This document shows positions 1 through 60,099 of a stretch of 60,099 nt of DNA, one piece after another. Origin of the DNA: Candidatus Bipolaricaulota bacterium. Lineage in GTDB: Bacteria; Bipolaricaulota; Bipolaricaulia; UBA7950; UBA9294. Below the pieces are notes generated by a model. It was given only the letters and a program-made list of their open reading frames with translations, searched no databases and was not told the DNA's origin. Made by a program: the position numbers and the translations under genes. The stretch is taken from assembly GCA_026390345.1 (NCBI GenBank), contig JAPLGD010000037.1, positions 1-60,099 of the forward strand, read 5' to 3'. Every line of letters starts with the position of its first letter. Within the stretch, counting starts at the first letter, position 1.

Positions 1-501
1 CGTCCGGAACCGGGGATGTCGGACCTCTGCCGAGACCGCGGGATCTCGCTTCTGTGCTACGGAACGGTCGCCGGCGGGCTTCTCTCAGACCGCTACGTGG
101 GCGCAGCGGAGCCGTCTCCGCCGTACGAGAATCGCTCGCTCGCGAAGTACAAGCTCATTGTCGACGAGTTCGGGGATTGGCGGCTATTCCAGTCGTTGCT
201 CGCGACCGTGCGGGCGATCGCCGATAGCCACGGGGTAAGCCTCTCGGTGGTGGCATCGCGCTACGTCCTGGAGAAGCCGGCGGTCGCCGCCGTGATCGTC
301 GGCGCACGCAATGATCGCCACGTGTCGGACATTGCGGGACTATGCTCGTTCCATCTCGACGCCGCGGATGTCGCTCTACTCGACGACGTCCTACGACGCG
401 CCCACGGCCCGAAGGGCGCCGTCTACGGACTCGAGCGGATCCGCGATGGCGTACACGGAGCCGTCATGCGCTACAACCTCCAAGAGGAAACGCCGACGTA
501 G
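1..501 (+). CDS. Aldo/keto reductase, C-terminal part (5' end outside window)
   Basis: Frame is open from position 1. It contains the AKR C-terminal pattern [10 protein letters not shown] ... VASRYVL...[12 protein letters not shown]. Confidence 0.85.
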
Positions 502-527
502 TCCTTGGGCGTGCGGTTTGCCCGGAG

Positions 528-555
528 TTGAGATTCCTGGGCAACGCGGTATACT
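528..555 (+). promoter_or_regulatory. sigma70-type promoter of the cold-shock gene
   Basis: TTGAGA(528-533)-16 bp-TATACT(550-555), giving a ~100-nt 5' UTR as is typical of csp genes. Confidence 0.65.
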
Positions 556-665
556 CAAGCGCGTTGTTGGTAGTTTGCAGTCGCTTTTCGGAGTTCAGTC
601 TTTCTGCAACCCACGGAGAACGTCCTGCTTCACTAAAGCTCCCAGCATCGAGGAAGGTGTTTAGT

Positions 666-878
666 ATGTCCGATCGCGAAACGGGTACCGTCAAGTGGTT
701 CAACGACGCGAAGGGGTTTGGCTTCATCTCGCGAGAGCAGGGTGAAGACGTCTTCGTGCATTTCAGCTCGATCCGCGGCGCCGGCTTCAAGTCGCTGGCC
801 GAGGGTCAGAAGGTCGAGTTCACGTTGGGTCAGGGACAGAGAGGTCCGCAGGCCATCGACGTGACACCCGTTCTCTAG
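666..878 (+). CDS. csp: Cold-shock protein (CSD), 70 aa
   Basis: [21 protein letters not shown]...DVFVHFSSI carries RNP1/RNP2. RBS GAGGAAGG upstream. True start is ATG 666 inside ORF 342..878. Confidence 0.97.
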
Positions 879-904
879 GAACGAGTCGTACGCAAGACTT
901 CCGT

Positions 905-932
905 GCGGCGCACTCCGGTGCGCCGCTTTTCT
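905..932 (+). terminator. Intrinsic terminator after csp
   Basis: GCGGCGCAC-TCCG-GTGCGCCGC followed by TTTTCT. Confidence 0.85.
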
Positions 933-1068
933 GTCCACATGGCCGAATGCGCAGTCTCGATCGCACCCCGTCGAGTATGATGCGACGACGCGCCGGGCGG
1001 TGGAACTTCGAGCCGGTACGCACGTGGAGGGCGCTCGAAGTTCGCCGCGCTCGTGAACAGGAGGAACG

Positions 1069-2445
1069 ATGAAGATCACATTCTGCGGGGCGGCAGGAAC
1101 GGTCACGGGATCGAGTCACTTGGTCGAGGCGAACGGTCTCCGCGTCTTGCTCGACTGCGGGCTGTTCCAGGGAAGCCGGGAGATCGACGAGCGAAACCGT
1201 AGCCCATTCCCGTTCGACCCGGCCAGCCTCGACTTCGTTCTTCTCTCCCACGCGCACCTCGACCACGCCGGCCTTCTGCCGCGCCTCGTCCATGACGGGT
1301 TCACCGGCCGTATTCTTTGCACGCCGCCGACGGCGGCCATTGCGAAGCTCATGCTCGCCGACTCCGCCCACCTCCAGGTTGAAGAAGCGGCCTACCGCAC
1401 CCGCAAGGCAAAGCGCCGCGGCGAGGCCGGGACCCCACCCCTCTACGACATGGACGACGTGCTCCGCACGGCTGACTTGTTCCAGCCGATCCCCGGGTAC
1501 GGCGACCTCGTGGATCTCGGAAAGGGACTCTCCTGCGTCTTCCACGACGCCGGGCACATCCTCGGCTCGGCGTGCATCGAACTTCGCACGTCGAACGGTC
1601 GGCTCCTGTTCAGCGGTGACCTCGGCAACCGCCACCAGCCGATCGTCCGCGATCCCAGCACGCCGCCGCACGTCGACGTGGTCCTCGTCGAGTCGACGTA
1701 CGGCGATCGCGTTCACCGATCGATCGAGGACTCCATCGCGGAGCTTCGAGACGCGATCCATGACGTCATCCCCGGCGGCGGGAACGTCCTCGTCCCGTCG
1801 TTCGCCCTGGAGCGGGCGCAGGAAGTCCTGTACGAGCTCTTCCTCCTGTGGACGCGCCACGATCTTCCGCAATGCCGGATCTACCTGGACAGCCCGCTCG
1901 CGACGTCGACGACGCGCGTGTTCGAGCGCTTTCCCGACTACTTCGACGACGAGGGGCGAAAGGTGTTCTCCCAACGCCCGAACCCGTTCGACTTCCCGCT
2001 CCTTCACTACGCCCAGACGACCGACGAGTCGAAGCAGATCAACGCCCAACCGGGCGGCAACGTGATCATCGCCGGAAGCGGAATGTGCACGGGCGGCCGG
2101 ATTCTGCACCACCTGCGCTACAACCTGTGGAATGCCGCCGCCGGGGTCGTGTTCGTTGGGTACCAGGCGGTCGGCACCCTCGGCCGGAACCTCGTCGAGG
2201 GAACCAAGAGCGTGCACCTGTTCGGAGAAGAGGTCGCCGTTCGTGCCAAGGTGTGGACGGTCAACGGCTTCTCATCGCACGCCGACCAGCCGATCTTGAT
2301 GGACTGGATCGGCAAGGCCAAGCCCCGCGACCTGTTCCTCGTCCACGGGGAGTCGGCCTCCCAGAAGGCGCTGCAAAGCAAGATCCAATCGGATCTTGGG
2401 ATTGTTCCACGCATCCCCGCGTGGAAGGAAACGGTCACGGTCTAA
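1069..2445 (+). CDS. MBL-fold beta-CASP ribonuclease (YSH1/TTHA0252-like)
   Basis: Motifs LLDCG, SHAHLDHAG (HxHxDH), AGHILGS, FSGDLG, ESTYG, FSSHAD. RBS AGGAGG. Confidence 0.93.
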   Translation: MKITFCGAAGTVTGSSHLVEANGLRVLLDCGLFQGSREIDERNRSPFPFDPASLDFVLLSHAHLDHAGLLPRLVHDGFTGRILCTPPTAAIAKLMLADSAHLQVEEAAYRTRKAKRRGEAGTPPLYDMDDVLRTADLFQPIPGYGDLVDLGKGLSCVFHDAGHILGSACIELRTSNGRLLFSGDLGNRHQPIVRDPSTPPHVDVVLVESTYGDRVHRSIEDSIAELRDAIHDVIPGGGNVLVPSFALERAQEVLYELFLLWTRHDLPQCRIYLDSPLATSTTRVFERFPDYFDDEGRKVFSQRPNPFDFPLLHYAQTTDESKQINAQPGGNVIIAGSGMCTGGRILHHLRYNLWNAAAGVVFVGYQAVGTLGRNLVEGTKSVHLFGEEVAVRAKVWTVNGFSSHADQPILMDWIGKAKPRDLFLVHGESASQKALQSKIQSDLGIVPRIPAWKETVTV

Positions 2446-2703
2446 CCGACCGAGCCGATGCCTCGAAGGCGGGAGACGCTTCCGAGACGCTAGCACCCCA
2501 GAATCGGGATGGTGGAGTGATGCTGCGGCCGAGACTTCGCCTCTGACCGTCCCGATGAGGTTGTTGGCTCGAGCCGCAGCGTTCTCCACTCTATCGCTTT
2601 TCGCTAGTTCTTGGAAGCCTGCGGAGTCCAACTCGAAGAGGTACTATCCGCAGTCTTCTGCAGGTCGTCTGAATCCTACGGTTCGCACAAGGAGCAGCAA
2701 GCC

Positions 2704-4161
2704 ATGAGTCTGTTCAAGGCTCCGAGCCGAGACGAGATCCTGACCGCGCACCAGATCCGCATGATGGTGCGAATCGGCGCTCCCGCCGTCGTTTCGTCCG
2801 TGCTCTTCTCGCTCTACAACCTCACGGATGCGTACTGGATCGGCCACCTCCAGGGCGCAAACGCCATCAGCGCAATGGCGGGCATCCAGGGCTCCTGGCC
2901 GTTTGTCTGGTTCACGATCTCCCTGATTGCTGGGTTCGCGGGCGCCGCCGTCAGCGCTCTCGTCGCACAGAACATCGGAGCAAACCGCTCCGAGGAAGCC
3001 AACCACGCCCTCAACCAGCTATTCCTGGTTGGTCTGGTGGCCGGCTTCGTCGTCGCCGTCGTCGGATCTGTCGCCGTCCAGTTCATCCTGCCGTCGTTCT
3101 TCACCGACCCGGCCGTGGCCCGCGAGATGACCACGTACCTGCGGATCATCTTCCTGGGAGTCCACACGATGCTGCTTCCCGGTCTCGCCGCGTCGGCGTT
3201 CTCGGCTTCGGGAAACACGCTCTTGCCGGTGTTCGTCAATCTTGTCGGGGTCGGCCTCAACATCCCTCTCGACCGGGTCATGGTTCTCGGCTGGACGGGG
3301 TCGCTCGGCCCCCTCGGCCACATCGCGATCCCCCAACTCGGGATCGCCGGCGCTGCCTACGCGACGCTCATCGCCCAGGGTGTGTCAACCCTTATCTTCC
3401 TCGCGCTCCTCGCTCGCAGGCAAAGGGGCTTGCGGCTGGAGCTGCGGCTGATGCGCCCAGACCGGCACCTCTTGGGAAAGGCCTTCCGCATCGGCCTTCC
3501 CGCAGGCCTCGGCCAGGCAACGGTGGCCTTCGGATTCGCGGTCATGGTGATCTTCATCAACCGGCTCCCGAACAGCGCGGTGGCGCTGGCCGGGTATGGA
3601 GTGGCGGATCGGATCCTCGGTCTCCTGTTCATTGCCACCGACGGGCTTGGCGTCGGCTTGACGACGATGGTCGGCCAGGCCATCGGAGCCGGGCTTCTCG
3701 ACCGAACCCGCGTCCTCGTCAGCAAGGGCATCCGTGCGCTGCTTGTCGTCGTGCTTGTGGAGGCCGTAGTTCTCTACGTCGCGCGCCGCCCGCTCGTCGC
3801 GGTGTTCTTGGCAGGTGACACTGATGCGGTCCGCGCCGCAGTCCGCGAGGGAACGAACTTCATCGCCCTGTTCGCGGCGAGCATGCCGTTCCTGTGCGCA
3901 TTCTTCGCAGCGGAGGCCGTCTACCGCGGCGCGGGGCACAACTTCCCGGCCATGATGCTCGGGGTCATCCGCCTTTGGGTTCTGCGCATTCCGCTCTCCG
4001 TGCTGTTCGCCTTTCCTCTCGGCCTCGGCTCGACGGGGATATGGCTGGGCATGTCCGCTTCGAACGTTCTCTCCGGCATTGCCGCAATGCTCTGGCTGAG
4101 AACGGGAAGCTGGCAGCGCTCGGTCATCGAGACCCCGAAGGAAGAGTCTCCCGCGTCGTAG
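2704..4161 (+). CDS. MATE family efflux transporter
   Basis: About 12 hydrophobic segments with MATE signatures (YNLTDAYWIG, NIPLD, GIAGAAYAT, GIWLGM). Start ATG 2704 after AAGGAG. Confidence 0.92.
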   Translation: MSLFKAPSRDEILTAHQIRMMVRIGAPAVVSSVLFSLYNLTDAYWIGHLQGANAISAMAGIQGSWPFVWFTISLIAGFAGAAVSALVAQNIGANRSEEANHALNQLFLVGLVAGFVVAVVGSVAVQFILPSFFTDPAVAREMTTYLRIIFLGVHTMLLPGLAASAFSASGNTLLPVFVNLVGVGLNIPLDRVMVLGWTGSLGPLGHIAIPQLGIAGAAYATLIAQGVSTLIFLALLARRQRGLRLELRLMRPDRHLLGKAFRIGLPAGLGQATVAFGFAVMVIFINRLPNSAVALAGYGVADRILGLLFIATDGLGVGLTTMVGQAIGAGLLDRTRVLVSKGIRALLVVVLVEAVVLYVARRPLVAVFLAGDTDAVRAAVREGTNFIALFAASMPFLCAFFAAEAVYRGAGHNFPAMMLGVIRLWVLRIPLSVLFAFPLGLGSTGIWLGMSASNVLSGIAAMLWLRTGSWQRSVIETPKEESPAS

Positions 4162-4172
4162 GAACACCGGCG

Positions 4173-4961
4173 TCAGCCCGGAGAAGCCGGCGGAATGTGT
4201 GGTACAACCGCACGAGCGCCGCTCTGTCCTTGCACGATCTCAAACTCCATGCCATACGCAGCTCGCAGCGACGTCTCGGTAATCGCCTCGGCCGGGCGTC
4301 CATAGCTGTGCGCCGTTCCGGCGACGAGAAGAAGGACGGAGTCTGCGTAGAGGAAGGCGTTGTCCGGCTGGTGCGACGTGACGACGAACGAATGCCCACC
4401 CGTCGCCAGTTCCTTGACGACCCCGAGGATGCCGTGCTGGTGGCGCGGGTCAAGGTGCGCGGCCGGCTCGTCCATCAGGAGACACCGTGCGCCTTGAGCC
4501 AGCCCTCGTGCAATGAGAACGAGCTGCTGCTCGCCTCCGCTGATCTCGGTGTACGCGCGATGCTTCATCCCGAGGATTCCCACGGCCTCGAGAGCCCGGT
4601 CCACGATCGCCCGGTCGCCGGGTCCCGGACGGGCGAACAACCCCAAGTGCGGGGCACGCCCCATCAGGACGGCTTCGGCCACCGTGAAGGCGAACGCGGG
4701 CTCGTGAAGCTGAGGCACGACGCCGATCCATCGCGCCCGTTCCCGGGGAGTGAGCTCCGCCAGCGGCCGACCGTCGACGGACACAACTCCTGACGTAGGC
4801 TGCCGCACGCCGCTGAGACACTGAAGGAGCGTCGTCTTGCCCGAGCCGTTCGCGCCGAGGACGAAGGCCACCTCTCCGTCGACGAGGGACAGTGAGACGC
4901 CGCGCAACACCTCCTCGCCGCGAACATAGGCGTACGAGACGTCGGTCGCCGCAAGCCTCAT
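4173..4961 (-). CDS. Iron-siderophore/cobalamin-type ABC transporter ATPase (FecE/FepC-like)
   Basis: Walker A GANGSGKT, signature ISGGEQQ, Walker B LLMDEP. Confidence 0.93.
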   Translation of the reverse strand: MRLAATDVSYAYVRGEEVLRGVSLSLVDGEVAFVLGANGSGKTTLLQCLSGVRQPTSGVVSVDGRPLAELTPRERARWIGVVPQLHEPAFAFTVAEAVLMGRAPHLGLFARPGPGDRAIVDRALEAVGILGMKHRAYTEISGGEQQLVLIARGLAQGARCLLMDEPAAHLDPRHQHGILGVVKELATGGHSFVVTSHQPDNAFLYADSVLLLVAGTAHSYGRPAEAITETSLRAAYGMEFEIVQGQSGARAVVPHIPPASPG

Positions 4962-5959
4962 CGCTCCGCTCCTCGGGACCGCACGAGGCGAAGGAAGAGG
5001 AGGAGAAACGCGGGAATTCCGATTAGCCCGGTCAGAATCCCGAGCGGGATCTCACTCGGAAGGACCGTACGCGCAATCGTGTCCAGGCCGATGAGGGTCG
5101 CCGCTCCGAGAACCGCCGACGCCGGAATCAGCCGCTCGTGATCGGCGCCGACCCACGCACGCGCCACGTGGGGTACGACGAGCCCGATCCAGCCAATCAT
5201 CCCGGAAATGGAGACCGCCACCGCGATCAGTACGGTGGCGGCGCCGATCACGACGATGCGAAGCGGCCGTACGTGCAGCCCGAGGCTCGCGGCCTCGGCT
5301 TCGCTCAGCGTGAGGAGATTCAGTCGCCACGAGAAGAGGAGGAAGAACGTGAGTCCGACGACCGTGACGCCGATGACGGGGATCAACGTCTCCCACCGAC
5401 TCGCGCTAAGGCCGCCGAGCAACCAATAGGTGATCGCGGGGAGCCGGCTTAGGGGGTCCGCGACGTACTTGATGAGTCCGATCAGCGCATCGAACAGCGC
5501 ACTGACTGCGATTCCAGCGACCACGAGGACGAGCGGAGCCGCGCCGAACCGCCAGCCGATCCAGGCGACCAGCGCAACGGCCGCTATCGCGAACAGGAAC
5601 GACAATCCCTGGACAGCCGCCGCCCCGCCGGCAAACGAGAGTGCCAGCGCAGCGCCGAATGCCGCCCCTGAGCTTACTCCGAGAACCTTGCCGTCGACGA
5701 GCGGGTTGCGGAATAGCCCCTGAAGGACGGCGCCGCTCACGGCGAGGTTCGCGCCCACGCACGCCGCCGCGATCGTTCGAGGAAGGCGAACGCGCAAGAT
5801 GAGGGCGCGAAGGACTTCCGACCCATCCGCCCCCAACAAGGCGCGGAGCGCCTCGATCGGCCGGACGCCGTATCGGCCGACGACGAGCGACACAAGGAAC
5901 AGGGCTGCCGCAGCCGGTATCAGGATCCAGAGAGCGCGGCGGCCCCGTCGCAACGTCAT
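4958..5959 (-). CDS. FecCD/BtuC-family permease
   Basis: RLPR...LAVSGAVLQGLFRNPL; GMIGWIGLVVPH; EIPLGILT. Confidence 0.95.
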   Translation of the reverse strand: MTLRRGRRALWILIPAAAALFLVSLVVGRYGVRPIEALRALLGADGSEVLRALILRVRLPRTIAAACVGANLAVSGAVLQGLFRNPLVDGKVLGVSSGAAFGAALALSFAGGAAAVQGLSFLFAIAAVALVAWIGWRFGAAPLVLVVAGIAVSALFDALIGLIKYVADPLSRLPAITYWLLGGLSASRWETLIPVIGVTVVGLTFFLLFSWRLNLLTLSEAEAASLGLHVRPLRIVVIGAATVLIAVAVSISGMIGWIGLVVPHVARAWVGADHERLIPASAVLGAATLIGLDTIARTVLPSEIPLGILTGLIGIPAFLLLFLRLVRSRGAER

Positions 5960-6978
5960 GGATGGGTCAGCAGCAGAAGCTCCGCTTCCGTCAGCGAGTA
6001 GTCGTAGTACGTCGCGTAGAAGGCGTTCATCTCAGCAGCTATGTCGAGAGAGATCGCCCCGGGATGAAGAGCGTTCGCCAGCCAGAGGACGCCAAGCAGG
6101 GACTCCGGGACGGGCGTGTCCATCGGGCCAAACACGCGCGGCATGCGGTAGATGCGGTTCTCGCGAACGGCGCGGACCGTCTGCCAGTCCGGATTCGCCG
6201 CGAGGTCGACCGGCTTCACGGGGCCGTACGGAGGGATGACAATGACGTCAGGGTCCCACACCAGGATCTGCTCCAGGTTCACTGTGTTCCACGCGCCGCG
6301 CAGGTCGGCGCTCACCGAGACACCGCCCGCCGCATCAACCAGCCACGTCTGGTACATGTCGCCGCTTGCCACCTTGAGCGGGTCCGTACCGACGAACAGG
6401 ACTCGCGGTCGGTCGGGGGCAGCTATTCCGCCGAGGTCGTGTTCGACCGTGTCCGTGATGCGCAAGAAGTCGTAGAGGAAGAGCGCCGCGCGCTGCTTGG
6501 CCTCCGAACCCAGCACTTGCGCGGTCGTGACCATGGCCTCCTTCAGGGCGTCCGGCGTCTCCATCACGTACTGGATCACGGGGATCCCGAGATCGCCGAG
6601 CTGCTTGGCGAACGCGTCGTGCTGGGAACCTCCCGCGAACACGAGTTGCGCGCCGCGGGCAACCATGTCTTCAACGTTCGGATCGCCGAAGGCGAGGATG
6701 TCGGCGAGCCGCGGCTCGATCTTGAACATCGAGTCCCACGCCTGCGAGATCCCCATCACCCCGACGTACCACGCCTCGACGAGGAGGTCCCCCGCTCCGA
6801 GCGCGTAGATGAGGTACGTCCCCGGGCCGTAGACGCAGATCAATCGCTCGACCGGCTGAGGAACGAGAACGACGTCTCCTGTCTGATCGATGACCTGAAC
6901 CACGTCCTGTCCGAACGCGGCGACCGTCGTGCTAATCGCAATGCTTGCGGCAAGTATCCCAGCCAACCAACGCTTCAT
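5956..6978 (-). CDS. FecB/BtuF-type ABC substrate-binding protein
   Basis: Signal peptide MKRWLAGILAAS (ATG 6978); DQTG..V.VP..VERL; VNLEQILVWDPDVI. No lipobox. Confidence 0.9.
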   Translation of the reverse strand: MKRWLAGILAASIAISTTVAAFGQDVVQVIDQTGDVVLVPQPVERLICVYGPGTYLIYALGAGDLLVEAWYVGVMGISQAWDSMFKIEPRLADILAFGDPNVEDMVARGAQLVFAGGSQHDAFAKQLGDLGIPVIQYVMETPDALKEAMVTTAQVLGSEAKQRAALFLYDFLRITDTVEHDLGGIAAPDRPRVLFVGTDPLKVASGDMYQTWLVDAAGGVSVSADLRGAWNTVNLEQILVWDPDVIVIPPYGPVKPVDLAANPDWQTVRAVRENRIYRMPRVFGPMDTPVPESLLGVLWLANALHPGAISLDIAAEMNAFYATYYDYSLTEAELLLLTHP

Positions 6979-7529
6979 GCTGCCTCCTTCACGGTCTCCA
7001 ACAGAGACCGGCTTTCCTCGAGCCAGCGCAACGCGCTCTCCATCTGCGCGACGCGAAACGAACACGCCGCCGCTCCGAGCGCTGCGTCGTTGCTCGCCAC
7101 AGCTCCCTGCTTCTCAAGGGATGCCAAGGCTTCGGACAGCTTGGACTTCTGAGCGTCGATCAGACTCCCGACTTCCTCCGGACGCAGCTTCCGGAGGAAG
7201 TAGACCTTGGCCAGGAAGACCACGCGCAGATCGCGCGGGTGCGCCACCGGAGAGCACGCCCACTGCCAGAACGCGCGGCGCCCATCCTTCGTTACGGAGT
7301 ACATCTGGCGGGACGGACGATCCTCCTGCGGCTCAACCTCGACCTCGGCCCACCCCTCTTCGACGAGGCGATGGAGAACGCTGTACAACTGGCTGAGCGC
7401 CACGTGCCACAGCTCTCCGAGCCCCTCGACGAGATCGCGGCGAAGGTCGTAGCCGTGGCGAGGAGCTTCGATCAGGAACCCGAGAGCGGCATACTCCACG
7501 GGAAAACTGCGTGGCACTCTATATTCCAT
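6975..7529 (-). CDS. PadR-family transcriptional regulator
   Basis: ALGFL...PRHGYDL...SQLYSVLHRL..EGW; RQMYSVT..G; AphA/PadR-like C-terminal helices. Overlaps the SBP start. Confidence 0.92.
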   Translation of the reverse strand: MEYRVPRSFPVEYAALGFLIEAPRHGYDLRRDLVEGLGELWHVALSQLYSVLHRLVEEGWAEVEVEPQEDRPSRQMYSVTKDGRRAFWQWACSPVAHPRDLRVVFLAKVYFLRKLRPEEVGSLIDAQKSKLSEALASLEKQGAVASNDAALGAAACSFRVAQMESALRWLEESRSLLETVKEAA

Positions 7530-7543
7530 ATTGGAGTATTCTA
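7521..7543 (-). promoter_or_regulatory. -10 box plus putative PadR operator palindrome overlapping the start codon
   Basis: TAGAAT (7543-7538) lies 8 nt before ATG 7529. ATATTCCA-TAT-TGGAGTAT is an 8-3-8 inverted repeat with 1 mismatch. Confidence 0.55.
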
Positions 7544-7642
7544 CTCTGGAGGGCTTGCGGGAGCTAGTCGGTTGCCCCGAACCGCCGCGCCCGCTAGGAT
7601 GCCGAGTCCCGCTGGCTCCAGTCGTACGAAAGGAATCCGTCC

Positions 7643-8956
7643 GTGGCAAAGAAGTCCGAGTCGTCTCGCGCACCGCGTGTCCACCTCGCCAGTCTCGGCT
7701 GCGCGAAGAACCTAGTCGATTCCGAGCGCCTCCTGGGGCGTCTTGCGGCCGCGGGGGCGATCGTCGGTGCGCCCGTCGACGAGGCCGACGTCGCCATCGT
7801 CAACACGTGCGGGTTCATCGCGCCCGCAAGAGAGGAGTCGTTGGATGTCATCCACGAGTACGTCGCCTGGAGAAGGGAAGCGTCGGGACGGCGGCTGTTC
7901 GTGATGGGATGCCTCGTCGCACGATCCTCGGAAGAGCTGCGTGCGCTCGCCCCCGAGGTCGACGGGTTCTTCGGAATCGACGACCACGCGGCGCTCGTCC
8001 GTGCCGTCGGGCTCGCCGAAACCGACCCGGAGGACGAAGGCCGCCTCCTGCTCACACCGCACCACACGGCGTACCTACGGATCTCCGACGGCTGCGACAA
8101 CCGGTGCTCGTACTGCACGATCCCCTCCATCCGAGGGCCGTTCCGGAGCCGTCCGATGGACGAGATTCTGCGCGAGGCGTCCGACCTCGCGGCGTTCGGG
8201 GTGCGCGAGGTCAACGTCATTGGACAGGACACGAGTCTCTACGGAGTCGACCTCTCGCCGCGAGTCGGAATCCACGACCTCCTCGGCCGGTTGTCCGCGA
8301 TTCAGGGACTCCGGTGGATCCGACTCCTCTACGTCCACCCGGCCCACGTCTCCGACGAGCTGATCGACGCCTACACCTCACTCCCCAACCTCGTGCCGTA
8401 CGTCGACCTCCCGCTCCAACACTTGTCGGACACGATCCTCGAGGGAATGAACCGTCACGTCACGCAGGCCGACTGCCTGCGTCTGATCAAGCGGTGGCGC
8501 GAGCGGGTGCCGGGCGTGTCGTTGCGGACGACGTTCATCGTCGGCTTCCCCGGCGAGACCGAGGCCCAGTTCGCCGAGCTGCTCGACTTCGTACGCGACC
8601 TCTCCTTCGACCACGTCGGCGCGTTCGCCTACTCCCCCGAGGAAGGGACTCCGGCCGCAGCGCTGCCGAATCGCGTTCCCTCCGGGGTCGTCGAGGACCG
8701 CCTCCGACGGCTGATGGAGCTGCAGCAGGAGATCGTCCGCCGAGCCAACAAGGCGCGTATAGGAACGGAAGTCGAGGTGCTCGTCGATGGACCCGCGGCG
8801 GAACGCGGCGTCTGGATCTCACGAACGGCGACCCAAGCCCCCGACGTGGACGCCGTCACGCGACTTCGCGGCAAACGGCTCGCCGCGGGGGAGTTCGTGC
8901 GCGCGCGGATCGTCGGATTCGAAGGCTACGACCTCGACGCCGTCGCGATCCCTTAG
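7643..8956 (+). CDS. rimO: Ribosomal protein S12 methylthiotransferase
   Basis: SLGCAKNLVDSE, VNTCGFI, radical-SAM CDNRCSYC and a C-terminal TRAM domain. Confidence 0.95.
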   Translation: MAKKSESSRAPRVHLASLGCAKNLVDSERLLGRLAAAGAIVGAPVDEADVAIVNTCGFIAPAREESLDVIHEYVAWRREASGRRLFVMGCLVARSSEELRALAPEVDGFFGIDDHAALVRAVGLAETDPEDEGRLLLTPHHTAYLRISDGCDNRCSYCTIPSIRGPFRSRPMDEILREASDLAAFGVREVNVIGQDTSLYGVDLSPRVGIHDLLGRLSAIQGLRWIRLLYVHPAHVSDELIDAYTSLPNLVPYVDLPLQHLSDTILEGMNRHVTQADCLRLIKRWRERVPGVSLRTTFIVGFPGETEAQFAELLDFVRDLSFDHVGAFAYSPEEGTPAAALPNRVPSGVVEDRLRRLMELQQEIVRRANKARIGTEVEVLVDGPAAERGVWISRTATQAPDVDAVTRLRGKRLAAGEFVRARIVGFEGYDLDAVAIP

Positions 8957-9618
8957 GCAACCGTCCCGAGCGTCTTCGCCGAGGCGGCGAGGAGTTGCTC
9001 GACCTCTTCGAAGTACCGCCCGAGGTGAACTCCGTCGATCAGCGCGTGGTGCGCCTGGACGTTGAGTGGCATCGCAAGCCGGCCGCCCACGTCGCGGAAC
9101 TTGCCCCACGCAATGCGGGGCACGGAGTCCGGCGGGTCGAGCGGGACGGGGTGAATCATGCCCGTGAACGACACCCACGGAATCGCCGTCATGAACAGGA
9201 GGTCATCCCGATCGGGCTCCGACCAGAGCGACTCAGCGCGACGAGCACGCTCGATGCACAGCTTCGCGTCCGCAGCGAAGGGGCCAAAGGCCTCCTCGTA
9301 CCTGAGCGTCACGAAGCGGAACGTCCCGTCGTCGCCAAGTACGGTGATGGAGGGATGCACCGCTGCGTGCTCGATAACCCCTTCTCCGCGCATTCGCTGG
9401 CGGAACTCGGGAACCTCGTTGGCCGCACGAGCGAGCACATAGACGAGCGCCACGGTGAACGTCGCCCCACGAGCGCGTACCGCTTCTCGAAGCGGGCCGA
9501 CGTCTACGTCAGCCGTCAGGTTGAAGTACGGAAACCCGAACCCGCGAAAAAGCTCGAACGCCTCGCGCCGCGGCCAGTGCTTAAGATTGATCCATCGGAG
9601 TCTCTCAGCCTCGTCCAT
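8953..9618 (-). CDS. CatA-like O-acetyltransferase (chloramphenicol acetyltransferase fold)
   Basis: W.RRE.FE.F...PYFNLT; TAIPWVSFT; catalytic HHALIDGVH motif. Confidence 0.9.
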   Translation of the reverse strand: MDEAERLRWINLKHWPRREAFELFRGFGFPYFNLTADVDVGPLREAVRARGATFTVALVYVLARAANEVPEFRQRMRGEGVIEHAAVHPSITVLGDDGTFRFVTLRYEEAFGPFAADAKLCIERARRAESLWSEPDRDDLLFMTAIPWVSFTGMIHPVPLDPPDSVPRIAWGKFRDVGGRLAMPLNVQAHHALIDGVHLGRYFEEVEQLLAASAKTLGTVA

Positions 9619-9692
9619 GCCTCATCGTAGCCCACCGAGAGGCATCAAGGCTCGCGGTTGTCGCCGCAGCCGCCGCAAGGGAAACTCTCCAC

Positions 9693-10486
9693 ATGCGGCG
9701 TTTCGAAATCCTGTCCGAAGAAGAGCGGGTTGATCGCTACAGGGCCCTCGCGAAGAAGGCGCTTCTCGCCTACGGACTCTCCCCCGATCTCACGTACATC
9801 GGGCAAGGGAGCCACATCGTCTTCCGTGCCGCTCGTGCTCCGTGGTCCGCTGGATCGAGGGCGAGCGTCGCGAGGCGGAACTTGCGCCGGATGAGGTCGC
9901 AGCCATGGGAGCTCTGGTGGCGGCACTGCACCAGCACGCGGAGGAGTTTCGCTGGCCCCAGGAGATCGCACCGGCTCATGAGGGCGCCGCGTGCCGAGCC
10001 TTCGCCGCCTGCGACTCGCTTCGCTCGGTCTTCAGCCTGCCGGGCGATCCCTCTCTCCTCACCGATGCCGCAGCGCTGATTTCCGACAACACGCCGGAAT
10101 CCGCCGACGCCGGGCCCATCCACGGCGACCTTCGATTGCGGAAGCTCCGTCTGAAGGAAGGAGTCGCCGGGGTTGTCGGTTTCGGCCGCTGCCGTGCCGG
10201 GGCCGATCTCGAAGACCTCTCTCCTCTCTGGGCCGAGCTCGGTGAGCGCAAGACCGCGTCCGAACTTCAGGGCGCGCTTCTCGAAGGCTACCGCTCCGTT
10301 CGTCCGCTGCTCACGACGTCCGAGGACGCGCTCCGCGCCTACGACGCGCTCCGCGCACTGGAAGAGGCCGCAATCGGTCTTGAAGCCCTACGGCAAGATC
10401 GCCGGTCCAAGGGCGAAGCTGCGGACCGAATCGCCGCCGGTCTCCGTCAGAGCCTCTCGGGCATCGTCCGCGCCAAGGGAACTTGA
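9693..10486 (+). pseudogene. Aminoglycoside/homoserine-kinase-type phosphotransferase, internally deleted and frameshifted
   Basis: N-terminus (MRRFEILSEE...HIVFR) is in one frame. The body (VVRWIEG...ALHQH...IHGDL) is in another, with the junction at ~9822-9830. The usual intervening N-lobe segment appears to be missing. Confidence 0.65.
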
Positions 10487-10561
10487 CGCCGGTGCGGGCA
10501 GAGCACTCCCAGCGGCGCCCGGTTTGGCCGATCCATATACGGGCACTAGACTCCCTCGGCC

Positions 10562-11188
10562 ATGAGCACGAAGGAAGCGAAGAGCTTGTCCACCCGCTGC
10601 GTTCCCTTGACCTTCGACCGCTGGCCCGACTTCGAGAAGCTGTTCGGACCTCGCGGCGCTCAGGCTGGTTGCTGGTGCATGTGGTGGCGCGAGACGACGT
10701 CGGAGTTCGAGGCGCGGAAGGGCAAACGGAACCGCGAGGCATTCCAAGCGATCGTGGCGTCCGGAGATGTGCCGGGGCTTCTCGCCTACGTCGGCGATGA
10801 GCCGGTCGGTTGGTGCGCCGTGGCTCCTCGGGAGCGATACGTACGCCTGGCTCGTTCCCGCACACTCAAGCCGATTGACGAGCAGCCGGTGTGGTCCATC
10901 ACGTGCTTCTTCGTGGCGCGACGCTATCGAAGGCAAGGCGTCACCGCACGCCTACTCGACGCGGTCGTCGCGTTCGTTCGAGATCGAGGAGGCCACATCG
11001 TCGAGGCCTACCCGATTGCTCCGGCGAGCGGCGAGTACCCGGCGGCCTACGCGTACACCGGCCTTCTGTCGACGTTCCTCGCCGCAGGATTCCAGATTGT
11101 CGCTCGCCCGTCGGCCTCACGCGCCGTCGTACGGCACGTGATCGAACCCCCGGCGCGGCCGTCACGACGCCGAGGAACCTCGGAGTAG
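10562..11188 (+). CDS. GNAT N-acetyltransferase
   Basis: GCWCMWWR, VGWCAVAPRE, WSITCFFV...RRQGV..LL (acetyl-CoA motif). Confidence 0.88.
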   Translation: MSTKEAKSLSTRCVPLTFDRWPDFEKLFGPRGAQAGCWCMWWRETTSEFEARKGKRNREAFQAIVASGDVPGLLAYVGDEPVGWCAVAPRERYVRLARSRTLKPIDEQPVWSITCFFVARRYRRQGVTARLLDAVVAFVRDRGGHIVEAYPIAPASGEYPAAYAYTGLLSTFLAAGFQIVARPSASRAVVRHVIEPPARPSRRRGTSE

Positions 11189-11992
11189 CGCGACGCGCCG
11201 GGCGATCTCCTCACGGAGTTTGTCGGCGCCGTACTGAAAGAGACTGATCTCCTCGCCGTTCAGGTAGGTCCAGCCCCAATCCCACGGCGACGCCGCGAGG
11301 CGGAACGTCTCATCGCGGGTGTCGATCCGGTACTGCCGAAGGTCGATCTGCCTCCGATCTGGGTGTGCGTCGACAACGCTTCTCATCCGCTCGGCGAAGT
11401 GGATGCTGTATGGGCAGCGTGCGCTCCACGCCTGGTCGACGGCGAGAAGTCCTCGCGAGCGGAGGTTCCGCGGACGAAACTGCGGCCGGGCGAGGGTCGG
11501 CGTTGCCGATCCCGCCCGGAACGGAAGCCAGAGAAGGGCAATCGGCTCGTCGCGAATGATCTCGCGGAACCCGAGCTCGCGAAGCAGAGTGATGGGGTAG
11601 TGCGTCGGGTGGTTCCAGCCAAGTGCAGCCATTCCGATGAACGCAGGGCGCGCGTCGGCGATCGCCGCCTCGATCATCCGCCGCTCTTCGACGAGGTGCT
11701 GGGAATCCTCCGGCTCGGTCCCCGCCCAGTGGAAGCAGAGAAGGACGCAGGCACCCGGCGCTTCGATAGGGAACGGAGCGATCTCCGTCGCCGCGTACTC
11801 GACAAAGCCGCGCGGCACGCCCTCCGCGTACGCGACCCGGCCGCGCATTCCTTCCCGCAGCCGATCCCGATGCCAGTCGGCGACGAGCTCGAGGCGACCC
11901 GCGAACGACTTGCCGGCAAGCTCGAGCCCGCCGGGACAGCAGACAAGGTCGGACAGGTTCCCTTCACGGAGTGGACGGTACTCGACGGGCAC
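11162..11992 (-). CDS. GNAT-like protein with YoaP-type C-terminal domain
   Basis: GTG start after GAGGAGGG; GFVEY, CVLLCFHW, WSARCPYS as in YoaP-like proteins. Confidence 0.65.
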   Translation of the reverse strand: MPVEYRPLREGNLSDLVCCPGGLELAGKSFAGRLELVADWHRDRLREGMRGRVAYAEGVPRGFVEYAATEIAPFPIEAPGACVLLCFHWAGTEPEDSQHLVEERRMIEAAIADARPAFIGMAALGWNHPTHYPITLLRELGFREIIRDEPIALLWLPFRAGSATPTLARPQFRPRNLRSRGLLAVDQAWSARCPYSIHFAERMRSVVDAHPDRRQIDLRQYRIDTRDETFRLAASPWDWGWTYLNGEEISLFQYGADKLREEIARRVALLRGSSAS

Positions 11993-12012
11993 GGACCCTC
12001 CTCGCCGACAGG

Positions 12013-12462
12013 CTATGCGCGGGACACACCGATCGCTTTTCTCAGGACGCTGAACCCGACGTCGGGCAAGGCCATTTCGGCGCAAGAGCCCAGGCGCTCG
12101 TAGAGCGCGCGGGCTCTGGGATTCGACTCGTGGACTCCGAGCTCGATGGCATCCACCGAAGTGCGGAACTTCCCCGCCAGGTCTCGGAAGACCGCGGTGC
12201 CGATTCCCTGTCCGCGGAACGGCGGCTCGAGGGCGACGCCGTGGACGGGAAACGTGCGGTCACGGCGTTCGACGAACCCGACCGTCGTTCGCACCCGCAC
12301 GATCGCTCGCACCTTGCCGACGGTCCGAACCATCTCCGCGAACTCGTTCCACGTCATCCCCATGACCCGAAGCGGGGGCTCGGGGTAGCCGCCGGCCTTC
12401 TCGCGCAACAGCACGAGGAAGGCGTCGCATTGTTTGGCCGTCGCCTTCCGATATGTCAGCAC
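12013..12462 (-). CDS. GNAT N-acetyltransferase (possibly decaying)
   Basis: FRGQGIGT; LGVHESNPRARALYERLG. Confidence 0.75.
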   Translation of the reverse strand: MLTYRKATAKQCDAFLVLLREKAGGYPEPPLRVMGMTWNEFAEMVRTVGKVRAIVRVRTTVGFVERRDRTFPVHGVALEPPFRGQGIGTAVFRDLAGKFRTSVDAIELGVHESNPRARALYERLGSCAEMALPDVGFSVLRKAIGVSRA

Positions 12463-12513
12463 GGTGAGTCGAGCGTAGGGCCCGCTACGTCTCCCGACGA
12501 CAGCCGCCGTTCG

Positions 12514-14724
12514 CTAGCTGGCCGAGGCCGGGCTTCCGGTTCCTCCAGGCTGTATCTCGATATCGCCGCTCAGCCAGTCCGCGATCGACCCGACCACCTG
12601 GAGGTCGATGTGATGCCTGAGGTGTCGGTCCTCTGAGCTCGCAAGTCCGCTCTGCAGCCGGCCGACGTGGTTCACATCCAGAAGAATCGCAAGCTCGACA
12701 TTCCCGTTGCCGCCGTCGCCTGCGGCGCGGGCGAGACGACCCGCCTGTTCGACCGAAACCTGGAAATCCTTGTCCCCCTGCAGAATCAGCATCCGAGTCT
12801 TCACCTGACCCACCACGGAAGTGGGGTCCACCGCAAGGAGATCCCGAACCAGGACGGGCGCCATCGACTCCCGCCTGCGTGCGAACTCCTCTTCGCTCAT
12901 CCACGGAAGTCTCGCTCGAACGTCTTCGTACGACACGTCGTCCCACGTCCCCTGCATCTGGGCGAGGAACTGGTAGAAGTCCCGCTCGTGGGCGACCAGG
13001 CGCTCGGTCTCCTCCGCGGAGATGCCGTCGGCCGCCGCTCGGCGGGCGAACTCGTCGAGGGCCATCGTGTCGGGAGCATAGGCAGGCGCTCCGAAGGTGA
13101 TCAGGCCGGCCACCGTCCCCTGCGACGCGAGCAGCGAAGCGACCGTGCCGCCCACGCCCACGCCGAACGCGTAGATCTTGCTCTGAGCGGCGTGCGGCAC
13201 CCCACGAAGGACAAAGGCCGCGACTCGCGCGTCGGTGAGAAGGTCGTTGAGTGAGAGGTCGTCGTAGGTCCCCTCGCTCTTCCCGGTGCCCCGCGCGTCG
13301 AGCCGGTACGAGGCGATTCCCGCCTGAGCCAGGCCTCGGGCGATCTCCTTCAGGAATCCAGTCTGTAGACCCAGGCGATCTCCGTTGCGATCGTACGGGC
13401 CGAGGTCGGGAAGGAGGAGAACGATGGGGAGAGTCTCTCCTCCGGCGGCGGGGTAGGTTAGCGTCCCGTCGAGCTTCACGCCGTTGCTCGTGATCGGAAG
13501 CTCGTTCTCGATGACCCCCATGGGGAGGGCCAGCGCCTCCGTGGACCGCCGCTCGACGAGGAATCCACTCGGAAACCGGTCGCTGCGATACGCGAACAGC
13601 TCCTCGCCGGGGACCTCGACTCCGACGACGCGGCCGTCCACGACGTAGTACACAGCCTCCCACCCGTCCCCGACCGTCACCGTGCGTCGCTCGCCGGCCA
13701 GCCGCTCGGCCGGAGCCGCCAACGTCACGGTCTCCGGGGCGGTGATCGCGAAGGCGGACTCGGTTCCCTGTTGGGGCACGACGACGGACAGCCCTTCGGA
13801 CCCACCAAGCTCCTGCCGCGCGCTCTCGAGGAGCGCGAAGAGGGCGAAGATGTCCTCGTCGAGGATGACGACGCTTCCTGCGGGGAGGTCCTTGGTCTGC
13901 ATGTCGTCCGCAGTGCCCGACGACACCTTGACCGCCTCTGCGTCACTACCGACGAGAATGTCGAGGAGACCGTCGCGCGTGGATCCCCGCAGGGCGTACG
14001 CCTGGGTACGGAACGTCTCGTCGGCTACGAGCGCCGCCGTGAACGTTGTGACCCCAGACAAGCGACGGCCGGTCCCCGTAGAGCGAAGAGCAAATCCGTC
14101 GGGCGAGCGATAGAGCTCAAACGATTCCCGCCCGATCAGAATTCCCGACTGTAGAACAACGAAACTTCCCGTCTGCATCGCTTCTCCAGTCGCGGAACGG
14201 ATCACATCGCCGACCGGATCCGCCTCACCCGGCGCCGAGACGGCACGTTCGAACCCGCTCAGTGCGGCCTCGACCTCGCCGACGCGTTCGGACAGCGCGT
14301 GGACATCGTCGCTCAGGCCGGGCAGCGCTGCGTTGACACCGTTGAGTTGCACGAAGGCTTCGTCCATCCGCCGCGCCAACGCATCGACGTCGTCGTTCGA
14401 GACCTGGGGCGCCAAGCTCGACCGACCAAGCCCGGGAAGAGCCTCATCGATCCGCCGCGAGAGCACGTCGACGTCACGGCCCTGTTCGGCGGAGATCTCG
14501 TTCAAGCGGCGCGTGAGTTCATCGAAACGAGCGGTGAGCTCCGGGTCGACCGCCGCGCGGCTTGACTCCATCTGCCGCCCCAGGCGGGTCAACTCCCCGC
14601 GAACGGCGGCGAGATCGCGCCCGTCCCGCTGCACCGCGATCAGAGCGCAAGTCGACAGGATGAGGGCCGCAACAACAAGAACGGCGGCAAGTCCCGAGAG
14701 CGACCTCCAAAGGCGGCTGTTCAT
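12514..14724 (-). CDS. Membrane-anchored coiled-coil + beta-domain + alpha/beta-hydrolase-fold protein lacking the catalytic Ser
   Basis: N-terminal TM and three DVxxLxxRxxE repeats. C-terminal LDGTLTYP, GP.DRNG, ILQGDKDFQV and NH are present, but the nucleophile elbow reads FGVGVGG. Confidence 0.75.
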   Translation of the reverse strand: MNSRLWRSLSGLAAVLVVAALILSTCALIAVQRDGRDLAAVRGELTRLGRQMESSRAAVDPELTARFDELTRRLNEISAEQGRDVDVLSRRIDEALPGLGRSSLAPQVSNDDVDALARRMDEAFVQLNGVNAALPGLSDDVHALSERVGEVEAALSGFERAVSAPGEADPVGDVIRSATGEAMQTGSFVVLQSGILIGRESFELYRSPDGFALRSTGTGRRLSGVTTFTAALVADETFRTQAYALRGSTRDGLLDILVGSDAEAVKVSSGTADDMQTKDLPAGSVVILDEDIFALFALLESARQELGGSEGLSVVVPQQGTESAFAITAPETVTLAAPAERLAGERRTVTVGDGWEAVYYVVDGRVVGVEVPGEELFAYRSDRFPSGFLVERRSTEALALPMGVIENELPITSNGVKLDGTLTYPAAGGETLPIVLLLPDLGPYDRNGDRLGLQTGFLKEIARGLAQAGIASYRLDARGTGKSEGTYDDLSLNDLLTDARVAAFVLRGVPHAAQSKIYAFGVGVGGTVASLLASQGTVAGLITFGAPAYAPDTMALDEFARRAAADGISAEETERLVAHERDFYQFLAQMQGTWDDVSYEDVRARLPWMSEEEFARRRESMAPVLVRDLLAVDPTSVVGQVKTRMLILQGDKDFQVSVEQAGRLARAAGDGGNGNVELAILLDVNHVGRLQSGLASSEDRHLRHHIDLQVVGSIADWLSGDIEIQPGGTGSPASAS

Positions 14725-14837
14725 ACGTTCGTTTCCTCCTCGACCACAGACCGACCCCGAGATCGATGGCCATCCAATGAGGTTTCGAGTGGAGCTCGTT
14801 CAGTATAGACGAGGATGCGAGCAGGCGGAAGCCCTCG

Positions 14838-16166
14838 TCACGTCGCCACGGCGGCACCGACCCGAATCAACGAGTGAAGGATCTCCGTGCCGAAGTCCAC
14901 CGCCGCAACCGGAACGCGCTCGTCGCAGGCGTGAATGGTCTCGAAGAACGGGACATCGGGAGGCAGATTCATCGGCGTGTACCCGTACGTTTGGATGCCG
15001 AGCCGCGCGAGATGGCGACCGTCGCTACTCCCCGGCAGGATGTACGGAATCGCCACAGCGCCCGATTCCTGGGACACGAGCAACCGGCCAAGGAGGTCGA
15101 ACAGACCGAGGTCGACGTCCGTCCCGGCGGTCTCACCGCTCACGATGCGCGCCTCGGCGTCGCCGTGAAATGCCGGCTCGATCTCGGCCATCAGGTCTTC
15201 GGGGGAGAATCCGGGAAGCACCCGCCCGTCCAGGCCGATGTGGATCTCACTCGGCACGACGTTCGAGCGATCACCCCCGCGAATAACGGTAGCGTTCACG
15301 GTATTCCGAAAGAGCGGTTCGAGATCGCGGCCGGGAGCGCCGAGGCGTGCTAGCAAACGATCGGTCGACGCTGGATGGAGCAGTCGACGCACGAAGAGCC
15401 CGTCTACGCGTGTGAGGTGATCGGCGAGAGCCTCGACCATCCGCCGCGTGACGTCCGTGATGTGGATCGGCGTGCGGTGGCCGTCAAGACGGCGCAGGAT
15501 TCCGCCCGCCTTGGCCATCGCGCCGCCCCGCATCGGCCGAGCACCGTGCCCGGCCGCCCCACGGACGACGAGCTCGATCACCACCGGCGCCTTCTCCGCG
15601 ACCTGGATCGGGTAGAAGACCCGTCCCCGAATCCGAAGCGGAAACCCGCCGAACTCGCCGATCGCGTAGCGCACTCCGCGGAACACCTCGGGGTGACGAT
15701 CCACGACGTACTTCGCTCCGTGAGTCCCTCCGGACTCCTCATCGGCAAACAGGGCGAGCACGACATCTCCGGGCGGAGGATTCTCTCGGGCGGCTCGCAG
15801 GAACGCCGCCAGCATCATCGCGACGCCGCCCTTCATGTCGAGAGCTCCCCGTCCCCACACGCAGCCGTCGGCGATCCGTCCCTCGAAGGGGGGGTACGTC
15901 CACCCTGTCCCGGCCGGGACGACGTCGAGGTGCCCGTAGAAGAGAAGCCCCGGAGCCTCTCCCCGGCCGGGAAGCCGCGCGATGAGGTTCGGTCGACCCG
16001 GGGCGTTCTCGTAGCGTGCGGTCTTGACGCCGGGCGCCCGGAGAAGGTCCTCCACCGCGTCCACGCACTCCGCCTCACGTCCCGGAGGGTTGCTGGTGTC
16101 AAACCGGATGAGATGCTGCAGCAAGAGGGCCGGGCGCCCTTCGATTCCCTCAACCATCGCAGCCAT
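14838..16166 (-). CDS. M20/M25/M40 metallopeptidase (ArgE/DapE-like)
   Basis: YGHLDVVP, GRGALDMKG, ADEESGG, IHACDER. Confidence 0.92.
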   Translation of the reverse strand: MAAMVEGIEGRPALLLQHLIRFDTSNPPGREAECVDAVEDLLRAPGVKTARYENAPGRPNLIARLPGRGEAPGLLFYGHLDVVPAGTGWTYPPFEGRIADGCVWGRGALDMKGGVAMMLAAFLRAARENPPPGDVVLALFADEESGGTHGAKYVVDRHPEVFRGVRYAIGEFGGFPLRIRGRVFYPIQVAEKAPVVIELVVRGAAGHGARPMRGGAMAKAGGILRRLDGHRTPIHITDVTRRMVEALADHLTRVDGLFVRRLLHPASTDRLLARLGAPGRDLEPLFRNTVNATVIRGGDRSNVVPSEIHIGLDGRVLPGFSPEDLMAEIEPAFHGDAEARIVSGETAGTDVDLGLFDLLGRLLVSQESGAVAIPYILPGSSDGRHLARLGIQTYGYTPMNLPPDVPFFETIHACDERVPVAAVDFGTEILHSLIRVGAAVAT

Positions 16167-16204
16167 CGCTCATCCCCCGGACGGCGCCTTCGGCGGCCTC
16201 GGCG

Positions 16205-16534
16205 TCACCACTTCTTGAACATGAAGAATGCCGCCGCTACGAGAAACACAAACGCGACGAGGTAGTTCCAGCGAAGCGGCTCCTTGAGGTACACGACGGA
16301 GAACCCCGCGAACACGACGAGGGTGATGACCTCCTGGATTGTCTTCAGCTGAGCCGCGGAGAACTGGCCGTGTCCCAGACGATTCGCGGGGACTTGGAAG
16401 CAGTACTCGACGAACGCGATCCCCCAGCTGGCCAAGATCGCGAGCCAAAGGGGCGAGCTCTTGAACCGCAAGTGCCCGTACCACGCGATCGTCATGAAGA
16501 TATTCGAGACCAGAAGGAGACCGATCGTGCGCAA
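16205..16534 (-). CDS. DMT-family small membrane protein (DUF486-like)
   Basis: SNIFMTIAWYGHL, SWGIAFVEYCFQVPANR, QLKTIQEVITL. TTG start after GAGGTGAGG. Confidence 0.9.
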   Translation of the reverse strand: MRTIGLLLVSNIFMTIAWYGHLRFKSSPLWLAILASWGIAFVEYCFQVPANRLGHGQFSAAQLKTIQEVITLVVFAGFSVVYLKEPLRWNYLVAFVFLVAAAFFMFKKW

Positions 16535-16575
16535 CGCGCCTCACCTCGGGCTGCTGCCGAGACCGAGAACGAAGC

Positions 16576-16599
16576 GGGGGGCGGCCCAAACCACCCCCC
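16576..16599 (-). terminator. Stem-loop between the micro-ORF and the DMT gene
   Basis: Minus strand GGGGGGTGG-TTTGGG-CCGCCCCCC (9 bp with one U-G). The U-tract is weak. Confidence 0.4.
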
Positions 16600-16615
16600 T
16601 TTCTCCAGCGAGGAT

Positions 16616-16693
16616 CTACTTCTTCTTGTCCGTCGGCTTGCTCGACTTCTTCGCCGGCGCCGCCGGTTTCTTTCCGCATCCGCATCCGCTCAT
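16616..16693 (-). CDS. 25-aa Cys/Lys-rich micro-protein MSGCGCGKKPAAPAKKSSKPTDKKK
   Basis: ATG 16693 preceded by SD GAAGGGGGGA, with a dedicated consensus promoter upstream and a hairpin downstream. Confidence 0.65.
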   Translation of the reverse strand: MSGCGCGKKPAAPAKKSSKPTDKKK

Positions 16694-16730
16694 GGGTCCC
16701 CCCTTCGTCGGCCGAAGCGCCGACACCAGC

Positions 16731-16758
16731 AGGATAGCCTCCTCTACGCTGTTGTCAA
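16731..16758 (-). promoter_or_regulatory. sigma70-type promoter of the micro-ORF/DMT unit
   Basis: TTGACA(16758-16753)-16 bp-TATCCT(16736-16731). Confidence 0.7.
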
Positions 16759-16830
16759 GACCGTACGAGGCCCACCCGCCGCTGATCCGACCGATTCCAT
16801 CGCTCGTGAGGACACACCCGCCGGCGGGCA

Positions 16831-17430
16831 TCACGGGGCGGCGCGGCGCCTCGGACGCTTGCTGCCTGGCTCGCCGGGCCACTCTCCGCGCAGGAGACCG
16901 TACAACACGAGATCGTAGCGGCGCCCATCGCGCTCGCCGTACTCCCGAAAGATGCCTTCCCGCTTGAATCCCGCCTTCTCGTACAGCGCGATGGCCCGTG
17001 CGTTGTCTGCAATCGCGGAAAGCGAGAGGCGGTAGAGGTTCATCTCACAGAACGCGTACCGCAGGGCAAGCGACAGCGCCTCAAAGCCGTACCCCTGCCC
17101 CCAGAAGGCGCGATCCCCGATCCCCATTCCCAGCCAGGCAACGCGGTTCGACCACTCGATGTCGAAGAAGCCAACCGATCCGATCAGTCGGTCGTCGTCG
17201 AGGGTGCGGATCCCAAACGTAAGGGAGTCAAACCCGTTGTGGAGCGAGTCGATCTCCTCCTCGGCGCGCTCGACCGACAGGGGGACCGCCGTGTTCGTGT
17301 CCTCAAGGCGAAGGTACCCGATGTCCTCCGACCACGCGGACATCGCAGGTGCGTCCTCTTTTCGAAGCGCCGCGAGCCGAAGTCGCCGCCCTGCAAGCCA
17401 GTTGGCCTCTACGGAATCCGTTCTCACCAT
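16831..17430 (-). CDS. RimJ/RimL-family GNAT acetyltransferase
   Basis: LIGSVGFFDIEWSNRVAWLGMGIG, FWGQGYG, NARAIALYEKAGFKREG. Confidence 0.92.
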   Translation of the reverse strand: MVRTDSVEANWLAGRRLRLAALRKEDAPAMSAWSEDIGYLRLEDTNTAVPLSVERAEEEIDSLHNGFDSLTFGIRTLDDDRLIGSVGFFDIEWSNRVAWLGMGIGDRAFWGQGYGFEALSLALRYAFCEMNLYRLSLSAIADNARAIALYEKAGFKREGIFREYGERDGRRYDLVLYGLLRGEWPGEPGSKRPRRRAAP

Positions 17431-17546
17431 TATCCGTTCACCTCGCTGTAGCGGTGCCGTGCTCGAGTTCCTCTAGAGGCCGCCAACAGGCGCAGCATCC
17501 GAGCAGGTGCTTTGCCCCGTAAGGACCGCGCGAGATCCGCGCCGGC

Positions 17547-18056
17547 CTAGAAGTAGAAGTGAACTCCCGTACCCACAACCATGTTCACGTTGCCCAGCGT
17601 CGAGCAGGCCACCCCGAACTCGATGTTCCACGCAAGGTTCGGAGCGGAGCGGAAGTTGAACTCGATGCCTCCGACCCCCGCGAAGACGACCTCGCTTCCG
17701 CTGTACAGCGGGAACGGCAAAGTGGCCCCCGCCGCGACGTAGAAGTCCACTGTCGACGCGTCCACAACACGGAACAGGGCGCGCAACGTTGCAGTTCCCT
17801 CGAACCACCCTAAGGATCCGGTTACGAGGACGACGCCCTCCGCTCCGATCTCGGGGGACAGCCAGTATCTGGCGCTGATCAGCCCTCCCCAGGGGAACTC
17901 GGCCTGGATTCCAATCCCCAGCGTTCGGCCATCGGAGAGGTTCACCTCAAGGGCGCTCGCCGAAACACCGGCTGCTTCTACATTCTGAGCTTCCGCGATC
18001 CCGACCGCAAGGCACAGCACAGCGACAAGCGCCACTCCTACGCGAACCCGCTTCAT
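17547..18056 (-). CDS. Secreted small beta-barrel-like hypothetical protein
   Basis: Signal peptide, alternating hydrophobic beta-strands, C-terminal VGTGVHFYF. Confidence 0.65.
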   Translation of the reverse strand: MKRVRVGVALVAVLCLAVGIAEAQNVEAAGVSASALEVNLSDGRTLGIGIQAEFPWGGLISARYWLSPEIGAEGVVLVTGSLGWFEGTATLRALFRVVDASTVDFYVAAGATLPFPLYSGSEVVFAGVGGIEFNFRSAPNLAWNIEFGVACSTLGNVNMVVGTGVHFYF

Positions 18057-18095
18057 GACTCATCCCCCCTGCACTCTATGACCATCATACGGTCA

Positions 18096-18430
18096 GGCGG
18101 GCCAAGCGCCAATCGCGCCAATCCTGCACGGTGGGGCGCGCACGGCGGGCCAAGCGGCAAACGCGCACGACGGGCCGGGCGGCAAGCGCGCCAAACGCGG
18201 ACGGCGGGGCGCGGCACGGTGGGCCAGCGGCAAACGTGCACGGCGGGCCGGGCGGCAAACGTGAACGGTGGGCCGGCGGCAAACGTGGGCGGTGGAGCGG
18301 CACGCGGTAGAATGGACCACCATGGATACACGAGCGGTGAAGGAATTCCGTGGGGCGGCGCCCAGCCTGCACGGCGGGGCGGCGCCAATCTCGCGCGGCG
18401 GGGCGGCGCCCACCCTGCACGCTGGGGCAG
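18096..18430. repeat. Degenerate ~24-bp GC-rich minisatellite
   Basis: Units like CACGGYGGGCCRGCGGCAAACGYG at 18141, 18166, 18215, 18239 and 18264. Three exact-period 24-bp units GGGGCGGCGCC(13 nt) at 18352, 18376 and 18400. Confidence 0.8.
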
Positions 18431-21213
18431 TGTTCCTTCTCCTCGTATGGGGACTTTGCGCTCTCGCGACATACGCCGATGAAGCGAAGCTCGATTGCGA
18501 GGGCCCCGGAGGTCCCTACCAAGTTCCCGCCACCGTGAGTTGCTCGGAGATTCTGACGGCGGAGGACGCGGCGGAGCAGTTCCTCGACACCCTCCTGCGA
18601 GCACAGGAAGAGCAGACGCCGGAGTTGCTCGCGGCCGCGCTGGACGGGGAAGCGGCGCGAGTCTGCGGACAGCGCCCGGAGAAAGGAACGGTCGGCGAGC
18701 TCCTCGGTGTTGATCGGTGGGGGTGCGACGCAGGCTACACGCGCCGAAACCTCTGTCAGGGATACGTGCTTGAGAAGATCGAGACACTCGAGCACGGTTA
18801 CGCGGTGGTGACCCAAGTGGTCGTCGCCCCTGGAGGAAGCGGGCTGACGTACTTCGACACGGCGTCAGCCGTGCAGTACAAGACCACCGTGGGCGACGTC
18901 CGGATCCTTGCCGGCCTGTCGCTGTCGTCGGGCCCGGGATCGACTCCATCCACCGAGTACGAGGACTCGGTGAAGATGGCGAGGAAAGGACAGGCCCGGA
19001 CCGTTCTGTCCGACGCGCTCGCGTACTGCGAAAACTACAAGACCGAGTACTGCCGCGCGGTGCGTAACCTCGCGACGCGGATCACTGCACCTCCATCCAG
19101 CGCTGCCCCCGAGGATCGCCGCGGGCCGATCGAGCTGGTCGTCGTCGCCGCGGCGCCGGGACACATGGCCGCGTCGCAGGCTCTCGCCCTGACGAGCGGG
19201 GACGTGTCGCTCATCTCCGTCAGCGGCGTCGTTGCCGACGAGTTGGGCATCCCCGTCCCGAACGCCCAGATTCGCTTCCGAGATTGGGACATCGTGGTTG
19301 CGACGGATGTCCACGGGGTCTATCGACTCTCGGCGTTCGGAACTGGAGGGACGCCGGTGGCAAAGCGAGTGAACCTGACGCTGCAGCGTGTGGAGCTCTC
19401 CGTCACGCCGGAGGCACGGCCGGACGGAGGCCGCTATGTGGGAGTCGCGGCGGACGGGACGTCGACCCTGGCTCTTTCCCTTTCGGCCCGCGGCATTCGC
19501 CTCGACACCATCAAGGTTCAAGCTCCGAAGCTGGGGACGCTCCGCGGGACGAGCGGAGCGGCTCGGTCGGTCTCGCTCAACGCGGAGGGTCGGGGAACCC
19601 TCACGTACGTCCCGCCAACCGACCTTGCGACGGACGTCCTGTCTCGCTCCCTCGACGGCGAAGCCGCCCCCGTATGGGCCGCTGTCGTCCCGCTCACCTT
19701 CGAGTACAGCGATCAGGAGGGGAACCCTGCGAGCACGACGGTCGAGGTCTTCGCCTGCCGTCCGCCGGTCGTTGTGACGTACGCCTTCGCCGCAGATCAA
19801 GCGGCATGGACGGCCTTTGCGGAGTACGCGCGAAACGACAAGTTCGATCCGACCCTTGCTCCTGCGTTCGCAGCACCTACGGTCACCGGCTCGCTCGAGG
19901 AGCAGGCCGAGCTGTTGCGCCGGGCGATCTCCGAGCGCCTGCACGCGTACGCACTCCTCGGCATCAAGGCACCCAAGGCCGATGTCGTGGCGCACAGCCT
20001 GGCTGGTCTCGTTGCACGGCACGCGGTCGAGGAACCCCTCGACGGGCGGACGACGGTGCGGAAGCTCCTCCTCGTCGCAACTCCCAACCACGGCGCCTCG
20101 TGGCTTGAGCACCCCCAAACGTTCCTCACGTCGTGGCTCGATCAGCACCCCGTCGCAGCCCAAGAGCTCGCCGAGGATTCCGACTTCCTCCGTCGCCTGA
20201 ACGCCGGGGAGGCCACGGGAACGCACCTGAACCCTGATGTGCAGTACGCAAACCTCCTCGGACGGCGGACGGAGCTTCGCGCCGGAGGAGACATCGGGTT
20301 GGGCGCTGCGGAGGACGACGGGTTCGTGAGCACTGCTTCCGCCCACCTGAACGGCGCGCCGGACTTCGTCTTCGACGGGGTTCGTCACTCGGAAGTATTG
20401 GCTCTGCGTGACATGGCCATGGCATCCTTCGCCGACGTTCAGGCGAAGATCACAAGCCTTCTTCAGCGGGACCTTCCACGCACGAACCTGGACGACACAC
20501 GGCTCGAGCTCTGGAAGGGAGGAGGACTCGTCGAGATCTCCCCGCAAGTGTGGGTGGGAGCGTGGACGAGCGTCACGCAGTACCCCGTGTCTCTGCGACC
20601 AACCTTCGGCGTGCGCACCGGCAAAGCGAGCTACGCCGCGGTGGGGATATACACCTCGCAAGGGCAGTGGGGAACGCTCGGACTCGACGAGGATAGTGAA
20701 GCGACCGTTCACGCGAGTTCGCCGAACCTTCTGCGGATCCAACTCGTGGCCGGCAAAGCCCGGTTCCGCCGGCTGCCCGGCACGTCCGGTGGCGACTACG
20801 AGGTTGTCCTGACGGCGAGTCCGGCGAGCGGCCCGTGGTATGCAGCGCGCCCCAGCATTCGCGTGCTCGGCCGGGACGCCGACTTCGCGGTATCGACCGG
20901 CGACGTAGTCACCGTGTCCGCCCTGGATTCGCGCCTTCTCGTCGAAACCTCCGACACATCCGGTGCGTCGACGGCCCGGTGGGTGGACGAGTCTCGCGGT
21001 GTGCGCATCAAGAGCTCAGGCTCCGCCGAGGACGAAGCGGTTCCCGGCGGCGGCTGGTGGACGAAGAGCGTCTGGCGCGAGCCGGGCCTGCCTTTCCGAT
21101 TCCCTCTGTGGATGCTCGCGGTCACGCTCGCGGGCCTTGCGGCGGCCGCCATCTACCACGTTCGTGCTTCCCGCCACGGAGAGCACCCAAAACGAGACGA
21201 GAAGACAAGCTAA
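18322..21213 (+). CDS. Large secreted, C-terminally anchored multidomain protein with a PGAP1-like lipase/esterase domain
   Basis: Signal peptide after the repeat-encoded N-terminus; carboxypeptidase-regulatory-like domain (VADELGIPVPNAQI); lipase triad AHSLAG / DDGFV / RHS; FecR-like beta region; C-terminal TM. Start codon uncertain. Confidence 0.75.
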   Translation: MDTRAVKEFRGAAPSLHGGAAPISRGGAAPTLHAGAVFLLLVWGLCALATYADEAKLDCEGPGGPYQVPATVSCSEILTAEDAAEQFLDTLLRAQEEQTPELLAAALDGEAARVCGQRPEKGTVGELLGVDRWGCDAGYTRRNLCQGYVLEKIETLEHGYAVVTQVVVAPGGSGLTYFDTASAVQYKTTVGDVRILAGLSLSSGPGSTPSTEYEDSVKMARKGQARTVLSDALAYCENYKTEYCRAVRNLATRITAPPSSAAPEDRRGPIELVVVAAAPGHMAASQALALTSGDVSLISVSGVVADELGIPVPNAQIRFRDWDIVVATDVHGVYRLSAFGTGGTPVAKRVNLTLQRVELSVTPEARPDGGRYVGVAADGTSTLALSLSARGIRLDTIKVQAPKLGTLRGTSGAARSVSLNAEGRGTLTYVPPTDLATDVLSRSLDGEAAPVWAAVVPLTFEYSDQEGNPASTTVEVFACRPPVVVTYAFAADQAAWTAFAEYARNDKFDPTLAPAFAAPTVTGSLEEQAELLRRAISERLHAYALLGIKAPKADVVAHSLAGLVARHAVEEPLDGRTTVRKLLLVATPNHGASWLEHPQTFLTSWLDQHPVAAQELAEDSDFLRRLNAGEATGTHLNPDVQYANLLGRRTELRAGGDIGLGAAEDDGFVSTASAHLNGAPDFVFDGVRHSEVLALRDMAMASFADVQAKITSLLQRDLPRTNLDDTRLELWKGGGLVEISPQVWVGAWTSVTQYPVSLRPTFGVRTGKASYAAVGIYTSQGQWGTLGLDEDSEATVHASSPNLLRIQLVAGKARFRRLPGTSGGDYEVVLTASPASGPWYAARPSIRVLGRDADFAVSTGDVVTVSALDSRLLVETSDTSGASTARWVDESRGVRIKSSGSAEDEAVPGGGWWTKSVWREPGLPFRFPLWMLAVTLAGLAAAAIYHVRASRHGEHPKRDEKTS

Positions 21214-21286
21214 GCGTCGTCTCGCCACAACCGAATGGGAATGAACGCTCAAACACAGCTCGAATCAAGGAGGAAGATCGGTTGAC

Positions 21287-22507
21287 ATGACGGCCGCGTG
21301 GGCTGTCGCCGGGACGTGTCTGGTCTTGTGGATCGGACTCCTCTTCTTCCGCGGAGGATTCTGGCGCGTCGCTCCGAGGCTTGACACCCCTCCGGGAGGG
21401 TTCGCGCATACGGATCCGCAAGCGCCGTCCCAGCGGACGTGTTCCGTGGCGACCATGATCCCCGCCCGGAACGAGGCCGACATCCTTCCCCAGACCCTGC
21501 CGACCGTCGTCGCCCAGGAGTACGAGGGCGTGTTCCACGTGACCCTGATCGACGATCAGAGCACGGACGCGACGGCGGACATTGCACAAGAGGCGGCCAA
21601 GGCGGCAGGACGCGCCGATCGACTGACCGTCCTTCGCGGTGACCCACTGCCCACCGGGTGGGCAGGCAAGGTTTGGGCGCTCGCGCAAGGGAGCAAACGG
21701 GGAGCGCCGATCGACTCCGACTACCTCTGGTTTACCGACGCCGACATCGCTTACGACGCAGGCGTTCTCCGCGCACTGGTTGACAAGGCGGAGTCGGAGG
21801 AGCTTGACCTCGTCTCCGTCATGGCTTGTCTGCGCGTGGACTCCCGCTGGGATCGGCTTCTCATTCCCGCCTTTGTCTACTTCTTTGCGAAGCTCTACCC
21901 GTTCCGGTTCGTGGGGGATCCGCGACGTCGGACCGCGGGAGCGGCCGGGGGGTGCGTGCTCGTTCGACGTCGGGCCCTCCAGGAGGCGGGCGGCCTTGAG
22001 GCCATTCGGTCTGCATTGATCGACGACTGCGCCCTCGGCCGCCTCATCAAGCGGCACGAAGGCCGGATCTGGCTCGGGTTCACGAAAAGCGTGCGTAGCG
22101 TTCGTCCGTACGGAAGCCTTCGCAGCATCTGGGACATGGTGGCCCGGTCGGCCTACGACCAGCTTCAGTATTCACCGCTTCTCGTCGTGGGGACAGTCCT
22201 CGGGATGATGCTTCTGTACGCCGTGGCTCCGCTCGCCACGCTGGGCGGCCTCGTCGCCGCGGCGCTTGGCCTACCCGGAGCCGCGTGGCTCGCGCTCATC
22301 GGCGGGATGGCATGGAGCTTGATGACCGCAAGCTTCCTCCCGATCCTCGATCACCACGGCGCCGGGCGCTGGATCGCGATCTTTCTTCCCGTCGCCGGCA
22401 CTCTCTACACGGCGATGGTCCTCTCCTCCGCGTGGCGACACCGGACCGGCCGCAGCGGTGCGTGGAAAGGGCGCACGCGCGGAGCGGGCGACGCCACAAG
22501 CGCATAG
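21287..22507 (+). CDS. GT2 glycosyltransferase resembling hopene-associated HpnB
   Basis: IPARNEA, IDDQSTD, WAGKVWAL, FTDADI, GGCVLVRR, LIDDCAL, WDMVARSAYDQL. Confidence 0.85.
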   Translation: MTAAWAVAGTCLVLWIGLLFFRGGFWRVAPRLDTPPGGFAHTDPQAPSQRTCSVATMIPARNEADILPQTLPTVVAQEYEGVFHVTLIDDQSTDATADIAQEAAKAAGRADRLTVLRGDPLPTGWAGKVWALAQGSKRGAPIDSDYLWFTDADIAYDAGVLRALVDKAESEELDLVSVMACLRVDSRWDRLLIPAFVYFFAKLYPFRFVGDPRRRTAGAAGGCVLVRRRALQEAGGLEAIRSALIDDCALGRLIKRHEGRIWLGFTKSVRSVRPYGSLRSIWDMVARSAYDQLQYSPLLVVGTVLGMMLLYAVAPLATLGGLVAAALGLPGAAWLALIGGMAWSLMTASFLPILDHHGAGRWIAIFLPVAGTLYTAMVLSSAWRHRTGRSGAWKGRTRGAGDATSA

Positions 22508-22774
22508 CGCCAACCCTTCTAGGTCGGTCGGCCGCCGTCACCTCTCATTCGGAGATGCTCGGCAGACAAGAACCAGGATGCAGGGGCCAACGGAGGCGGC
22601 CGGCGCCCCCCCTGGGATTCGATTGCTGCGGTATGTCGAGCTCTACGCTGTTTCCGTACGATTCGGACGAAGCGCAGGGATGCGCACCTGTCTGACTGAT
22701 TGGCAGCCTGGCCGAAGCTGCTGCTCTTCAATTCTAAATAGAGTTTCGCGCCACCGCAGGCCGCCGTGTGATGT

Positions 22775-22803
22775 TTGTCACTGAGCACGGTCCACTGTAG
22801 AAT
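22775..22803 (+). promoter_or_regulatory. sigma70-type promoter of the BMP ABC operon
   Basis: TTGTCA-17 bp-TAGAAT. UTR hairpin CACCGGGA-T-TCCCGGTG at 22822-22838. Confidence 0.75.
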
Positions 22804-22864
22804 GGAACTCGAAGGTGCGGACACCGGGATTCCCGGTGGAACAAAAGAATTCAAGGAGGTCGCG

Positions 22865-24034
22865 TTGAAAAGGCTGCTCGCAGTAACCCTCATGCTGATC
22901 TTGGGTGTATCCCTGCTCGGCATGGCGGCAGGAAAAGTGGCCGTCGTCCTTGACGTCGGTGGACGCGGCGACTTGTCGTTCAACGACATGGGATTCAAGG
23001 GGACGGATCAGGCGGCGAAGGACTTCGGTCTTCAGATGATCGAAGTGCAGTGCGCCACGGGAGCGGACTACTTGCCGAACATCCGCAACGTCGCGCGGAC
23101 CGGCGACTATGACCTCATCATCTGCGTCGGCTTCCTGCTCGGCGATGCTCTCGCCGCGGCGTCGACGGAGTTCCCGAACCAGAAGTTCGCGATCATCGAT
23201 GTGGACTACATCACCGGACCCAACATCATGAACTTCGTGTTCCGCGAGAACGAGCAGTCGGCTCTGGTCGGCGCGCTCGCGGGAATGAGCGCCGCGTACC
23301 ACGGCTACTCGGCGGCCGGCGTGGTCCTCGGCATCGAGATCCCGGTCCTTTGGCACTTCGAGGCGGGGTTCCGCTATGGAATGGATTGGGGTCTGAAGGC
23401 ATTCGCCAAGCACGAAGGCAAGGCTCCAAGCGTCAACCTGCTCTACACCTACACCGGAACGTTCAGTGACATCGCGCTCGGCAAGGCCGCTTCGGAGGCC
23501 ATGCTGGCGCAGGGCGCCGTCGGCGTCTACAACGTCGCCGGTCCGCTCGGCGTGGGCGACCACGAGGCCGTGGCGGAAGCTCACGGGAACCTCGGTACGC
23601 TGTACGGCCCTCCGTACTTCTACGGGGTGGACGCGAACCAGGACTTCATCGGCAACGGATTCCACGGCATCGCGAGCGGAATGAAGCGCGTCGACACCGC
23701 GTGCTACATGGCCGTTGAGGCCGTCGTGAAGGGTCAGTTCAAGGCCGGCGTCACCAGCCTGGGGCTGAAGGAAGGCGGCGTGGCGATCAGCAAGGTCGGA
23801 GACCTCGCCGACTTCATCCTGTTCGGCATCAGCGGCGGGTCGGTGAGCGCCGACGACTTCTACACGATCATCGCGAACTGGGCGCAGAACCGAAGCACCA
23901 TCCCTGGCTGGATCTGGGATGCCGTCGACACGCTGGAGGCGGGAATTCTCGACGGATCGATCGTCGTCCCAACGGCGAGCACGGGCGATCAGATCGCCGC
24001 GGTCCGGGCGCAGTACACGCTGGGCGCACCCTAG
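22865..24034 (+). CDS. BMP-family (nucleoside) ABC substrate-binding protein
   Basis: TTG start after AAGGAGGT; DVGGRGDLSFND, FRENEQSAL.G, GVDANQD, MKRVD. No lipobox. Confidence 0.92.
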   Translation: MKRLLAVTLMLILGVSLLGMAAGKVAVVLDVGGRGDLSFNDMGFKGTDQAAKDFGLQMIEVQCATGADYLPNIRNVARTGDYDLIICVGFLLGDALAAASTEFPNQKFAIIDVDYITGPNIMNFVFRENEQSALVGALAGMSAAYHGYSAAGVVLGIEIPVLWHFEAGFRYGMDWGLKAFAKHEGKAPSVNLLYTYTGTFSDIALGKAASEAMLAQGAVGVYNVAGPLGVGDHEAVAEAHGNLGTLYGPPYFYGVDANQDFIGNGFHGIASGMKRVDTACYMAVEAVVKGQFKAGVTSLGLKEGGVAISKVGDLADFILFGISGGSVSADDFYTIIANWAQNRSTIPGWIWDAVDTLEAGILDGSIVVPTASTGDQIAAVRAQYTLGAP

Positions 24035-24060
24035 GACGTGAAGCGCACTTGAAACACCTC

Positions 24061-24096
24061 GGGGAGAGAGGAACGACGTTCCTCTCTCCCCTTTGT
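24061..24096 (+). terminator. Intercistronic stem-loop/partial terminator after the BMP gene
   Basis: Perfect 14-bp stem GGGGAGAGAGGAAC-GAC-GTTCCTCTCTCCCC followed by TTTGT. Confidence 0.75.
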
Positions 24097-24113
24097 CTGG
24101 AAACGGAGATCCC

Positions 24114-25724
24114 ATGAACGAGAACGCTGGTCCCGAAGCCCGACGGGACGCGGACAGCTACTTTCTCCGCGCCGAGGGGATCACCAAGATCTACTCCGAT
24201 GGAACCGTCGCCCTGAAGAAGGCGACCCTTGAGATCCATCCGCACGAGATCATTGGACTCCTCGGAGAGAACGGAGCCGGGAAGACGACGCTGACCAAGA
24301 TCCTCTCGGGGCTCTTGCCCCCAACCCGCGGCCGGGTCGTGTCTCCGAGAGGTCCGGTGCGGTTCGCCAGCCCGCGCGAGGCGCTCGACTTCGGCATCGG
24401 GATGGTCCATCAACACTTTGCCCTCGTCGGAACCTTCACAGCGACCGAGAACGTGGCCCTGAGCCACGAGAAGCCGTTCTCCCTGATCCGCTTGGCGAAG
24501 ACGCGCGAGCGCCTTGAGGCGTTGATGGAGGAGAGCGGACTCCGCGTCCCGCTCGACGTCCCCGTCGAGAAACTGGCCGTCGGAGAGCAGCAGCGGGTCG
24601 AAATCCTGAAGGTGTTGTTCCGCGACGTGCGGCTTCTGATCCTCGACGAACCCACCTCCGTGCTGACGCCGCTCGAAGTGGACGAGTTGTTCGCGCTGCT
24701 CCGCAAGCTGAAGGAAAAGGGAACGTCCGTCATCCTCATCACCCACAAGCTGAAGGAGGTCCAGTCGATCACCGACCGGATTGTCGTCCTACGACACGGC
24801 GAGATGGTCGGCGATGTGCGAACGGCCGAAGCGACGACCGAGCGCCTGGCCCAGCTGATGGTGGGGAAGACGCTCGAGGGCGAGCCCACCGCGTTCGAGC
24901 TGAGTGCCGAGCAGTTGCCGCGAGCCCTTTCGGCAAGCCGGAAGAAGGAATTCTCCGGCGAGGGGATCCTCCACGTGATCGACCTCGTGGCCCGCGGGAA
25001 CACGCGTGAGATTGCTGTCAACGGTGTGACGTTCGACGTGCACGGAGGAGAGATCTTCGGAATCGCCGGCGTTGAGGGAAACGGACAGAGCGAGCTGGTG
25101 GAGTGCCTCACGGGCCTGCGGGTCCCAGTGTCGGGCACCGCAACGATCCGAGGCACGAACATCCTGGGGAAGGACCCGCGTCAGATCTATCGCCTGGGCG
25201 TCGCCCACGTGCCGGAGGACCGTTGGCGCCTCGGCCTTGTCCTGCCGTTCACTCTCGCCGAGAACGCGATCCTTGGTGTTCATCGCTGGGAGGAGTTCCA
25301 GGGGCCGTTCGGGATCCTTCGCCGGGGAAAGGTCAACCAGCACGTCCGGAAGCTGATGGACCGGTTCGACATCCAGGCGACGGGACCGAACGCGCCAGCG
25401 AAGAGCCTGTCGGGCGGAAACCAGCAGAAGCTGATTGTCGGCCGCGAGCTGGCCAAGGACCCGGCGATCGTGGTCGCGTCCCAGCCGACTCGAGGCCTCG
25501 ATATCGGCGCGGCCAAGTACATCCGGGACCTCTTGATCGAGATGCGCGACAACGGACGGGCAATCCTGCTCGTGTCGGCGGATCTGGATGAGGTGCTCGC
25601 CCTCGCGGACCGGCTGGCCATCATGTATGAGGGTCGGTTCATGACTTCGTGCCGTCCCGACACTCTGAATCGCGAGCAGATCGGCATGCTCATGGGCGGC
25701 GTGGCCTGCAAGGAGGTCGCATGA
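24114..25724 (+). CDS. Nucleoside/sugar ABC transporter ATPase (two NBDs)
   Basis: GENGAGKTT, GMVHQHF, LILDEPT, SLSGGNQQK, QPTRGLD. Confidence 0.95.
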   Translation: MNENAGPEARRDADSYFLRAEGITKIYSDGTVALKKATLEIHPHEIIGLLGENGAGKTTLTKILSGLLPPTRGRVVSPRGPVRFASPREALDFGIGMVHQHFALVGTFTATENVALSHEKPFSLIRLAKTRERLEALMEESGLRVPLDVPVEKLAVGEQQRVEILKVLFRDVRLLILDEPTSVLTPLEVDELFALLRKLKEKGTSVILITHKLKEVQSITDRIVVLRHGEMVGDVRTAEATTERLAQLMVGKTLEGEPTAFELSAEQLPRALSASRKKEFSGEGILHVIDLVARGNTREIAVNGVTFDVHGGEIFGIAGVEGNGQSELVECLTGLRVPVSGTATIRGTNILGKDPRQIYRLGVAHVPEDRWRLGLVLPFTLAENAILGVHRWEEFQGPFGILRRGKVNQHVRKLMDRFDIQATGPNAPAKSLSGGNQQKLIVGRELAKDPAIVVASQPTRGLDIGAAKYIRDLLIEMRDNGRAILLVSADLDEVLALADRLAIMYEGRFMTSCRPDTLNREQIGMLMGGVACKEVA

Positions 25725-26878
25725 CGGAGAACCCGGCAAGGGAGTCCCGCTTGCTGCGGGGCGTCCATCGGACGGTCACCGGCCTGCACCCGGCCCTGGA
25801 GTCTATTGTCGCCGCGATCGTCGGGCTCCTCATCGGCGCCGTGCTCATGTACATCTGGGGGTTCGACCCCTGGAAAGCGTACTGGGCACTCCTGCGCGGC
25901 GCGTACGGGGGATCCTACGAGTGGGCCAGTTCCCTCGCCCGCGCAACGCCGCTGATCTTGACTGCTCTCACGTTCTCCATCTGCGTCCGCGCCGGAATGT
26001 TCAACATCGGAGCGGAAGGCCAGATGATGATGGGTGCCATGGCCGCGGTTTGCGTCGCGCTATTCGCGGCGCCCACGGTGCTCCACCTGATCATCGGCCT
26101 CGTCTTCGCCGCCGTGGCCGGCGCGCTGTGGAGCGTCGTCCCCGCGATCCTGAAGGTCTCCCGGGGGGTCTCGGAAGTCATCTCTACGATCATGTTCAAC
26201 TGGATCGGACGATGGCTCGCCCTGTACCTCGCGATCTACGTGATCGTCGACCGCATGCGCCCCGAGAAGACGCTGACGGTCCCGGTCACCGCACGGTTCC
26301 CCATCCTCGTCCGCGGGACGGACTTGTCCGCCTCCATCTTCCTCGCTGTCGGAGTGGCCCTCGTCATGTACTTTCTCCTCTGGCACACGACGATGGGATA
26401 CGAGGTGCGGGCCGCGGGACTCAATCCGACGGCCGCTCGGTACGGGGGAATCCGCAGCAAGCGGACGATGATCATCAGCTTCCTGCTCGGGGGAATCACA
26501 GCGGGCCTGGCCGGAGCGACGATCGCCATGGGGTTGCCGCCAAGCTACGCCATCTTCGGCGGCGGGGCGTTCCCGGAGCTGACGAACCTCGGGTTCGACG
26601 GCATGGCGGTGGCCATGGTCGGACGCAACCACCCGATCGGCATCCTTGTCGCCGCCCTGTTCTTCGGCGGGCTCAACGCCGGAGGGCGGGTCATGCAGTT
26701 CTACGGGTCGAACCCCGTTCCGCTGGAGATGATCCGCGTCGTCATGGGCGCCATCGTCCTGGCGATGGCGATTCCCGAGCTGATCCGCCTCTTCCCGGCG
26801 ATCAAGAACCAAGGAGAGAGGTTCTTCGCTGTCTTGCGACGAAGGCGTGAAACGCGATCGAAGGAGGGAAAAGCATGA
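25721..26878 (+). CDS. Nucleoside ABC permease 1
   Basis: TPLILTAL, FNIGAEGQ, EVISTIM, GFDGMAVAMVGRNHP. Confidence 0.93.
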   Translation: MTENPARESRLLRGVHRTVTGLHPALESIVAAIVGLLIGAVLMYIWGFDPWKAYWALLRGAYGGSYEWASSLARATPLILTALTFSICVRAGMFNIGAEGQMMMGAMAAVCVALFAAPTVLHLIIGLVFAAVAGALWSVVPAILKVSRGVSEVISTIMFNWIGRWLALYLAIYVIVDRMRPEKTLTVPVTARFPILVRGTDLSASIFLAVGVALVMYFLLWHTTMGYEVRAAGLNPTAARYGGIRSKRTMIISFLLGGITAGLAGATIAMGLPPSYAIFGGGAFPELTNLGFDGMAVAMVGRNHPIGILVAALFFGGLNAGGRVMQFYGSNPVPLEMIRVVMGAIVLAMAIPELIRLFPAIKNQGERFFAVLRRRRETRSKEGKA

Positions 26879-27768
26879 GCTGGATGGACATCGTCAGTCT
26901 CCTACGCATCGCGCTGCACGCCATGGTTCCGATCACGCTCACGGCGGTGGGCGAGATCGTAGGCGAGACGGCGGGGTTGTTCAACATCGGCCTGGAAGGG
27001 ATCCTCTTGATCGGTGCCTTCGCCGGAGCCCTCGGAGCCGAGATTGGAGGACCGTGGGTCGGATTCCTGGTGGGGATGGGCGTGGGGGCTGTGATCGGCC
27101 TCATCTTCGCTGTCATGTCCACCTACTGGAAGGGCACCCAGATGGTGATCGGGATCGGCATCAACCTCTTCGCCATGGGGTTCGTGGCATTCGGCCTGAT
27201 CCAGCTCGGAGCACCCGGGTTCCACGCCGTCCCCCGCGAGGTGCAGTTCGCCAAGTGGAGAACGCCGATGGGCGCGATGAGTCCCGTCATCCTCTTGGCA
27301 TTGGTCGCGCCGTTCGTCATTCACTGGTTCATCAAGCGGACGAGGGCGGGATTGATGCTCAAGGCGGCGGGGGAGACGCCCGAGGCCGCCGACGTGGCCG
27401 GGATCAACGTCAACCGGACGCGGCTCCTGGCAGCGACGTTCGGCGGCGCCATGGCGGGGATCGCCGGCGCCTACATGAGCATCGCGTGGATCGGGTCGGT
27501 GACCAAGGACCTGTCTGCCGGACGAGGGTTCATTGCCCTGGCCACCGTGGTGTTCAGCGGGCTGAACCCGCTTCTCGCGCTCCTCGGAGGGTTCATCTTC
27601 GGGTTCTTCCAGGGACTCGCCGAGTGGGTGAAGACGCTGCCGTCGAAGCCGATCCCATTCCAGTTCGTGTCGATGCTTCCGTACATCGTCACGTTGCTTG
27701 TCGTCTCGGGAGCGATCGGCCGGGTCCGATTTCCGAAGGCGCTCGGAGAACCGTACAAGCGAGAGTAG
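26875..27768 (+). CDS. Nucleoside ABC permease 2
   Basis: GETAGLFNIGLEG, GETPEAADVAGINV, AGRGFIALA, MLPYIVT. Confidence 0.93.
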   Translation: MSWMDIVSLLRIALHAMVPITLTAVGEIVGETAGLFNIGLEGILLIGAFAGALGAEIGGPWVGFLVGMGVGAVIGLIFAVMSTYWKGTQMVIGIGINLFAMGFVAFGLIQLGAPGFHAVPREVQFAKWRTPMGAMSPVILLALVAPFVIHWFIKRTRAGLMLKAAGETPEAADVAGINVNRTRLLAATFGGAMAGIAGAYMSIAWIGSVTKDLSAGRGFIALATVVFSGLNPLLALLGGFIFGFFQGLAEWVKTLPSKPIPFQFVSMLPYIVTLLVVSGAIGRVRFPKALGEPYKRE

Positions 27769-27776
27769 TGGGGCTT

Positions 27777-27805
27777 TTGACTCCATCGCTGTTGGAATCT
27801 ATGAT
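27777..27805 (+). promoter_or_regulatory. sigma70-type promoter of the phnDCEE-like operon
   Basis: TTGACT-17 bp-TATGAT. UTR hairpin CGGCGCGGAG-GTGG-CTCCGCGCCG at 27831-27854. No obvious Pho box. Confidence 0.75.
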
Positions 27806-27890
27806 CGACAGGAGAGACTCACATCGGGAACGGCGCGGAGGTGGCTCCGCGCCGGGACCCGGAGGCTTGCGGTATACCAGGAGGTGCACC

Positions 27891-28892
27891 ATGCGTAGGC
27901 TGTTGGTTTTGGCGCTGGTCGCCACGTTGGCGATCAGCATCGTCGGCTTCGCGCAGGTTGGAACGAAGGACAAGCCAATCTACATGCTTCTCCCGCCCTC
28001 GACGGATACAACGGTCATCGGACCGTCCGGCGACAAGATCGCGGAGTACCTCTTCCAGGAGACGGGTCTCTACGTGGTCCCCGTTGTTGCCGCGGACTAC
28101 GCCGCTCTCGCCGAGGCCTTCCGAACGGCGGATGGCGACGTGTTCGGAATTCCAACGAGCTCCCAATACTGCCAGATCTACAACGAGACGAACGGCGGGA
28201 TCATCCCCACGATGGGCGCCGTCCGCAACGGTTACGTCTACTACTTCGCGAGCATCTATGCCCTGCGCTCGAAGGGGTACACGTCTCTAGCGGATCTGAG
28301 CGGCAAGACGTGGATCTACAACGACGTCGGGTCCGGTTCGGGGTACAAGTACCCGAAGGTGTACATGCAGCAGGCCGGCGTCCAGTGGGCGAACGTCGTT
28401 GAGACGGGCGGACACGTGAACTCGATGGTCGCTCTTCTGCAGGGCCAGGGCGACTTCTGCACCGGCTACGGCTCGCCCCCGCTCTCTCCCCAGTGCCTGA
28501 AGGATCAGGGCATCCGCTGGGAGTGGGGTGACGATCCGGAGCTCATGGTCTGGGATCATTTCAACAACGCTCTCGTCCGCGACGGGCTCCGCTGGGCCTG
28601 CGAGGACCTGCGCTTCGCGGTCCTCAAGGACTACCCCGACGTCTTCACGACCGTCGGCGTCGTCTCCGTCGTCGGCCCGATTCCGAACGACTGCCTCGCG
28701 TTCGTCTCGAACTTCCCGGCCGATCTGGTCACCAAGATCACCAACGCCCTTGTGAAGCAGATCGGAACTCCCGAGGGATTTGAGATCTGGAACAACAAGA
28801 AGTTCTACCAGTGGTCGGGCATGGCTCCCGTCAAGGACAGCGACTTCGACCTGATGCGCGCCGTCCTCGGCCTGCCGGTCCCGGCACGCTAG
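27891..28892 (+). CDS. phnD: Phosphate/phosphite/phosphonate ABC substrate-binding protein (PhnD-like)
   Basis: ATG 27891 after AGGAGGT; signal peptide; DYAALAEA, SGSGYKYP, GGHVNS, GPIPND. Confidence 0.8.
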   Translation: MRRLLVLALVATLAISIVGFAQVGTKDKPIYMLLPPSTDTTVIGPSGDKIAEYLFQETGLYVVPVVAADYAALAEAFRTADGDVFGIPTSSQYCQIYNETNGGIIPTMGAVRNGYVYYFASIYALRSKGYTSLADLSGKTWIYNDVGSGSGYKYPKVYMQQAGVQWANVVETGGHVNSMVALLQGQGDFCTGYGSPPLSPQCLKDQGIRWEWGDDPELMVWDHFNNALVRDGLRWACEDLRFAVLKDYPDVFTTVGVVSVVGPIPNDCLAFVSNFPADLVTKITNALVKQIGTPEGFEIWNNKKFYQWSGMAPVKDSDFDLMRAVLGLPVPAR

Positions 28893-28916
28893 ACTGCGAT
28901 CTACAAGCAGGAAACC

Positions 28917-28951
28917 GAGAGGAGAGGGGAGAGATCCTCCTCTCTCCTCTC
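28917..28951 (+). other. Intercistronic stem-loop after phnD
   Basis: 15-bp stem GAGAGGAGAGGGGAG-AGATC-CTCCTCTCTCCTCTC with one G-U. Confidence 0.7.
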
Positions 28952-28969
28952 AAGCATGGGGACGGGCGC

Positions 28970-29743
28970 ATGGCTGAACCGCAACTCGTCATCGAGCATC
29001 TCACGAAGGTCTACGAGCGTGGAGACGTCCACGCGCTTCGCGACGTCTCGCTCACGGTCAATCGGGGCGACTTCCTCGTCCTCATAGGGCTCTCTGGATC
29101 GGGGAAGTCAACGCTTCTCCGCTGCATCAACCGGTTGATCGAGCCGACGTCGGGAAGGATCTTGCTCGACGGTGTGGATATCACCCAGGCCAAGGGCGCC
29201 GAGCTGCGAAAGGTCCGACGCAGAATCGGCATGGTGTTCCAGCACTTCAACCTCGTGAAGCGATCCTCGGTGCTGACGAACGTCCTCGCCGGGCGACTGG
29301 GATACGCACCACCGGGACCCACGCTGATCGGACGTTTCCCGCGGGAGGACGTCGACCGCGCCCATCAAAGCCTGGAGACGGTCGGGTTGCTCGAGAAGAT
29401 GTATACGCGTGCGGATCAGCTCTCGGGAGGGCAGCAGCAGCGAGTTGGCATCGCGCGGGCGCTGATGCAGGAGCCGGAACTGATCCTCGCCGACGAGCCC
29501 GTCTCGGCCCTTGACCCGGCCACCGCGAACTCGATCCTTCAGTACTTGGAAGCGATGAACCACCAGCACGGGGTCACCGTGATCTGTGCTCTGCACTTCC
29601 TGTCGCTCGCCCGAAGGTACGGCACGCGGATCATCGCGCTCAAGGACGGTGCCGTCGTGTTTGAAGGGCTTCCCAAGGAGATCGACAACGTCCGATTCAA
29701 GGAGATCTACGGCGAGGACGCCGAAGAGGTGGAGGTCCGCTAG
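28970..29743 (+). CDS. phnC: Phosphonate-type ABC ATPase
   Basis: [57 protein letters not shown]. Confidence 0.92.
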
Positions 29744-31309
29744 GTGCCCCCTCGCGTCGGCTCGTTCGCAAGACTCCTGAGCACCCGGTGGGGTGCCTTG
29801 GCGAAGCGTGCGGCCCGGTCTATTCGAGCCGGAACGAAGCACGTTGCGAATGTCTGGAACGGAATGCGCTTTCGCGTGCCCAAGGACCGCATCGCCCCGC
29901 TCGCGGCGGATTGGGGCCTCCTTGTCCTGCTCTCCTACTGCACGTACTTCCTCATCAACCACTGGTATCGCGCACTCAATAACGTCTCTGCGGTATACCG
30001 AGTGCACTTCCCGAACTACGCCTACGTCGTAGCCGTTGTTGCGACGTTCCTCCTCGCCGTCCTGTGGGAGAACCTCGGAACGTCGATCGGGTGGAAGAGC
30101 GCAGGCCTTGTCCGCGCCGACACCGCGAACCGGCCGCTTCGCTTCCTGCCGCGGGCAGCCCATTTCTTCGTCGACCTCGCGGCGTGGTCACTCACAGCGC
30201 TCGCGGCCGCGCTCGCCCTCGTTCCGTTCGCGGGACTTGCGACCCTCTTGTATGGGGTTGTCTCTCGTGCGGGGCTCATGCTGATCCCGACCGTCGTCTT
30301 CCGTCCGCTCGGACCGTGGTACACGACCTTCGGGTGGGTCATCGCCTTGGTCCTCGCGCTGATCGTCGCGGGAACGGCCTCGTGGTGGGGAGCGCGTGCA
30401 TTGTGGAGTTGGCTGTGGCCGGGACGCAAGGCGGAACGCCCCTGGGCGGACCGTGTCGTGGGCTCTCACGTCTGCAAGGCGTCCGATCTCGAGCGCTCCG
30501 GGCGGCCGTGTCCATGGTGGCGGACGAGTTGGGGCCTCATGGCCCTCCTCCTCGTCGCCGTCAGCGTCTATGTGGGGTGGCTCACAGCCCAGGTCAACCT
30601 GAGCACGCTTGTCCACAGAGCGTCCTCGACCGGCGACTACTGGCAGAAGCTCGTCACGCCGGACTTCAAGTACTTCCTCGCTCCCGAGCCTGACCTGCAC
30701 GACACGATGCTGAACGGCATCATCCAGACCATCTTCATGGCCCTCTTGGCCACCCTTCTCGGTTTCGTGCTTGCTCTTCCCCTTTCCTTCCTCGGCGCAA
30801 GGAACATGGTGACCAAGAACCGCTTGGGATGGGGCATCTACACCCTCACGCGAGCCTTCTTCAACATTGGACGCTCGATCGAGCCGTTCGTCATGGCCGT
30901 GTTGTTCGCGACCACGTTGGGGTACGGCCCCTTCGCAGGGTGTCTTGCCCTCTTGGTGCACACGATCGCCGCCCTCGGGAAGCTCTATTCGGAGCAGATC
31001 GAAGCCATTGATCCCGGCCCCGTGGAAGCGATCACGGCGTGCGGCGGCGGACGCACGCAGGTCCTCCGCTACGGAGTCGTTCCCCAGGTCGTTCCGCCGT
31101 TCCTGGCGTTCACGCTCTACCGCTGGGACATCAACGTCCGCATGGCGACGGTCATCGGGATGGTTGGTGGCGGTGGCATCGGCCGCTTCTTCAACTACTT
31201 CAAGAACGAACTCCGCTGGCACGAGGTTGGGGCCGTCATCGTCATCATCGCCGTCGTCGTGTGGATCATGGACTACGTCAGCGGCCGCGTACGGGAGAGG
31301 ATCACGTAA
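29744..31309 (+). CDS. phnE: PhnE-like permease with N-terminal RDD-like domain
   Basis: C-terminus has RSIEP, GKLYSEQIE.ID.GP.EA, YRWDINVRMAT. N-terminus has RIA..AAD, G.SIG, WADRVVGSHV (RDD pattern). Confidence 0.85.
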   Translation: MPPRVGSFARLLSTRWGALAKRAARSIRAGTKHVANVWNGMRFRVPKDRIAPLAADWGLLVLLSYCTYFLINHWYRALNNVSAVYRVHFPNYAYVVAVVATFLLAVLWENLGTSIGWKSAGLVRADTANRPLRFLPRAAHFFVDLAAWSLTALAAALALVPFAGLATLLYGVVSRAGLMLIPTVVFRPLGPWYTTFGWVIALVLALIVAGTASWWGARALWSWLWPGRKAERPWADRVVGSHVCKASDLERSGRPCPWWRTSWGLMALLLVAVSVYVGWLTAQVNLSTLVHRASSTGDYWQKLVTPDFKYFLAPEPDLHDTMLNGIIQTIFMALLATLLGFVLALPLSFLGARNMVTKNRLGWGIYTLTRAFFNIGRSIEPFVMAVLFATTLGYGPFAGCLALLVHTIAALGKLYSEQIEAIDPGPVEAITACGGGRTQVLRYGVVPQVVPPFLAFTLYRWDINVRMATVIGMVGGGGIGRFFNYFKNELRWHEVGAVIVIIAVVVWIMDYVSGRVRERIT

Positions 31310-32418
31310 TGACGGCAAAGCCGACGGGACGATGGTTTTGGCGGGCGTCGCGCCGGGGAACCGCGCTGGCGAAGCGCGGGATGACGCGACTTGCCATCTT
31401 TCTCGTGGACGCCGCCTTCCTCGCCTACCTCTTCATGATGACGTCGTACGTCGTGTCCCGCATCGCGTCGGGGGCCGGGGCATACCTGCCGGTTCGAGGG
31501 GAGTACGTGATCCTCGGGGCCATCGGAGCGGCGATCGCCTGGGGCGTCTTCGGAACCTCCGTTGGGGAGAAGCTGATCCTGTTCCTGAGCGGAGCATCCC
31601 AGAAGAAGGCTGCGATCAGCCCCACGGGCGTCGCGCTGCAGCACCAGCGGTGGTACAAGACCCTGTGGGGTCTGAGCGTCGTCACCGCAGCCATTGTGAC
31701 GCTCGCCGCTGCAACGCTCATCACGCAGGTCGACTTCTCGAGACTGGCCAACAGCCTGCCGGACACGTGGAAGATGCTTCGGCGGCTGGTGCGCCCAGAC
31801 GCAGCGATCTTCGGAGAGGTTGTGCTCCTGACTATCGTCACGGTCTTCATGGCGCTCATCGCGACGCTGCTCGCGATTCCCGTCGCCGTGGTCCTCAGCT
31901 TCTTCGCTGCACGGAATCTCACTCACGGCCCAGTGGGGAGGACCGCCTACGTCGTCGTTCGGGCTGCGGCAAGCATCGTTCGTTCCGTCGAACCGATGAT
32001 CTGGGCCATCGTCTTCGTGATTTGGGTCCGCATGGGGCCGTTTGCCGGAACGCTGGCGCTCTTCGTCTGCTCGATCGCCGACCTGACGAAGCTCTACTCC
32101 GAACAGCTCGAATCGATCGATCCCGGCCCTGCGGAGGCCATCACGGCCGTAGGGGGGCGCCGCCTTCAGGTTCTCCTGTACAGCATCGTGCCGCAGATCA
32201 TCAACCCCTACCTATCCTTCACGCTCTACCGTTGGGACATCAACGTCCGCATGGGGACTGTGATCGGCATGGTGGGAGGGGGAGGGATCGGGATGCTCCT
32301 GATGCAGTACGTGCGCGTCCTCGCGTGGGAGCAAGTCGGCATGTGCCTGCTCGCGATTATCGTCGTCGTCTGGTCAATCGACGCGCTGTCCGCACGCCTG
32401 CGGGCCCGGCTGAGCTAG
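31309..32418 (+). CDS. phnE: Second PhnE-like permease with shorter RDD-like N-terminus
   Basis: RSVEP, KLYSEQLESIDPGP, YRWDINVRMGT. N-terminal RLAIFLVD and TSVGEKL. TAATG overlap with the previous gene. Confidence 0.85.
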   Translation: MTAKPTGRWFWRASRRGTALAKRGMTRLAIFLVDAAFLAYLFMMTSYVVSRIASGAGAYLPVRGEYVILGAIGAAIAWGVFGTSVGEKLILFLSGASQKKAAISPTGVALQHQRWYKTLWGLSVVTAAIVTLAAATLITQVDFSRLANSLPDTWKMLRRLVRPDAAIFGEVVLLTIVTVFMALIATLLAIPVAVVLSFFAARNLTHGPVGRTAYVVVRAAASIVRSVEPMIWAIVFVIWVRMGPFAGTLALFVCSIADLTKLYSEQLESIDPGPAEAITAVGGRRLQVLLYSIVPQIINPYLSFTLYRWDINVRMGTVIGMVGGGGIGMLLMQYVRVLAWEQVGMCLLAIIVVVWSIDALSARLRARLS

Positions 32419-32624
32419 CGCCCCGTAATGGATTCCAGGTACGCACGGATCTCGTCGAGGCCGTACGTCGTCTTCATGGCCTTGTAGTCCTCGAGCCACG
32501 CGGTGTCGATCGTGTCGTCGCGGCGGATCTCGATGTCACGGATCCCGAAGACGTCAACCATCTTTCGGGCTTCTTCCTCGATCTGACGATCCTTCACACG
32601 AAACAGAAACCGTGGGAACTGCAT
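32415..32624 (-). CDS. Small acidic hypothetical protein (69 aa)
   Basis: ATG after GGAGGAGGG; -10 TATACT at 32650-32645; typical codon usage. Confidence 0.75.
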   Translation of the reverse strand: MQFPRFLFRVKDRQIEEEARKMVDVFGIRDIEIRRDDTIDTAWLEDYKAMKTTYGLDEIRAYLESITGR

Positions 32625-32711
32625 CGTACCCTCCTCCGAGCGAGAGTATAGCCCGCTTGGCGAGCGGCAGCAGAAGCGGCGCGAGTCCGCAGACACTCCG
32701 CGCCTTCGAGT

Positions 32712-32740
32712 TTGAAGACAAGGAATCGTAATCCTAGAAT
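32712..32740 (+). promoter_or_regulatory. sigma70-type promoter of pdp (probably leaderless transcript)
   Basis: TTGAAG-17 bp-TAGAAT. ATG lies 8 nt downstream with no SD. Confidence 0.7.
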
Positions 32741-32748
32741 GATCCACC

Positions 32749-34077
32749 ATGAACGTCGTCGACATCATCCGCAAGAAGAGGGACGGGGGAGCGCTGTCGA
32801 GAGAAGAGACGGAGTTCTGGGTCTCCGGAATGGTTCAAGGATCCATCCCCGACTACCAAGTGTCCGCGCTTCTCATGGCCCTCTTCCTTCGCGGTATGAG
32901 CGACGAAGAGGCCGCCACTCTGACCGATGTCATGGCGCATTCCGGCTCGATGTTCACGCCGAGCGACCTCGGCGGGTACACCGTGGACAAGCACTCGACC
33001 GGGGGCGTAGGAGACAAGACGACGCTCGTTCTCATCCCGCTTCTGGCTGCGGCGGGACTCAAGGTGGGAAAGCTCTCGGGACGCGCGCTGGGGCACACCG
33101 GCGGAACGATCGACAAGCTCGAGTCAATCCCAGGATTCCACACGGACCTCGACCGAACCCGCTTCCTCGAGCTCGTTCGCCGTACGGGGCTTGCCCTCGC
33201 CGATCATACGGCGGACATGGTCCCCGCCGATCGCATTCTGTACGAGCTGCGAGACGTCACGGCGACCGTGGACTCGCTGCCGCTCATCGTCGCGTCGATC
33301 ATGTCGAAGAAGATCGCCGGCGGGGCACAGGCCATCGTCATCGACGTCAAGACGGGCTCTGGCGCCTTCCTGCCGAGGATCGAGGATTCGCGCCGGTTGG
33401 CGCGAGCCCTCGTCTCCATTGGGACGAAGCTCGGACGGAAGATGTCGGCCGTCATCACCGACATGTCGCAACCGCTCGGCCGCACGGTCGGCAATGCGCT
33501 CGAGGTACGGGAAGCGATCGAGACCCTTCAGGGCCGAGGACCCGAGGACTTGGCGACGCTATGCTGCGAACTCGGCGCCGAGCTCCTGGTCTTCTCGGGC
33601 CGGTCACCCGACCGAGGAGCGGCGGTCGCGACGCTGCGCGCCCTCCTCGCCGACGGGATGGCCCTCGCAAGGTTCCACGACCTCGTCGAGAACCAGGGCG
33701 GCGACGTCCGCGTCCTCGAGACCCCGGGGCTTCTGCCTCAGGCAGAGCATTCCGTGTCGATTTCCGCGAGATCGGCAGGCACGGTGTGCCGTCTCGATGC
33801 CCTCTCGATCGGCCGCGCAGCCAACGCTCTCGGAGCCGGGCGAACCAAGAAGGACGATGCGATCGATCCGGCCGTTGGAGTGGAGATCGTGAGGAAGATC
33901 GGCGAAGCGGTCGAGAGAGGGGGATTGCTGGCGATCCTTCAGGTGAACGACGAGAAGAACCTTGCCGAGGCGAAGCGCCTGGTCGAATCGGCCTACGAGA
34001 TCGATGAGAGCGGCGCGCCGTGCTCGCCTCCGCCGCTCATCGTCGAGCGTATCCTGGCTGGCAACCGTGTCCAGTGA
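32749..34077 (+). CDS. pdp: Pyrimidine-nucleoside/thymidine phosphorylase
   Basis: IPDYQVSALLMA, VDKHSTGGVGDKT, SGRALGHTGGTIDKLESIPG, SIMSKKIA. Confidence 0.96.
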   Translation: MNVVDIIRKKRDGGALSREETEFWVSGMVQGSIPDYQVSALLMALFLRGMSDEEAATLTDVMAHSGSMFTPSDLGGYTVDKHSTGGVGDKTTLVLIPLLAAAGLKVGKLSGRALGHTGGTIDKLESIPGFHTDLDRTRFLELVRRTGLALADHTADMVPADRILYELRDVTATVDSLPLIVASIMSKKIAGGAQAIVIDVKTGSGAFLPRIEDSRRLARALVSIGTKLGRKMSAVITDMSQPLGRTVGNALEVREAIETLQGRGPEDLATLCCELGAELLVFSGRSPDRGAAVATLRALLADGMALARFHDLVENQGGDVRVLETPGLLPQAEHSVSISARSAGTVCRLDALSIGRAANALGAGRTKKDDAIDPAVGVEIVRKIGEAVERGGLLAILQVNDEKNLAEAKRLVESAYEIDESGAPCSPPPLIVERILAGNRVQ

Positions 34078-34681
34078 CTGGTTCGTATGGGCTGACGCGG
34101 CAGATAAGTGGCTCATCGCGTTCGCTTCACTCCCAGGCGTAGTACGCCCCGCGACCAGCTACTGGTGCATTGGGCATGCCGCCGAGCTCTACCTGAAGGC
34201 CGTGATCGTCAAGGCAACACAGAGCGAGGAATCCGCAGTACGCTTCGGCCATCGAATTGCCGGCCTTCTTGAGAGGTGCCAGGAGTTTGATGCCTCATTC
34301 CTGCCGGACTACGCCTTGCGTAGAACGGTCCTACAGGAGGATGTACTGCTGCTTCGTGCGGCATCAGGGATGAGCAAGCTTTCGGACGATGATCGCGAGC
34401 ACTTCTTCCGACACGAGCCCCTCTATGTCGTCGCCAAACACCAAGGCGATCTGAAGTACTTCCCTCTCCGCATGAAGAACCGTGGCACGTGCTGTGCAGT
34501 GCTAGTTGAGAACTGGCCCGACAAGTACTGGATCCAGTTCGCAAGGGACGTTAGGCGATACTTGCAGTTCCCGCCGGACACAAGGCGAGATTCGATCAAG
34601 GAGTACATCGCGGGAGCACCGGCCAACGGCGTCAGCGATGAGGCCAGGGACTACCTAAGTCAGTTGTATTACTCATCCTAG
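34067..34681 (+). CDS. Orphan HEPN-like domain protein
   Basis: GHAAELYLKA and FGHRIAGLL resemble the HEPN (COG2250-type) E..LKA and H.L..L motifs. GC and codon usage are visibly atypical. GTG start uncertain. Confidence 0.55.
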   Translation: MSSDWFVWADAADKWLIAFASLPGVVRPATSYWCIGHAAELYLKAVIVKATQSEESAVRFGHRIAGLLERCQEFDASFLPDYALRRTVLQEDVLLLRAASGMSKLSDDDREHFFRHEPLYVVAKHQGDLKYFPLRMKNRGTCCAVLVENWPDKYWIQFARDVRRYLQFPPDTRRDSIKEYIAGAPANGVSDEARDYLSQLYYSS

Positions 34682-34721
34682 TTCCGTATGGCAATCAGCC
34701 CACACCTGCTCTTGGAAGCGT

Positions 34722-35099
34722 CTATAAGGTGAATGCGTCGGGCAGCAGCTCGGCGATCGTCGTGCGCACGAAATCGCCCTTCGGACATCCCATGAGGATC
34801 TCGAGGTTCGGCGCGTGCTCGTAAAGAACTTGGCGGCATGCGCCGCACGGGCGGCAATGGTCGGAGTCACACGACACGGCGATCTTCACGAAGTCGCGCT
34901 TCCCCTCGGAAACCGCCTTGAAGACCGCAACGCGTTCGGCGCAGAGCGAGAGCCCGTTCACGGAGCTCTCAACGTTGACGCCCGTGACGACGGTCCCGTC
35001 AGCACACAAGAGCGCCGCTCCCACGGGGAACTTCGAGTACGGGGCGTACGCCCGACGACGGGCTTCGTTCGCGAGTCTGAGAAGCTCTCGGTCGTCCAT
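34722..35099 (-). CDS. cdd: Cytidine deaminase
   Basis: AYAPYSKFPVGAAL, LCAERVA, PCGACRQ zinc motif. Confidence 0.95.
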   Translation of the reverse strand: MDDRELLRLANEARRRAYAPYSKFPVGAALLCADGTVVTGVNVESSVNGLSLCAERVAVFKAVSEGKRDFVKIAVSCDSDHCRPCGACRQVLYEHAPNLEILMGCPKGDFVRTTIAELLPDAFTL

Positions 35100-35947
35100 C
35101 AGAACCGGATCACCATCCCAAGGGCGCCGGCCAACGTGCCGACGTGCAGATTCCACCAGCCAATCGACGTGCCGAGGGAGAGGACAAAGCGTCCCTCGGC
35201 GTACAGACGGAGGAACGGCAGTCCGAGCTCAAACCCAATTCCCGCGTGAAGGCCGAAGGCTCTCCACAAGATCTCATCGAGGTGAAGCGCTTCCAGCGCC
35301 GCATCCACTCCATCCTCCCACTCTTCCGGAACGTCAACCTCCACGGAGGGTGTGACCGATCCCCAGAGGACGTCCGCGCCGAGGGAAAAGTCGGCGCCGA
35401 GGAAGACGAGATCGAGCCTCTTAACGGCGTCGACGGAGATCATCCACGTTGAGAAGGCGACGTCTGCCGTAAGCGACGCCGTGTCGTCACCGACGTCAAG
35501 GGTCTCATCAAGGAGCGGCTCCGGGATCTCAATCCCGGCCACCCCGCTCGCCACGCCGCGGACAAACCGATCGTCGAGGAACCCAACCGAGAGACGGACA
35601 CCGTCGATCACGACCCACGGGAGAGAAATCTCGACGCCAAGCGCGAGGAGGGGGACCGGAACAAGGACGGGGAGATCCGCCAGCGCGGCTTGGACGTCGG
35701 CAACGGCCGCGTCGAAGTCCGCCGAGATCTCCGCGAGCTCCTCCGCCGGCACCCCTTGGTCGGAGAGCATGGCTTCGATCTCGCTGAAGGCAGCTGACGC
35801 AGCGACCGGGACCTGAGTCCAGGTCCCGGTCATGTCCAGCGTGTACGCTTCAAGACCGAGGGAGATCCCACCCGCGTGAATGGCCGCACCGACGGCGCAG
35901 AGGCCGACCAGAACCGCCGCTGTCGCGACTGCCGTACGGTGGATCAC
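35099..35947 (-). CDS. Secreted beta-barrel-like hypothetical protein
   Basis: Signal peptide, helical insertion, then amphipathic strands ending LGMVIRF. GTGA and ATGA overlaps with its neighbours. Confidence 0.65.
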   Translation of the reverse strand: MIHRTAVATAAVLVGLCAVGAAIHAGGISLGLEAYTLDMTGTWTQVPVAASAAFSEIEAMLSDQGVPAEELAEISADFDAAVADVQAALADLPVLVPVPLLALGVEISLPWVVIDGVRLSVGFLDDRFVRGVASGVAGIEIPEPLLDETLDVGDDTASLTADVAFSTWMISVDAVKRLDLVFLGADFSLGADVLWGSVTPSVEVDVPEEWEDGVDAALEALHLDEILWRAFGLHAGIGFELGLPFLRLYAEGRFVLSLGTSIGWWNLHVGTLAGALGMVIRF

Positions 35948-37569
35948 CGTCGGTCCCACCCCTCCCATTCCTTCCTCTTCAGCTCGGCTCGCTTGATCTT
36001 ACCGCTAGCCGTCTTCGGGAGTTCGGTCACATACTCGATCGCGCGCGGGTACTTGTACGGGGCCGTGACCTTCTTCACGTGGTCCTGCAGTTCCTTCGTG
36101 AGGGCGTCGGACGGCAAGTAGCCCTTGGCCAGGATGACGAACGCCTTGACGATCTCGCCTCGCTCGCGATGCGGAGCGGCGACGGCGGCAGCCTCGACGA
36201 CGGCCGGGTGGCTGACGAGCGCGTCCTCGACCTCGAACGGGCCGATGCGGTATCCCGACGTCAACATCACGTCGTCGGCGCGGCCCTCAAAGAAGAAGTA
36301 GCCATCCTCATCGGCCTTGGCGAGGTCGCCGGTTCGGTACCAACCTTTGGAGAAGACGTCCTTGTCGAGCTCAGGCGACTTCCAGTACCCGTCGAAGATC
36401 GCCGGGTTCCCCGGCTTGAGGGCGATCTCTCCAACCTCGCCTTGCTTCACGGGGTTGCCGTTCTCGTCGATCAGGCCGACGCCGGGCCCCGGCGTCGGAA
36501 GGCCCATCGCACCCGGCTTCACCGGCATCCCGGGCAGGTTGCAGACCAGGCAGACGCTCTCCGTCTGACCGTACCCGTCGCGGATCGTGACCCCGAACGC
36601 GCGCTTGAACGCCTCGATCGGCTCGACGTTGAGCGGCTCGCCAGCGGAGAGCGCGTCCTTCAAGTAGATCGTGTGCTTTCCCATGTTTGGAACCTGGGCG
36701 AACAGACGGTACTCGGTCGGCGTGCAGCAAAGCTTCGTGACCTTGTACTTCGTAAGAAGCTCAAGGTACCGCTCACCGTCGAAGCGGCCGTTGTAGATGA
36801 GTTGCGTCGCGCCGGTGGTCAGCGAGACGCCGACCGGGCTCCAGTACCATTTCGCCCATCCCGGCGCCGTCGTGGCCCAGACGACGTCCGACTCGTTGGC
36901 GTCGTACCAGTACCGCGCCGTGATACGGTTGTGACAGTACATCCAATGGTGTTTGTGCACCACGGGCTTCGGGTTCCCGGTCGTTCCCGACGTGAAGTTG
37001 ATCGTCATCGGATCCTCGGCGGCGAGCGGAACCTTCTTGACGTCCGAGTTCCCGGACGCAACGAGGTCCTCGAACTGCAGCCACCCCTTCCGCGGCTCGC
37101 TCGAGCCGATGAGGATGAACGTCTGGAGCGGGCACTGGCCGCGCACGGAATCGACAATCCCGGCCGTCGAGGCTTCGGCGACGATGACCTTGGCGCCCGC
37201 CGCCTGGGAACGGTAGAGGATCTCCTTCTCCTTCAACATCTCGGAGCACGGCACGGCGACCCCGCCGGCCACGAACGTCCCGAGCTGGGCGATGTGTGCC
37301 TCTGGAATCCTCGGCAGGATGTGCATCACCGGCTCGTTCTTCTTCACGCCGAGCCGCATGAGGGAGTCCCCGAAGCGGTGCATCCCGTCCACGAGCTCGC
37401 CGTAGGTCATCTTTCTTGCGTTCCCTTCGGCGTCTTCCCACAAGATGGCGAGCTTGTTCGGGTTCTTCTTCGCGTGTCCCTCTACGACATCCACGATGTT
37501 GTAGTTCGCAGGGACGTTCCAGGCGAACTCTCTGACTTCCTTCTCGTAACTAGCCCTGTCGTACCGCAT
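35944..37569 (-). CDS. Short/medium-chain acyl-CoA synthetase (AMP-forming)
   Basis: FTSGTTGNPK, SAGEPLN, DGYGQTE, YRTGD, SGYRIGPFEVE, YKYPR, PKTASGKI. Confidence 0.93.
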   Translation of the reverse strand: MRYDRASYEKEVREFAWNVPANYNIVDVVEGHAKKNPNKLAILWEDAEGNARKMTYGELVDGMHRFGDSLMRLGVKKNEPVMHILPRIPEAHIAQLGTFVAGGVAVPCSEMLKEKEILYRSQAAGAKVIVAEASTAGIVDSVRGQCPLQTFILIGSSEPRKGWLQFEDLVASGNSDVKKVPLAAEDPMTINFTSGTTGNPKPVVHKHHWMYCHNRITARYWYDANESDVVWATTAPGWAKWYWSPVGVSLTTGATQLIYNGRFDGERYLELLTKYKVTKLCCTPTEYRLFAQVPNMGKHTIYLKDALSAGEPLNVEPIEAFKRAFGVTIRDGYGQTESVCLVCNLPGMPVKPGAMGLPTPGPGVGLIDENGNPVKQGEVGEIALKPGNPAIFDGYWKSPELDKDVFSKGWYRTGDLAKADEDGYFFFEGRADDVMLTSGYRIGPFEVEDALVSHPAVVEAAAVAAPHRERGEIVKAFVILAKGYLPSDALTKELQDHVKKVTAPYKYPRAIEYVTELPKTASGKIKRAELKRKEWEGWDRR

Positions 37570-37617
37570 CGAGATGACCACCTTGTCCGTTCGAGGTTTT
37601 GCTTTGACGCGGTGAAC

Positions 37618-37649
37618 CTTATAGCATATTCGCAAACCCTTTCGCAAAC
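37618..37649 (-). promoter_or_regulatory. Promoter of the acyl-CoA synthetase operon with tandem TTCGCAAAC direct repeats
   Basis: TTGCGA-18 bp-TATAAG with extended TG. TTCGCAAAC at 37629 and 37641 overlaps the -35/spacer. Confidence 0.55.
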
Positions 37650-37660
37650 AGGAGATTCCG

Positions 37661-38416
37661 ATGAATGCATCCGTCGTGTTGTCCGTTGCGGCCTCCAAAC
37701 GACTCATCGCGCGCGGTGTCGCCGCGCATCCGAGCGTGCAGCGCGCGATGCGCAGCGGGCGCATCGTCATCGGCCGCGGCACGACGAACGCCTTCGTCGC
37801 CGAAGAGCTGTTGGGCGCGCCGATCGACCGCGGCGCCTACGCCGCCGGGTTCATCGACACCCGATGGAACATCAACAAGCGCGTTGGCGAAACGGCGGAG
37901 ATCATTCTCGAGCGCGGCCGCCCGTTCACCGGAGATCCCGATCAAGCTCTCGCCTCCCTGGGCGCCGGGGACGTCGTGATCAAAGGGGGCAACGCCCTCG
38001 ACCCGTGGGGCATCGTCGGTGTCCTCTTGGCTTCGAATAGCGGGGGCACCGTCGGACGCTACATCCCCTCGGCCGTGGCCCGAGGCGCCGATATCGTGAT
38101 CCCGATCAGCCTGTCGAAGTCGATTCACTCGTCGGTCGTCGAGCTGTCTCAAGAGATGGGGTCTGGCCGAGTCGCTCTCCATGCGGGGCTCGCGTGCGGC
38201 CTCTTTCCCCTCCACGGCCAGGTTGTGACGGAGATCGAGGCGATGCGGCTCCTGGCGGATGTGGACGCAATCCACGTCGCATCGAACGGCGTGGGCGCCG
38301 GCCATGGGAGCGTTTCACTCCTCCTCACTGGGGAGGAGGACGATGTAGGGCGGGCGTTCGCCCTGGCCGAGGAGCTCGCCGGCGAGGCGGACGTGGAACT
38401 CGCCGGGAGGATATGA
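37661..38416 (+). CDS. Conserved hypothetical protein (possible NagB/RpiA/CoA-transferase-like fold)
   Basis: SKRLIARGV, GTTNAFVAEEL, DVVIKGGNALD, GGTVG. RBS AGGAG. Function unknown. Confidence 0.7.
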   Translation: MNASVVLSVAASKRLIARGVAAHPSVQRAMRSGRIVIGRGTTNAFVAEELLGAPIDRGAYAAGFIDTRWNINKRVGETAEIILERGRPFTGDPDQALASLGAGDVVIKGGNALDPWGIVGVLLASNSGGTVGRYIPSAVARGADIVIPISLSKSIHSSVVELSQEMGSGRVALHAGLACGLFPLHGQVVTEIEAMRLLADVDAIHVASNGVGAGHGSVSLLLTGEEDDVGRAFALAEELAGEADVELAGRI

Positions 38417-39024
38417 AGGACGCGTTCCGAACCCTGGCCGCCCCGGCCTCGGCGAAGCTCGTGCGGCAACGCTCGCGGTTCATCGCCCTTCTCGAGCCGA
38501 TCGCAAGCGCCGAGGCCGTTCGCGTCCGGCTGTCGCACATCCGCAGGACGTACCACGACGCGTCGCACTGTTGCTCTGCGTTTCGCCTCGTCGCCGATCC
38601 GGCTCCGTCGGGGGTCTCCGACGACGACGGAGAACCCGCCGGGTCAGCGGGGATCCCAATCCTTCTCCAGCTCGAAGGCGCACGCCTAGAGAACGTCCTC
38701 GGGGTCGTCGTTCGCTACTTCGGAGGCGTGAAACTGGGCGTCGGCGGGCTCGCCCGAGCCTATTCCGATGCCATCGCAGCGGCCCTCGCAGGCGCCTCGA
38801 TCGTCGAGCGCACTGTCACGATCGAGCTTGTCGTCCGGTTTCCCCTCGAGGTGAACGCCGGAGTGATGAGCGCCATTCACCATCACGAAGCGAAGATCCT
38901 CGACATCCGCTACGATACCGAGGGTCAGGCCGTCGTCGCCCTGGCCCCGAGCCGCGCGGAAGCGTTTCGGCGCTCGGTCACGGAGGGGACGGGAGCACAG
39001 GCCCGCATGGAGGTGAGGTCGTGA
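38413..39024 (+). CDS. yigZ: YigZ/IMPACT family protein
   Basis: RSRFIA, DASHCCSAF, DDGEPAGSAG, VVVRYFGGVKLGVGGLARAY. Confidence 0.93.
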   Translation: MKDAFRTLAAPASAKLVRQRSRFIALLEPIASAEAVRVRLSHIRRTYHDASHCCSAFRLVADPAPSGVSDDDGEPAGSAGIPILLQLEGARLENVLGVVVRYFGGVKLGVGGLARAYSDAIAAALAGASIVERTVTIELVVRFPLEVNAGVMSAIHHHEAKILDIRYDTEGQAVVALAPSRAEAFRRSVTEGTGAQARMEVRS

Positions 39025-39611
39025 TCGACTCGGTCAGCGGGGACGTTGCCCGCAAGGGAACTGACTTCGTCGTCGTCGACGTGGGGGGAGTCGCCTACCA
39101 GGCCTCCTGCTCGGCGGACACGGTGCGGGGTTGCGAGGTCGGACACCCCGCGTTCCTTTACATCCACCTCGTGTTGCGCGAAGACACAATCCACTTGTTT
39201 GGGTTCTCGACGCTCCGTGAGCGGGAGCTGTTCCGCCTTCTCCTGACAGTCGGGCAGGTCGGGCCGAAGCTCGCCATCCAGATCCTGTCGACGCTCCCTC
39301 CTCAAGAGCTCGTGACGGCGATCGCAGGACGCGACATCGAGCGCCTGACGACCGTCAAGGGAGTCGGCCGGAAGACGGCGGAGCGGATCCTCGTCGACCT
39401 GCGGGACAAGATCGCAGGACCCGGAGACGAAGGCATCGACGCATTCCTTCTCAGCTCCGACGAGGAGACCGCGCTGCGGGCTCTGACCTCCCGGTCCCTT
39501 GGGTTCTCGGCGCGGGAAGCGCGAGAGGCGTTGGGGCGGCTGCGTACGGAGCGGCTGCCGGCCGAGACTCTCGTTCGGCGGGCGCTCGAGATCCTAGGAA
39601 CACGGGGATGA
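39021..39611 (+). CDS. ruvA: Holliday junction branch migration protein
   Basis: VDVGGVAY, REDTIHLFGF, LLTVGQVGPKLA, VKGVGRKTAERI..DLRDK. Confidence 0.95.
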   Translation: MIDSVSGDVARKGTDFVVVDVGGVAYQASCSADTVRGCEVGHPAFLYIHLVLREDTIHLFGFSTLRERELFRLLLTVGQVGPKLAIQILSTLPPQELVTAIAGRDIERLTTVKGVGRKTAERILVDLRDKIAGPGDEGIDAFLLSSDEETALRALTSRSLGFSAREAREALGRLRTERLPAETLVRRALEILGTRG

Positions 39612-40030
39612 GGGTTCTCGGCATCGACTACGGCCGCAAGCGCATCGGGCTGGCCCGCAGCGACGAGGGCGGCGTCCTCGCAAGTCCCCTTCCGGTCTAC
39701 ACGCGAAGCGGACGCGCCGCGGACGACCTCGATCGGCTCGTCCACCTCATCAGGGAACAGGACGTGGCGAAGATCGTGATCGGATGGCCGCTCCACATGA
39801 ACGGCACGGAAGGGGAGATGGCCGGTGAGGTTCGCGCGTTGGCCCAGGAGCTGTGCGCTCGGACGGGACTGTCCGTGGAGTTGTTCGATGAACGGTGGAC
39901 GTCGACTCAGGCCGAAGACGCCCTGATCGCCGGCAACGTGTCGCGCCACCGCAGACGAAATCTGCGTGACGGTTTGGCCGCGACGCTCATCCTGCAGGGA
40001 TTCCTCGACAAAGAGCGAGCGGCCGAGTAG
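39608..40030 (+). CDS. ruvX: YqgF/RuvX RNase H-like nuclease
   Basis: LGIDYGRKRIGLA, IVIGWP, DERWTS, AATLILQ. Confidence 0.95.
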   Translation: MRVLGIDYGRKRIGLARSDEGGVLASPLPVYTRSGRAADDLDRLVHLIREQDVAKIVIGWPLHMNGTEGEMAGEVRALAQELCARTGLSVELFDERWTSTQAEDALIAGNVSRHRRRNLRDGLAATLILQGFLDKERAAE

Positions 40031-40033
40031 CCG

Positions 40034-40207
40034 TCAGCTTCTTCGCTTCTCTTCCCGCTCCAGGTACTCGATGATCGCTTCAACAACCAGGTAGTTGACC
40101 GAACGGTCCTTCATCTCAGCCAGCTTCATCAGCCGCTCGACGGGACGTTGCTCCATCTTGTTCTTGGGTACGTAGATCGAGATCTTGTCTAGTAGTTGCT
40201 TGGGCAC
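40034..40207 (-). CDS. Ribbon-helix-helix (Arc/CopG-like) DNA-binding protein
   Basis: KISIYVP ... LMKLA...DRSVNYLVVEAIIEYLE. GTG after GAGGGGGGAG. Confidence 0.8.
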   Translation of the reverse strand: MPKQLLDKISIYVPKNKMEQRPVERLMKLAEMKDRSVNYLVVEAIIEYLEREEKRRS

Positions 40208-40243
40208 GGAGACTCCCCCCTCTTTCGGCAATTTCCAGGTGGT

Positions 40244-40272
40244 ATTGTAACAGCATTAGCTAGGAATGGCAA
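40244..40272 (-). promoter_or_regulatory. sigma70-type promoter of the RHH gene (-35 inside the prfB 3' end)
   Basis: TTGCCA-17 bp-TACAAT with extended TG. Confidence 0.7.
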
Positions 40273-41391
40273 CCCTCCGACCCAGCAGGTCTCGATTGCC
40301 GATAGCCGGGCGCCGACGTCTGGAGGTAGGCTTCCACGAAGGGCACGAGGTTTCCATCGAGAACGTCGTCGACGTTACCCGTTTCTAGCAGGGTCCGATG
40401 ATCCTTGGCCAGGCGGTAGGGGTGGAGAACGTAGGATCGAATCTGACTTCCCCATTCGTTCTCCTTTCGCTCTCCCTGAAGCTCGTCCAACCTCTCGGCC
40501 CGCTCCTTGGCGAGTCTCTCGACCAAGTGAGCGGTCAGGATGCGCATGGCCGTCTCCTTGTTTTGATGCTGGCTGCGCTCGTTTTGGCAACATGCAACGA
40601 TTCCCGTGGGGAGGTGAGTGATTCGGACAGCGGAGTCGGTGACGTTCACGTGCTGTCCGCCCGCTCCCGACGAACGGTACGTGTCGATCCGGAGGTCTTT
40701 CGGGTCGATCTCCAGTGCCACCTCCGCAATCTCCGGAACGACGGACACTGCAGCGAACGAGGTGTGGCGCCGGTGCGCCGCGTCGTACGGAGAGAGCCGG
40801 ACTAAGCGATGAACACCCGCTTCTCCTTTCAGGTTGCCGTACGCGTACTTCCCCTTCACTTCCAGGGTGGCGCTGCGGATTCCGGCGGTGTCTCCCGCGC
40901 TCACTTCGAGCAGCGCCGCGGAGAAGCCCATTCGCTCGCAGAAGCGGCCATACATCCGCAGGAGCATCTCGGCCCAGTCCTGAGAGTCCGTCCCCCCCGC
41001 GCCCGCGTTGATCGACATGTAGCAGTCCGACGCGTCGTGCTCCCCCGAGAACATGAGCTCAATTCTGAACCGCCGCAGCGCCCCGTCAAGCGCCGCAGCA
41101 CGCCGCCCAAGCGAGCCAAGCTCGGCCTCATCCCCAGCCTCGACGGCCATGCCGTAGAGGACTTCGATCTCGCCCAGCTCCTGCTCCGCCGTACGAAGCC
41201 GCGCGAGCAGTCCCCGTTGACGCTCGAGAGTGCGAGCCGCTTCCGCCGAGACCTCGCGGTGCTCCCAGAAGCCGGGTACGGACATCCTCGCTTCCAGCGA
41301 GCCAATCTCCCGCTCGAGTGCGGGGCGGTCAAAGGTGCTCACCGATCTTCGAGAGATCGTGTCGTAGATTGGCGATGGTCTCCTGATCCAT
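40260..41391 (-). CDS. prfB: Peptide chain release factor 2 with programmed +1 frameshift
   Basis: MDQETIANLRHDLSKIGEHL-(CTT TGA C)-DRPALE..., SPY tripeptide, GAGGQ. Length is 1132 nt = 3n+1. Confidence 0.95.
41328..41343 (-). promoter_or_regulatory. RF2 +1 ribosomal frameshift site
   Basis: Internal SD-like GGTGAG, then CAC, then CTT TGA C (41334-41328). Confidence 0.9.
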
Positions 41392-41597
41392 GATCCTCCC
41401 GGACGGAAGTCAGACTGGAACGGAGCGTTTATAAGCCTGATTGCGAACTTCCTCAAGGTCCGCCGTCACCCCGCCCACGGAACGAGCCTCGACGAGCTCG
41501 GAGCAGGTCGAGCTCTTGTCGCAGAACCTGGATCGTGGAAGATGGATGCGTCAGACATCGCGGAGTCGAGGCTCAAGTCGACAAGGAGGATGGATCC

Positions 41598-41849
41598 GTG
41601 GAGAAGACAACCCGAACCGAGGAACTCAAGATCACGGGTGAAGAACTGGTGGCCACGGTCAAGGAGCTCGTCCGTCAGGGCAACATCCGACGGATCACGG
41701 TCAAGAACCGCGAAGGGAAGACGCTGGTCGAGATCCCCCTCACGCTCGGAGTCGTCGGGACGTTGCTGATTCCCACGCTCGCGGCGCTCGGCGCCGTGGC
41801 AGCCCTGGTCGCCGAGTGTAGCATCGTGGTCGAGCGGATCGAAGACTGA
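41598..41849 (+). CDS. DUF4342-domain protein
   Basis: GEELVATVKELVRQGNIRRITVK...EIPLTLGVVG. GTG after AAGGAGG. Confidence 0.85.
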   Translation: MEKTTRTEELKITGEELVATVKELVRQGNIRRITVKNREGKTLVEIPLTLGVVGTLLIPTLAALGAVAALVAECSIVVERIED

Positions 41850-41872
41850 GCGGCTCCCGCGAAGGAGGATTC

Positions 41873-42178
41873 GTGCCCCAGTACCTCTATCGGATTCGCC
41901 CGGCACGCTCGGAGTTCTACGACGCTCCGACTCCGGAGGAGAGCCGCGCCGTCGACCTGCACTTCCTCTACCTGAAGCGGGCAGCAGAGGAGGGAACGGT
42001 CATCCTGGCCGGACGGACGCTGAACGAGGACGAGGCGGGATTCGGGATCGTCATCTTCACCGTGGCCTCCGAGCAGGAGGCGCGACGGTTCGCCGATGAA
42101 GACCCGGCCGTGCAGGTCGGCGTCTTTCGAATGGATCTCTTTCCCTTTCGCGTCGCTCTCGCGCCACCGCGCTCCTAG
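41873..42178 (+). CDS. YciI-family protein
   Basis: HFLYLKR, LAGRT, GIVIF, ARRFADEDPAV..G. Confidence 0.82.
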   Translation: MPQYLYRIRPARSEFYDAPTPEESRAVDLHFLYLKRAAEEGTVILAGRTLNEDEAGFGIVIFTVASEQEARRFADEDPAVQVGVFRMDLFPFRVALAPPRS

Positions 42179-43149
42179 CCGCCGACGTTGTCGATCACGA
42201 ACCGGATCTGATCGTAGCTCGCTCCGGGAGCGGCGTCGTACGTCGTCAGGGTCACGATGACCGTCTCGCCTTCGGGACGATCGGTCCACGGGGCATGGTA
42301 GATCGGCTCTAGCGTGTCTGCGCCCTCGAACCACCCTTTCGTGGCCGACCAGACGTAGCAGACGGATGAACACGCCGGATTCGCGATCCTGGCTCCCAGA
42401 CGCACGCTCGTTCCCTCCGCGACGTGGCGCTCAAACTGCCGTATGATCATCGGCCTCGGGCGATCGCCCACGGCAAGCGGCACCGACGGCTCCGGCCACG
42501 CGGAGTCCCACGCCGGCCCACACCCCTGGCTACAACGGCAAGCGACCGGGACCTGGTTGCAGGTAGGCGCAGCGGGGGCCTGCGACACGCAGGGGCTGCT
42601 GCACGGGACGTCTGGTTTCGGGCAGTGGTCGACGGGAGCCTGGGTGGTGCAGCACCGGACGACGGCGGGAGGCGAGCCGCAGGTCGTTCGAGGGGACGGA
42701 CAGGCCAACAGGTCGCGGACGTGGAGTGTCATCCGATCGCTCACGGAGACACCGTCTCGGCCCGACACCGTGAGCGTTAGGGTCACGCAGTCTTCGCAGT
42801 CGCACGCCGACGGAGCCGTGTAGGAGGCGTTGAGCGCGTGGGGATCGCTGAAGAAGCCGAGGCTCGGCTCCGCCGTCCACTGGACGGTCACCGGCCCGCC
42901 GGCCGAGTCGTAGCCGACTCCGGCGAGCCGCACGATCTCCCGCTCACCGACCGTCACGTCGGTTCCCGCGTCGACCACCAAGGACGAACGCCCCGCACCC
43001 GCATAGCTTTGTGCGGTCGACTCACTCGCCGTCCCCTGGGTGGCCGACGGCTGGGGCTCGACCGCCGGCGTGGGCGCCGGGGCGAGAAAGAGGACGGCCA
43101 GGGCGATGCCCACCGCCACGAGAACGAGAAGCAGCGTGCTGCTATTCAT
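42175..43149 (-). CDS. Secreted Cys-rich protein with two PKD/REJ-like repeats
   Basis: Signal/TM; repeats DAGTDVTVGE...WTA...YTAP...TLTV and VAEG...WSA...YHAP...TLTT flank a Cys/Pro linker; 16 Cys. Confidence 0.7.
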   Translation of the reverse strand: MNSSTLLLVLVAVGIALAVLFLAPAPTPAVEPQPSATQGTASESTAQSYAGAGRSSLVVDAGTDVTVGEREIVRLAGVGYDSAGGPVTVQWTAEPSLGFFSDPHALNASYTAPSACDCEDCVTLTLTVSGRDGVSVSDRMTLHVRDLLACPSPRTTCGSPPAVVRCCTTQAPVDHCPKPDVPCSSPCVSQAPAAPTCNQVPVACRCSQGCGPAWDSAWPEPSVPLAVGDRPRPMIIRQFERHVAEGTSVRLGARIANPACSSVCYVWSATKGWFEGADTLEPIYHAPWTDRPEGETVIVTLTTYDAAPGASYDQIRFVIDNVGG

Positions 43150-43392
43150 TGGATCGCACCTCCCGCCGTTTCGCTTGGAGGCCGTGAGGTCGACCTTCAT
43201 CTCGACGGTACCCCAGCCTCGAAGCGCGTCCAGCCTATCGTTTCGTGCACGGCGAAGTCAAACCGCTCGTTCCCAAGCGCGGTTCACGTCCGGCATTCGC
43301 GTCCGACGACGCCGAGCGGCCCTCGAATCTTCGGAGCGGCGTTGCGCAGCCTCGGCTCAGCCACTAGAGTGACGGCGAGGTGGTCCATGACC

Positions 43393-44229
43393 ATGGCCGG
43401 CCGTCTGTACGTCGTCGCTCTCCCAATCGGCAACCTGGCGGATATCACCCTGCGAGCCCTCGAGACGCTGAGGTCCGTCGACTTCATCGTCGCCGAAGAC
43501 ACGCGCATGACGCGCAGGATTCTCGATCGCTACGAGATCCGAACGCCGTTTCACTCAAGCTTCTACCAGGGGGTGGAAGACGAGCGGGCGGAGGAGCTCG
43601 TGAGCCTCCTTCGGGAGGGGAAGAACCTGGCGCTCGTCAGCGACGCCGGAACTCCCCTGGTCAGCGACCCGGGATTCCCCCTTGTTCGCGCCGCCGTTCT
43701 AGCTGGGGTCGCTGTGGAACCGGTTCCCGGGGCCACCGCGGCCGTCGCAGGGCTTGTCGCATCGGGATTGCCGGCGGATCGATTCTGCTTCGATGGGGCG
43801 CTTCCTCGGAAGAGGAGTCATCGCGCCGAGTTCTTCTCGGGGCTCGTCCACGAAACCCGGACGACCGTGGTGTACGAGTCCCCACATCGTCTCTTCGAGA
43901 CCCTCGAGATCCTCGCGGACTCGCTCCCCCAACGACGCATTGTGCTCGCGCGGGAGCTGACGAAGCTTCACGAGGAGTTCCTCCGGGGAACCGCGGCCGA
44001 GGTTCTGAATGTCTTGCGAGCGCGCGGCGAGGTTCGAGGGGAATGCGTCCTCATCATTGGCGGGGGCGCGCCGCGCGATGCGGACATGGACGAGGAAGCG
44101 GCGCAATCCGTCCTGTCCGCGCTCGAGGCCGAAGGCCTGTCGAAGGCCGCGATGCAGAGGATCCTCCAAGTCGTTGGAGGTCTCCCGCGGAACCGCGCCT
44201 ACACCCTCGTCCACCGCTCCTCGGACTAG
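43393..44229 (+). CDS. rsmI: 16S rRNA C1402 2'-O-methyltransferase
   Basis: PIGNLADITLRAL..L..VD.I.AEDTR, VSDAGTPLVSDPG, YESPHR, ARELTKLHEE. Confidence 0.95.
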   Translation: MAGRLYVVALPIGNLADITLRALETLRSVDFIVAEDTRMTRRILDRYEIRTPFHSSFYQGVEDERAEELVSLLREGKNLALVSDAGTPLVSDPGFPLVRAAVLAGVAVEPVPGATAAVAGLVASGLPADRFCFDGALPRKRSHRAEFFSGLVHETRTTVVYESPHRLFETLEILADSLPQRRIVLARELTKLHEEFLRGTAAEVLNVLRARGEVRGECVLIIGGGAPRDADMDEEAAQSVLSALEAEGLSKAAMQRILQVVGGLPRNRAYTLVHRSSD

Positions 44230-44699
44230 GTGTGCTTGTCGGCCACCGCGGAGGCGGCGTAGGCGTGCGGCTTGATTCGCACGGCAAACCCGTTCCCGAT
44301 GATCATCCCGACGACCTCGTCGATCATCTCTTTCGTACGGCCGTTCTCGCCGATGTCGACGTGGATCTCGAGGTTGTAGTGGAGGAGGGAGACCGCCGGC
44401 AGCCGACCGATCAGTCGCTGTGCCAGCTCAAACGACAGCCATGCCTCCCGCCAGATTCGCTGGCGGAGGGATGACATGGCGCGCTCGCGTCGGCGCGTCC
44501 AGAAGTACCGTCCTCCCTTTCCCACTCGGTGGAGGACGATCGCGCTCACGAAGTCGAGCCGGTCGACCGTGGTGGAGGAGTCGGTGCCGATCAGGATCTC
44601 GAACCGATCCTTCGGGTTCGAGCTCATCTCCGCCACGAGCTCGTCTACGACCTCGTCAAACGTCATCTCCCCACGGTGGGGGTTATAGAACGTGGACAT
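44226..44699 (-). CDS. RNase H-like YkuK family protein
   Basis: ILIGTDS, AIVLHRVGKGG, RIWREA..S, LEIHVDIG.NG.T, IKPHAYAASAVADKHT. Confidence 0.88.
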   Translation of the reverse strand: MSTFYNPHRGEMTFDEVVDELVAEMSSNPKDRFEILIGTDSSTTVDRLDFVSAIVLHRVGKGGRYFWTRRRERAMSSLRQRIWREAWLSFELAQRLIGRLPAVSLLHYNLEIHVDIGENGRTKEMIDEVVGMIIGNGFAVRIKPHAYAASAVADKHT

Positions 44700-44730
44700 A
44701 TTCCATGCTAACCCGGCGATCGGCCTGGGT

Positions 44731-46095
44731 TCAAGCCGTCGGCAGCCGGAATGTGAACCGAGCCCCGCCCGTACGGTTGTTCTCCGCCCAGATCCGCCCA
44801 CCGTGTGCCTCGACCCATTGGCGGGCAATGGCCAAGCCGAGGCCGCTCCCGCCCGATCGGTTGCGAGCCGGATCCCCGCGGTAGAACCGCTCGAACACGC
44901 GCGGCAGGTCCTCCGGCGAGATCCCGGGCCCGGAGTCGGAGACGTGGACTTCGACTTCGCCTTCGGCACCGTGAATGGAGATCTCGATTCGCCCGCTCGT
45001 CGGGGTGTAGCGAAGCGCATTGCTCAGGAGGTTCGCGATCACCTGCCGAATTCGTTTCGGATCGACAGGAATCGGGCCAAGTTCCTCCTCCGCGATGACT
45101 TCGACATTCGGCGCTTCGTCCATCGACGGGACCGCGGCCTCGACGACCTGCCGCACGAGTTGCCCGATATCCGTCTGCTCCTTCAACAGCCGAAGCTCGC
45201 CCGCTTCGGCCAACGCAAGGTCGCGGAGGTCGTCGATCAAACGGCCGAGATGTAGCGTCTCCTCGTAGATCGGAGCGATCGTCTGAGCGGTGGGCTCGTA
45301 GATCCCGTCCAGGATGGCCTCCAGCGTCCCCTGGATGATCGTGACGGGGGTGCGGAGCTCGTGGGCGATGTCCGCGGTCATGGTCTCGCGCAGCTTCTCC
45401 GAACGGCGGAGGTTGTCGACCATGCGGTCGAACGACTCGCCCAGCCCGCGAAACTCGTCCCGCGTTCGAAGTCGGACCTTGTCCGGCAGGACCCCTCGCG
45501 CAACCTGTTCCGTCACCGCGCCCAGCGTGCGGAGCGGAGACAGAATCTGCGCAATCAAGAAGAGGGCCAGGACGAGCGCCAGCAACGTGGCGATCCCTCC
45601 GCCCAGAAGCGCGGAGCGTCGGGCCGACGCCAAGATGGCGGCCTCGTCGGGGTCGACGAAGTCCAGGATGAGCAGGGTGCCCACTTGCACGCCGTTCACA
45701 TAGATCGGTCCGCGGTCAATCTCCGCCTGCGTGAGCCTCCTCCCAATGTCCGGCTTCGTGCTGAGGAACACCTTGCCTTCCTCATTCGCGAGGGACAGGG
45801 GAATGTTGTAGATGGCAACGATGTTTTCGACGACCTTCCCGTCCTCGTCCCGTCGGGTCTCCACCACGCGGTAGAAGAGGCGGTCCACACCTCGCCAGGA
45901 TCCGTTCTGCTCGTAGTACACCGAGAGCTGCCTGCTGAACAGCGTGAAGATCTCCTTCCTCTGCTGCTCGCGATATCGGTCGAACCGTTGTGTCACGGAG
46001 CGCTCCGTGAGGAAGTAGACGAGGGCGACGGAGAAGACGATTGTGATGAAGAAGGCGAGTCCGAGCTTGAAGGCGAGAGGGAAGCGGCGCTTCAT
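44731..46095 (-). CDS. HAMP sensor histidine kinase (BaeS-like)
   Basis: Two TMs, HAMP, DIAHELRTP, NLLSNALRY, DSGPGI, GSGLGL. Confidence 0.93.
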   Translation of the reverse strand: MKRRFPLAFKLGLAFFITIVFSVALVYFLTERSVTQRFDRYREQQRKEIFTLFSRQLSVYYEQNGSWRGVDRLFYRVVETRRDEDGKVVENIVAIYNIPLSLANEEGKVFLSTKPDIGRRLTQAEIDRGPIYVNGVQVGTLLILDFVDPDEAAILASARRSALLGGGIATLLALVLALFLIAQILSPLRTLGAVTEQVARGVLPDKVRLRTRDEFRGLGESFDRMVDNLRRSEKLRETMTADIAHELRTPVTIIQGTLEAILDGIYEPTAQTIAPIYEETLHLGRLIDDLRDLALAEAGELRLLKEQTDIGQLVRQVVEAAVPSMDEAPNVEVIAEEELGPIPVDPKRIRQVIANLLSNALRYTPTSGRIEISIHGAEGEVEVHVSDSGPGISPEDLPRVFERFYRGDPARNRSGGSGLGLAIARQWVEAHGGRIWAENNRTGGARFTFRLPTA

Positions 46096-46096
46096 G

Positions 46097-46780
46097 TCAG
46101 GGCTGCCGGGCAAAACGATACCCGACGCCGTGGACGGTCTGGATGTACTGCGGGTTCTTCGGGTCCTGCTCGGTCTTCCGCCGCAGGTTCTTCACGTGCG
46201 TGTCCACCGTGCGCGCGAACGAGTCGTACGTGTAACCTTGAACCTCGCGCAGCAGCTGGAGCCTCGTAAAGACCTGCCCCGGATGGTGGGCGAGGTACGT
46301 CAGGAGGTCGAACTCGGTCGGAGTCAGGTCAACCATCTCGCCCTTCACGCGCAGCTCCCGCGTCTTCAGGTCGATCGCCAGATCGCCGGCGAGAATGCGC
46401 TCCGCTTCCATCCCCTCACCCTCATAGCGGCGGAGGACGGCGCGGACCCGGGCCACAAGCTCCCGCGGGCTGAACGGCTTGACGACGTAGTCGTCCGCCC
46501 CAAGCTCAAGGCCCACGACGCGATCGGCTTCGGACGCCTTGGCGGTCAGCATGATGATCGGCACGGACGACTTGGCGCGGATCGCACGCGTCACTTCGAT
46601 CCCGCTCATCTTGGGAAGCATGAGGTCGAGGATGATCAGGTCGGGGCCCTTCTCCTCGAACGCCTGGAGCGCCGAAGTCCCGTCGAACGCCGTATACGTC
46701 TTGAAGCCTTCCCGATCAAGGTAGGCCTTGACGGTTCTCACAATCATCTCTTCGTCGTCCACAATCAGGATGCGCTTCAT
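46097..46780 (-). CDS. OmpR-family response regulator
   Basis: ILIVDDE, LDLMLP, MLTAK, GADDYVVKPF, LTPTEF, TVHGVGY. -10 TATAAT at 46796-46791. Confidence 0.95.
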   Translation of the reverse strand: MKRILIVDDEEMIVRTVKAYLDREGFKTYTAFDGTSALQAFEEKGPDLIILDLMLPKMSGIEVTRAIRAKSSVPIIMLTAKASEADRVVGLELGADDYVVKPFSPRELVARVRAVLRRYEGEGMEAERILAGDLAIDLKTRELRVKGEMVDLTPTEFDLLTYLAHHPGQVFTRLQLLREVQGYTYDSFARTVDTHVKNLRRKTEQDPKNPQYIQTVHGVGYRFARQP

Positions 46781-47007
46781 GCTCAATTCCATTATACCCT
46801 TCGTTCCCCCGGGCCGAATAGCTCCCGCCCGCAACGCGACCAACGCACAGGCGGATACGGCGCAAGTATGATTCTCGGACCATTCTGTGGAGCCGTTCGG
46901 GCCACGCTGTGGGGAAGTTGTGAGTGCGACGGACTCGGATTGCCTTCCCGCGAGCGGACGACTACCATTCCCGACAACGTGGTCAAGTCCAGGTCTGGTG
47001 AGGGGGA

Positions 47008-48081
47008 ATGAAGCGGCTACTTGTTGTCTCCACAGAAGAGCACTCCGGGAAGAGCCTTCTCTCCCTCGGGCTCGGGCGGGCTCTTCAGGACCGCGGCACA
47101 ACGATCGCCTACATGAAGCCGATCAGCCACGAGGTGTCTTATGCGACGGGCGCCCCGATCGACGAAGATGTCGACACGCTGCGCTCGCTTCTCTCGCTCG
47201 AAGACGACGTGCACGACATGGCTCCAGTGCCCCTTGAGGGACCGTTCCTTCACGAGGCCATCGAGTCAGGAGACCGGGGATTCCGCCAGCGCATCATCGA
47301 CGCGTTCGCGCGTCTGACGCATGCACGGGACGTCGCCATCATCGAGGGCCGAAGTTACCTAGGGCTCGGAGTGAGCGCCGGGTTGAGCGATCTCGACCTG
47401 GCCGACTTGCTGGAGGCGGACGTTCTTCTCCTCACGCAGTACGACGGCGAAGAGGCCGTCGACCGGATCCTCTGCGCCCTGCGGCTGTTCGAAGGCGGTC
47501 CGAACATCCTCGGCGTCATCCTCAAAGACGTTCCTCTCGACCGCTCCTACACGCGAATCGAGGAGGTCTTCGTCTCCTTCCTTGCCGACCGGGGTGCCGA
47601 GGTTCTCGGGATCATTCCGTACGATCCGAACCTACGATCCGTGAACACGGACGAAATCGCGAAGCGACTCGGCGGCCGTGCTCTCACACGCCCGGACCTC
47701 AACCGCCAGGTGCGTCACTTCGTCGTCGGCGCGATGGGAACCGAAGCCTCGCTCCGCAGCTTCCGTCGAACCCCGGAGTTCGCGGTGATCACCGGCGGCG
47801 ACCGAGAGGACATCCACCTTGCGGCCCTACAGGTTCCCGAGTTGCGGTGCCTCGTGCTGACCGGCAACCATCGCCCGGCCCGCGAGGTCTTGGATCAAGC
47901 GGAGAGTTCCGGCGTGCCGGTCATCCTTGCCGGCCAGAACGCGATGGTCACTGCGTCCTTGTGCTCGAGCATGCTCAACCGGTTCTGGATCCGTCCCGGA
48001 GCGACCCTCGACTACGCCGTCGACCACGTTCGGTCCAACATTGACGTCGAGCGCATTGTGCAGAAGGCCGCAGATCCCTAG
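47008..48081 (+). CDS. Phosphotransacetylase-family protein (BioD-like N-terminus + DRTGG)
   Basis: HSGKS, YMKPI, IIEG, ITGGDREDI, CLVLTG. Confidence 0.88.
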   Translation: MKRLLVVSTEEHSGKSLLSLGLGRALQDRGTTIAYMKPISHEVSYATGAPIDEDVDTLRSLLSLEDDVHDMAPVPLEGPFLHEAIESGDRGFRQRIIDAFARLTHARDVAIIEGRSYLGLGVSAGLSDLDLADLLEADVLLLTQYDGEEAVDRILCALRLFEGGPNILGVILKDVPLDRSYTRIEEVFVSFLADRGAEVLGIIPYDPNLRSVNTDEIAKRLGGRALTRPDLNRQVRHFVVGAMGTEASLRSFRRTPEFAVITGGDREDIHLAALQVPELRCLVLTGNHRPAREVLDQAESSGVPVILAGQNAMVTASLCSSMLNRFWIRPGATLDYAVDHVRSNIDVERIVQKAADP

Positions 48082-48485
48082 GCGGCGTCGACCCGGGTCT
48101 CGTAGGTGATCTTCGCCACCCCAGCGAGCGTGTTGGCAATGGGGCAATACTTCGCGAGGGAAAGGTCGATCGCCTTCTTGAGGTTCTCTGCAGGCACGGG
48201 GCCCGTGACGACGTACACGAGCCGCAGTTTCCGAATGACTTTGGGGTGCTCCGTCGCGCGTTCGTCCTCAATCTCGACACGGAGAGCCTTGGGCTCCGTG
48301 TTCATCTTGCGCAGGATCGACACGACGTCCATCCCCGTGCACCCGCCCAGCGCACAGAGGAGCGTCTCGACCGGACGCGCGGCGCTGTTCGCGCCGAGCG
48401 GCTCCGCGGCGTCCATCTCCACCTCGTGGCCGCTTGCTCCCTTTCCCACAAACCGCATTCCGCCCGCCCAGTCAACTCGTGTCAC
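48078..48485 (-). CDS. OsmC/YhfA-family protein
   Basis: ARPVETLLCALGGCTGMDV, LSLAKYCPI (two catalytic-type Cys). GTG after GGAGG. Confidence 0.9.
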   Translation of the reverse strand: MTRVDWAGGMRFVGKGASGHEVEMDAAEPLGANSAARPVETLLCALGGCTGMDVVSILRKMNTEPKALRVEIEDERATEHPKVIRKLRLVYVVTGPVPAENLKKAIDLSLAKYCPIANTLAGVAKITYETRVDAA

Positions 48486-48502
48486 GGATCCTCCACTATT
48501 AG

Positions 48503-48544
48503 AATATTTAGATACTTGACAACCCACCTCTCGACGAGTAGGAT
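48503..48544 (+). promoter_or_regulatory. arsR-grx promoter with AT-rich candidate operator
   Basis: TTGACA(48516-48521)-17 bp-TAGGAT(48539-48544). Near-palindrome TATTTAGATA at 48505-48514. Confidence 0.65.
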
Positions 48545-48573
48545 GCTAGATCGAGGAGGGCAAAGGAGCAACA

Positions 48574-48867
48574 ATGTCGGAGCGCACGGCGCGGAGTCGG
48601 TGGGCAGAAGCCTTCGCCGCTCTCGGAAGCGAGCCTCGCCTCCAGATCGTCGAGCGGTTGATGCAGGGTCCCATCCATTGCCAGGAGGTTCTCGGCGGCC
48701 TGAAACTGAGCCAGCCGGCCGTGTCGTACCACCTGGGAAAGCTTGAACGGGCGGGGGTCCTGCGCAAGGAGAGGAACGGGACTCGGAACTGCTACCGGAT
48801 CGAAAACCGCTTGGAGCACGTCCTGAAGTCGTGCATGAAGGAGGATGGATCGTGGACCACACTGTGA
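48574..48867 (+). CDS. ArsR/SmtB-family transcriptional regulator
   Basis: FAALG.EPRLQI, LSQPAVSYHL..L..AGVL. Confidence 0.92.
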   Translation: MSERTARSRWAEAFAALGSEPRLQIVERLMQGPIHCQEVLGGLKLSQPAVSYHLGKLERAGVLRKERNGTRNCYRIENRLEHVLKSCMKEDGSWTTL

Positions 48868-49091
48868 TCGTCTACTCAACCCCGACGTGCTCGTGGTGCA
48901 TGGCGGTGAAGCAGCACCTGCGCTCCCACGCCGTGTCGTTTGAGGAAGTCGACGTCTCCTCGGACATGCAGAAGGCCAAGGCAATGGTCGAGAAGAGCGG
49001 TCAGTACGGCGTTCCCGTGGTAGACATCGACGGCGAGATCGTCGTGGGTTTCGACCGGCCTCGCATCGAGGCCCTCCTCGGGATCGAGTAG
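48852..49091 (+). CDS. Glutaredoxin-like protein (NrdH/YruB type)
   Basis: VYSTPTCSWC (CxxC), SGQYGVPVVDIDG, VGFD. Confidence 0.92.
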   Translation: MDHTVIVYSTPTCSWCMAVKQHLRSHAVSFEEVDVSSDMQKAKAMVEKSGQYGVPVVDIDGEIVVGFDRPRIEALLGIE

Positions 49092-49122
49092 TCGGGCCGC
49101 CAGCGGATCCGCGGCGTCCGTC

Positions 49123-49686
49123 TCAGGACGTGAAGAGCGGCAGCGGATCGCGGGCGGCCGCGGGCCTTCCCTTCGTGCCGGCCGCGCGCCCGAAGGGCGG
49201 CGTCACACTCGGCACGTACGTCACGGAGACAAACCCTTCCTCGCGGTCGACGGGCTCGTACTGCGCGACCAGATCGGCGTACGCCTTCCGCGGAAAGGCT
49301 CGAAGGCGCACGTACGGTTTCTCGATCGCAAGCCGCTTCGTGTTTCGCTCCATCCGGTCGTAGAGCGCGTCCGGAGACGTCATCGGAAGTACGTGCGCGT
49401 GTGGTTCCCGGCCGGAGAGCTGAGCGAGCTCGACGAGCGACAGCCGATCCGCCCGAGTGAGGTTTGGTTCATCCACACAGACACTCTCGGCCGAGGAATC
49501 CACCGCCTCGACGAGCGCGCACTGGAAGATTCGATCCACGGTGCTCTCGAACGCAGGGTCGTACGTAGAACGGAACATCCATTCCCGAATGGCCCCTCGG
49601 GAGACAATCACCCATTCTGGATGCTCACGCTGGAACGCCGTCTTCCCTGACCCGGGCAGCCCGACGAGGACGACCAACTGTCTCAT
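49123..49686 (-). CDS. AAA_33/polynucleotide-kinase-like P-loop protein
   Basis: LVGLPGSGKT, VSRGAIR, VCVDEPNL..ADR. Confidence 0.75.
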   Translation of the reverse strand: MRQLVVLVGLPGSGKTAFQREHPEWVIVSRGAIREWMFRSTYDPAFESTVDRIFQCALVEAVDSSAESVCVDEPNLTRADRLSLVELAQLSGREPHAHVLPMTSPDALYDRMERNTKRLAIEKPYVRLRAFPRKAYADLVAQYEPVDREEGFVSVTYVPSVTPPFGRAAGTKGRPAAARDPLPLFTS

Positions 49687-49777
49687 TCGCTTCTTCCCCC
49701 CACCCGTGAAACTCCCCGCCAGTATGGGGCATCCCGAGGGGACAGACAAGTGACGGACTGGAGGAAGGCGCAGCTCC

Positions 49778-50923
49778 CTAGAACGGGAACGAGTGCGAGA
49801 CCACGATGCGGTCGAACCCGGTCTTCGAAACCGCCAGCGAGAAGGTGAGGTCGCCCAACTCCGCGGTCGGCTGGCCGATACAGCAGGCAAGATCGAAGCG
49901 AAGCGTAACTTGAGCCGATGGAATGTCGAATTCCATCCCCCCCTCGTACTGGTCGATGATCTCGAACGTCGGGGTCACGTTGATCGACCACGCCTCGAAG
50001 GCGCGCGTCCAGTTGAAGCTCAAGGCCAAGAGCGTGTCGGAGTCGAAGGACGCCGTCGACAGGAGTTGCCCGTCGAGGAACGGCCGACGCATCGAGATGC
50101 TGCCCTGCACGAACGCGTCCTCGTACGCGAACGTCGCGTTGAGAGCGATGTCCCCGACGATTCCGCCGATGCTGAGGGAAGAGCTCTCGTAGGAGAAGAG
50201 GTCCGAGAACCGAGCGTTCGCGCGAAGGGTGAAGCCATCCAAGAGCGGAATCGGCAGCTGCCCGCTCCACGAGACGGTCTCCGAGTCCAGCCCGGTCTGC
50301 CCGAACAGGACGTCCAAGGCCGCCCGCCCCCCGCACAGCTCAAGGTCCGACACGGAGAGCCGCAGGCCGTCGTAGGACGGAATGCAGCTCGCTTCCTCGA
50401 CTTGCCCGTAGGGGGTGGCCCCGAGTCCGAGGATGACAGAGATCCGGGCGAAGCCCTGGATGACCCCGGCGATTCGAATCGTCATCCCTGCGCCGATGGC
50501 GGACACTGTCTGCGTCCCAAGCTCAGTAACCAAGAAAGTCACCGCGTACGCGATCCCCTCGGACCGACCGGACACGGACAGGTCAGCGCGGCTGAACCTG
50601 TCGCCCGTGAACGAGCCGCTGCCCTGAAGCGATAGGTCGCCGAACGGAGCGCTGACTCGGACGCTCTCAGCAAGGAGCCCTTCATTTCCGAAACTGGTTC
50701 GACTCGAAATCGAGAATCGATCGTAGCGGTACGTAACCGCCAGCGACTCGCTCAGCGCGAGCGTCGCGATATCCATGTCCGACATGGACAAGGAGAACGT
50801 GTTGGCCCCGGACAGAGAGACCTGCGCGGCGGACGCGCCGAGGGGAACGAAGACCAGGAAGAGTCCGAGGACGACTCCCAGCCCGAGGCCTTCCTTATTC
50901 CAGCGCAATCTCCCCTTGCCCAT
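49778..50923 (-). CDS. Secreted beta-barrel-like outer-membrane-type protein
   Basis: Signal peptide, ~350 aa of Ser/Gly/Phe-rich alternating strands, C-terminal SHSFPF. Start uncertain (in-frame ATG also at 51010). Confidence 0.65.
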   Translation of the reverse strand: MGKGRLRWNKEGLGLGVVLGLFLVFVPLGASAAQVSLSGANTFSLSMSDMDIATLALSESLAVTYRYDRFSISSRTSFGNEGLLAESVRVSAPFGDLSLQGSGSFTGDRFSRADLSVSGRSEGIAYAVTFLVTELGTQTVSAIGAGMTIRIAGVIQGFARISVILGLGATPYGQVEEASCIPSYDGLRLSVSDLELCGGRAALDVLFGQTGLDSETVSWSGQLPIPLLDGFTLRANARFSDLFSYESSSLSIGGIVGDIALNATFAYEDAFVQGSISMRRPFLDGQLLSTASFDSDTLLALSFNWTRAFEAWSINVTPTFEIIDQYEGGMEFDIPSAQVTLRFDLACCIGQPTAELGDLTFSLAVSKTGFDRIVVSHSFPF

Positions 50924-51094
50924 ACACGGACAAGAGTACGGATGGAGCGGCCTCGGCCGGTCCCACCCGCTCCGTCGCCGATCCGTTCTTGTCCGTTCGT
51001 CGAAGGACATCGGGCACTCGGAGCGAGACCCTCCTCAAGAGAACGCTCACGATGCCTTTCGAAGTGCCCTAGGGACGCCGCGACCTCTCAGGGA

Positions 51095-51460
51095 TCAGTC
51101 GACGTAGTCCTCGATGTCGTCCAGCTGGCGCTGCATGGCGTCGAGCATGTACTTGATGTCGTCGAGCGTCCAGCGTTGCACGTCGAAGAAGCCGTACTGG
51201 GAGTCCGTCATCTTGACAGACACCTGATGAACCAAGTCGACCTCGGCGTCAAGATCTGCGATCGTGTCCTCCATTGTCGCGATACGTGCCTCAAGCAGGT
51301 CGAGCCGGTTCTTCCCATCCTGCGTCACGAGAAGGTCATAGACCTGCTGCAACGTGACCGGCGACGGAGAGGACGCTTGCCCGGCGAAGAGCGCAAAACA
51401 CACCCCCACGATCGCTACGGCTCCCAGGATCCCCGCCAGTCGATACCATCGCCTCTTCAT
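51095..51460 (-). CDS. Secreted/anchored coiled-coil protein (121 aa)
   Basis: ATG after AAGGAGG; signal/TM followed by an acidic heptad repeat. Confidence 0.75.
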   Translation of the reverse strand: MKRRWYRLAGILGAVAIVGVCFALFAGQASSPSPVTLQQVYDLLVTQDGKNRLDLLEARIATMEDTIADLDAEVDLVHQVSVKMTDSQYGFFDVQRWTLDDIKYMLDAMQRQLDDIEDYVD

Positions 51461-51557
51461 CGGTTCCTCCTTCTTCCTATTCAGTCCGATTCTACCTCGT
51501 CGCGCGCCTCCTGCCCGCCCCAGCAGTGTACGCCGAGGGCGCACGAGCGGGAACTGC

Positions 51558-52922
51558 TCACGGGCGGCGCAGTCGCTCCACCGCGCCCCACGCGTCGACA
51601 AGTCCGTTCCCGAAGAGCGCGTCCCGTCCTCGCTGTCCGAGATCCTCGCACGAACTCTCGAGGACAGCGATCGCTTTGTCGGCGGAGAGCTCGGGGGCAA
51701 GCGAGAGAATCAGCGCCAGGATCCCGGACACATGCGGAGCGGCAAACGAGGTCCCGGACTCGGTTGCCGGCCTTCCGCCCGCAGTGAACGCCGTGATCTC
51801 GTCCCCGGGAGCGCAGACGGCGACCTCAGGCCCGCGGTTGCTGAATGCCGCGAGAAGGTCGCCGCGATCCGTCGCCGACACAGCAAGGACACTGCCGTAC
51901 TTGCCGGGGTACATCACCTGGTTCTCGCCGAGGTTTCCGGAGATCCCGACAATGATGACCCCGCGCGCCCGGGCGCTCGAAAGGGCTTGCTCGAAGTAGT
52001 CCGGCGGGCGGGCGTTCGAAAAGATGCTCAGGTTGATGATCCGAGCGCCGTTGTTCACAGCGTACTCGATCGCTCGCACGAAGGTCCTCCAATCCGACGA
52101 CCCAAAACGATTCGAAGAATCAAGGAAGCGGACGTCCATGATCGACACGCCGGGGGCGACGCCGACAATGGGGTACTCGCCGGGACGCGCGGCAATGATT
52201 GACGCCACAAACGTTCCGTGCCCGTGAAGGGGCGTCCCCGTGAGCGAACTCGCATCGTTGTCGCGAAAATCCCATCCGTGCACGTCGTCGACGTAGCCGT
52301 TGTAATCGTCATCGACGCCGTTGCCGGGCACTTCATCGGGATTCGTCCAGAGGCTCGCGGCGACCTGAGGGATGCGGGCGTCGACGCCGGAGTCGATTAC
52401 GGCGACGATCACGGCGGGATTGCCGTGCGAGACAGTCCAGGCCTTCGGTCCCCCGATCCGGACGAGGCCCCAGTTGCTCGGCTGCTGGTACACCGTGTAG
52501 AGGCCCGGACTCGGGGAGGGCGACGGAGCCAGCGGGAGGGCGACGGGGAGGATCTGGAACGGCAGCGTCCCCGACGTCAGGGTCCCGCCCACCTCGAGCG
52601 CGATTTCCAGAAGGTACGCTCCGGCGATCTGGTACTCCCACCGGCTGCTCGCCTCGACGACAACCAGCGCTCCCGCGTCCGCGGAGAACGGACCGACCGG
52701 GACCTGATCGATCCCCTGCCCGGCGTGCCCCATGTCCCGCAGGGTCGCCGTTCCCCGCACGTTCTCCTGTGGGAGCGCCGTGGGATTCGAGAACTGGAAC
52801 GACACGGTGAAGGGGACGAGGTTCACGATCTCGATCTTCTGGATCTGCGCTTCACCGGCGGCCGTCCCGAGAGAGAGAATGGCGAGGACGACGACGATAC
52901 GCAGGACGCGCGGCTTCCTCAT
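51558..52922 (-). CDS. S8 subtilase with N-terminal Ig-like domain
   Basis: Catalytic triad VIDSG / HGTFVA / GTSFAAP; WTNPDEVPGNGVDDD.NGYVDD insertion; signal peptide. Confidence 0.93.
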   Translation of the reverse strand: MRKPRVLRIVVVLAILSLGTAAGEAQIQKIEIVNLVPFTVSFQFSNPTALPQENVRGTATLRDMGHAGQGIDQVPVGPFSADAGALVVVEASSRWEYQIAGAYLLEIALEVGGTLTSGTLPFQILPVALPLAPSPSPSPGLYTVYQQPSNWGLVRIGGPKAWTVSHGNPAVIVAVIDSGVDARIPQVAASLWTNPDEVPGNGVDDDYNGYVDDVHGWDFRDNDASSLTGTPLHGHGTFVASIIAARPGEYPIVGVAPGVSIMDVRFLDSSNRFGSSDWRTFVRAIEYAVNNGARIINLSIFSNARPPDYFEQALSSARARGVIIVGISGNLGENQVMYPGKYGSVLAVSATDRGDLLAAFSNRGPEVAVCAPGDEITAFTAGGRPATESGTSFAAPHVSGILALILSLAPELSADKAIAVLESSCEDLGQRGRDALFGNGLVDAWGAVERLRRP

Positions 52923-54220
52923 CCAGCCCGATCCTCGTCTGCTTCCGCAAACCAGCGGAGAGCCTGATCGAGCGACACCTCCTCCGTCTCTCCCCACCCG
53001 CCCGACCGAATCCGCAGGGTCACGGGGAAGGAGAAGAGCGAGGTCACGTCGGAGGCAAAACGCCGCAGCCGTTCTGCCGCCACCGCCGCCCCGTCCGTCG
53101 GCGTCTCTGGAAGGATGGCCGCCAAACGATACGAGTCGATTCGGAACACCGTGTCGACCCTCCGCAAGCCCGAGACGAAGAAGGTCGACGCTCGCACCAG
53201 CGCGCGCGTTTGGTCTTCCGGCGCCTGGCCTGGCAGGCCTTCGACCTCCAGCACGAGGACCGACGTCGGGTGCTTGTATCGTCGCCCCTTGCTGAGCTCG
53301 ATCTCGAGTTGCTCGCGGAAGTGATCGGCGTTGTACAGTCCCGTGACGTCGTCGAGGACGACGAGCTTCTTCAATTCCTGTTCGTGGGAGTGGATGACCT
53401 TCGTCATCAGGTTGAACCGATCGACCAACTGCGCGACCTCGTCGCGAACGGGCGTCCCGGGAGTCCTGGGCGGCAGCTTGACCTCCACTTCGTAGTCGCG
53501 CATGGCGACCGCGGCCGTCGCCTGGGCCAGTCGGCCGATCGGCCGAGTCACGATGGCGCGCAGCACAAAGAAGAGGCTTCCCCCCAAGAGAAGAAAGCCG
53601 ACCACGGATCCCAGGGCGAACTGCCACGAGAGGCGGCGGTCGTAGGCGGCCATCTCGTCGGTCGACATGTCCACGATGACGACGCCGACGAGGTCGGCCC
53701 CGGAGAGGATCGGCTGGTAGGCGCGCCACGCACGGGTTCCCCGAGCGCGCTCCACGGTCGCTTCATTCCCTTGCATCTGTTCATACCGCGCCCTGACCGT
53801 GTCCGAGGCGAGCTCTCCAACCTTCGTGGGGTCGGTGCTCGCGACCGTCAGGAACCCGCGCGCCGTCGCTCCGATGACCGTGATCTCGATGATGGATTCG
53901 TAGCGCGCAAGGAGTTGGTCGATGTCCGCACTGAGTTCGTTGGAGTAGTAGAGGACGTAGTCCTTCTCCTGGATCGACTTCGAGATGAGGCTCGCCACGC
54001 TCCGGGCCCGCTGCTCGTAGATCGACCCGATCGACGCGTGGAGCGATACGAACGCAAACCAAGAGAGGGCGCCCACGACGGCGCACGCGATCAGGAGGAC
54101 GGGAACGATCAACTTCCACTGCAGGGACGTTCCGTACCGAATCGCGGACCGCATTCGCGCCGGCCGACCGGTGTCCGATCGGTCGTCCTTCCGGGTCTTC
54201 GACTCGATGTTCGTACTCAT
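52919..54220 (-). CDS. Membrane Cache-like/HAMP/degenerate GGDEF protein (probable c-di-GMP receptor)
   Basis: Two TMs, HAMP, DDVTGLYN. I-site RRVD is intact, while the A-site is DSYRL instead of GG(D/E)EF. Confidence 0.8.
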   Translation of the reverse strand: MSTNIESKTRKDDRSDTGRPARMRSAIRYGTSLQWKLIVPVLLIACAVVGALSWFAFVSLHASIGSIYEQRARSVASLISKSIQEKDYVLYYSNELSADIDQLLARYESIIEITVIGATARGFLTVASTDPTKVGELASDTVRARYEQMQGNEATVERARGTRAWRAYQPILSGADLVGVVIVDMSTDEMAAYDRRLSWQFALGSVVGFLLLGGSLFFVLRAIVTRPIGRLAQATAAVAMRDYEVEVKLPPRTPGTPVRDEVAQLVDRFNLMTKVIHSHEQELKKLVVLDDVTGLYNADHFREQLEIELSKGRRYKHPTSVLVLEVEGLPGQAPEDQTRALVRASTFFVSGLRRVDTVFRIDSYRLAAILPETPTDGAAVAAERLRRFASDVTSLFSFPVTLRIRSGGWGETEEVSLDQALRWFAEADEDRAG

Positions 54221-54242
54221 GACAGCTCCTCTTCCTCGATGC

Positions 54243-56657
54243 CTACTGGATCAGTCCCTCGTTCCCCAGGAACTCCATGACCACGTCGAGCGGCTCTCGG
54301 TGGAGCAGGCGGACGCGGCTGGCCATGCTGCGTAGGTTCCGTTCGGTCAGGTGGGCCGACAACTTCGCGAAGACCTGCTCAACTTCGGGGAACCGCCGAA
54401 CGTCCTCTCGACCGACCAGGACGCCGATGGGTCTTCCCGGCAGAGCAAAGGCATCGTCTTCGAGCCGCACAAACCCCGCCACGGTCGCCGTTTCCTCGAC
54501 GTTCTCGAGCAGGGCCGCGGAGACCGATCCGAACTTGAGCAGGGCCTCCGCCTCCTCGGGCGTCGCGGTTCGACGTAACGAACGGATCGGCACTCCGTAG
54601 GCAGAGGTGAACCGAGCCACGGCGTCGTCCGAAATCTCGGCCGGAACGGCGATCGTTCTCCCCTCCGCGTCGCGGGAGCGCGCAAACGCGGAGATCGACG
54701 GCTCGCCCAACCCTCGGGCAATCTCCCCCGGGACGATGAGATCCCAGCGCAGGTCCGTCGGCACACTCCAGTACACCGGCGTTCCCGGCGGCGGGGCCGC
54801 CCCGACCCACCAGGCGATGTTTACGTCGCGCTCGTCCATCGCCGCCAGCAGCTCCTCCGACGTTCCGAGCCCCGAGAGGTCGACGACGCGGAACCCGGCC
54901 TCGGAGAGCACAACCTCGAGAGCCTGCCCGAGGACGAGGTCCACGAGGTCGCGACCCGCGGCGACTACGATCGTCCCCTTCCACGCCGTGTCGGGAAGGT
55001 GGATGTTGCCGGACACGAGGGCGTCATGGTTGATCCAGCGATTGCCCCCCGCGTAGAGCAGCTCGGCCGTCTCGTTCTTCACGTCATGCAGGCGGTTCCT
55101 CTCGAACAGGTTGTTCTGGACGATCGGCGCCCCTCCGGGTGTCTCCGCGACAAGGGAGATTCCCAGCAACGGGAGAACGGTGTCCTCTTCCGACAGGGCT
55201 TCCTGCCATCGCAGGCCGACTTCGTTACCGACCAATCGATTCCCTACCACGCGGACCCCGAACCCGGGTGCGTACAGGCTGACGCCGACGTCACAGTCCG
55301 AGACTCGGTTCCCCTGGATCGTGTCGCGCGAGGACGTGGCGGTGAGAATCCCCACCGCCGTCTCGCTCACGGCGTTCTCGATCACGTTGTTCCCTTGACA
55401 GTGGTTGGCGAGGACGACGCCGGAGAGCCTGCAACGGTTCATCACGCTCCGCAGAACGGAGTTGTCGATCGCTCCGACGAGGACGACGCCCGACGCGGAA
55501 TCGTCGATGCGGTTGTCGAGGAGGCGGTTGCGGTGGGCCTCGGCAAGCAGAATCCCCGCTGTGTCCGCTCGGACGATTGTGTTCCCGAGCAGGCGTCCCT
55601 CCGAGGATCGCGTGAGGGCAATTCCTGTCTTGCCGTCCGAGATGCGGTTGCGCGCGATCAGGTTCGCGTCGCTCGCATCGATCCGGATCGCTGCGTCGCG
55701 GCATCGCGACAGACGGCCGTCGACGAACGCGTTCTCCCTCCCCCCGGCGAATCGAACCCCGTCTCCCGCCGAAGATCCAACGACGTCTCGCTCGAGGCGA
55801 CTCCTGCGGGCCCCGACGAGAGAGATGCCGGCGTCCTCGACGGCCGTGATGACACAGTCCAGAATGCGATTCTCGTCTGTCTCCTCGAGGACCGCGCCGA
55901 CGCGCGACGTCCTGATTCGACTTGCCTCGAGCGCGTTGCCTCGCCCCCCAAGCACCTCGTAGCCGACGATCGACGCTCCGGCAACCCTCAACCCGACGAA
56001 GACATTGTCCTCCGATTCCCCAACAGAGACCCCCGTCGGCGCGCCGTCGACCGACACGTCGCGGAACTCGTTCGCTCGAGCCTTTCGGAGCCGAATCCCG
56101 GTCTCATCGCATCCACGTGAGACGACTCCCCGGAAGAGGTTGCCCGACGAAGCGGAGACGTCGATGCCGATTGGGCTTTCCTCGACGGTCAGCCGCTCGA
56201 ACGTCCCCTGGCCGCTGCCGGAGAGGAGCACGGCGACCTCTCCGCCGCGAGCCCGAACATCCTTGACGCGGCATCCTGTGCCTTCAACGACCAAGGCCAC
56301 AGACGCCCCTTGGATGTTGAGACGCCGCACGGCCGTGGCGTCCGCGCGGAGCGTGACGACCGGTTCGTCCGTCCCGACGAGGACCGCTCGTCCCCGCGTC
56401 GAGGTCAGAACGAGGCCCGTCGTGTCGAGGACCACCGGTCCGGAGTACGGCCCTCGGCGGGCGTCGAGGACGATCGTCGTTCCCTCGGTCGCCGTGCGGA
56501 GGGCCTCCGAAAGGGTGGCGACGTCACGCGGAACGAAGAGACTTCCTTCGGGAAAGCGGTCGCGCGTGACGCTCCAGACGACCAGCACGGCCACTCCGAC
56601 CGCAGCGATCGCAACGACAGCGATCCAGAACGGCTTCCTCCGGCATTCGTGTTTCAT
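54243..56657 (-). CDS. NosD/pectate-lyase-like right-handed beta-helix fused to an OpuAC-like periplasmic-binding domain
   Basis: N-terminal TM, VP.D..TL.EA, many GI.L..S.GN coils. C-terminus has LGQALEVVL, RLEDD..ALP, FAKLSAHLTERNLR. Confidence 0.75.
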   Translation of the reverse strand: MKHECRRKPFWIAVVAIAAVGVAVLVVWSVTRDRFPEGSLFVPRDVATLSEALRTATEGTTIVLDARRGPYSGPVVLDTTGLVLTSTRGRAVLVGTDEPVVTLRADATAVRRLNIQGASVALVVEGTGCRVKDVRARGGEVAVLLSGSGQGTFERLTVEESPIGIDVSASSGNLFRGVVSRGCDETGIRLRKARANEFRDVSVDGAPTGVSVGESEDNVFVGLRVAGASIVGYEVLGGRGNALEASRIRTSRVGAVLEETDENRILDCVITAVEDAGISLVGARRSRLERDVVGSSAGDGVRFAGGRENAFVDGRLSRCRDAAIRIDASDANLIARNRISDGKTGIALTRSSEGRLLGNTIVRADTAGILLAEAHRNRLLDNRIDDSASGVVLVGAIDNSVLRSVMNRCRLSGVVLANHCQGNNVIENAVSETAVGILTATSSRDTIQGNRVSDCDVGVSLYAPGFGVRVVGNRLVGNEVGLRWQEALSEEDTVLPLLGISLVAETPGGAPIVQNNLFERNRLHDVKNETAELLYAGGNRWINHDALVSGNIHLPDTAWKGTIVVAAGRDLVDLVLGQALEVVLSEAGFRVVDLSGLGTSEELLAAMDERDVNIAWWVGAAPPPGTPVYWSVPTDLRWDLIVPGEIARGLGEPSISAFARSRDAEGRTIAVPAEISDDAVARFTSAYGVPIRSLRRTATPEEAEALLKFGSVSAALLENVEETATVAGFVRLEDDAFALPGRPIGVLVGREDVRRFPEVEQVFAKLSAHLTERNLRSMASRVRLLHREPLDVVMEFLGNEGLIQ

Positions 56658-56694
56658 CGTGCCCACTCTAGCACACGGGCTCGCGCACCGTCCA
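56564..56694. repeat. Copy 1 of a ~130-bp imperfect direct repeat (promoter + 5' end of the beta-helix gene)
   Basis: Aligns by eye with 56971-57100. Promoter TGGACG-18 bp-TAGAGT with extended TG on the minus strand. Confidence 0.8.
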
Positions 56695-56828
56695 GGACGC
56701 GGCTTGGGGCTCTCCGGTCACTCGGAGGCCAGGGCGTCGTCAGACGACCCGGCCAGCCAGAGCGTTGGGCACGAAAGGCTTGCCGCCGCACGTCAACGGA
56801 CACCCACTCCGCGGCGGCGTACGCCGTG

Positions 56829-56866
56829 ACCCTCCTCCACGCAGTTCCATTCTCCCTCGCTACAGG
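56829..56866. repeat. 38-bp imperfect direct repeat, copy 1 (copy 2 at 57678-57715)
   Basis: 33/38 identical: ACCCTCCTCCAC..TTCCATTCT.CCTCGCTAC.GG. Confidence 0.75.
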
Positions 56867-56956
56867 TGCGGATGGGGTGGAGGGAGCGGATGAAGGGGCG
56901 GAGTCGATGAGCCACCGATCGGATGGGCGACCTCAGGCGGAATGGAGGGGTCTCCC

Positions 56957-57100
56957 TCAGAAAAGCAGGCGCGTGAAGTTCCAGATGACCAGGATGGCAA
57001 TCCCAACCACGGCGACTGCAGCGATGACGATCCTGAAAGGCTTTCTCCGGCATGCGCGTTTCGCGGACCCACTCTAGCACACGCGCTCGTGCAGCGTCCA
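56957..57100 (-). pseudogene. Start-less relic paralogous to the N-terminus of the beta-helix gene (copy 2 of the repeat)
   Basis: Reads AKRACRRKPFRIVIAAVAVVGIAILVIWNFTRLLF* versus MKHECRRKPFWIAVVAIAAVGVAVLVVWSVTR. ATG is replaced by GCG. Confidence 0.65.
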
Positions 57101-57155
57101 AGCTGCGTCGCGGGGCTCTTCAGTCACTCCGGGGAGGCACCGACCGCGCGAAGGA

Positions 57156-57644
57156 TCAGTCGGGCATGATCGTGCAGACGAGGAGGGCTTCTCCGTCCGT
57201 CCCGTCGGAGTTCGCCCCGTCCAGAGCTACTCGCACATCGACGCCGACGTCAAACGTGCCGTTGGAGCCGCTCGAGAGGATGATTGGCTGGTCTCCGAGC
57301 GTCGTGTACCCCCGCCCGTGTTCCCTCACATCCACCGACGGGAGTCTGCTCCGGGAGGAGTTCGCCCAGCGCACCTGAAGGCGCCAGGGCGTGTTGCTGA
57401 CCACACGAAAGCGGAATGCATTCTCGTCTTCGATGTAGCCGCGTGAGCGCTCGAGGGTCGATGCAGGTCGGAAGCTGTACGAGACCGCGGTCACATCCTG
57501 GGACGACCCGGCCAGCCGAAGCGTTTGGTACGGAAGGATTCGCCACCGCACGTCGACGGACACCGACTTCTCTACGGCGTACGCCGCGACGGCGACAAGG
57601 GACAGCGCGAGGATGATCGTCATCCAGGCCCGTCCTCGGCCCAT
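57156..57644 (-). CDS. Secreted beta-rich pilin/fibre-subunit-like protein (162 aa)
   Basis: ATG after GGGAGG; signal peptide; V.V.W.I..YQ.L and F.VVSNTPWRLQV pattern seen in CS1/WxL/spore-coat-U-like subunits. Confidence 0.6.
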   Translation of the reverse strand: MGRGRAWMTIILALSLVAVAAYAVEKSVSVDVRWRILPYQTLRLAGSSQDVTAVSYSFRPASTLERSRGYIEDENAFRFRVVSNTPWRLQVRWANSSRSRLPSVDVREHGRGYTTLGDQPIILSSGSNGTFDVGVDVRVALDGANSDGTDGEALLVCTIMPD

Positions 57645-57708
57645 CAGGGAAGAACCTCCCGATAGTTCCACGTCGCAACCCTCCTCCACACTCTTCCATT
57701 CTTCCTCG

Positions 57709-58761
57709 CTACGGGATCTGCAAGACGTGTCGCCGGAGGGCGTCGACGTCGGCCGGCGTGAGGACTCCGTCGTCGTCGAAGTCGAACGCCCGAGCATTGT
57801 CCCGGATGGCCGGGAGATCGAGGGAGATTTCGAAGAGAGCCACGTCGATGTCGTCGACGCCTCCATCCCCGTCGATGTCCTCGAACAGCCCGTCTCCGTT
57901 TGCATCCTGGGGAGGCCTCGAAGAGGTCCCGAGCGGCACGAGGGCGAGCTCTGGAACGCGAAGAACGACCTGCCCTGCGACGAGGTAGTCGCCCCCGAAA
58001 TCGATCACGATTCGGACAAGGAACATCCCCGAATCGAGCAGGCTCCACGGCGCCTCCACAACGGCGTCCACGGAGTATCCCGGGAGGATGGAGAACCGGG
58101 GTAGGGAGGTCTCGGCCAGCGTGGCGCCGCTCGGAGACTGGATCGAGAGCGTCCCTGGGACCTCGGCGAGCCGCGTCTCCCCGCGGTTTGCGACGCTGAA
58201 CTCGACCGTGAGCGGCGAAAGCCCGCGCACAGCGACCCGTGTGACGGCCGCGCCCTGCACGGCCGGGAGGGATGTTACGTAGACCTTGACAAGGAACTCC
58301 CGCGCCACGCGAATTCCGCTCTCTTCCGGCCCGGCGTCGACCGCGCTCACGGCGACGAGGAGTCCCGCCCAGTGCGTTCCCACCGCCCTCGCAGGGACGG
58401 AGACACCGCAAGAGACCTCGACTTCGTCCGCGGGGCGCAGCACGTACGTCAGCGCCGGCAGAGCGAGCCACGGCGCACACGAACGCTCGATGGTTCCAGG
58501 ACGAAAGAGACGGGTCACCCCGTCGGGGTCCTCGTCCCAGTCGCACGACGAGATGTCGACACGAAGGAACGAGTTCTCGTCGTTCTGGATTGTGAAGCGC
58601 ACCTCGAGATTGGATCCCGGGCGAGCGACGAGGGAAAACTCCGACACCGAGACGGTGATCCCCGAAGCCGCTGCGGACACGCCAGCCACGACGGCCAACA
58701 CAAGGCTCCCCCACTCGAGAAGTCTGCGTCCTTTGCTTTCGGCCTCGCGACGAGCGCTCAT
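57709..58761 (-). CDS. PapD/DUF916-like two-Ig-domain secreted protein with C-terminal dockerin-like EF-hand pair
   Basis: Signal peptide; FTIQN..DW..G..SCAPWL..L.P..V.VP; C-terminus QDANGDGLFEDIDGDGGVDDIDV...FDFDDDGVLTPADV. Confidence 0.75.
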   Translation of the reverse strand: MSARREAESKGRRLLEWGSLVLAVVAGVSAAASGITVSVSEFSLVARPGSNLEVRFTIQNDENSFLRVDISSCDWDEDPDGVTRLFRPGTIERSCAPWLALPALTYVLRPADEVEVSCGVSVPARAVGTHWAGLLVAVSAVDAGPEESGIRVAREFLVKVYVTSLPAVQGAAVTRVAVRGLSPLTVEFSVANRGETRLAEVPGTLSIQSPSGATLAETSLPRFSILPGYSVDAVVEAPWSLLDSGMFLVRIVIDFGGDYLVAGQVVLRVPELALVPLGTSSRPPQDANGDGLFEDIDGDGGVDDIDVALFEISLDLPAIRDNARAFDFDDDGVLTPADVDALRRHVLQIP

Positions 58762-58834
58762 GGTTCCCTGTGTAGCGTCCGCGGCCCGCGGAAACAAGAG
58801 CGCGGGATGCCGGGAGATGGCGGAACCCGCGCCA

Positions 58835-60099
58835 TCACGCGGTCGCCACTCGCAGCCTCTCCAGGACGCCGTCCAGCGGCTCCGGGCGACCGATGTGGAA
58901 CCCCGCGCGCAATCGACGCCGATCGACCGCAAGACCTCGAGCGTCTCCTCCGTCTCGACGAACTCCGCGATGGTCCGCTTGCCAAGGCCCTTAGCCAGCT
59001 GAACCATCGCCACGACCAGGTGCCGATCGACCGGGTCGCGCCCGAGGTTGCGGATGAAGCTCCCGTCGATCTTGAGATAGTCCACATCCAGGTTCTTGAG
59101 CTGGTAGAACGAGGAGAACCCCATGCCGAAGTCGTCGAGCGCGAACTCGTACCCTTGCGTCCTGAGGGCGCGGAGGAAGTCCTTGGCCACGTGAATGTTG
59201 TAGATCGCCGCCGTCTCCGTGATCTCGAGCACGAGCCGAACGGGTCCGATGACCGACAGCGACGTTCGGCTCGAGATCGCGGACAAGACGGCGGGGTCGG
59301 TGAGCGACCGCGGCGAGAGGTTCACGGCGAACGAGACGTCGCTTGGCAACTGCTCGTCGTCCAGCGTGTCCATGACCTTCTCTAGGACCCACCGGTCGAT
59401 GTCGCCGCTCAGCCCGAACTGCTCGGCAATGTCAAGAAAAGCGCCGGGGGGAATGATCTCTCCGCTACGTCCGAGGAGGCGAAGGAGGATCTCGTAGCGG
59501 ACGATGCGGTTCTCGGTCAGATCAAGGATCGGTTGTGCGTAGAGGATGAACCCGTCGTTCTCAAGGGCGTCCCGGATCACGCGGAGCCAGTCGACGCGCG
59601 ACTCGGGGTCGTCGACCTTCTCCTCGTCGGGCGAGTAGAGGCAGAACCGGTTGCGCCCTTGGGCCTTCGCCCGGTACATCGCCATGTCGGCCTTCATGAG
59701 GAGCTCGCTCCCGCTCGCTCCGTGATCGGGGAAGAGGACGATCCCGAGGCTTGCCGTCGTTCGGAGCGTTTCCCCGTCGATCACGGCGGTGTGCTTCCGG
59801 ATCGCATCGAGCAACCGTCCCGCTGCAATCTGGGCCTGTCCACTGTCCACGTTCAGGTAGAGGACGGCGAATTCGTCGCCTCCGAGGCGAGCGAGGACGT
59901 CCGAATCCCGAACCGTCGCCCGCATTCGATGGGCGAGGCTCGCCAGGAGATCATCGCCGACCTTGTGGCCCAGCCCGTCGTTGATCTCTTTGAACCCGTC
60001 GAGGTCCATCCACAGGACAGCGCCTTGCCGTTCGTAGCGCCGAGCCTCCGCCAGATGTCGTTCGAGGAGATGCCCGAACTCGCGCCGATTGCAGAGCCC
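58835..60099 (-). CDS. GGDEF-EAL protein (5' end outside window) with a 1-nt deletion near the 3' end
   Basis: RDSD..ARLGGDEF, YEILLRL, LEITE, LDDFG, KIDGSF, IAEFVE. DCARGS should read DCAQGFHIGRP; frameshift at ~58904-58905; native stop TGA at 58837-58835. Confidence 0.88.

Follow-up and report, generated by a model that had tools for sequence, protein, structure and literature searches.

Do the eight genes at the end of this DNA represent a single c-di-GMP-controlled system for a surface fibre, as a preliminary description proposed? The window is the whole stretch analysed, 60,099 nt from a metagenome-assembled genome of the uncultured phylum Candidatus Bipolaricaulota. The genes, termed A to H, were correctly delimited: all are on the minus strand and have coding-type GC3. 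The domain assignments hold for A to F (6/8) but not for G and H. All products except that of A had been considered exported or membrane-bound, and an N-terminal hydrophobic segment is indeed present in each of B to H, with two segments in E. The comparison of loci, however, reveals two modules and not one eight-gene system. D-E-F is the conserved core, B-C is an optional module, and G and H, present only in close relatives of the window, are outside the conserved module. The surface-system interpretation is supported in part, i.e., in its component parts, the B-C pair and the coupling of E to a protease, but not in the unity of the eight genes or in the repeats said to join them.

Gene order was compared in 80 metagenome loci, with counts taken from informative subsets (67 loci for D-E, 70 for E-F and 41 for B-C). 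D immediately precedes E in 67/67 loci, and the gap between them is 22 nt. F is directly downstream of E in 63/70 and absent from the other seven; the two genes overlap by 4 nt at the E stop. B-C sits between A and D, and 22 of the 41 informative D-E-F loci have no B-C within 10 kb, which shows that the switch needs no local fibre. With D-E(-F) as the invariant unit, the genes of the fibre supplement a c-di-GMP module and do not form its centre. Co-occurrence in other genomes is found for D-E-F, in about half of the loci for B-C, and only in close relatives for G and H. In most loci gene A immediately precedes either B-C-D or D; it is missing from some clades (e.g., locus L020). Usually found upstream of the core are A, a conserved 105-aa protein and a giant cadherin/DUF11 adhesin; giant Big_9/cadherin proteins with 11–17 repeats, or DUF11 proteins, adjoin the module in seven loci. 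Bipolaricaulota genomes have only 1–4 GGDEF proteins each (PMC10086821), and two of the phylum's few GGDEF genes, A and E, are located in this cluster.

Gene D (54243..56657) encodes an N-terminal TM anchor, a NosD-like right-handed beta-helix (Pfam Beta_helix 9e-41, NosD 1.5e-37) and a C-terminal OpuAC-like domain; OpuAC is found in D orthologues, and the PDB matches are NosD and glycine-betaine binding proteins. This agrees with the membrane-anchored beta-helix/PBP fusion first described. Gene E (52919..54220) encodes a TM segment, a WalK-like extracellular domain, a second TM segment, HAMP and a degenerate GGDEF domain. The residues DSYRL are in place of GGDEF, and RRVD is exactly 5 residues upstream. 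All 41/41 orthologues keep residues R353, V355 and D356 of this I-site (R353-x-x-D356), while the GGDEF position reads G/S-x-x-R-F and is intact in 0/41. The I-site attributed to this receptor is thus kept though the GGDEF domain is degenerate. An invariant RxxD beside a dead active site is a signature of c-di-GMP receptors, e.g., PelD and PopA, and E is probably such a receptor. Its best-conserved part consists of extracellular residues 41–120. Gene F (51558..52922) encodes a secreted subtilase (Pfam S8, 2e-46) with an N-terminal Ig domain, as described. The D, H and S motifs are readable in the translation, and the PDB matches are thermitase and subtilisin. Gene A (58835..60099, cut by the window end) represents the C-terminal part of a PAS-GGDEF-EAL protein, the PAS domain being present in full-length orthologues. 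The GGDEF-EAL assignment is confirmed by Pfam (GGDEF E 1e-40, EAL E 9e-66), and the GGDEF domain has the I-site RDSD.

From architecture, homology and gene neighbourhood we infer a composite cell-surface system, with a probability slightly below even (roughly 0.45). D, E and F, usually together with A, would constitute a post-translational c-di-GMP switch, to which B-C may add a fibre. Protein A would set the local c-di-GMP level. E, catalytically dead, would bind c-di-GMP in the cytoplasm at its RxxD I-site and signal through HAMP to its highly conserved extracellular domain, i.e., inside-out. This domain may then control F, which is co-translated and secreted, the membrane-anchored D, or both. 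The likely output would be surface proteins that are either retained or clipped off; candidate targets are the giant cadherin/DUF11 adhesin of relatives, D itself, or the fibre.

Signalling in the opposite direction is unlikely but deserves consideration. A carbohydrate or solute outside the cell would be bound by D and offered to the WalK-like domain of E; E would modulate A or another partner by way of its dead GGDEF domain, the protease F would serve in nutrition or maturation, and B-C would be regulated downstream. The N-terminal half of E matches the WalK sensor module (NCBIfam E 3e-15), in which signalling is normally outside-in, and binding-protein-dependent sensors such as LuxP-LuxQ and TorT-TorS are an established design. 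The absolute adjacency of D and E, tighter than that of E and F, and the slightly better conservation of the OpuAC-like parts of D relative to its beta-helix are consistent with such a sensor. A pure relay, however, would not need an invariant RxxD beside a dead active site; E is without a kinase or other output domain, and the B-type Ig domain on F argues for a role at a surface structure.

The product of gene B (57709..58761) is secreted or anchored; it has two Ig domains, conserved motifs, a hydrophobic N-terminus and a C-terminal dockerin. The AF2 model (pLDDT 84.6) has a WxLIP/PapD fold, which bears out the PapD/DUF916-like assignment. The first Foldseek match is WxLIP (DUF916/DUF3324; 9i25_C, E 2e-14), followed by the chaperone-usher chaperones CfaA, Caf1M, FimC and CsuC (E 1e-10 to 1e-8); a chaperone role is predicted from this model. 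Dockerin_1 matches 9/12 B-family members (best E 7e-8); some B orthologues are without a dockerin, and no cohesin partner was seen. In line with the homologous Ig domain first noted in two of the proteins, the second Ig domain of B and that of F are homologous, though at the profile level only: the B-family HMM matches F residues 8–129 (E 5e-12), but a direct BLAST of B against F gives no significant match.

Gene C (57156..57644) encodes a 162-aa secreted beta-sandwich protein of the TLP-1 fibril family, consistent with the pilin-like subunit first proposed. Its signal peptide ends in AYA and is followed by a conserved N-terminal strand, VEKSVSVDVRWRILPYQTLRL, the most conserved segment of the alignment and likely the donor strand. 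The AF2 model shows a folded core, with disorder at residues 21–35. The N-terminal donor strand of TLP-1 is likewise disordered in AF2 monomers (PMC11494351). The C family has 1622 representative clusters and no Pfam model. A profile of 124 members matches TLP-1b (E 2e-7) and TLP-1a (E 7e-7) in the PDB, with the next match at 0.48; the TLP-1 E-value changed from 0.068 to 0.014 to 2e-7 as the profile was widened, and the match is limited to ~70 N-terminal positions of the 176 in the profile. A Foldseek search with the C model has the Sulfolobus thread filament 7pnb as its top match, and also finds the donor-strand-exchange polymers 3me0_B and 9bab; TLP-1 is not among the best 50 matches.

The pairing of a chaperone-like protein with a pilin-like subunit is supported by co-occurrence across phyla. 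Adjacent B-like and C-like genes are found in Omnitrophota (three loci), Chitinophagales/Flavipsychrobacter of the Bacteroidota (two loci) and an unclassified bacterium, often with 2–6 C paralogues. Clusters elsewhere have small proteins, a B-like protein and a multi-Ig protein of ~900–1100 aa. In the composite system, C would be exported, cleaved after AYA, and polymerised by donor-strand exchange with its conserved N-terminal strand, as in TLP-1 fibrils. B may cap or chaperone C, and its dockerin may tether fibre assembly to the surface. The copy of B's second Ig domain on F could direct the protease to the same partner.

It is rather improbable that B-C is instead a non-polymeric wall complex of the WxL type, where B would stabilise a small wall-binding C by strand insertion and no fibre would form. 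The best structural match of B is a WxL-bound WxLIP, C has two W-x-[LIV] motifs (W34, W87), and the clusters elsewhere mirror the small WxL, WxLIP and large WxL layout of WxL clusters (PMC10599100). Neither C nor any of the 124 family members has a WxL Pfam match, however, and among solved structures the one significant relative of C is a fibril built by donor-strand exchange. B is without the C-terminal TM helix of WxLIP, and many B-C hosts belong to diderm phyla, where binding to a wall from the outside is unlikely. The envelope type of Bipolaricaulota itself is uncertain (PMC6092417).

A further possibility is that F acts in fibre assembly and trims C or B to free the donor strand under the gating of E, so that proteolysis triggers polymerisation. 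Strand exchange in the type V pili of Bacteroidia is triggered by a protease in this manner, and one C-family member has a weak match to Mfa2 (E 4e-4). Through the Ig domain that it has in common with B, F may be able to bind the same subunit. A function of this type has a low probability in that F is kept in the 22 loci without local B-C and no S8 protease adjoins the B-C clusters of other phyla. In addition, the C donor strand starts right at the predicted signal-peptidase site, which would make further trimming unnecessary.

G and H are lineage-specific inserts with the same distribution, seven close relatives. G (51095..51460) encodes a 121-aa protein with a TM segment, for which the coiled coil proposed earlier has only weak, sub-threshold Pfam matches. 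H (49778..50923) encodes a 381-aa secreted protein. It has the C-terminal Phe, but no match to Pfam, NCBIfam or PDB that would support a beta-barrel. The intergenic repeats (families D1, D3, D6 and D7; 56667..57155, no strand assigned) do not tie units together, as they are degenerate duplication remnants confined to the 498-nt C-D spacer. The spacer has a pseudo-D N-terminus (57061–56960; 56% identity to D over 34 aa by tblastn) with D upstream sequence (57134–57068), and a copy of the B-end/C-start junction (56866–56743). It is shared in full with only two other loci. A and B are a single ORF in the raw sequence (57709–60009, three-frame translation). This is due to a 1-nt deletion in A between 58905 and 58904 that 11 relatives do not have; it shifts the last ~23 A codons and fuses the two frames.

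That the genes are independent neighbours by descent is very unlikely: D-E-F loci are confined to one phylum where unrelated housekeeping flanks (AAA_33 kinase, glutaredoxin, HTH, OsmC, CbiA/DRTGG) are equally syntenic, so inherited order may explain part of the linkage, for each of A, B-C, F, G and H there is a lineage that does without it, and no promoter or terminator signal delimits an operon at the locus, but D and E are never separated, E and F are translationally coupled, B and C remain beside D-E in three rearranged loci of different arrangement, the B-C pair recurs across phyla, and two of the phylum's very few GGDEF genes flank the cluster.

In agreement with the absence of usher and lap genes first noted, the canonical parts of known systems (usher, WxL, LapG and others) are not found. 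The analogy to the Lap system (LapA/LapD/LapG) of Pseudomonas and relatives is reasonable, given a degenerate E that keeps its I-site, a coupled S8 protease and a giant adhesin nearby in relatives. Both systems have a two-TM HAMP receptor with degenerate GGDEF beside a secreted protease, a giant repeat adhesin and c-di-GMP enzymes nearby, and both would exert inside-out control of surface proteolysis. The resemblance is one of logic and not of homologous parts. An EAL domain is missing from E, for which the predicted c-di-GMP site is the GGDEF I-site, and the outer domain of E is of the WalK type and not LapD_MoxY_N. F is an Ig-bearing subtilase, in contrast to the BTLCP cysteine protease of Lap; the locus revealed no T1SS genes, and nothing in Lap corresponds to the invariant partner D.

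WxL clusters of Lactobacillales and Listeria (WxLIP = DUF916+DUF3324) also have a two-Ig protein with small secreted partners, for which binding by strand insertion is proposed, and resemble the clusters of other phyla in their large multi-Ig protein. There is no Pfam-level WxLIP match here, and the hydrophobic anchor of B is N-terminal and not C-terminal, often with a dockerin. Chaperone-usher pili (Fim, Pap, Caf1, CFA/I, Csu, CupE) also have a protein with the two-domain PapD-like fold of B, small Ig-like subunits that are extended at the N-terminus, multiple subunit paralogues per cluster and, as predicted for C, donor-strand exchange. They differ in having an usher, and by sequence B and C are not members of the PapD or fimbrial families. 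TasA/TapA/SipW of Bacillus and the archaeal threads and bundling pili are biofilm-matrix fibres assembled by donor-strand exchange without an usher. No sequence relationship to these was detected; a dedicated signal peptidase is absent here, and the accessory protein is the two-Ig, PapD-like B.

The closest solved relatives of C are TLP-1a and TLP-1b (CryoSeek, Tsinghua Lotus Pond; PDB 9ikj/9ikk), which, like C, have a signal peptide ahead of the N-terminal donor strand, the core motif S..W.L and, at the C-terminus, a PGxYxhxhxY/F strand. TLP-1 protomers are larger (~236 aa with larger loops, compared to ~140 aa for mature C). The n+4 tubule is a property of the TLP-1 fibrils, and C is a putative fibre subunit. 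The cluster that contains C, a relative of TLP-1, provides a first genetic context for this environmental pilus without known genes.

Genes A to H and the AAA_33 kinase gene that follows them are nine consecutive genes on the minus strand, and all nine have a coding-type GC3 signal. Gene A (60099–58835) encodes a GGDEF-EAL enzyme as determined by Pfam; it continues past the window end, and orthologues of full length have a PAS domain at the N-terminus as well. It is followed by B (58761–57709, 350 aa), a two-Ig chaperone-like protein with a dockerin; C (57644–57156, 162 aa), a small secreted pilin-like subunit; D (56657–54243, 804 aa), an anchored beta-helix protein; E (54220–52919, 433 aa), a membrane protein with a degenerate GGDEF domain; F (52922–51558, 454 aa), an Ig-subtilase; G (51460–51095, 121 aa); and H (50923–49778, 381 aa). 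The kinase gene (49686–49123) lies beyond the eight genes of the finding. There is one N-terminal hydrophobic segment in each of proteins B to H, except E, which has two; A has none. The preliminary description had listed eight co-oriented genes, all but the first exported or membrane-bound, with an intact I-site in the HAMP-GGDEF receptor and a homologous Ig domain in two of the proteins. Its observations are largely confirmed; its interpretation as a c-di-GMP-controlled fibre system is partly supported and needs to be re-centred on D-E-F. The reading preferred here is composite and is given a rough probability of 45%: D-E-F, with A and a 105-aa protein encoded further upstream, would represent a surface c-di-GMP switch, and B-C would build a donor-strand-exchange (DSE) fibre of the type of TLP-1, a fibril known from environmental samples.

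In the raw sequence A and B are a single ORF. This is due to a one-base deletion in A between positions 58905 and 58904, where the window reads GCGC-GGGG vs GCGCAGGGG in 11/11 relatives. The lost base is an adenine, from the Gln codon that is conserved in the EAL motif 'AQGF'; the frame of the last approximately 23 codons of A is shifted and the A ORF is joined in frame to B. The deletion is treated as a sequencing or assembly error beside a G run, or as a recent (inactivating) mutation, and not as a designed fusion.

The spacer between C and D (56667–57155) is 498 nt, compared with 50–160 nt in several relatives. It carries degenerate copies of the junction between the end of B and the start of C, including the N-terminus of C, and of the region upstream of D. 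A pseudo-D N-terminus at 57061–56960 represents the first approximately 34 codons of D, with 56% identity over 34 aa. The full insert is common only to the window and two relatives (L001 and L002); in other close relatives the spacer is short. These copies are the debris of a local duplication. They are confined to this one spacer, and the earlier proposal that shared intergenic repeats tie the units together is abandoned; repeats as regulatory or mobile elements were also considered and rejected in favor of duplication debris. An Rfam scan of the whole window matched no RNA family, and therefore no c-di-GMP riboswitch, and a tRNA search of the window found none. A promoter and terminator scan gave intragenic matches only, near chance level, and is therefore uninformative on operon structure.

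Genes G and H are confined to the nearest relatives of the window, where they are inserted between F and the kinase gene. Pfam and NCBIfam gave no informative match to either protein, nor did a PDB search with H. G is a putative TM and coiled-coil protein, and H is a secreted protein with a C-terminal Phe and possibly a beta-barrel. Together, a coiled-coil protein and a possible beta-barrel are reminiscent of the toga proteins OmpA/OmpB of Thermotoga.

The window has bacterial neighbor genes: a release factor with PCRF/RF-1 domains, an OmpR-type regulator and a HisKA kinase. In public databases its nearest relatives are MAGs that go under the names Candidatus Bipolaricaulota or Ca. Bipolaricaulis; a few that go under Thermotogota or Atribacteria are probably mislabelled. 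An archaeal origin, suggested by weak DUF7310/DUF7347 matches, is rejected in view of these bacterial genes and the labels of the relatives. An OmpR-type response regulator and a HAMP-HisKA kinase are at 44731–47122, approximately 2.5 kb past the cluster and on the same strand.

Protein D consists of an N-terminal TM helix, a NosD-type beta-helix and an OpuAC-like domain. Protein E has the order TM, WalK-like outer domain, TM, HAMP and GGDEF. Its I-site region reads RRVD-TVFRI-DSYRL, with the RxxD motif exactly 5 residues before the DSYRL active-site position, and all 41 orthologues compared have R353, V355 and D356. In the same 41 sequences the GGDEF position is G/S-x-x-R-F and never GG[DE]EF. 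A non-catalytic GGDEF domain with a retained I-site is the hallmark of c-di-GMP receptors, e.g., PelD and PopA. By this motif E is a putative c-di-GMP receptor of the PelD/PopA type. The best-conserved parts of E are the outer domain (residues 41–120) and the HAMP/signalling helix. A rival explanation has the signal pass in the opposite direction, by outside-in sensing through D. Inside-out signalling through E is retained as the preferred reading. The remaining 49 kb of the window has no further GGDEF or EAL gene, and Bipolaricaulota genomes have one to four GGDEF proteins each (PMC10086821). The signalling network is unusually tractable because of this small number in the phylum.

Protein C has a hydrophobic N-terminus that represents a signal peptide with an invariant AYA end. 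The segment directly after AYA, VEKSVSVDVRWRILPYQTLRL, is the most conserved stretch of the protein. Residues 21–35 have pLDDT values <50 in the monomer model and are disordered, and the beta-sandwich core is confident. The weak Foldseek matches of this model are all donor-strand polymers: the Sulfolobus thread 7pnb, the PapG pilin domain and a cannula-like tube. TLP-1 is absent from the Foldseek top 50, and the link to TLP-1 therefore rests on sequence profiles. Single-sequence searches of Pfam, NCBIfam and PDB with C gave no match. When C-family profiles were run against PDB sequences, the top matches were always 9ikk (TLP-1b) and 9ikj (TLP-1a). The E-value to 9ikk falls as the profile is widened, i.e., 0.068 with 12 sequences, 0.014 with 42 and 2.1e-7 with 124. 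With the 124-sequence profile the E-value to 9ikj is 7.3e-7 and the next PDB match is at 0.48.

TLP-1a/b are 8-nm tubular fibrils with cryo-EM structures obtained directly from pond water (PMC11494351). Protomer n+4 donates its N-terminal strand to complete the Ig-like fold in protomer n, and in AF2 monomers this strand, which follows a cleaved signal peptide, is disordered (PMC11494351). The alignment of the C family with TLP-1 spans only the N-terminal approximately 70 positions, in which the conserved N-terminal strand of C coincides with the donor strand of TLP-1. Because of this limited span and the larger size of TLP-1, C is a distant member of the TLP-1 family and not an orthologue. Sequence homology and architecture both place C in the TLP-1 protomer family, and its polymerization is a prediction. 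The family has 85 clusters in a word-indexed search and 1622 clusters at E ≤ 1e-3 in an exhaustive search of 1.84 billion representatives (50% identity clusters). No Pfam model covers the 12, 42 or 124 members checked, which leaves a family of approximately 1600 clusters at 50% identity without a model. The authors of the TLP-1 study did not find its source organism or genes (PMC11494351), and a literature search gave no paper on the D-E-F/B-C module or on the gene context of TLP-1. The position of C-family genes beside a PapD/WxLIP-like gene gives TLP-1 a specific genetic setting that can be tested, as well as a candidate chaperone.

The AF2 model of B (pLDDT 84.6) displays a leader helix, two Ig domains and a helical dockerin. 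A Foldseek search with this model gives first the recently solved WxLIP of Enterococcus faecium (9i25_C, E 2e-14; also 9i1y) and next the chaperones of chaperone-usher systems, CfaA, Caf1M, FimC and CsuC (E 1e-10 to 1e-8). Pfam finds the dockerin in 9/12 B-family members and WxLIP_PGBD in 1/12, weakly (E 0.069). There is no C-terminal TM segment in B, no Pfam match to PapD_N or PapD_C in the window proteins or the B family, and no cohesin partner for the dockerin among the proteins scanned. In a second rival explanation B-C forms a non-polymeric, WxL-like complex. The first-ranked structural match of B is in line with it; the TLP-1 profile matches and the donor-strand polymers among the matches of C point to the DSE fibre, which is the reading retained here.

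Protein F is a Peptidase_S8 (Pfam E 2e-46) with PDB matches to subtilisin/thermitase, and its D/H/S catalytic motifs are intact in translation. Its N-terminal Ig domain is matched by the B-family profile (E 5e-12). The shared domain is visible with the family profile only; a direct BLAST of B vs F within the window is not significant. A further rival is that F is a pilin-processing protease. The shared domain speaks for it, and the retention of F in loci from which B-C is absent speaks against it. The preferred role of F is in a switch that acts on surface proteins.

A search of 5.8 billion proteins gave only ten close homologues of C; there are sixteen of B. The contigs of these homologues repeat the order A-B-C-D-E-F-kinase. 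The housekeeping flank (kinase, glutaredoxin, HTH, OsmC, CbiA/DRTGG) is conserved in the same clade as well, so that simple sharing of gene order inside the clade carries little weight as evidence for function. When metagenomes were scanned with an alignment of E orthologues, 80 loci were recovered (45–94% identity). D is directly upstream of E in 67/67 informative loci and F directly downstream in 63/70. In the 41 loci with enough sequence, the upstream neighbor of D is C, and so B-C, in 19, A abutting D in 11 and another gene in 11. By these counts D-E is invariant, nearly always accompanied by F and usually by A. B-C is an optional insert in the D-E-F locus. That there is no functional unit at all is the last rival, which has the conserved housekeeping flank on its side and the D-E-F counts against it.

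Individual loci depart from the common order. One (L020) has B-C-D-E-F and no A. B lies convergent to C-D-E in two rearranged loci (L014 and L106), and a third (L105) has a B-like gene on both sides; the fibre genes are still beside D-E in all three. Other genes can come after D-E in the seven loci that have no F. One of these (L054, 9622–17016) has a 751-aa LVIVD-repeat/PPC protein and a convergent 1696-aa beta-helix protein, and L060 (6402–13741) has ORFs of matching sizes. Such genes may represent an alternative output of the same switch. L080 retains the 105-aa gene and D-E-F, and at 7006–7326 it has a 107-aa ORF whose match to the EAL model is limited to the final 35 model positions; this ORF appears to be what is left of a decayed A.

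A conserved cytoplasmic protein of 105–106 aa precedes A, or D where A is missing, in 38 loci (60–94% identity). In L001, past the window end, its gene is at 6710–7030 and the protein has the sequence motifs MYRSSVKKFVQG...FTTAHG...SFLCWLAAIGVELL. Searches of Pfam and PDB with this protein gave no match. It is likely a part of the module. A giant Big_9/cadherin protein (11–17 repeats) or a DUF11 protein adjoins the module in relatives, mostly in divergent transcription; the window ends before this position. In the window's own lineage (L001, L012, L028), the region past the window end encodes the 105-aa protein, another C-like protein, a DUF11 protein of 1518 aa and another S8 protease. The second C-family gene encodes 154 aa (L001 5693–6157, minus strand; family HMM E 4.5e-10) and is also present in L012, L028, L029 and L099. 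It sits divergently between the giant DUF11 protein gene and the 105-aa gene, approximately 3 kb past the window end.

A genome scan with the B alignment reveals distant B-like genes (23–30% identity) in Omnitrophota, a deltaproteobacterial MAG, Flavipsychrobacter and unclassified MAGs. The B-like gene is almost always adjoined by genes for one to six small secreted C homologues, and most of these loci also have a 730–1180-aa protein, usually multi-Ig (NEW3, Ig_VWA7, SdrD_B or PKD); in a Chitinophagales locus it is a T9SS-tail protein. Two Omnitrophota loci, L024 (5515–12712) and L026 (4504–12913), have five or six tandem C-family genes and then the B-like gene, followed by a further, shorter C-like gene (157 aa, the seventh) and an 880–950-aa SdrD_B/Ig_VWA7 protein. 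Such an arrangement is reminiscent of a pilus operon, in which major and minor subunits are encoded together with a tip or anchor protein. An OmpR-type regulator is added in both and heads the cluster; the parallel with the window may be a coincidence. It is possible, though unlikely in our estimate, that the B-like/C-like pairs represent an unrecognised class of usher-independent, chaperone-assisted DSE pili in Bipolaricaulota, Omnitrophota, Bacteroidota and others; the orphan TLP-1 fibrils would then be encoded by genes of this class. In Bipolaricaulota such pili would be plugged into a new c-di-GMP output device of I-site GGDEF receptor, subtilase and beta-helix anchor, Lap-like with unrelated parts.

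With folds, homologies, motif conservation and linkage as observed, we infer the interactions of the composite reading as follows. A would set the c-di-GMP signal, and E would bind c-di-GMP at the I-site and pass the signal outward. The output of E would be control of F and/or D, by which surface proteins, e.g., the adjacent giant adhesin, are kept or released. B-C would assemble the TLP-1-type fibre, with B capping or chaperoning it and also tethering it. The copy of the second Ig domain of B on F is a plausible route of the protease to the same structure. For Ca. Bipolaricaulis anaerobius, which has a closed genome, genes for pili, fimbriae and surface adhesins were reported to be absent (PMC6092417); the locus and its neighbors suggest a surface-attachment apparatus in members of Bipolaricaulota. 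Should E bind c-di-GMP and gate the subtilase, this would be an inside-out proteolytic control of adhesion with an origin independent of LapD/LapG.

Comparison with known systems shows partial similarities. Chaperone-usher clusters encode an outer-membrane usher, whereas no usher family match is present in the window proteins or the neighbors of B-like genes. A WxL cluster is defined by at least one WxLIP (DUF916, DUF3324 and a C-terminal TM helix) and at least two WxL-domain proteins within four genes (Hassan, Chaudhuri and Williamson 2023). B has the WxLIP/PapD fold, but no WxL Pfam domain is found in the window proteins scanned or in the 12, 42 or 124 C-family members. In the Lap system (LapD/LapG/LapA) the receptor has a degenerate c-di-GMP-binding EAL domain and a LapD_MoxY_N periplasmic domain, whereas E has HAMP and GGDEF only, with no Pfam match to EAL or LapD_MoxY_N; the NCBIfam LapD match of E (E 5e-5) spans only the HAMP region and the GGDEF start. 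LapG is a calcium-dependent BTLCP/DUF920 cysteine protease, and F is instead a Peptidase_S8. The giant repeat adhesin of Lap is nearby and is exported by a dedicated T1SS; here the giant adhesin adjoins the module in relatives, and the part of the window scanned has no ABC/MFP/TolC genes. The D-E-F locus would work like Lap and is not a member of it. In our rating the locus combines its parts in a new way, joining Lap-like logic to a chaperone-assisted DSE fibre.

Follow-up and report, generated by a model that had tools for sequence, protein, structure and literature searches.

The cluster and its component genes

Within the window, by which we mean the whole 60,099-nucleotide stretch that was analysed from a Candidatus Bipolaricaulota bacterium, lies a gene cluster that includes a HAMP-GGDEF protein, here called the receptor after its predicted role (Table 1). 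The cluster follows an order conserved among relatives, namely a PAS-GGDEF-EAL enzyme, sometimes two small secreted proteins, a membrane-tethered beta-helix protein, the receptor and an S8 subtilase (hereafter S8). Scanning 49-59 kb for promoters and terminators, we found no intergenic terminator between the beta-helix, receptor and S8 genes, and nothing further of use. The stop of the beta-helix gene precedes the start of the receptor by 22 nt, and the receptor's own TGA (52919-52921) shares an ATGA with the S8 ATG (52920-52922), the two genes being translationally coupled.

Table 1. Positions of the genes, domains and motifs of the cluster in the window
Feature	Residues or length	Position	Strand	Basis
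S8 subtilase	454 aa	51558..52922	-	Pfam Peptidase_S8 E 2.1e-46, alignments, AF2 model
S8 signal peptide	1-24			
S8 family-specific beta-sandwich N-domain	25-125			
S8 conserved linker P-x-x-LPLAP	126-144			
S8 subtilisin/thermitase-type catalytic domain	145-454			
S8 triad Asp	D177	52392-52394	-	
S8 triad His	H235	52218-52220	-	
S8 oxyanion Asn	N330	51933-51935	-	
S8 triad Ser	S392	51747-51749	-	
Receptor	433 aa	52919..54220	-	Pfam, NCBIfam, AF2 model, Foldseek
Receptor TM1	36-59			
Receptor WalK-like alpha/beta extracytoplasmic sensor domain	60-197	53630..54043	-	alignments
Receptor TM2	199-222			
Receptor HAMP	220-274	53399..53563	-	Pfam HAMP E 4.9e-6
Receptor degenerate GGDEF fold	285-433 (433 is the C-terminus)			
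Receptor I-site RxxD (RRVD)	R353-R-V-D356	53153..53164	-	alignment to c-di-GMP-bound GGDEF structures
Receptor ex-GG(D/E)EF pentad DSYRL	362-366	53123..53137	-	homologue alignment
Receptor R384 in motif ERLR	31 residues after R353	53069..53071	-	alignment with AERIR of solved GGDEF domains
Membrane-tethered beta-helix/SBP protein	807 aa	54243..56666	-	Pfam Beta_helix 2.2e-40, NosD 1.4e-37
Beta-helix protein signal anchor	13-33			
Beta-helix protein NosD/CASH right-handed beta-helix	about 40-520			
Beta-helix protein C-terminal OpuAC substrate-binding domain	about 565-800			E 8.8e-11, full profile covered
Secreted protein	162 aa	57156..57644	-	tblastn synteny
TM-anchored protein, two beta-sandwich domains, dockerin-like C-terminus	350 aa	57709..58761	-	Pfam, tblastn
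Soluble PAS-GGDEF-EAL gene	3' part, runs off window end	58835..60099	-	Pfam

Profile and structure searches agree in placing the C-terminal part of the receptor in the GGDEF domain fold. Pfam PF00990 matches residues 289-395 (E 1.9e-9, 38 bits against a cut-off of 23.8), and in Foldseek searches with the AF2 model (pLDDT 75) the domain superposes on the GGDEF domains of GcbC, WspR and PleD at an rmsd of about 3 A and TMt of 0.64-0.71 (rmsd 3.0 and TMt 0.71 for GcbC 5euh), as it does at about 3 A on the c-di-GMP-bound domains 5euh, 3ign and 3i5b, with the PelD structures 4eu0 and 4etz also among the matches. Towards the N-terminus the HAMP domain scores 27.2 bits against a cut-off of 25, the sensor has a weak Pfam match to Cache_WalK (PF17203 in some homologues), and the best structural match of the model is WalK 9a5d_A (E 8e-13). 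The NCBIfam WalK profile covers TM1, sensor, TM2 and HAMP (3.3e-15, WalK positions 4-257), but at 55.7 bits against a cut-off of 725 and with no kinase domains found by Pfam, the receptor is not a WalK sensor kinase.

Upstream, the window copy of the PAS-GGDEF-EAL gene has intact GGDEF and EAL motifs and an RDSD I-site, and carries a frameshift caused by a 1-nt deletion between 58904 and 58905; its full-length orthologues of 556-581 aa are syntenic upstream in at least 19 loci at 73-95% identity. This conserved gene supplies a c-di-GMP context of which the initial annotation of the locus had made no use. The gene for the 350-aa dockerin-like protein is present in about a third of loci, and the 162-aa gene, whose product has no Pfam family match, co-occurs with it by tblastn synteny. 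Dockerin_1 matches the window copy of the dockerin-like protein at 3.4e-4, below the curated cut-off, and is a recorded match in the orthologue at locus L125. The second domain of this protein is homologous to the S8 N-domain of other lineages (tblastn E 2e-12 to 4e-13), a homology visible only across lineages, as the two window copies compared with each other are not significant (BLASTP E 0.084).

A degenerate active site beside a retained I-site

Reading along the receptor, RRVD is followed by TVFRI and then DSYRL, which places RxxD five residues before the pentad. The initial annotation had recognised an intact RxxD next to a catalytic pentad changed to DSYRL, and the motif positions and a profile alignment bear this out. 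In the alignment of a profile of 27 homologues with solved GGDEF domains (6d9m, 3ign, 5euh), RNVD falls under REVD and 'igelr' under YGGDEF, while the DxD/FK/ND/GH stretch is represented by LEVEGLPGQAPED, which is four residues shorter and lacks those residues. Because RxxD and the pentad align in this way and the DxD/FK/ND/GH residues are lost, we interpret the receptor as a predicted dead cyclase that has lost its GTP and metal residues and lacks what an active diguanylate cyclase needs, and its putative I-site is in canonical register and no chance motif. Judged by spacing, R384 corresponds to the second arginine of the I-site, R390 in PleD.

Conservation of RxxD, on which the initial annotation had made its reading depend, is complete in our homologue set of 119 clusters, all from Bipolaricaulota: neither the cluster representatives (119/119) nor the locus copies (38/38) include one that lacks RxVD, R360 or R384. 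Pentad positions 1-3 are hypervariable across the same 119 clusters (55 different tripeptides), position 4 is Arg (R365) in 117/119, and position 5 is F, L or M. Since only about 19% of GGDEF-domain columns are invariant in the receptor alignments, three invariant I-site positions are unlikely to have arisen by chance. More than 100 natural variants directly show an active site that has decayed and an I-site that has been strictly kept.

PelD and PopA are degenerate GGDEF proteins with an intact RxxD, at which they bind c-di-GMP. The receptor resembles them in having lost GG(D/E)EF and kept RxxD together with a downstream Arg, here five residues before the pentad and about 30 residues after RxxD, respectively, and its fold matches PelD as noted above. 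The comparison with PelD and PopA made in the initial annotation therefore stands as a sequence signature (R353, D356 and R384 invariant in 119/119 clusters, in the register of solved domains), from which binding is predicted only. In other respects the proteins differ: PelD combines four TM helices with a GAF domain and belongs to the pel polysaccharide operon, and PopA is soluble, with a Rec-Rec-GGDEF architecture. An extracytoplasmic sensor, HAMP and a partner protease are, to our knowledge, features of neither, which sets the receptor apart. A defining feature of PelD is missing from the receptor, which is accordingly no PelD family member. We would place it among the known I-site-only GGDEF receptors, as a variant new to that kind whose function is predicted.

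The same residues might instead be explained by a pseudoenzyme scaffold, in which the degenerate GGDEF domain is a dimerisation or structural module without nucleotide sensing and the protein serves as a membrane organiser for the beta-helix/SBP protein and the protease, RxVD, R360, R365 and R384 being kept for folding or protein contacts. The ERLR helix and an Arg before the pentad are commonly conserved across GGDEF folds generally, and the new, almost invariant R365 at pentad position 4 implies selection that is not simply for keeping an old I-site. Against this, the RxxD register is exact and the second Arg present in all 119 clusters despite drift at the positions around them, the conserved neighbours include a c-di-GMP-metabolising enzyme, and PelD and PopA bind c-di-GMP at an RxxD of this kind; we consider the scaffold unlikely.

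The name 'diguanylate cyclase' is usually given, in error, to degenerate GGDEF proteins too, and the public annotation of the receptor family is no exception. For these predicted pseudoenzymes that name is wrong as a functional statement, because the active site is destroyed.

The beta-helix protein and the subtilase

In every locus with room for it, a beta-helix gene lies upstream of the receptor, although the protein is only 31-37% identical between lineages. The initial annotation had described this upstream gene as an adhesin-like beta-helix gene; the beta-helix is there, but we rejected the adhesin reading on account of the signal anchor, the short tether (the beta-helix starts about 10 residues past the TM segment) and the OpuAC domain. 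The anchor and tether fit a periplasmic protein rather than a surface adhesin, and the protein is predicted to be tethered to the inner membrane. NosD itself was also rejected: TIGR04247 scores 86.6 bits against 300 in NCBIfam, the neighbourhood holds no nos genes, and only the beta-helix repeat is common to the two.

The S8 protein has the Asp-His-Ser triad and oxyanion Asn that mark a subtilase of family S8 by sequence, with D177, H235, S392 and N330 invariant in two orthologue alignments (n=16 and n=30). That the receptor stop overlaps the ATG of a protease with a full triad had been seen at the outset, and both halves of that observation hold. The AF2 model (pLDDT 80, pTM 0.79) shows residues 25-125 as a seven-strand beta-sandwich with pLDDT above 90, the best PDB and Foldseek matches are deseasin MCP-01 and thermitase, and Pfam matches nothing N-terminal of residue 170, an I9-type inhibitor propeptide included. 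Membership of the mycosins (T7SS subtilases, TIGR03921) was rejected at 186.9 bits against a cut-off of 278.75 in NCBIfam, and S8 ends with its catalytic domain, without a C-terminal membrane anchor.

Evaluating gene order, we found S8 directly downstream of the receptor in 29 genome loci, the receptor upstream of S8 in 19/19 metagenomic S8 orthologues with upstream sequence, and the ATGA overlap in at least 23 of 46 loci, with gaps of 53 nt or less in the rest. Co-occurrence of receptor and protease, without which the initial annotation would have given up its reading, is thus well supported. S8 orthologues with the N-terminal beta-sandwich have the receptor directly upstream in all cases and were found nowhere else; paralogues without the N-domain, 55-62% identical, are never beside a receptor. 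Receptors without S8 form one paralogue clade only, in which the beta-helix/receptor pair has been duplicated into other genomic contexts. Because this pair was duplicated without S8, we regard the beta-helix/OpuAC protein, and not S8, as the predicted core, obligatory and tightest partner of the receptor. The pairing of a receptor that has kept its I-site with a beta-helix protein in all cases, and with S8 in most, suggests that c-di-GMP may control envelope events.

Much of the region is collinear across the phylum, including housekeeping genes (AAA_33, glutaredoxin, ArsR, OsmC, DRTGG and a two-component pair downstream), which inflates the synteny counts and makes receptor-S8 adjacency weaker evidence. 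Subtilase and receptor could on this account be functionally unrelated neighbours: the subtilase would simply serve nutrition outside the cell, and the gene order would be synteny inherited within the phylum, as the likewise collinear downstream housekeeping genes would have it. The S8 catalytic domain is of the ordinary subtilisin/thermitase type, and a closed Bipolaricaulota genome is reported to have only one extracellular protease together with amino-acid dependence (PMC6092417), both of which speak for a nutritional role. Weighing more in our view are the 4-nt stop/start overlap and the short gaps elsewhere, the absence of N-domain S8 away from the receptor when a close paralogue lacking that domain sits elsewhere, and the homology of the S8 N-domain to a domain of another cluster protein, so that functionally unrelated neighbours appear very improbable.

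Candidate signalling directions and known systems

The reading we favour, tentatively and with slightly less than even confidence, is that the receptor is a catalytically dead transmembrane c-di-GMP receptor that controls or integrates its two envelope partners, with gating of the protease as the likeliest output. Here c-di-GMP made or degraded by the neighbouring PAS-GGDEF-EAL enzyme would bind the I-site of a dimeric receptor, HAMP would link occupancy of that site to the conformation of the extracytoplasmic domain, and through this coupled change the receptor would control what the beta-helix protein and S8 do, or integrate them with an external cue. All three proteins are predicted to share one extracytoplasmic compartment (signal anchor, two-TM sensor and signal peptide). 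The likeliest point of control would be whether S8 stays held or inhibited at the membrane or is able to cleave envelope proteins, for instance the tethered beta-helix/SBP protein. The logic would be like that of LapD/LapG and DvhD/DvhG with unrelated parts, and with the beta-helix/SBP protein instead of the protease as core partner. Counting against this mechanism, the envelope type of Bipolaricaulota is not settled (PMC6092417).

The initial annotation had likened the locus to LapD/LapG of Pseudomonas, a comparison that finds partial support. In LapD/LapG of Pseudomonas fluorescens, c-di-GMP exerts inside-out control over a periplasmic protease. On the side of likeness, the receptor has two TM helices around a periplasmic domain, followed by HAMP and a degenerate GGDEF; a signal-peptide protease is encoded next to it, c-di-GMP enzymes are nearby and, in some relatives, giant adhesin genes flank the receptor cluster. 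The parts themselves differ. LapD binds c-di-GMP on a degenerate EAL, but the receptor ends after the GGDEF fold with no C-terminal EAL; LapG is a BTLCP cysteine protease, whereas the adjacent protease here is S8 and no LapG partner is present; and the protein cut in the Lap system is an RTX adhesin of the outer membrane, delivered by a T1SS, of which there is none in the receptor operon, where the obligatory partner is the beta-helix protein. The receptor is not a LapD by family either, as the NCBIfam LapD profile gives 21.8 bits against a cut-off of 1020, and the periplasmic LapD_MoxY_N output domain, with its LapG-binding Trp loop, is absent from Pfam matches and from the top 50 Foldseek matches, the sensor resembling WalK/sCache. 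Desulfovibrio vulgaris offers a precedent in which Lap logic works through another receptor: DvhD of the DvhD/DvhG pair combines dCache, PAS and HD-GYP (PMC13090378). DvhD joins a Cache-type periplasmic domain to a non-EAL cytoplasmic domain that binds c-di-GMP (PMC13090378), a layout that the receptor would share, but the receptor has a sCache/WalK-like sensor, HAMP, an I-site GGDEF and a subtilase in place of dCache, PAS, HD-GYP and a LapG-like protease, and its system has the additional obligatory beta-helix/SBP partner.

Signalling may equally run inwards. The WalK-like domain could respond to an external ligand, possibly one that the subtilase generates or exposes, or to the state of the beta-helix/OpuAC protein as co-sensor. 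HAMP would relay the signal to the dead GGDEF, a c-di-GMP-gated adaptor that might dock onto or sequester the PAS-GGDEF-EAL enzyme or else serve as a sink for c-di-GMP, and the module would be there to adjust c-di-GMP levels instead of reading them. The N-terminal half best matches WalK, whose activity is set by membrane-anchored accessory proteins, and the beta-helix partner carries a complete OpuAC domain, as in SBP-dependent sensors. In the sensor domain 28 residues are invariant in 36/36 aligned receptors, or 20% of positions against 19% each for HAMP and GGDEF, and these include pocket-like YYS and ASTDPxxVG motifs. Receptors without S8 keep all of the conserved sensor residues, which argues that the conserved surface is not S8-specific, and a search for an S8-docking signature among sensor residues that switch in these paralogues returned nothing beyond L60M and V126I. 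On the other hand, a dead GGDEF domain has no known enzymatic output, and strict I-site retention with complete A-site loss is the signature of receptors rather than of signal generators. As a direction, outside-in signalling is on sequence grounds as plausible as LapD-like inside-out control; as a full account of the module we think it possible, though on the improbable side.

Returning to the gated-protease reading, its most far-reaching form, which we consider unlikely, is a phylum-wide inside-out or bidirectional switch, not described before, in which an I-site-only GGDEF domain, in place of EAL or HD-GYP, would drive a HAMP/WalK-like sensor that gates a periplasmic subtilase via the N-domain, and the subtilase would release or process the beta-helix/OpuAC protein or neighbouring giant adhesins. 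Were that true, Lap logic would have arisen independently for a third time, and for the first time with a serine protease; gating of the protease in any form would mean that evolution has more than once placed periplasmic proteolysis under c-di-GMP, each time with unrelated parts, and outside-in signalling would make the receptor a case of a dead cyclase turned regulated adaptor. Either outcome would help to annotate other catalytically dead GGDEF proteins of this kind. Literature searches returned no precedent for a subtilase/GGDEF pairing, no c-di-GMP work in Bipolaricaulota and no culture-based work on this globally distributed phylum, for which the conserved four-component module (c-di-GMP enzyme, tethered beta-helix/binding-protein fusion, receptor and subtilase) is an entry point to second-messenger control of the cell envelope.

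Two further known systems invite comparison. For TM1, sensor, TM2 and HAMP, the closest match in both sequence and structure is WalK, known with YycH/YycI from Bacillus and Staphylococcus; WalK is controlled by N-terminally anchored extracytoplasmic accessory proteins of the same operon; the receptor differs in having a dead GGDEF as output in place of HisKA/HATPase and an accessory protein unrelated to YycH/YycI. Canonical sensor-HAMP-GGDEF cyclases of the YfiN/DgcN type share its architecture and length, but not its destroyed active site. The nearest relatives outside the family are such canonical active HAMP-GGDEF cyclases from other phyla, and they have the same sensor motifs, with (A/S)S(S/T)DPxL(V/I)G common to both. 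Ordinary active cyclases take their input through this very sensor-HAMP part, which favours outside-in signalling at least as the ancestral direction. The family's own extended HAMP connector carries a conserved R-x-PGT-x-x-RDE motif with R252, P254, G255 and E261 invariant. No proteases were seen near the distant active-cyclase relatives, whose contigs are too short. As a precedent for the favoured reading, at one sister-family locus (L126), where the upstream protein shows no similarity to the beta-helix protein, a relative with an intact GGDEF adjoins a secreted metzincin-like protease, and a trypsin-like protease is encoded nearby.

Active site and I-site of the receptor

Aligning the profile of the receptor family with solved GGDEF domains, we found that RNVD falls on REVD and 'igelr' on YGGDEF, and that the DxD/FK/ND/GH substrate segment is swapped for a shorter stretch without those residues. 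The window's receptor carries the intact RxxD (RRVD, residues 353-356) and the altered pentad (DSYRL, residues 362-366) that the initial annotation had reported. To judge from its sequence, this member of the GGDEF fold cannot act as a cyclase, although public records label its family 'diguanylate cyclase'. RxVD, R360 and R384 were invariant in 119/119 homologues covering the region, pentad positions 1-3 took 55 different tripeptides among the same homologues, and 38 genomic copies repeated this pattern. R384 lies in the motif ERLR, 31 residues C-terminal of R353, a spacing by which we take it to be the second I-site arginine position (PleD R390). Since only about 19% of the columns in the GGDEF domain are invariant, the invariance of the I-site residues argues that the allosteric c-di-GMP site has been selectively kept as the catalytic one drifted. 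The receptor would then be, by these criteria, of one kind with PelD and PopA, I-site-only receptors, and we consider it improbable that it is a scaffold that does not bind c-di-GMP. At pentad position 4, the metal-binding Glu of GG(D/E)EF has become a near-invariant Arg (R365; 117/119 homologues), a gained constraint within the dead active site.

The family is compact: of 1.84 billion representatives searched exhaustively with its profile, only 10 scored E < 1e-30. Among the matches listed, all source-named homologues (120/120) came from Bipolaricaulota (Acetothermia), with 53-95% identity and a length of about 432 aa.

Linkage of receptor, subtilase and beta-helix genes

In the window, five minus-strand genes form a head-to-tail array from 49778 to 56666, with 22 nt between the beta-helix stop and the receptor start, the previously noted overlap of receptor stop and S8 start present as ATGA, and, by pattern scan, nothing resembling a terminator in the short intervals among the cluster genes.

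Features of the cluster and its surroundings in the window
Feature	Length	Position	Strand
Beta-helix protein	807 aa	54243-56666	-
Receptor	433 aa	52919-54220	-
R365-L366 of receptor		53123-53128	
HAMP connector (receptor residues 249-262)		53435-53476	
S8 peptidase	454 aa	51558-52922	-
N-domain of S8		52548-52850	
Small TM/coiled-coil protein	121 aa	51095-51460	-
Signal-peptide protein, no family match	381 aa	49778-50923	-
Small secreted protein	162 aa	57156-57644	-
Dockerin-like protein	350 aa	57709-58761	-
PAS-GGDEF-EAL gene		58835-60099	-
Missing base		58904/58905	
Joined reading frame	766 aa	57709-60009	

Surveying gene context at 39 Bipolaricaulota genome loci, we found S8 directly after the receptor in 29 and the beta-helix gene 5' of the receptor in every locus with room for it. 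The reverse test, a metagenome scan with an S8 profile, placed the receptor upstream in 19/19 full-length orthologues having upstream sequence, and the receptor was absent beside S8 paralogues that lack the N-domain (catalytic domains 55-62% identical). At least 23 of 46 loci show the ATGA overlap, with gaps of at most 53 nt in the others (L055, a locus with an artefactual coordinate, was excluded from this tally). Receptors without S8 have unrelated, convergent genes after them and group as one clade within the S8-linked tree; at least four of the genomes that contain one also carry an S8-linked copy. The beta-helix and receptor genes were therefore duplicated as a unit, and this pair is the core of the module. 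Because unrelated downstream genes are likewise collinear across the phylum, raw adjacency counts for less than the ATGA overlap, the duplication of the pair and the restriction of N-domain S8 to receptor loci; that the cluster neighbours are functionally unrelated seems to us very improbable.

In at least 19 loci (73-95% identity), the upstream region includes a gene for a soluble PAS-GGDEF-EAL protein whose GGDEF, RxxD and EAL motifs are all intact; it stands either directly 5' of the beta-helix gene or 5' of the dockerin-like and 162-aa genes. The window's copy of this gene, which runs past the window end, is one base short of those in the close relatives L001 and L003 (GCGC-GGGG vs GCGCAGGGG). 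The missing base frameshifts the last ~25 EAL-domain residues (conserved ...GVDCAQGFHIGRP... end) and joins the frame to the next gene; it reflects an assembly error or else a genuine mutation that inactivates this neighbouring c-di-GMP enzyme. The cluster is accompanied by small, beta-rich secreted proteins (about 150-160 aa; the 162-aa protein and L001:245-706 (-)); neither has a family match or type IV pilin signature, and they may be what had been called 'pilin-like'. Apart from the window, only its close relatives (L001-L003, and L055 in part) have the two genes inserted between S8 and the AAA_33 gene. The 381-aa product terminates in ...SHSFPF, an ending common among outer-membrane beta-barrels.

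The beta-helix protein and the subtilase

The upstream gene, previously described as adhesin-like, does not encode a typical adhesin: a signal anchor that lacks a cleavage motif is followed, about 10 residues past the membrane segment, by a NosD/CASH beta-helix on this short tether and, in orthologues too, by a complete C-terminal OpuAC substrate-binding domain (E 8.8e-11, full profile). With 31-37% identity between lineages versus 55-62% for receptor or S8, this protein changes faster than either. Several Bipolaricaulota genomes carry giant repeat proteins on the flanks of the cluster (Cadherin/Big_9, 2170 aa and > 2280 aa; PKD, 2015 aa; L041:669-7181, L125:1-3337, L124:65-6112), at a position that the window stops short of. 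If surface attachment is under the module's control, these proteins may be the true adhesins.

The S8 catalytic domain (Pfam Peptidase_S8, 2.1e-46) is of the ordinary subtilisin/thermitase/deseasin type, and the triad claimed earlier, D177/H235/S392, is invariant with N330 in 16 and in 30 orthologues. Its two unusual features are a ~100-residue beta-sandwich, modelled at pLDDT above 90, that follows the signal peptide where an I9 propeptide would be, and a conserved P-x-x-LPLAP linker after it. Cross-lineage tblastn (E 2e-12 to 4e-13) shows this N-domain to be a homologue of domain two of the dockerin-like protein encoded upstream, the similarity not being significant for the window pair alone, and S8 and this membrane protein may bind one common partner.

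Sensor ancestry and direction of signalling

HAMP (residues 220-274) and GGDEF (289-395) each exceed their Pfam cut-offs, and no kinase domain was found in the receptor, whose top NCBIfam match for residues 32-283 is the N-terminal half of sensor kinase WalK (E 3.3e-15, far short of the family cut-off). An AlphaFold2 model built from 27 homologues (pLDDT 75) predicts TM1 and a long helix, then an alpha/beta sensor domain (94-186), a TM2 continuous with HAMP, and lastly a GGDEF fold (298-426). In Foldseek, WalK 9a5d_A ranked first (E 8e-13), then many GGDEF domains, several c-di-GMP-bound (GcbC 5euh: rmsd 3.0, TMt 0.71), with PelD at rank 40 and the LapD periplasmic domain absent from the top 50. 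Pfam/NCBIfam rejected the receptor as a LapD, PelD or WalK family member, the beta-helix protein as NosD and S8 as a mycosin. The nearest relatives are the sister-clade proteins P0243 and P0244 (about 305-311 bits), in which GGDEF and RxxD are retained and the substrate residues altered. The next tier (about 105-127 bits) consists of canonical active HAMP-GGDEF cyclases with the same sensor motif, (A/S)S(S/T)DPxL(V/I)G, so the sensor-HAMP part is ancestrally a cyclase input module.

This descent, the WalK likeness, the SBP domain on the beta-helix partner and the retention of all conserved sensor residues in S8-less paralogues favour outside-in sensing through the receptor, the main rival, which we rate as rather unlikely. 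The best model, a tentative one, is that of a c-di-GMP receptor in which a cytoplasmic I-site domain would act through HAMP on an extracytoplasmic domain, in the same compartment as the tethered beta-helix/SBP protein and the soluble subtilase, with gating of S8 as the likeliest output. Of the LapD/LapG-like logic proposed initially, the receptor anatomy was confirmed; Lap-like proteolytic control is what we infer. LapD/LapG and the recently described DvhD/DvhG are examples of this logic and show that other receptor parts can serve in it (PMC13090378).

The literature searched describes no subtilase/GGDEF-receptor pairing and no c-di-GMP signalling in Bipolaricaulota, a phylum known mainly through metagenome-assembled genomes, and the module's anatomy is clean, phylum-wide and amenable to in vitro testing. 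A Thermotoga-like simple diderm envelope has been suggested, not settled (PMC6092417); an OEP/TolC gene in locus L039 and the barrel-like 381-aa protein are consistent with it.

The HAMP connector is unusually long, with a conserved R-x-PGT-x-x-RDE motif (R252, P254, G255 and E261 invariant), and, modelled at low confidence, could be a cytoplasmic-face docking site. At L126:2571-6756, the gene immediately before GGDEF-intact P0243 encodes a secreted protein of 533 aa bearing the metzincin zinc motif HELGHNLGLDH, with a Trypsin_2 protease farther upstream and the contig stopping right after P0243; this single contig hints at a broader receptor-protease theme.
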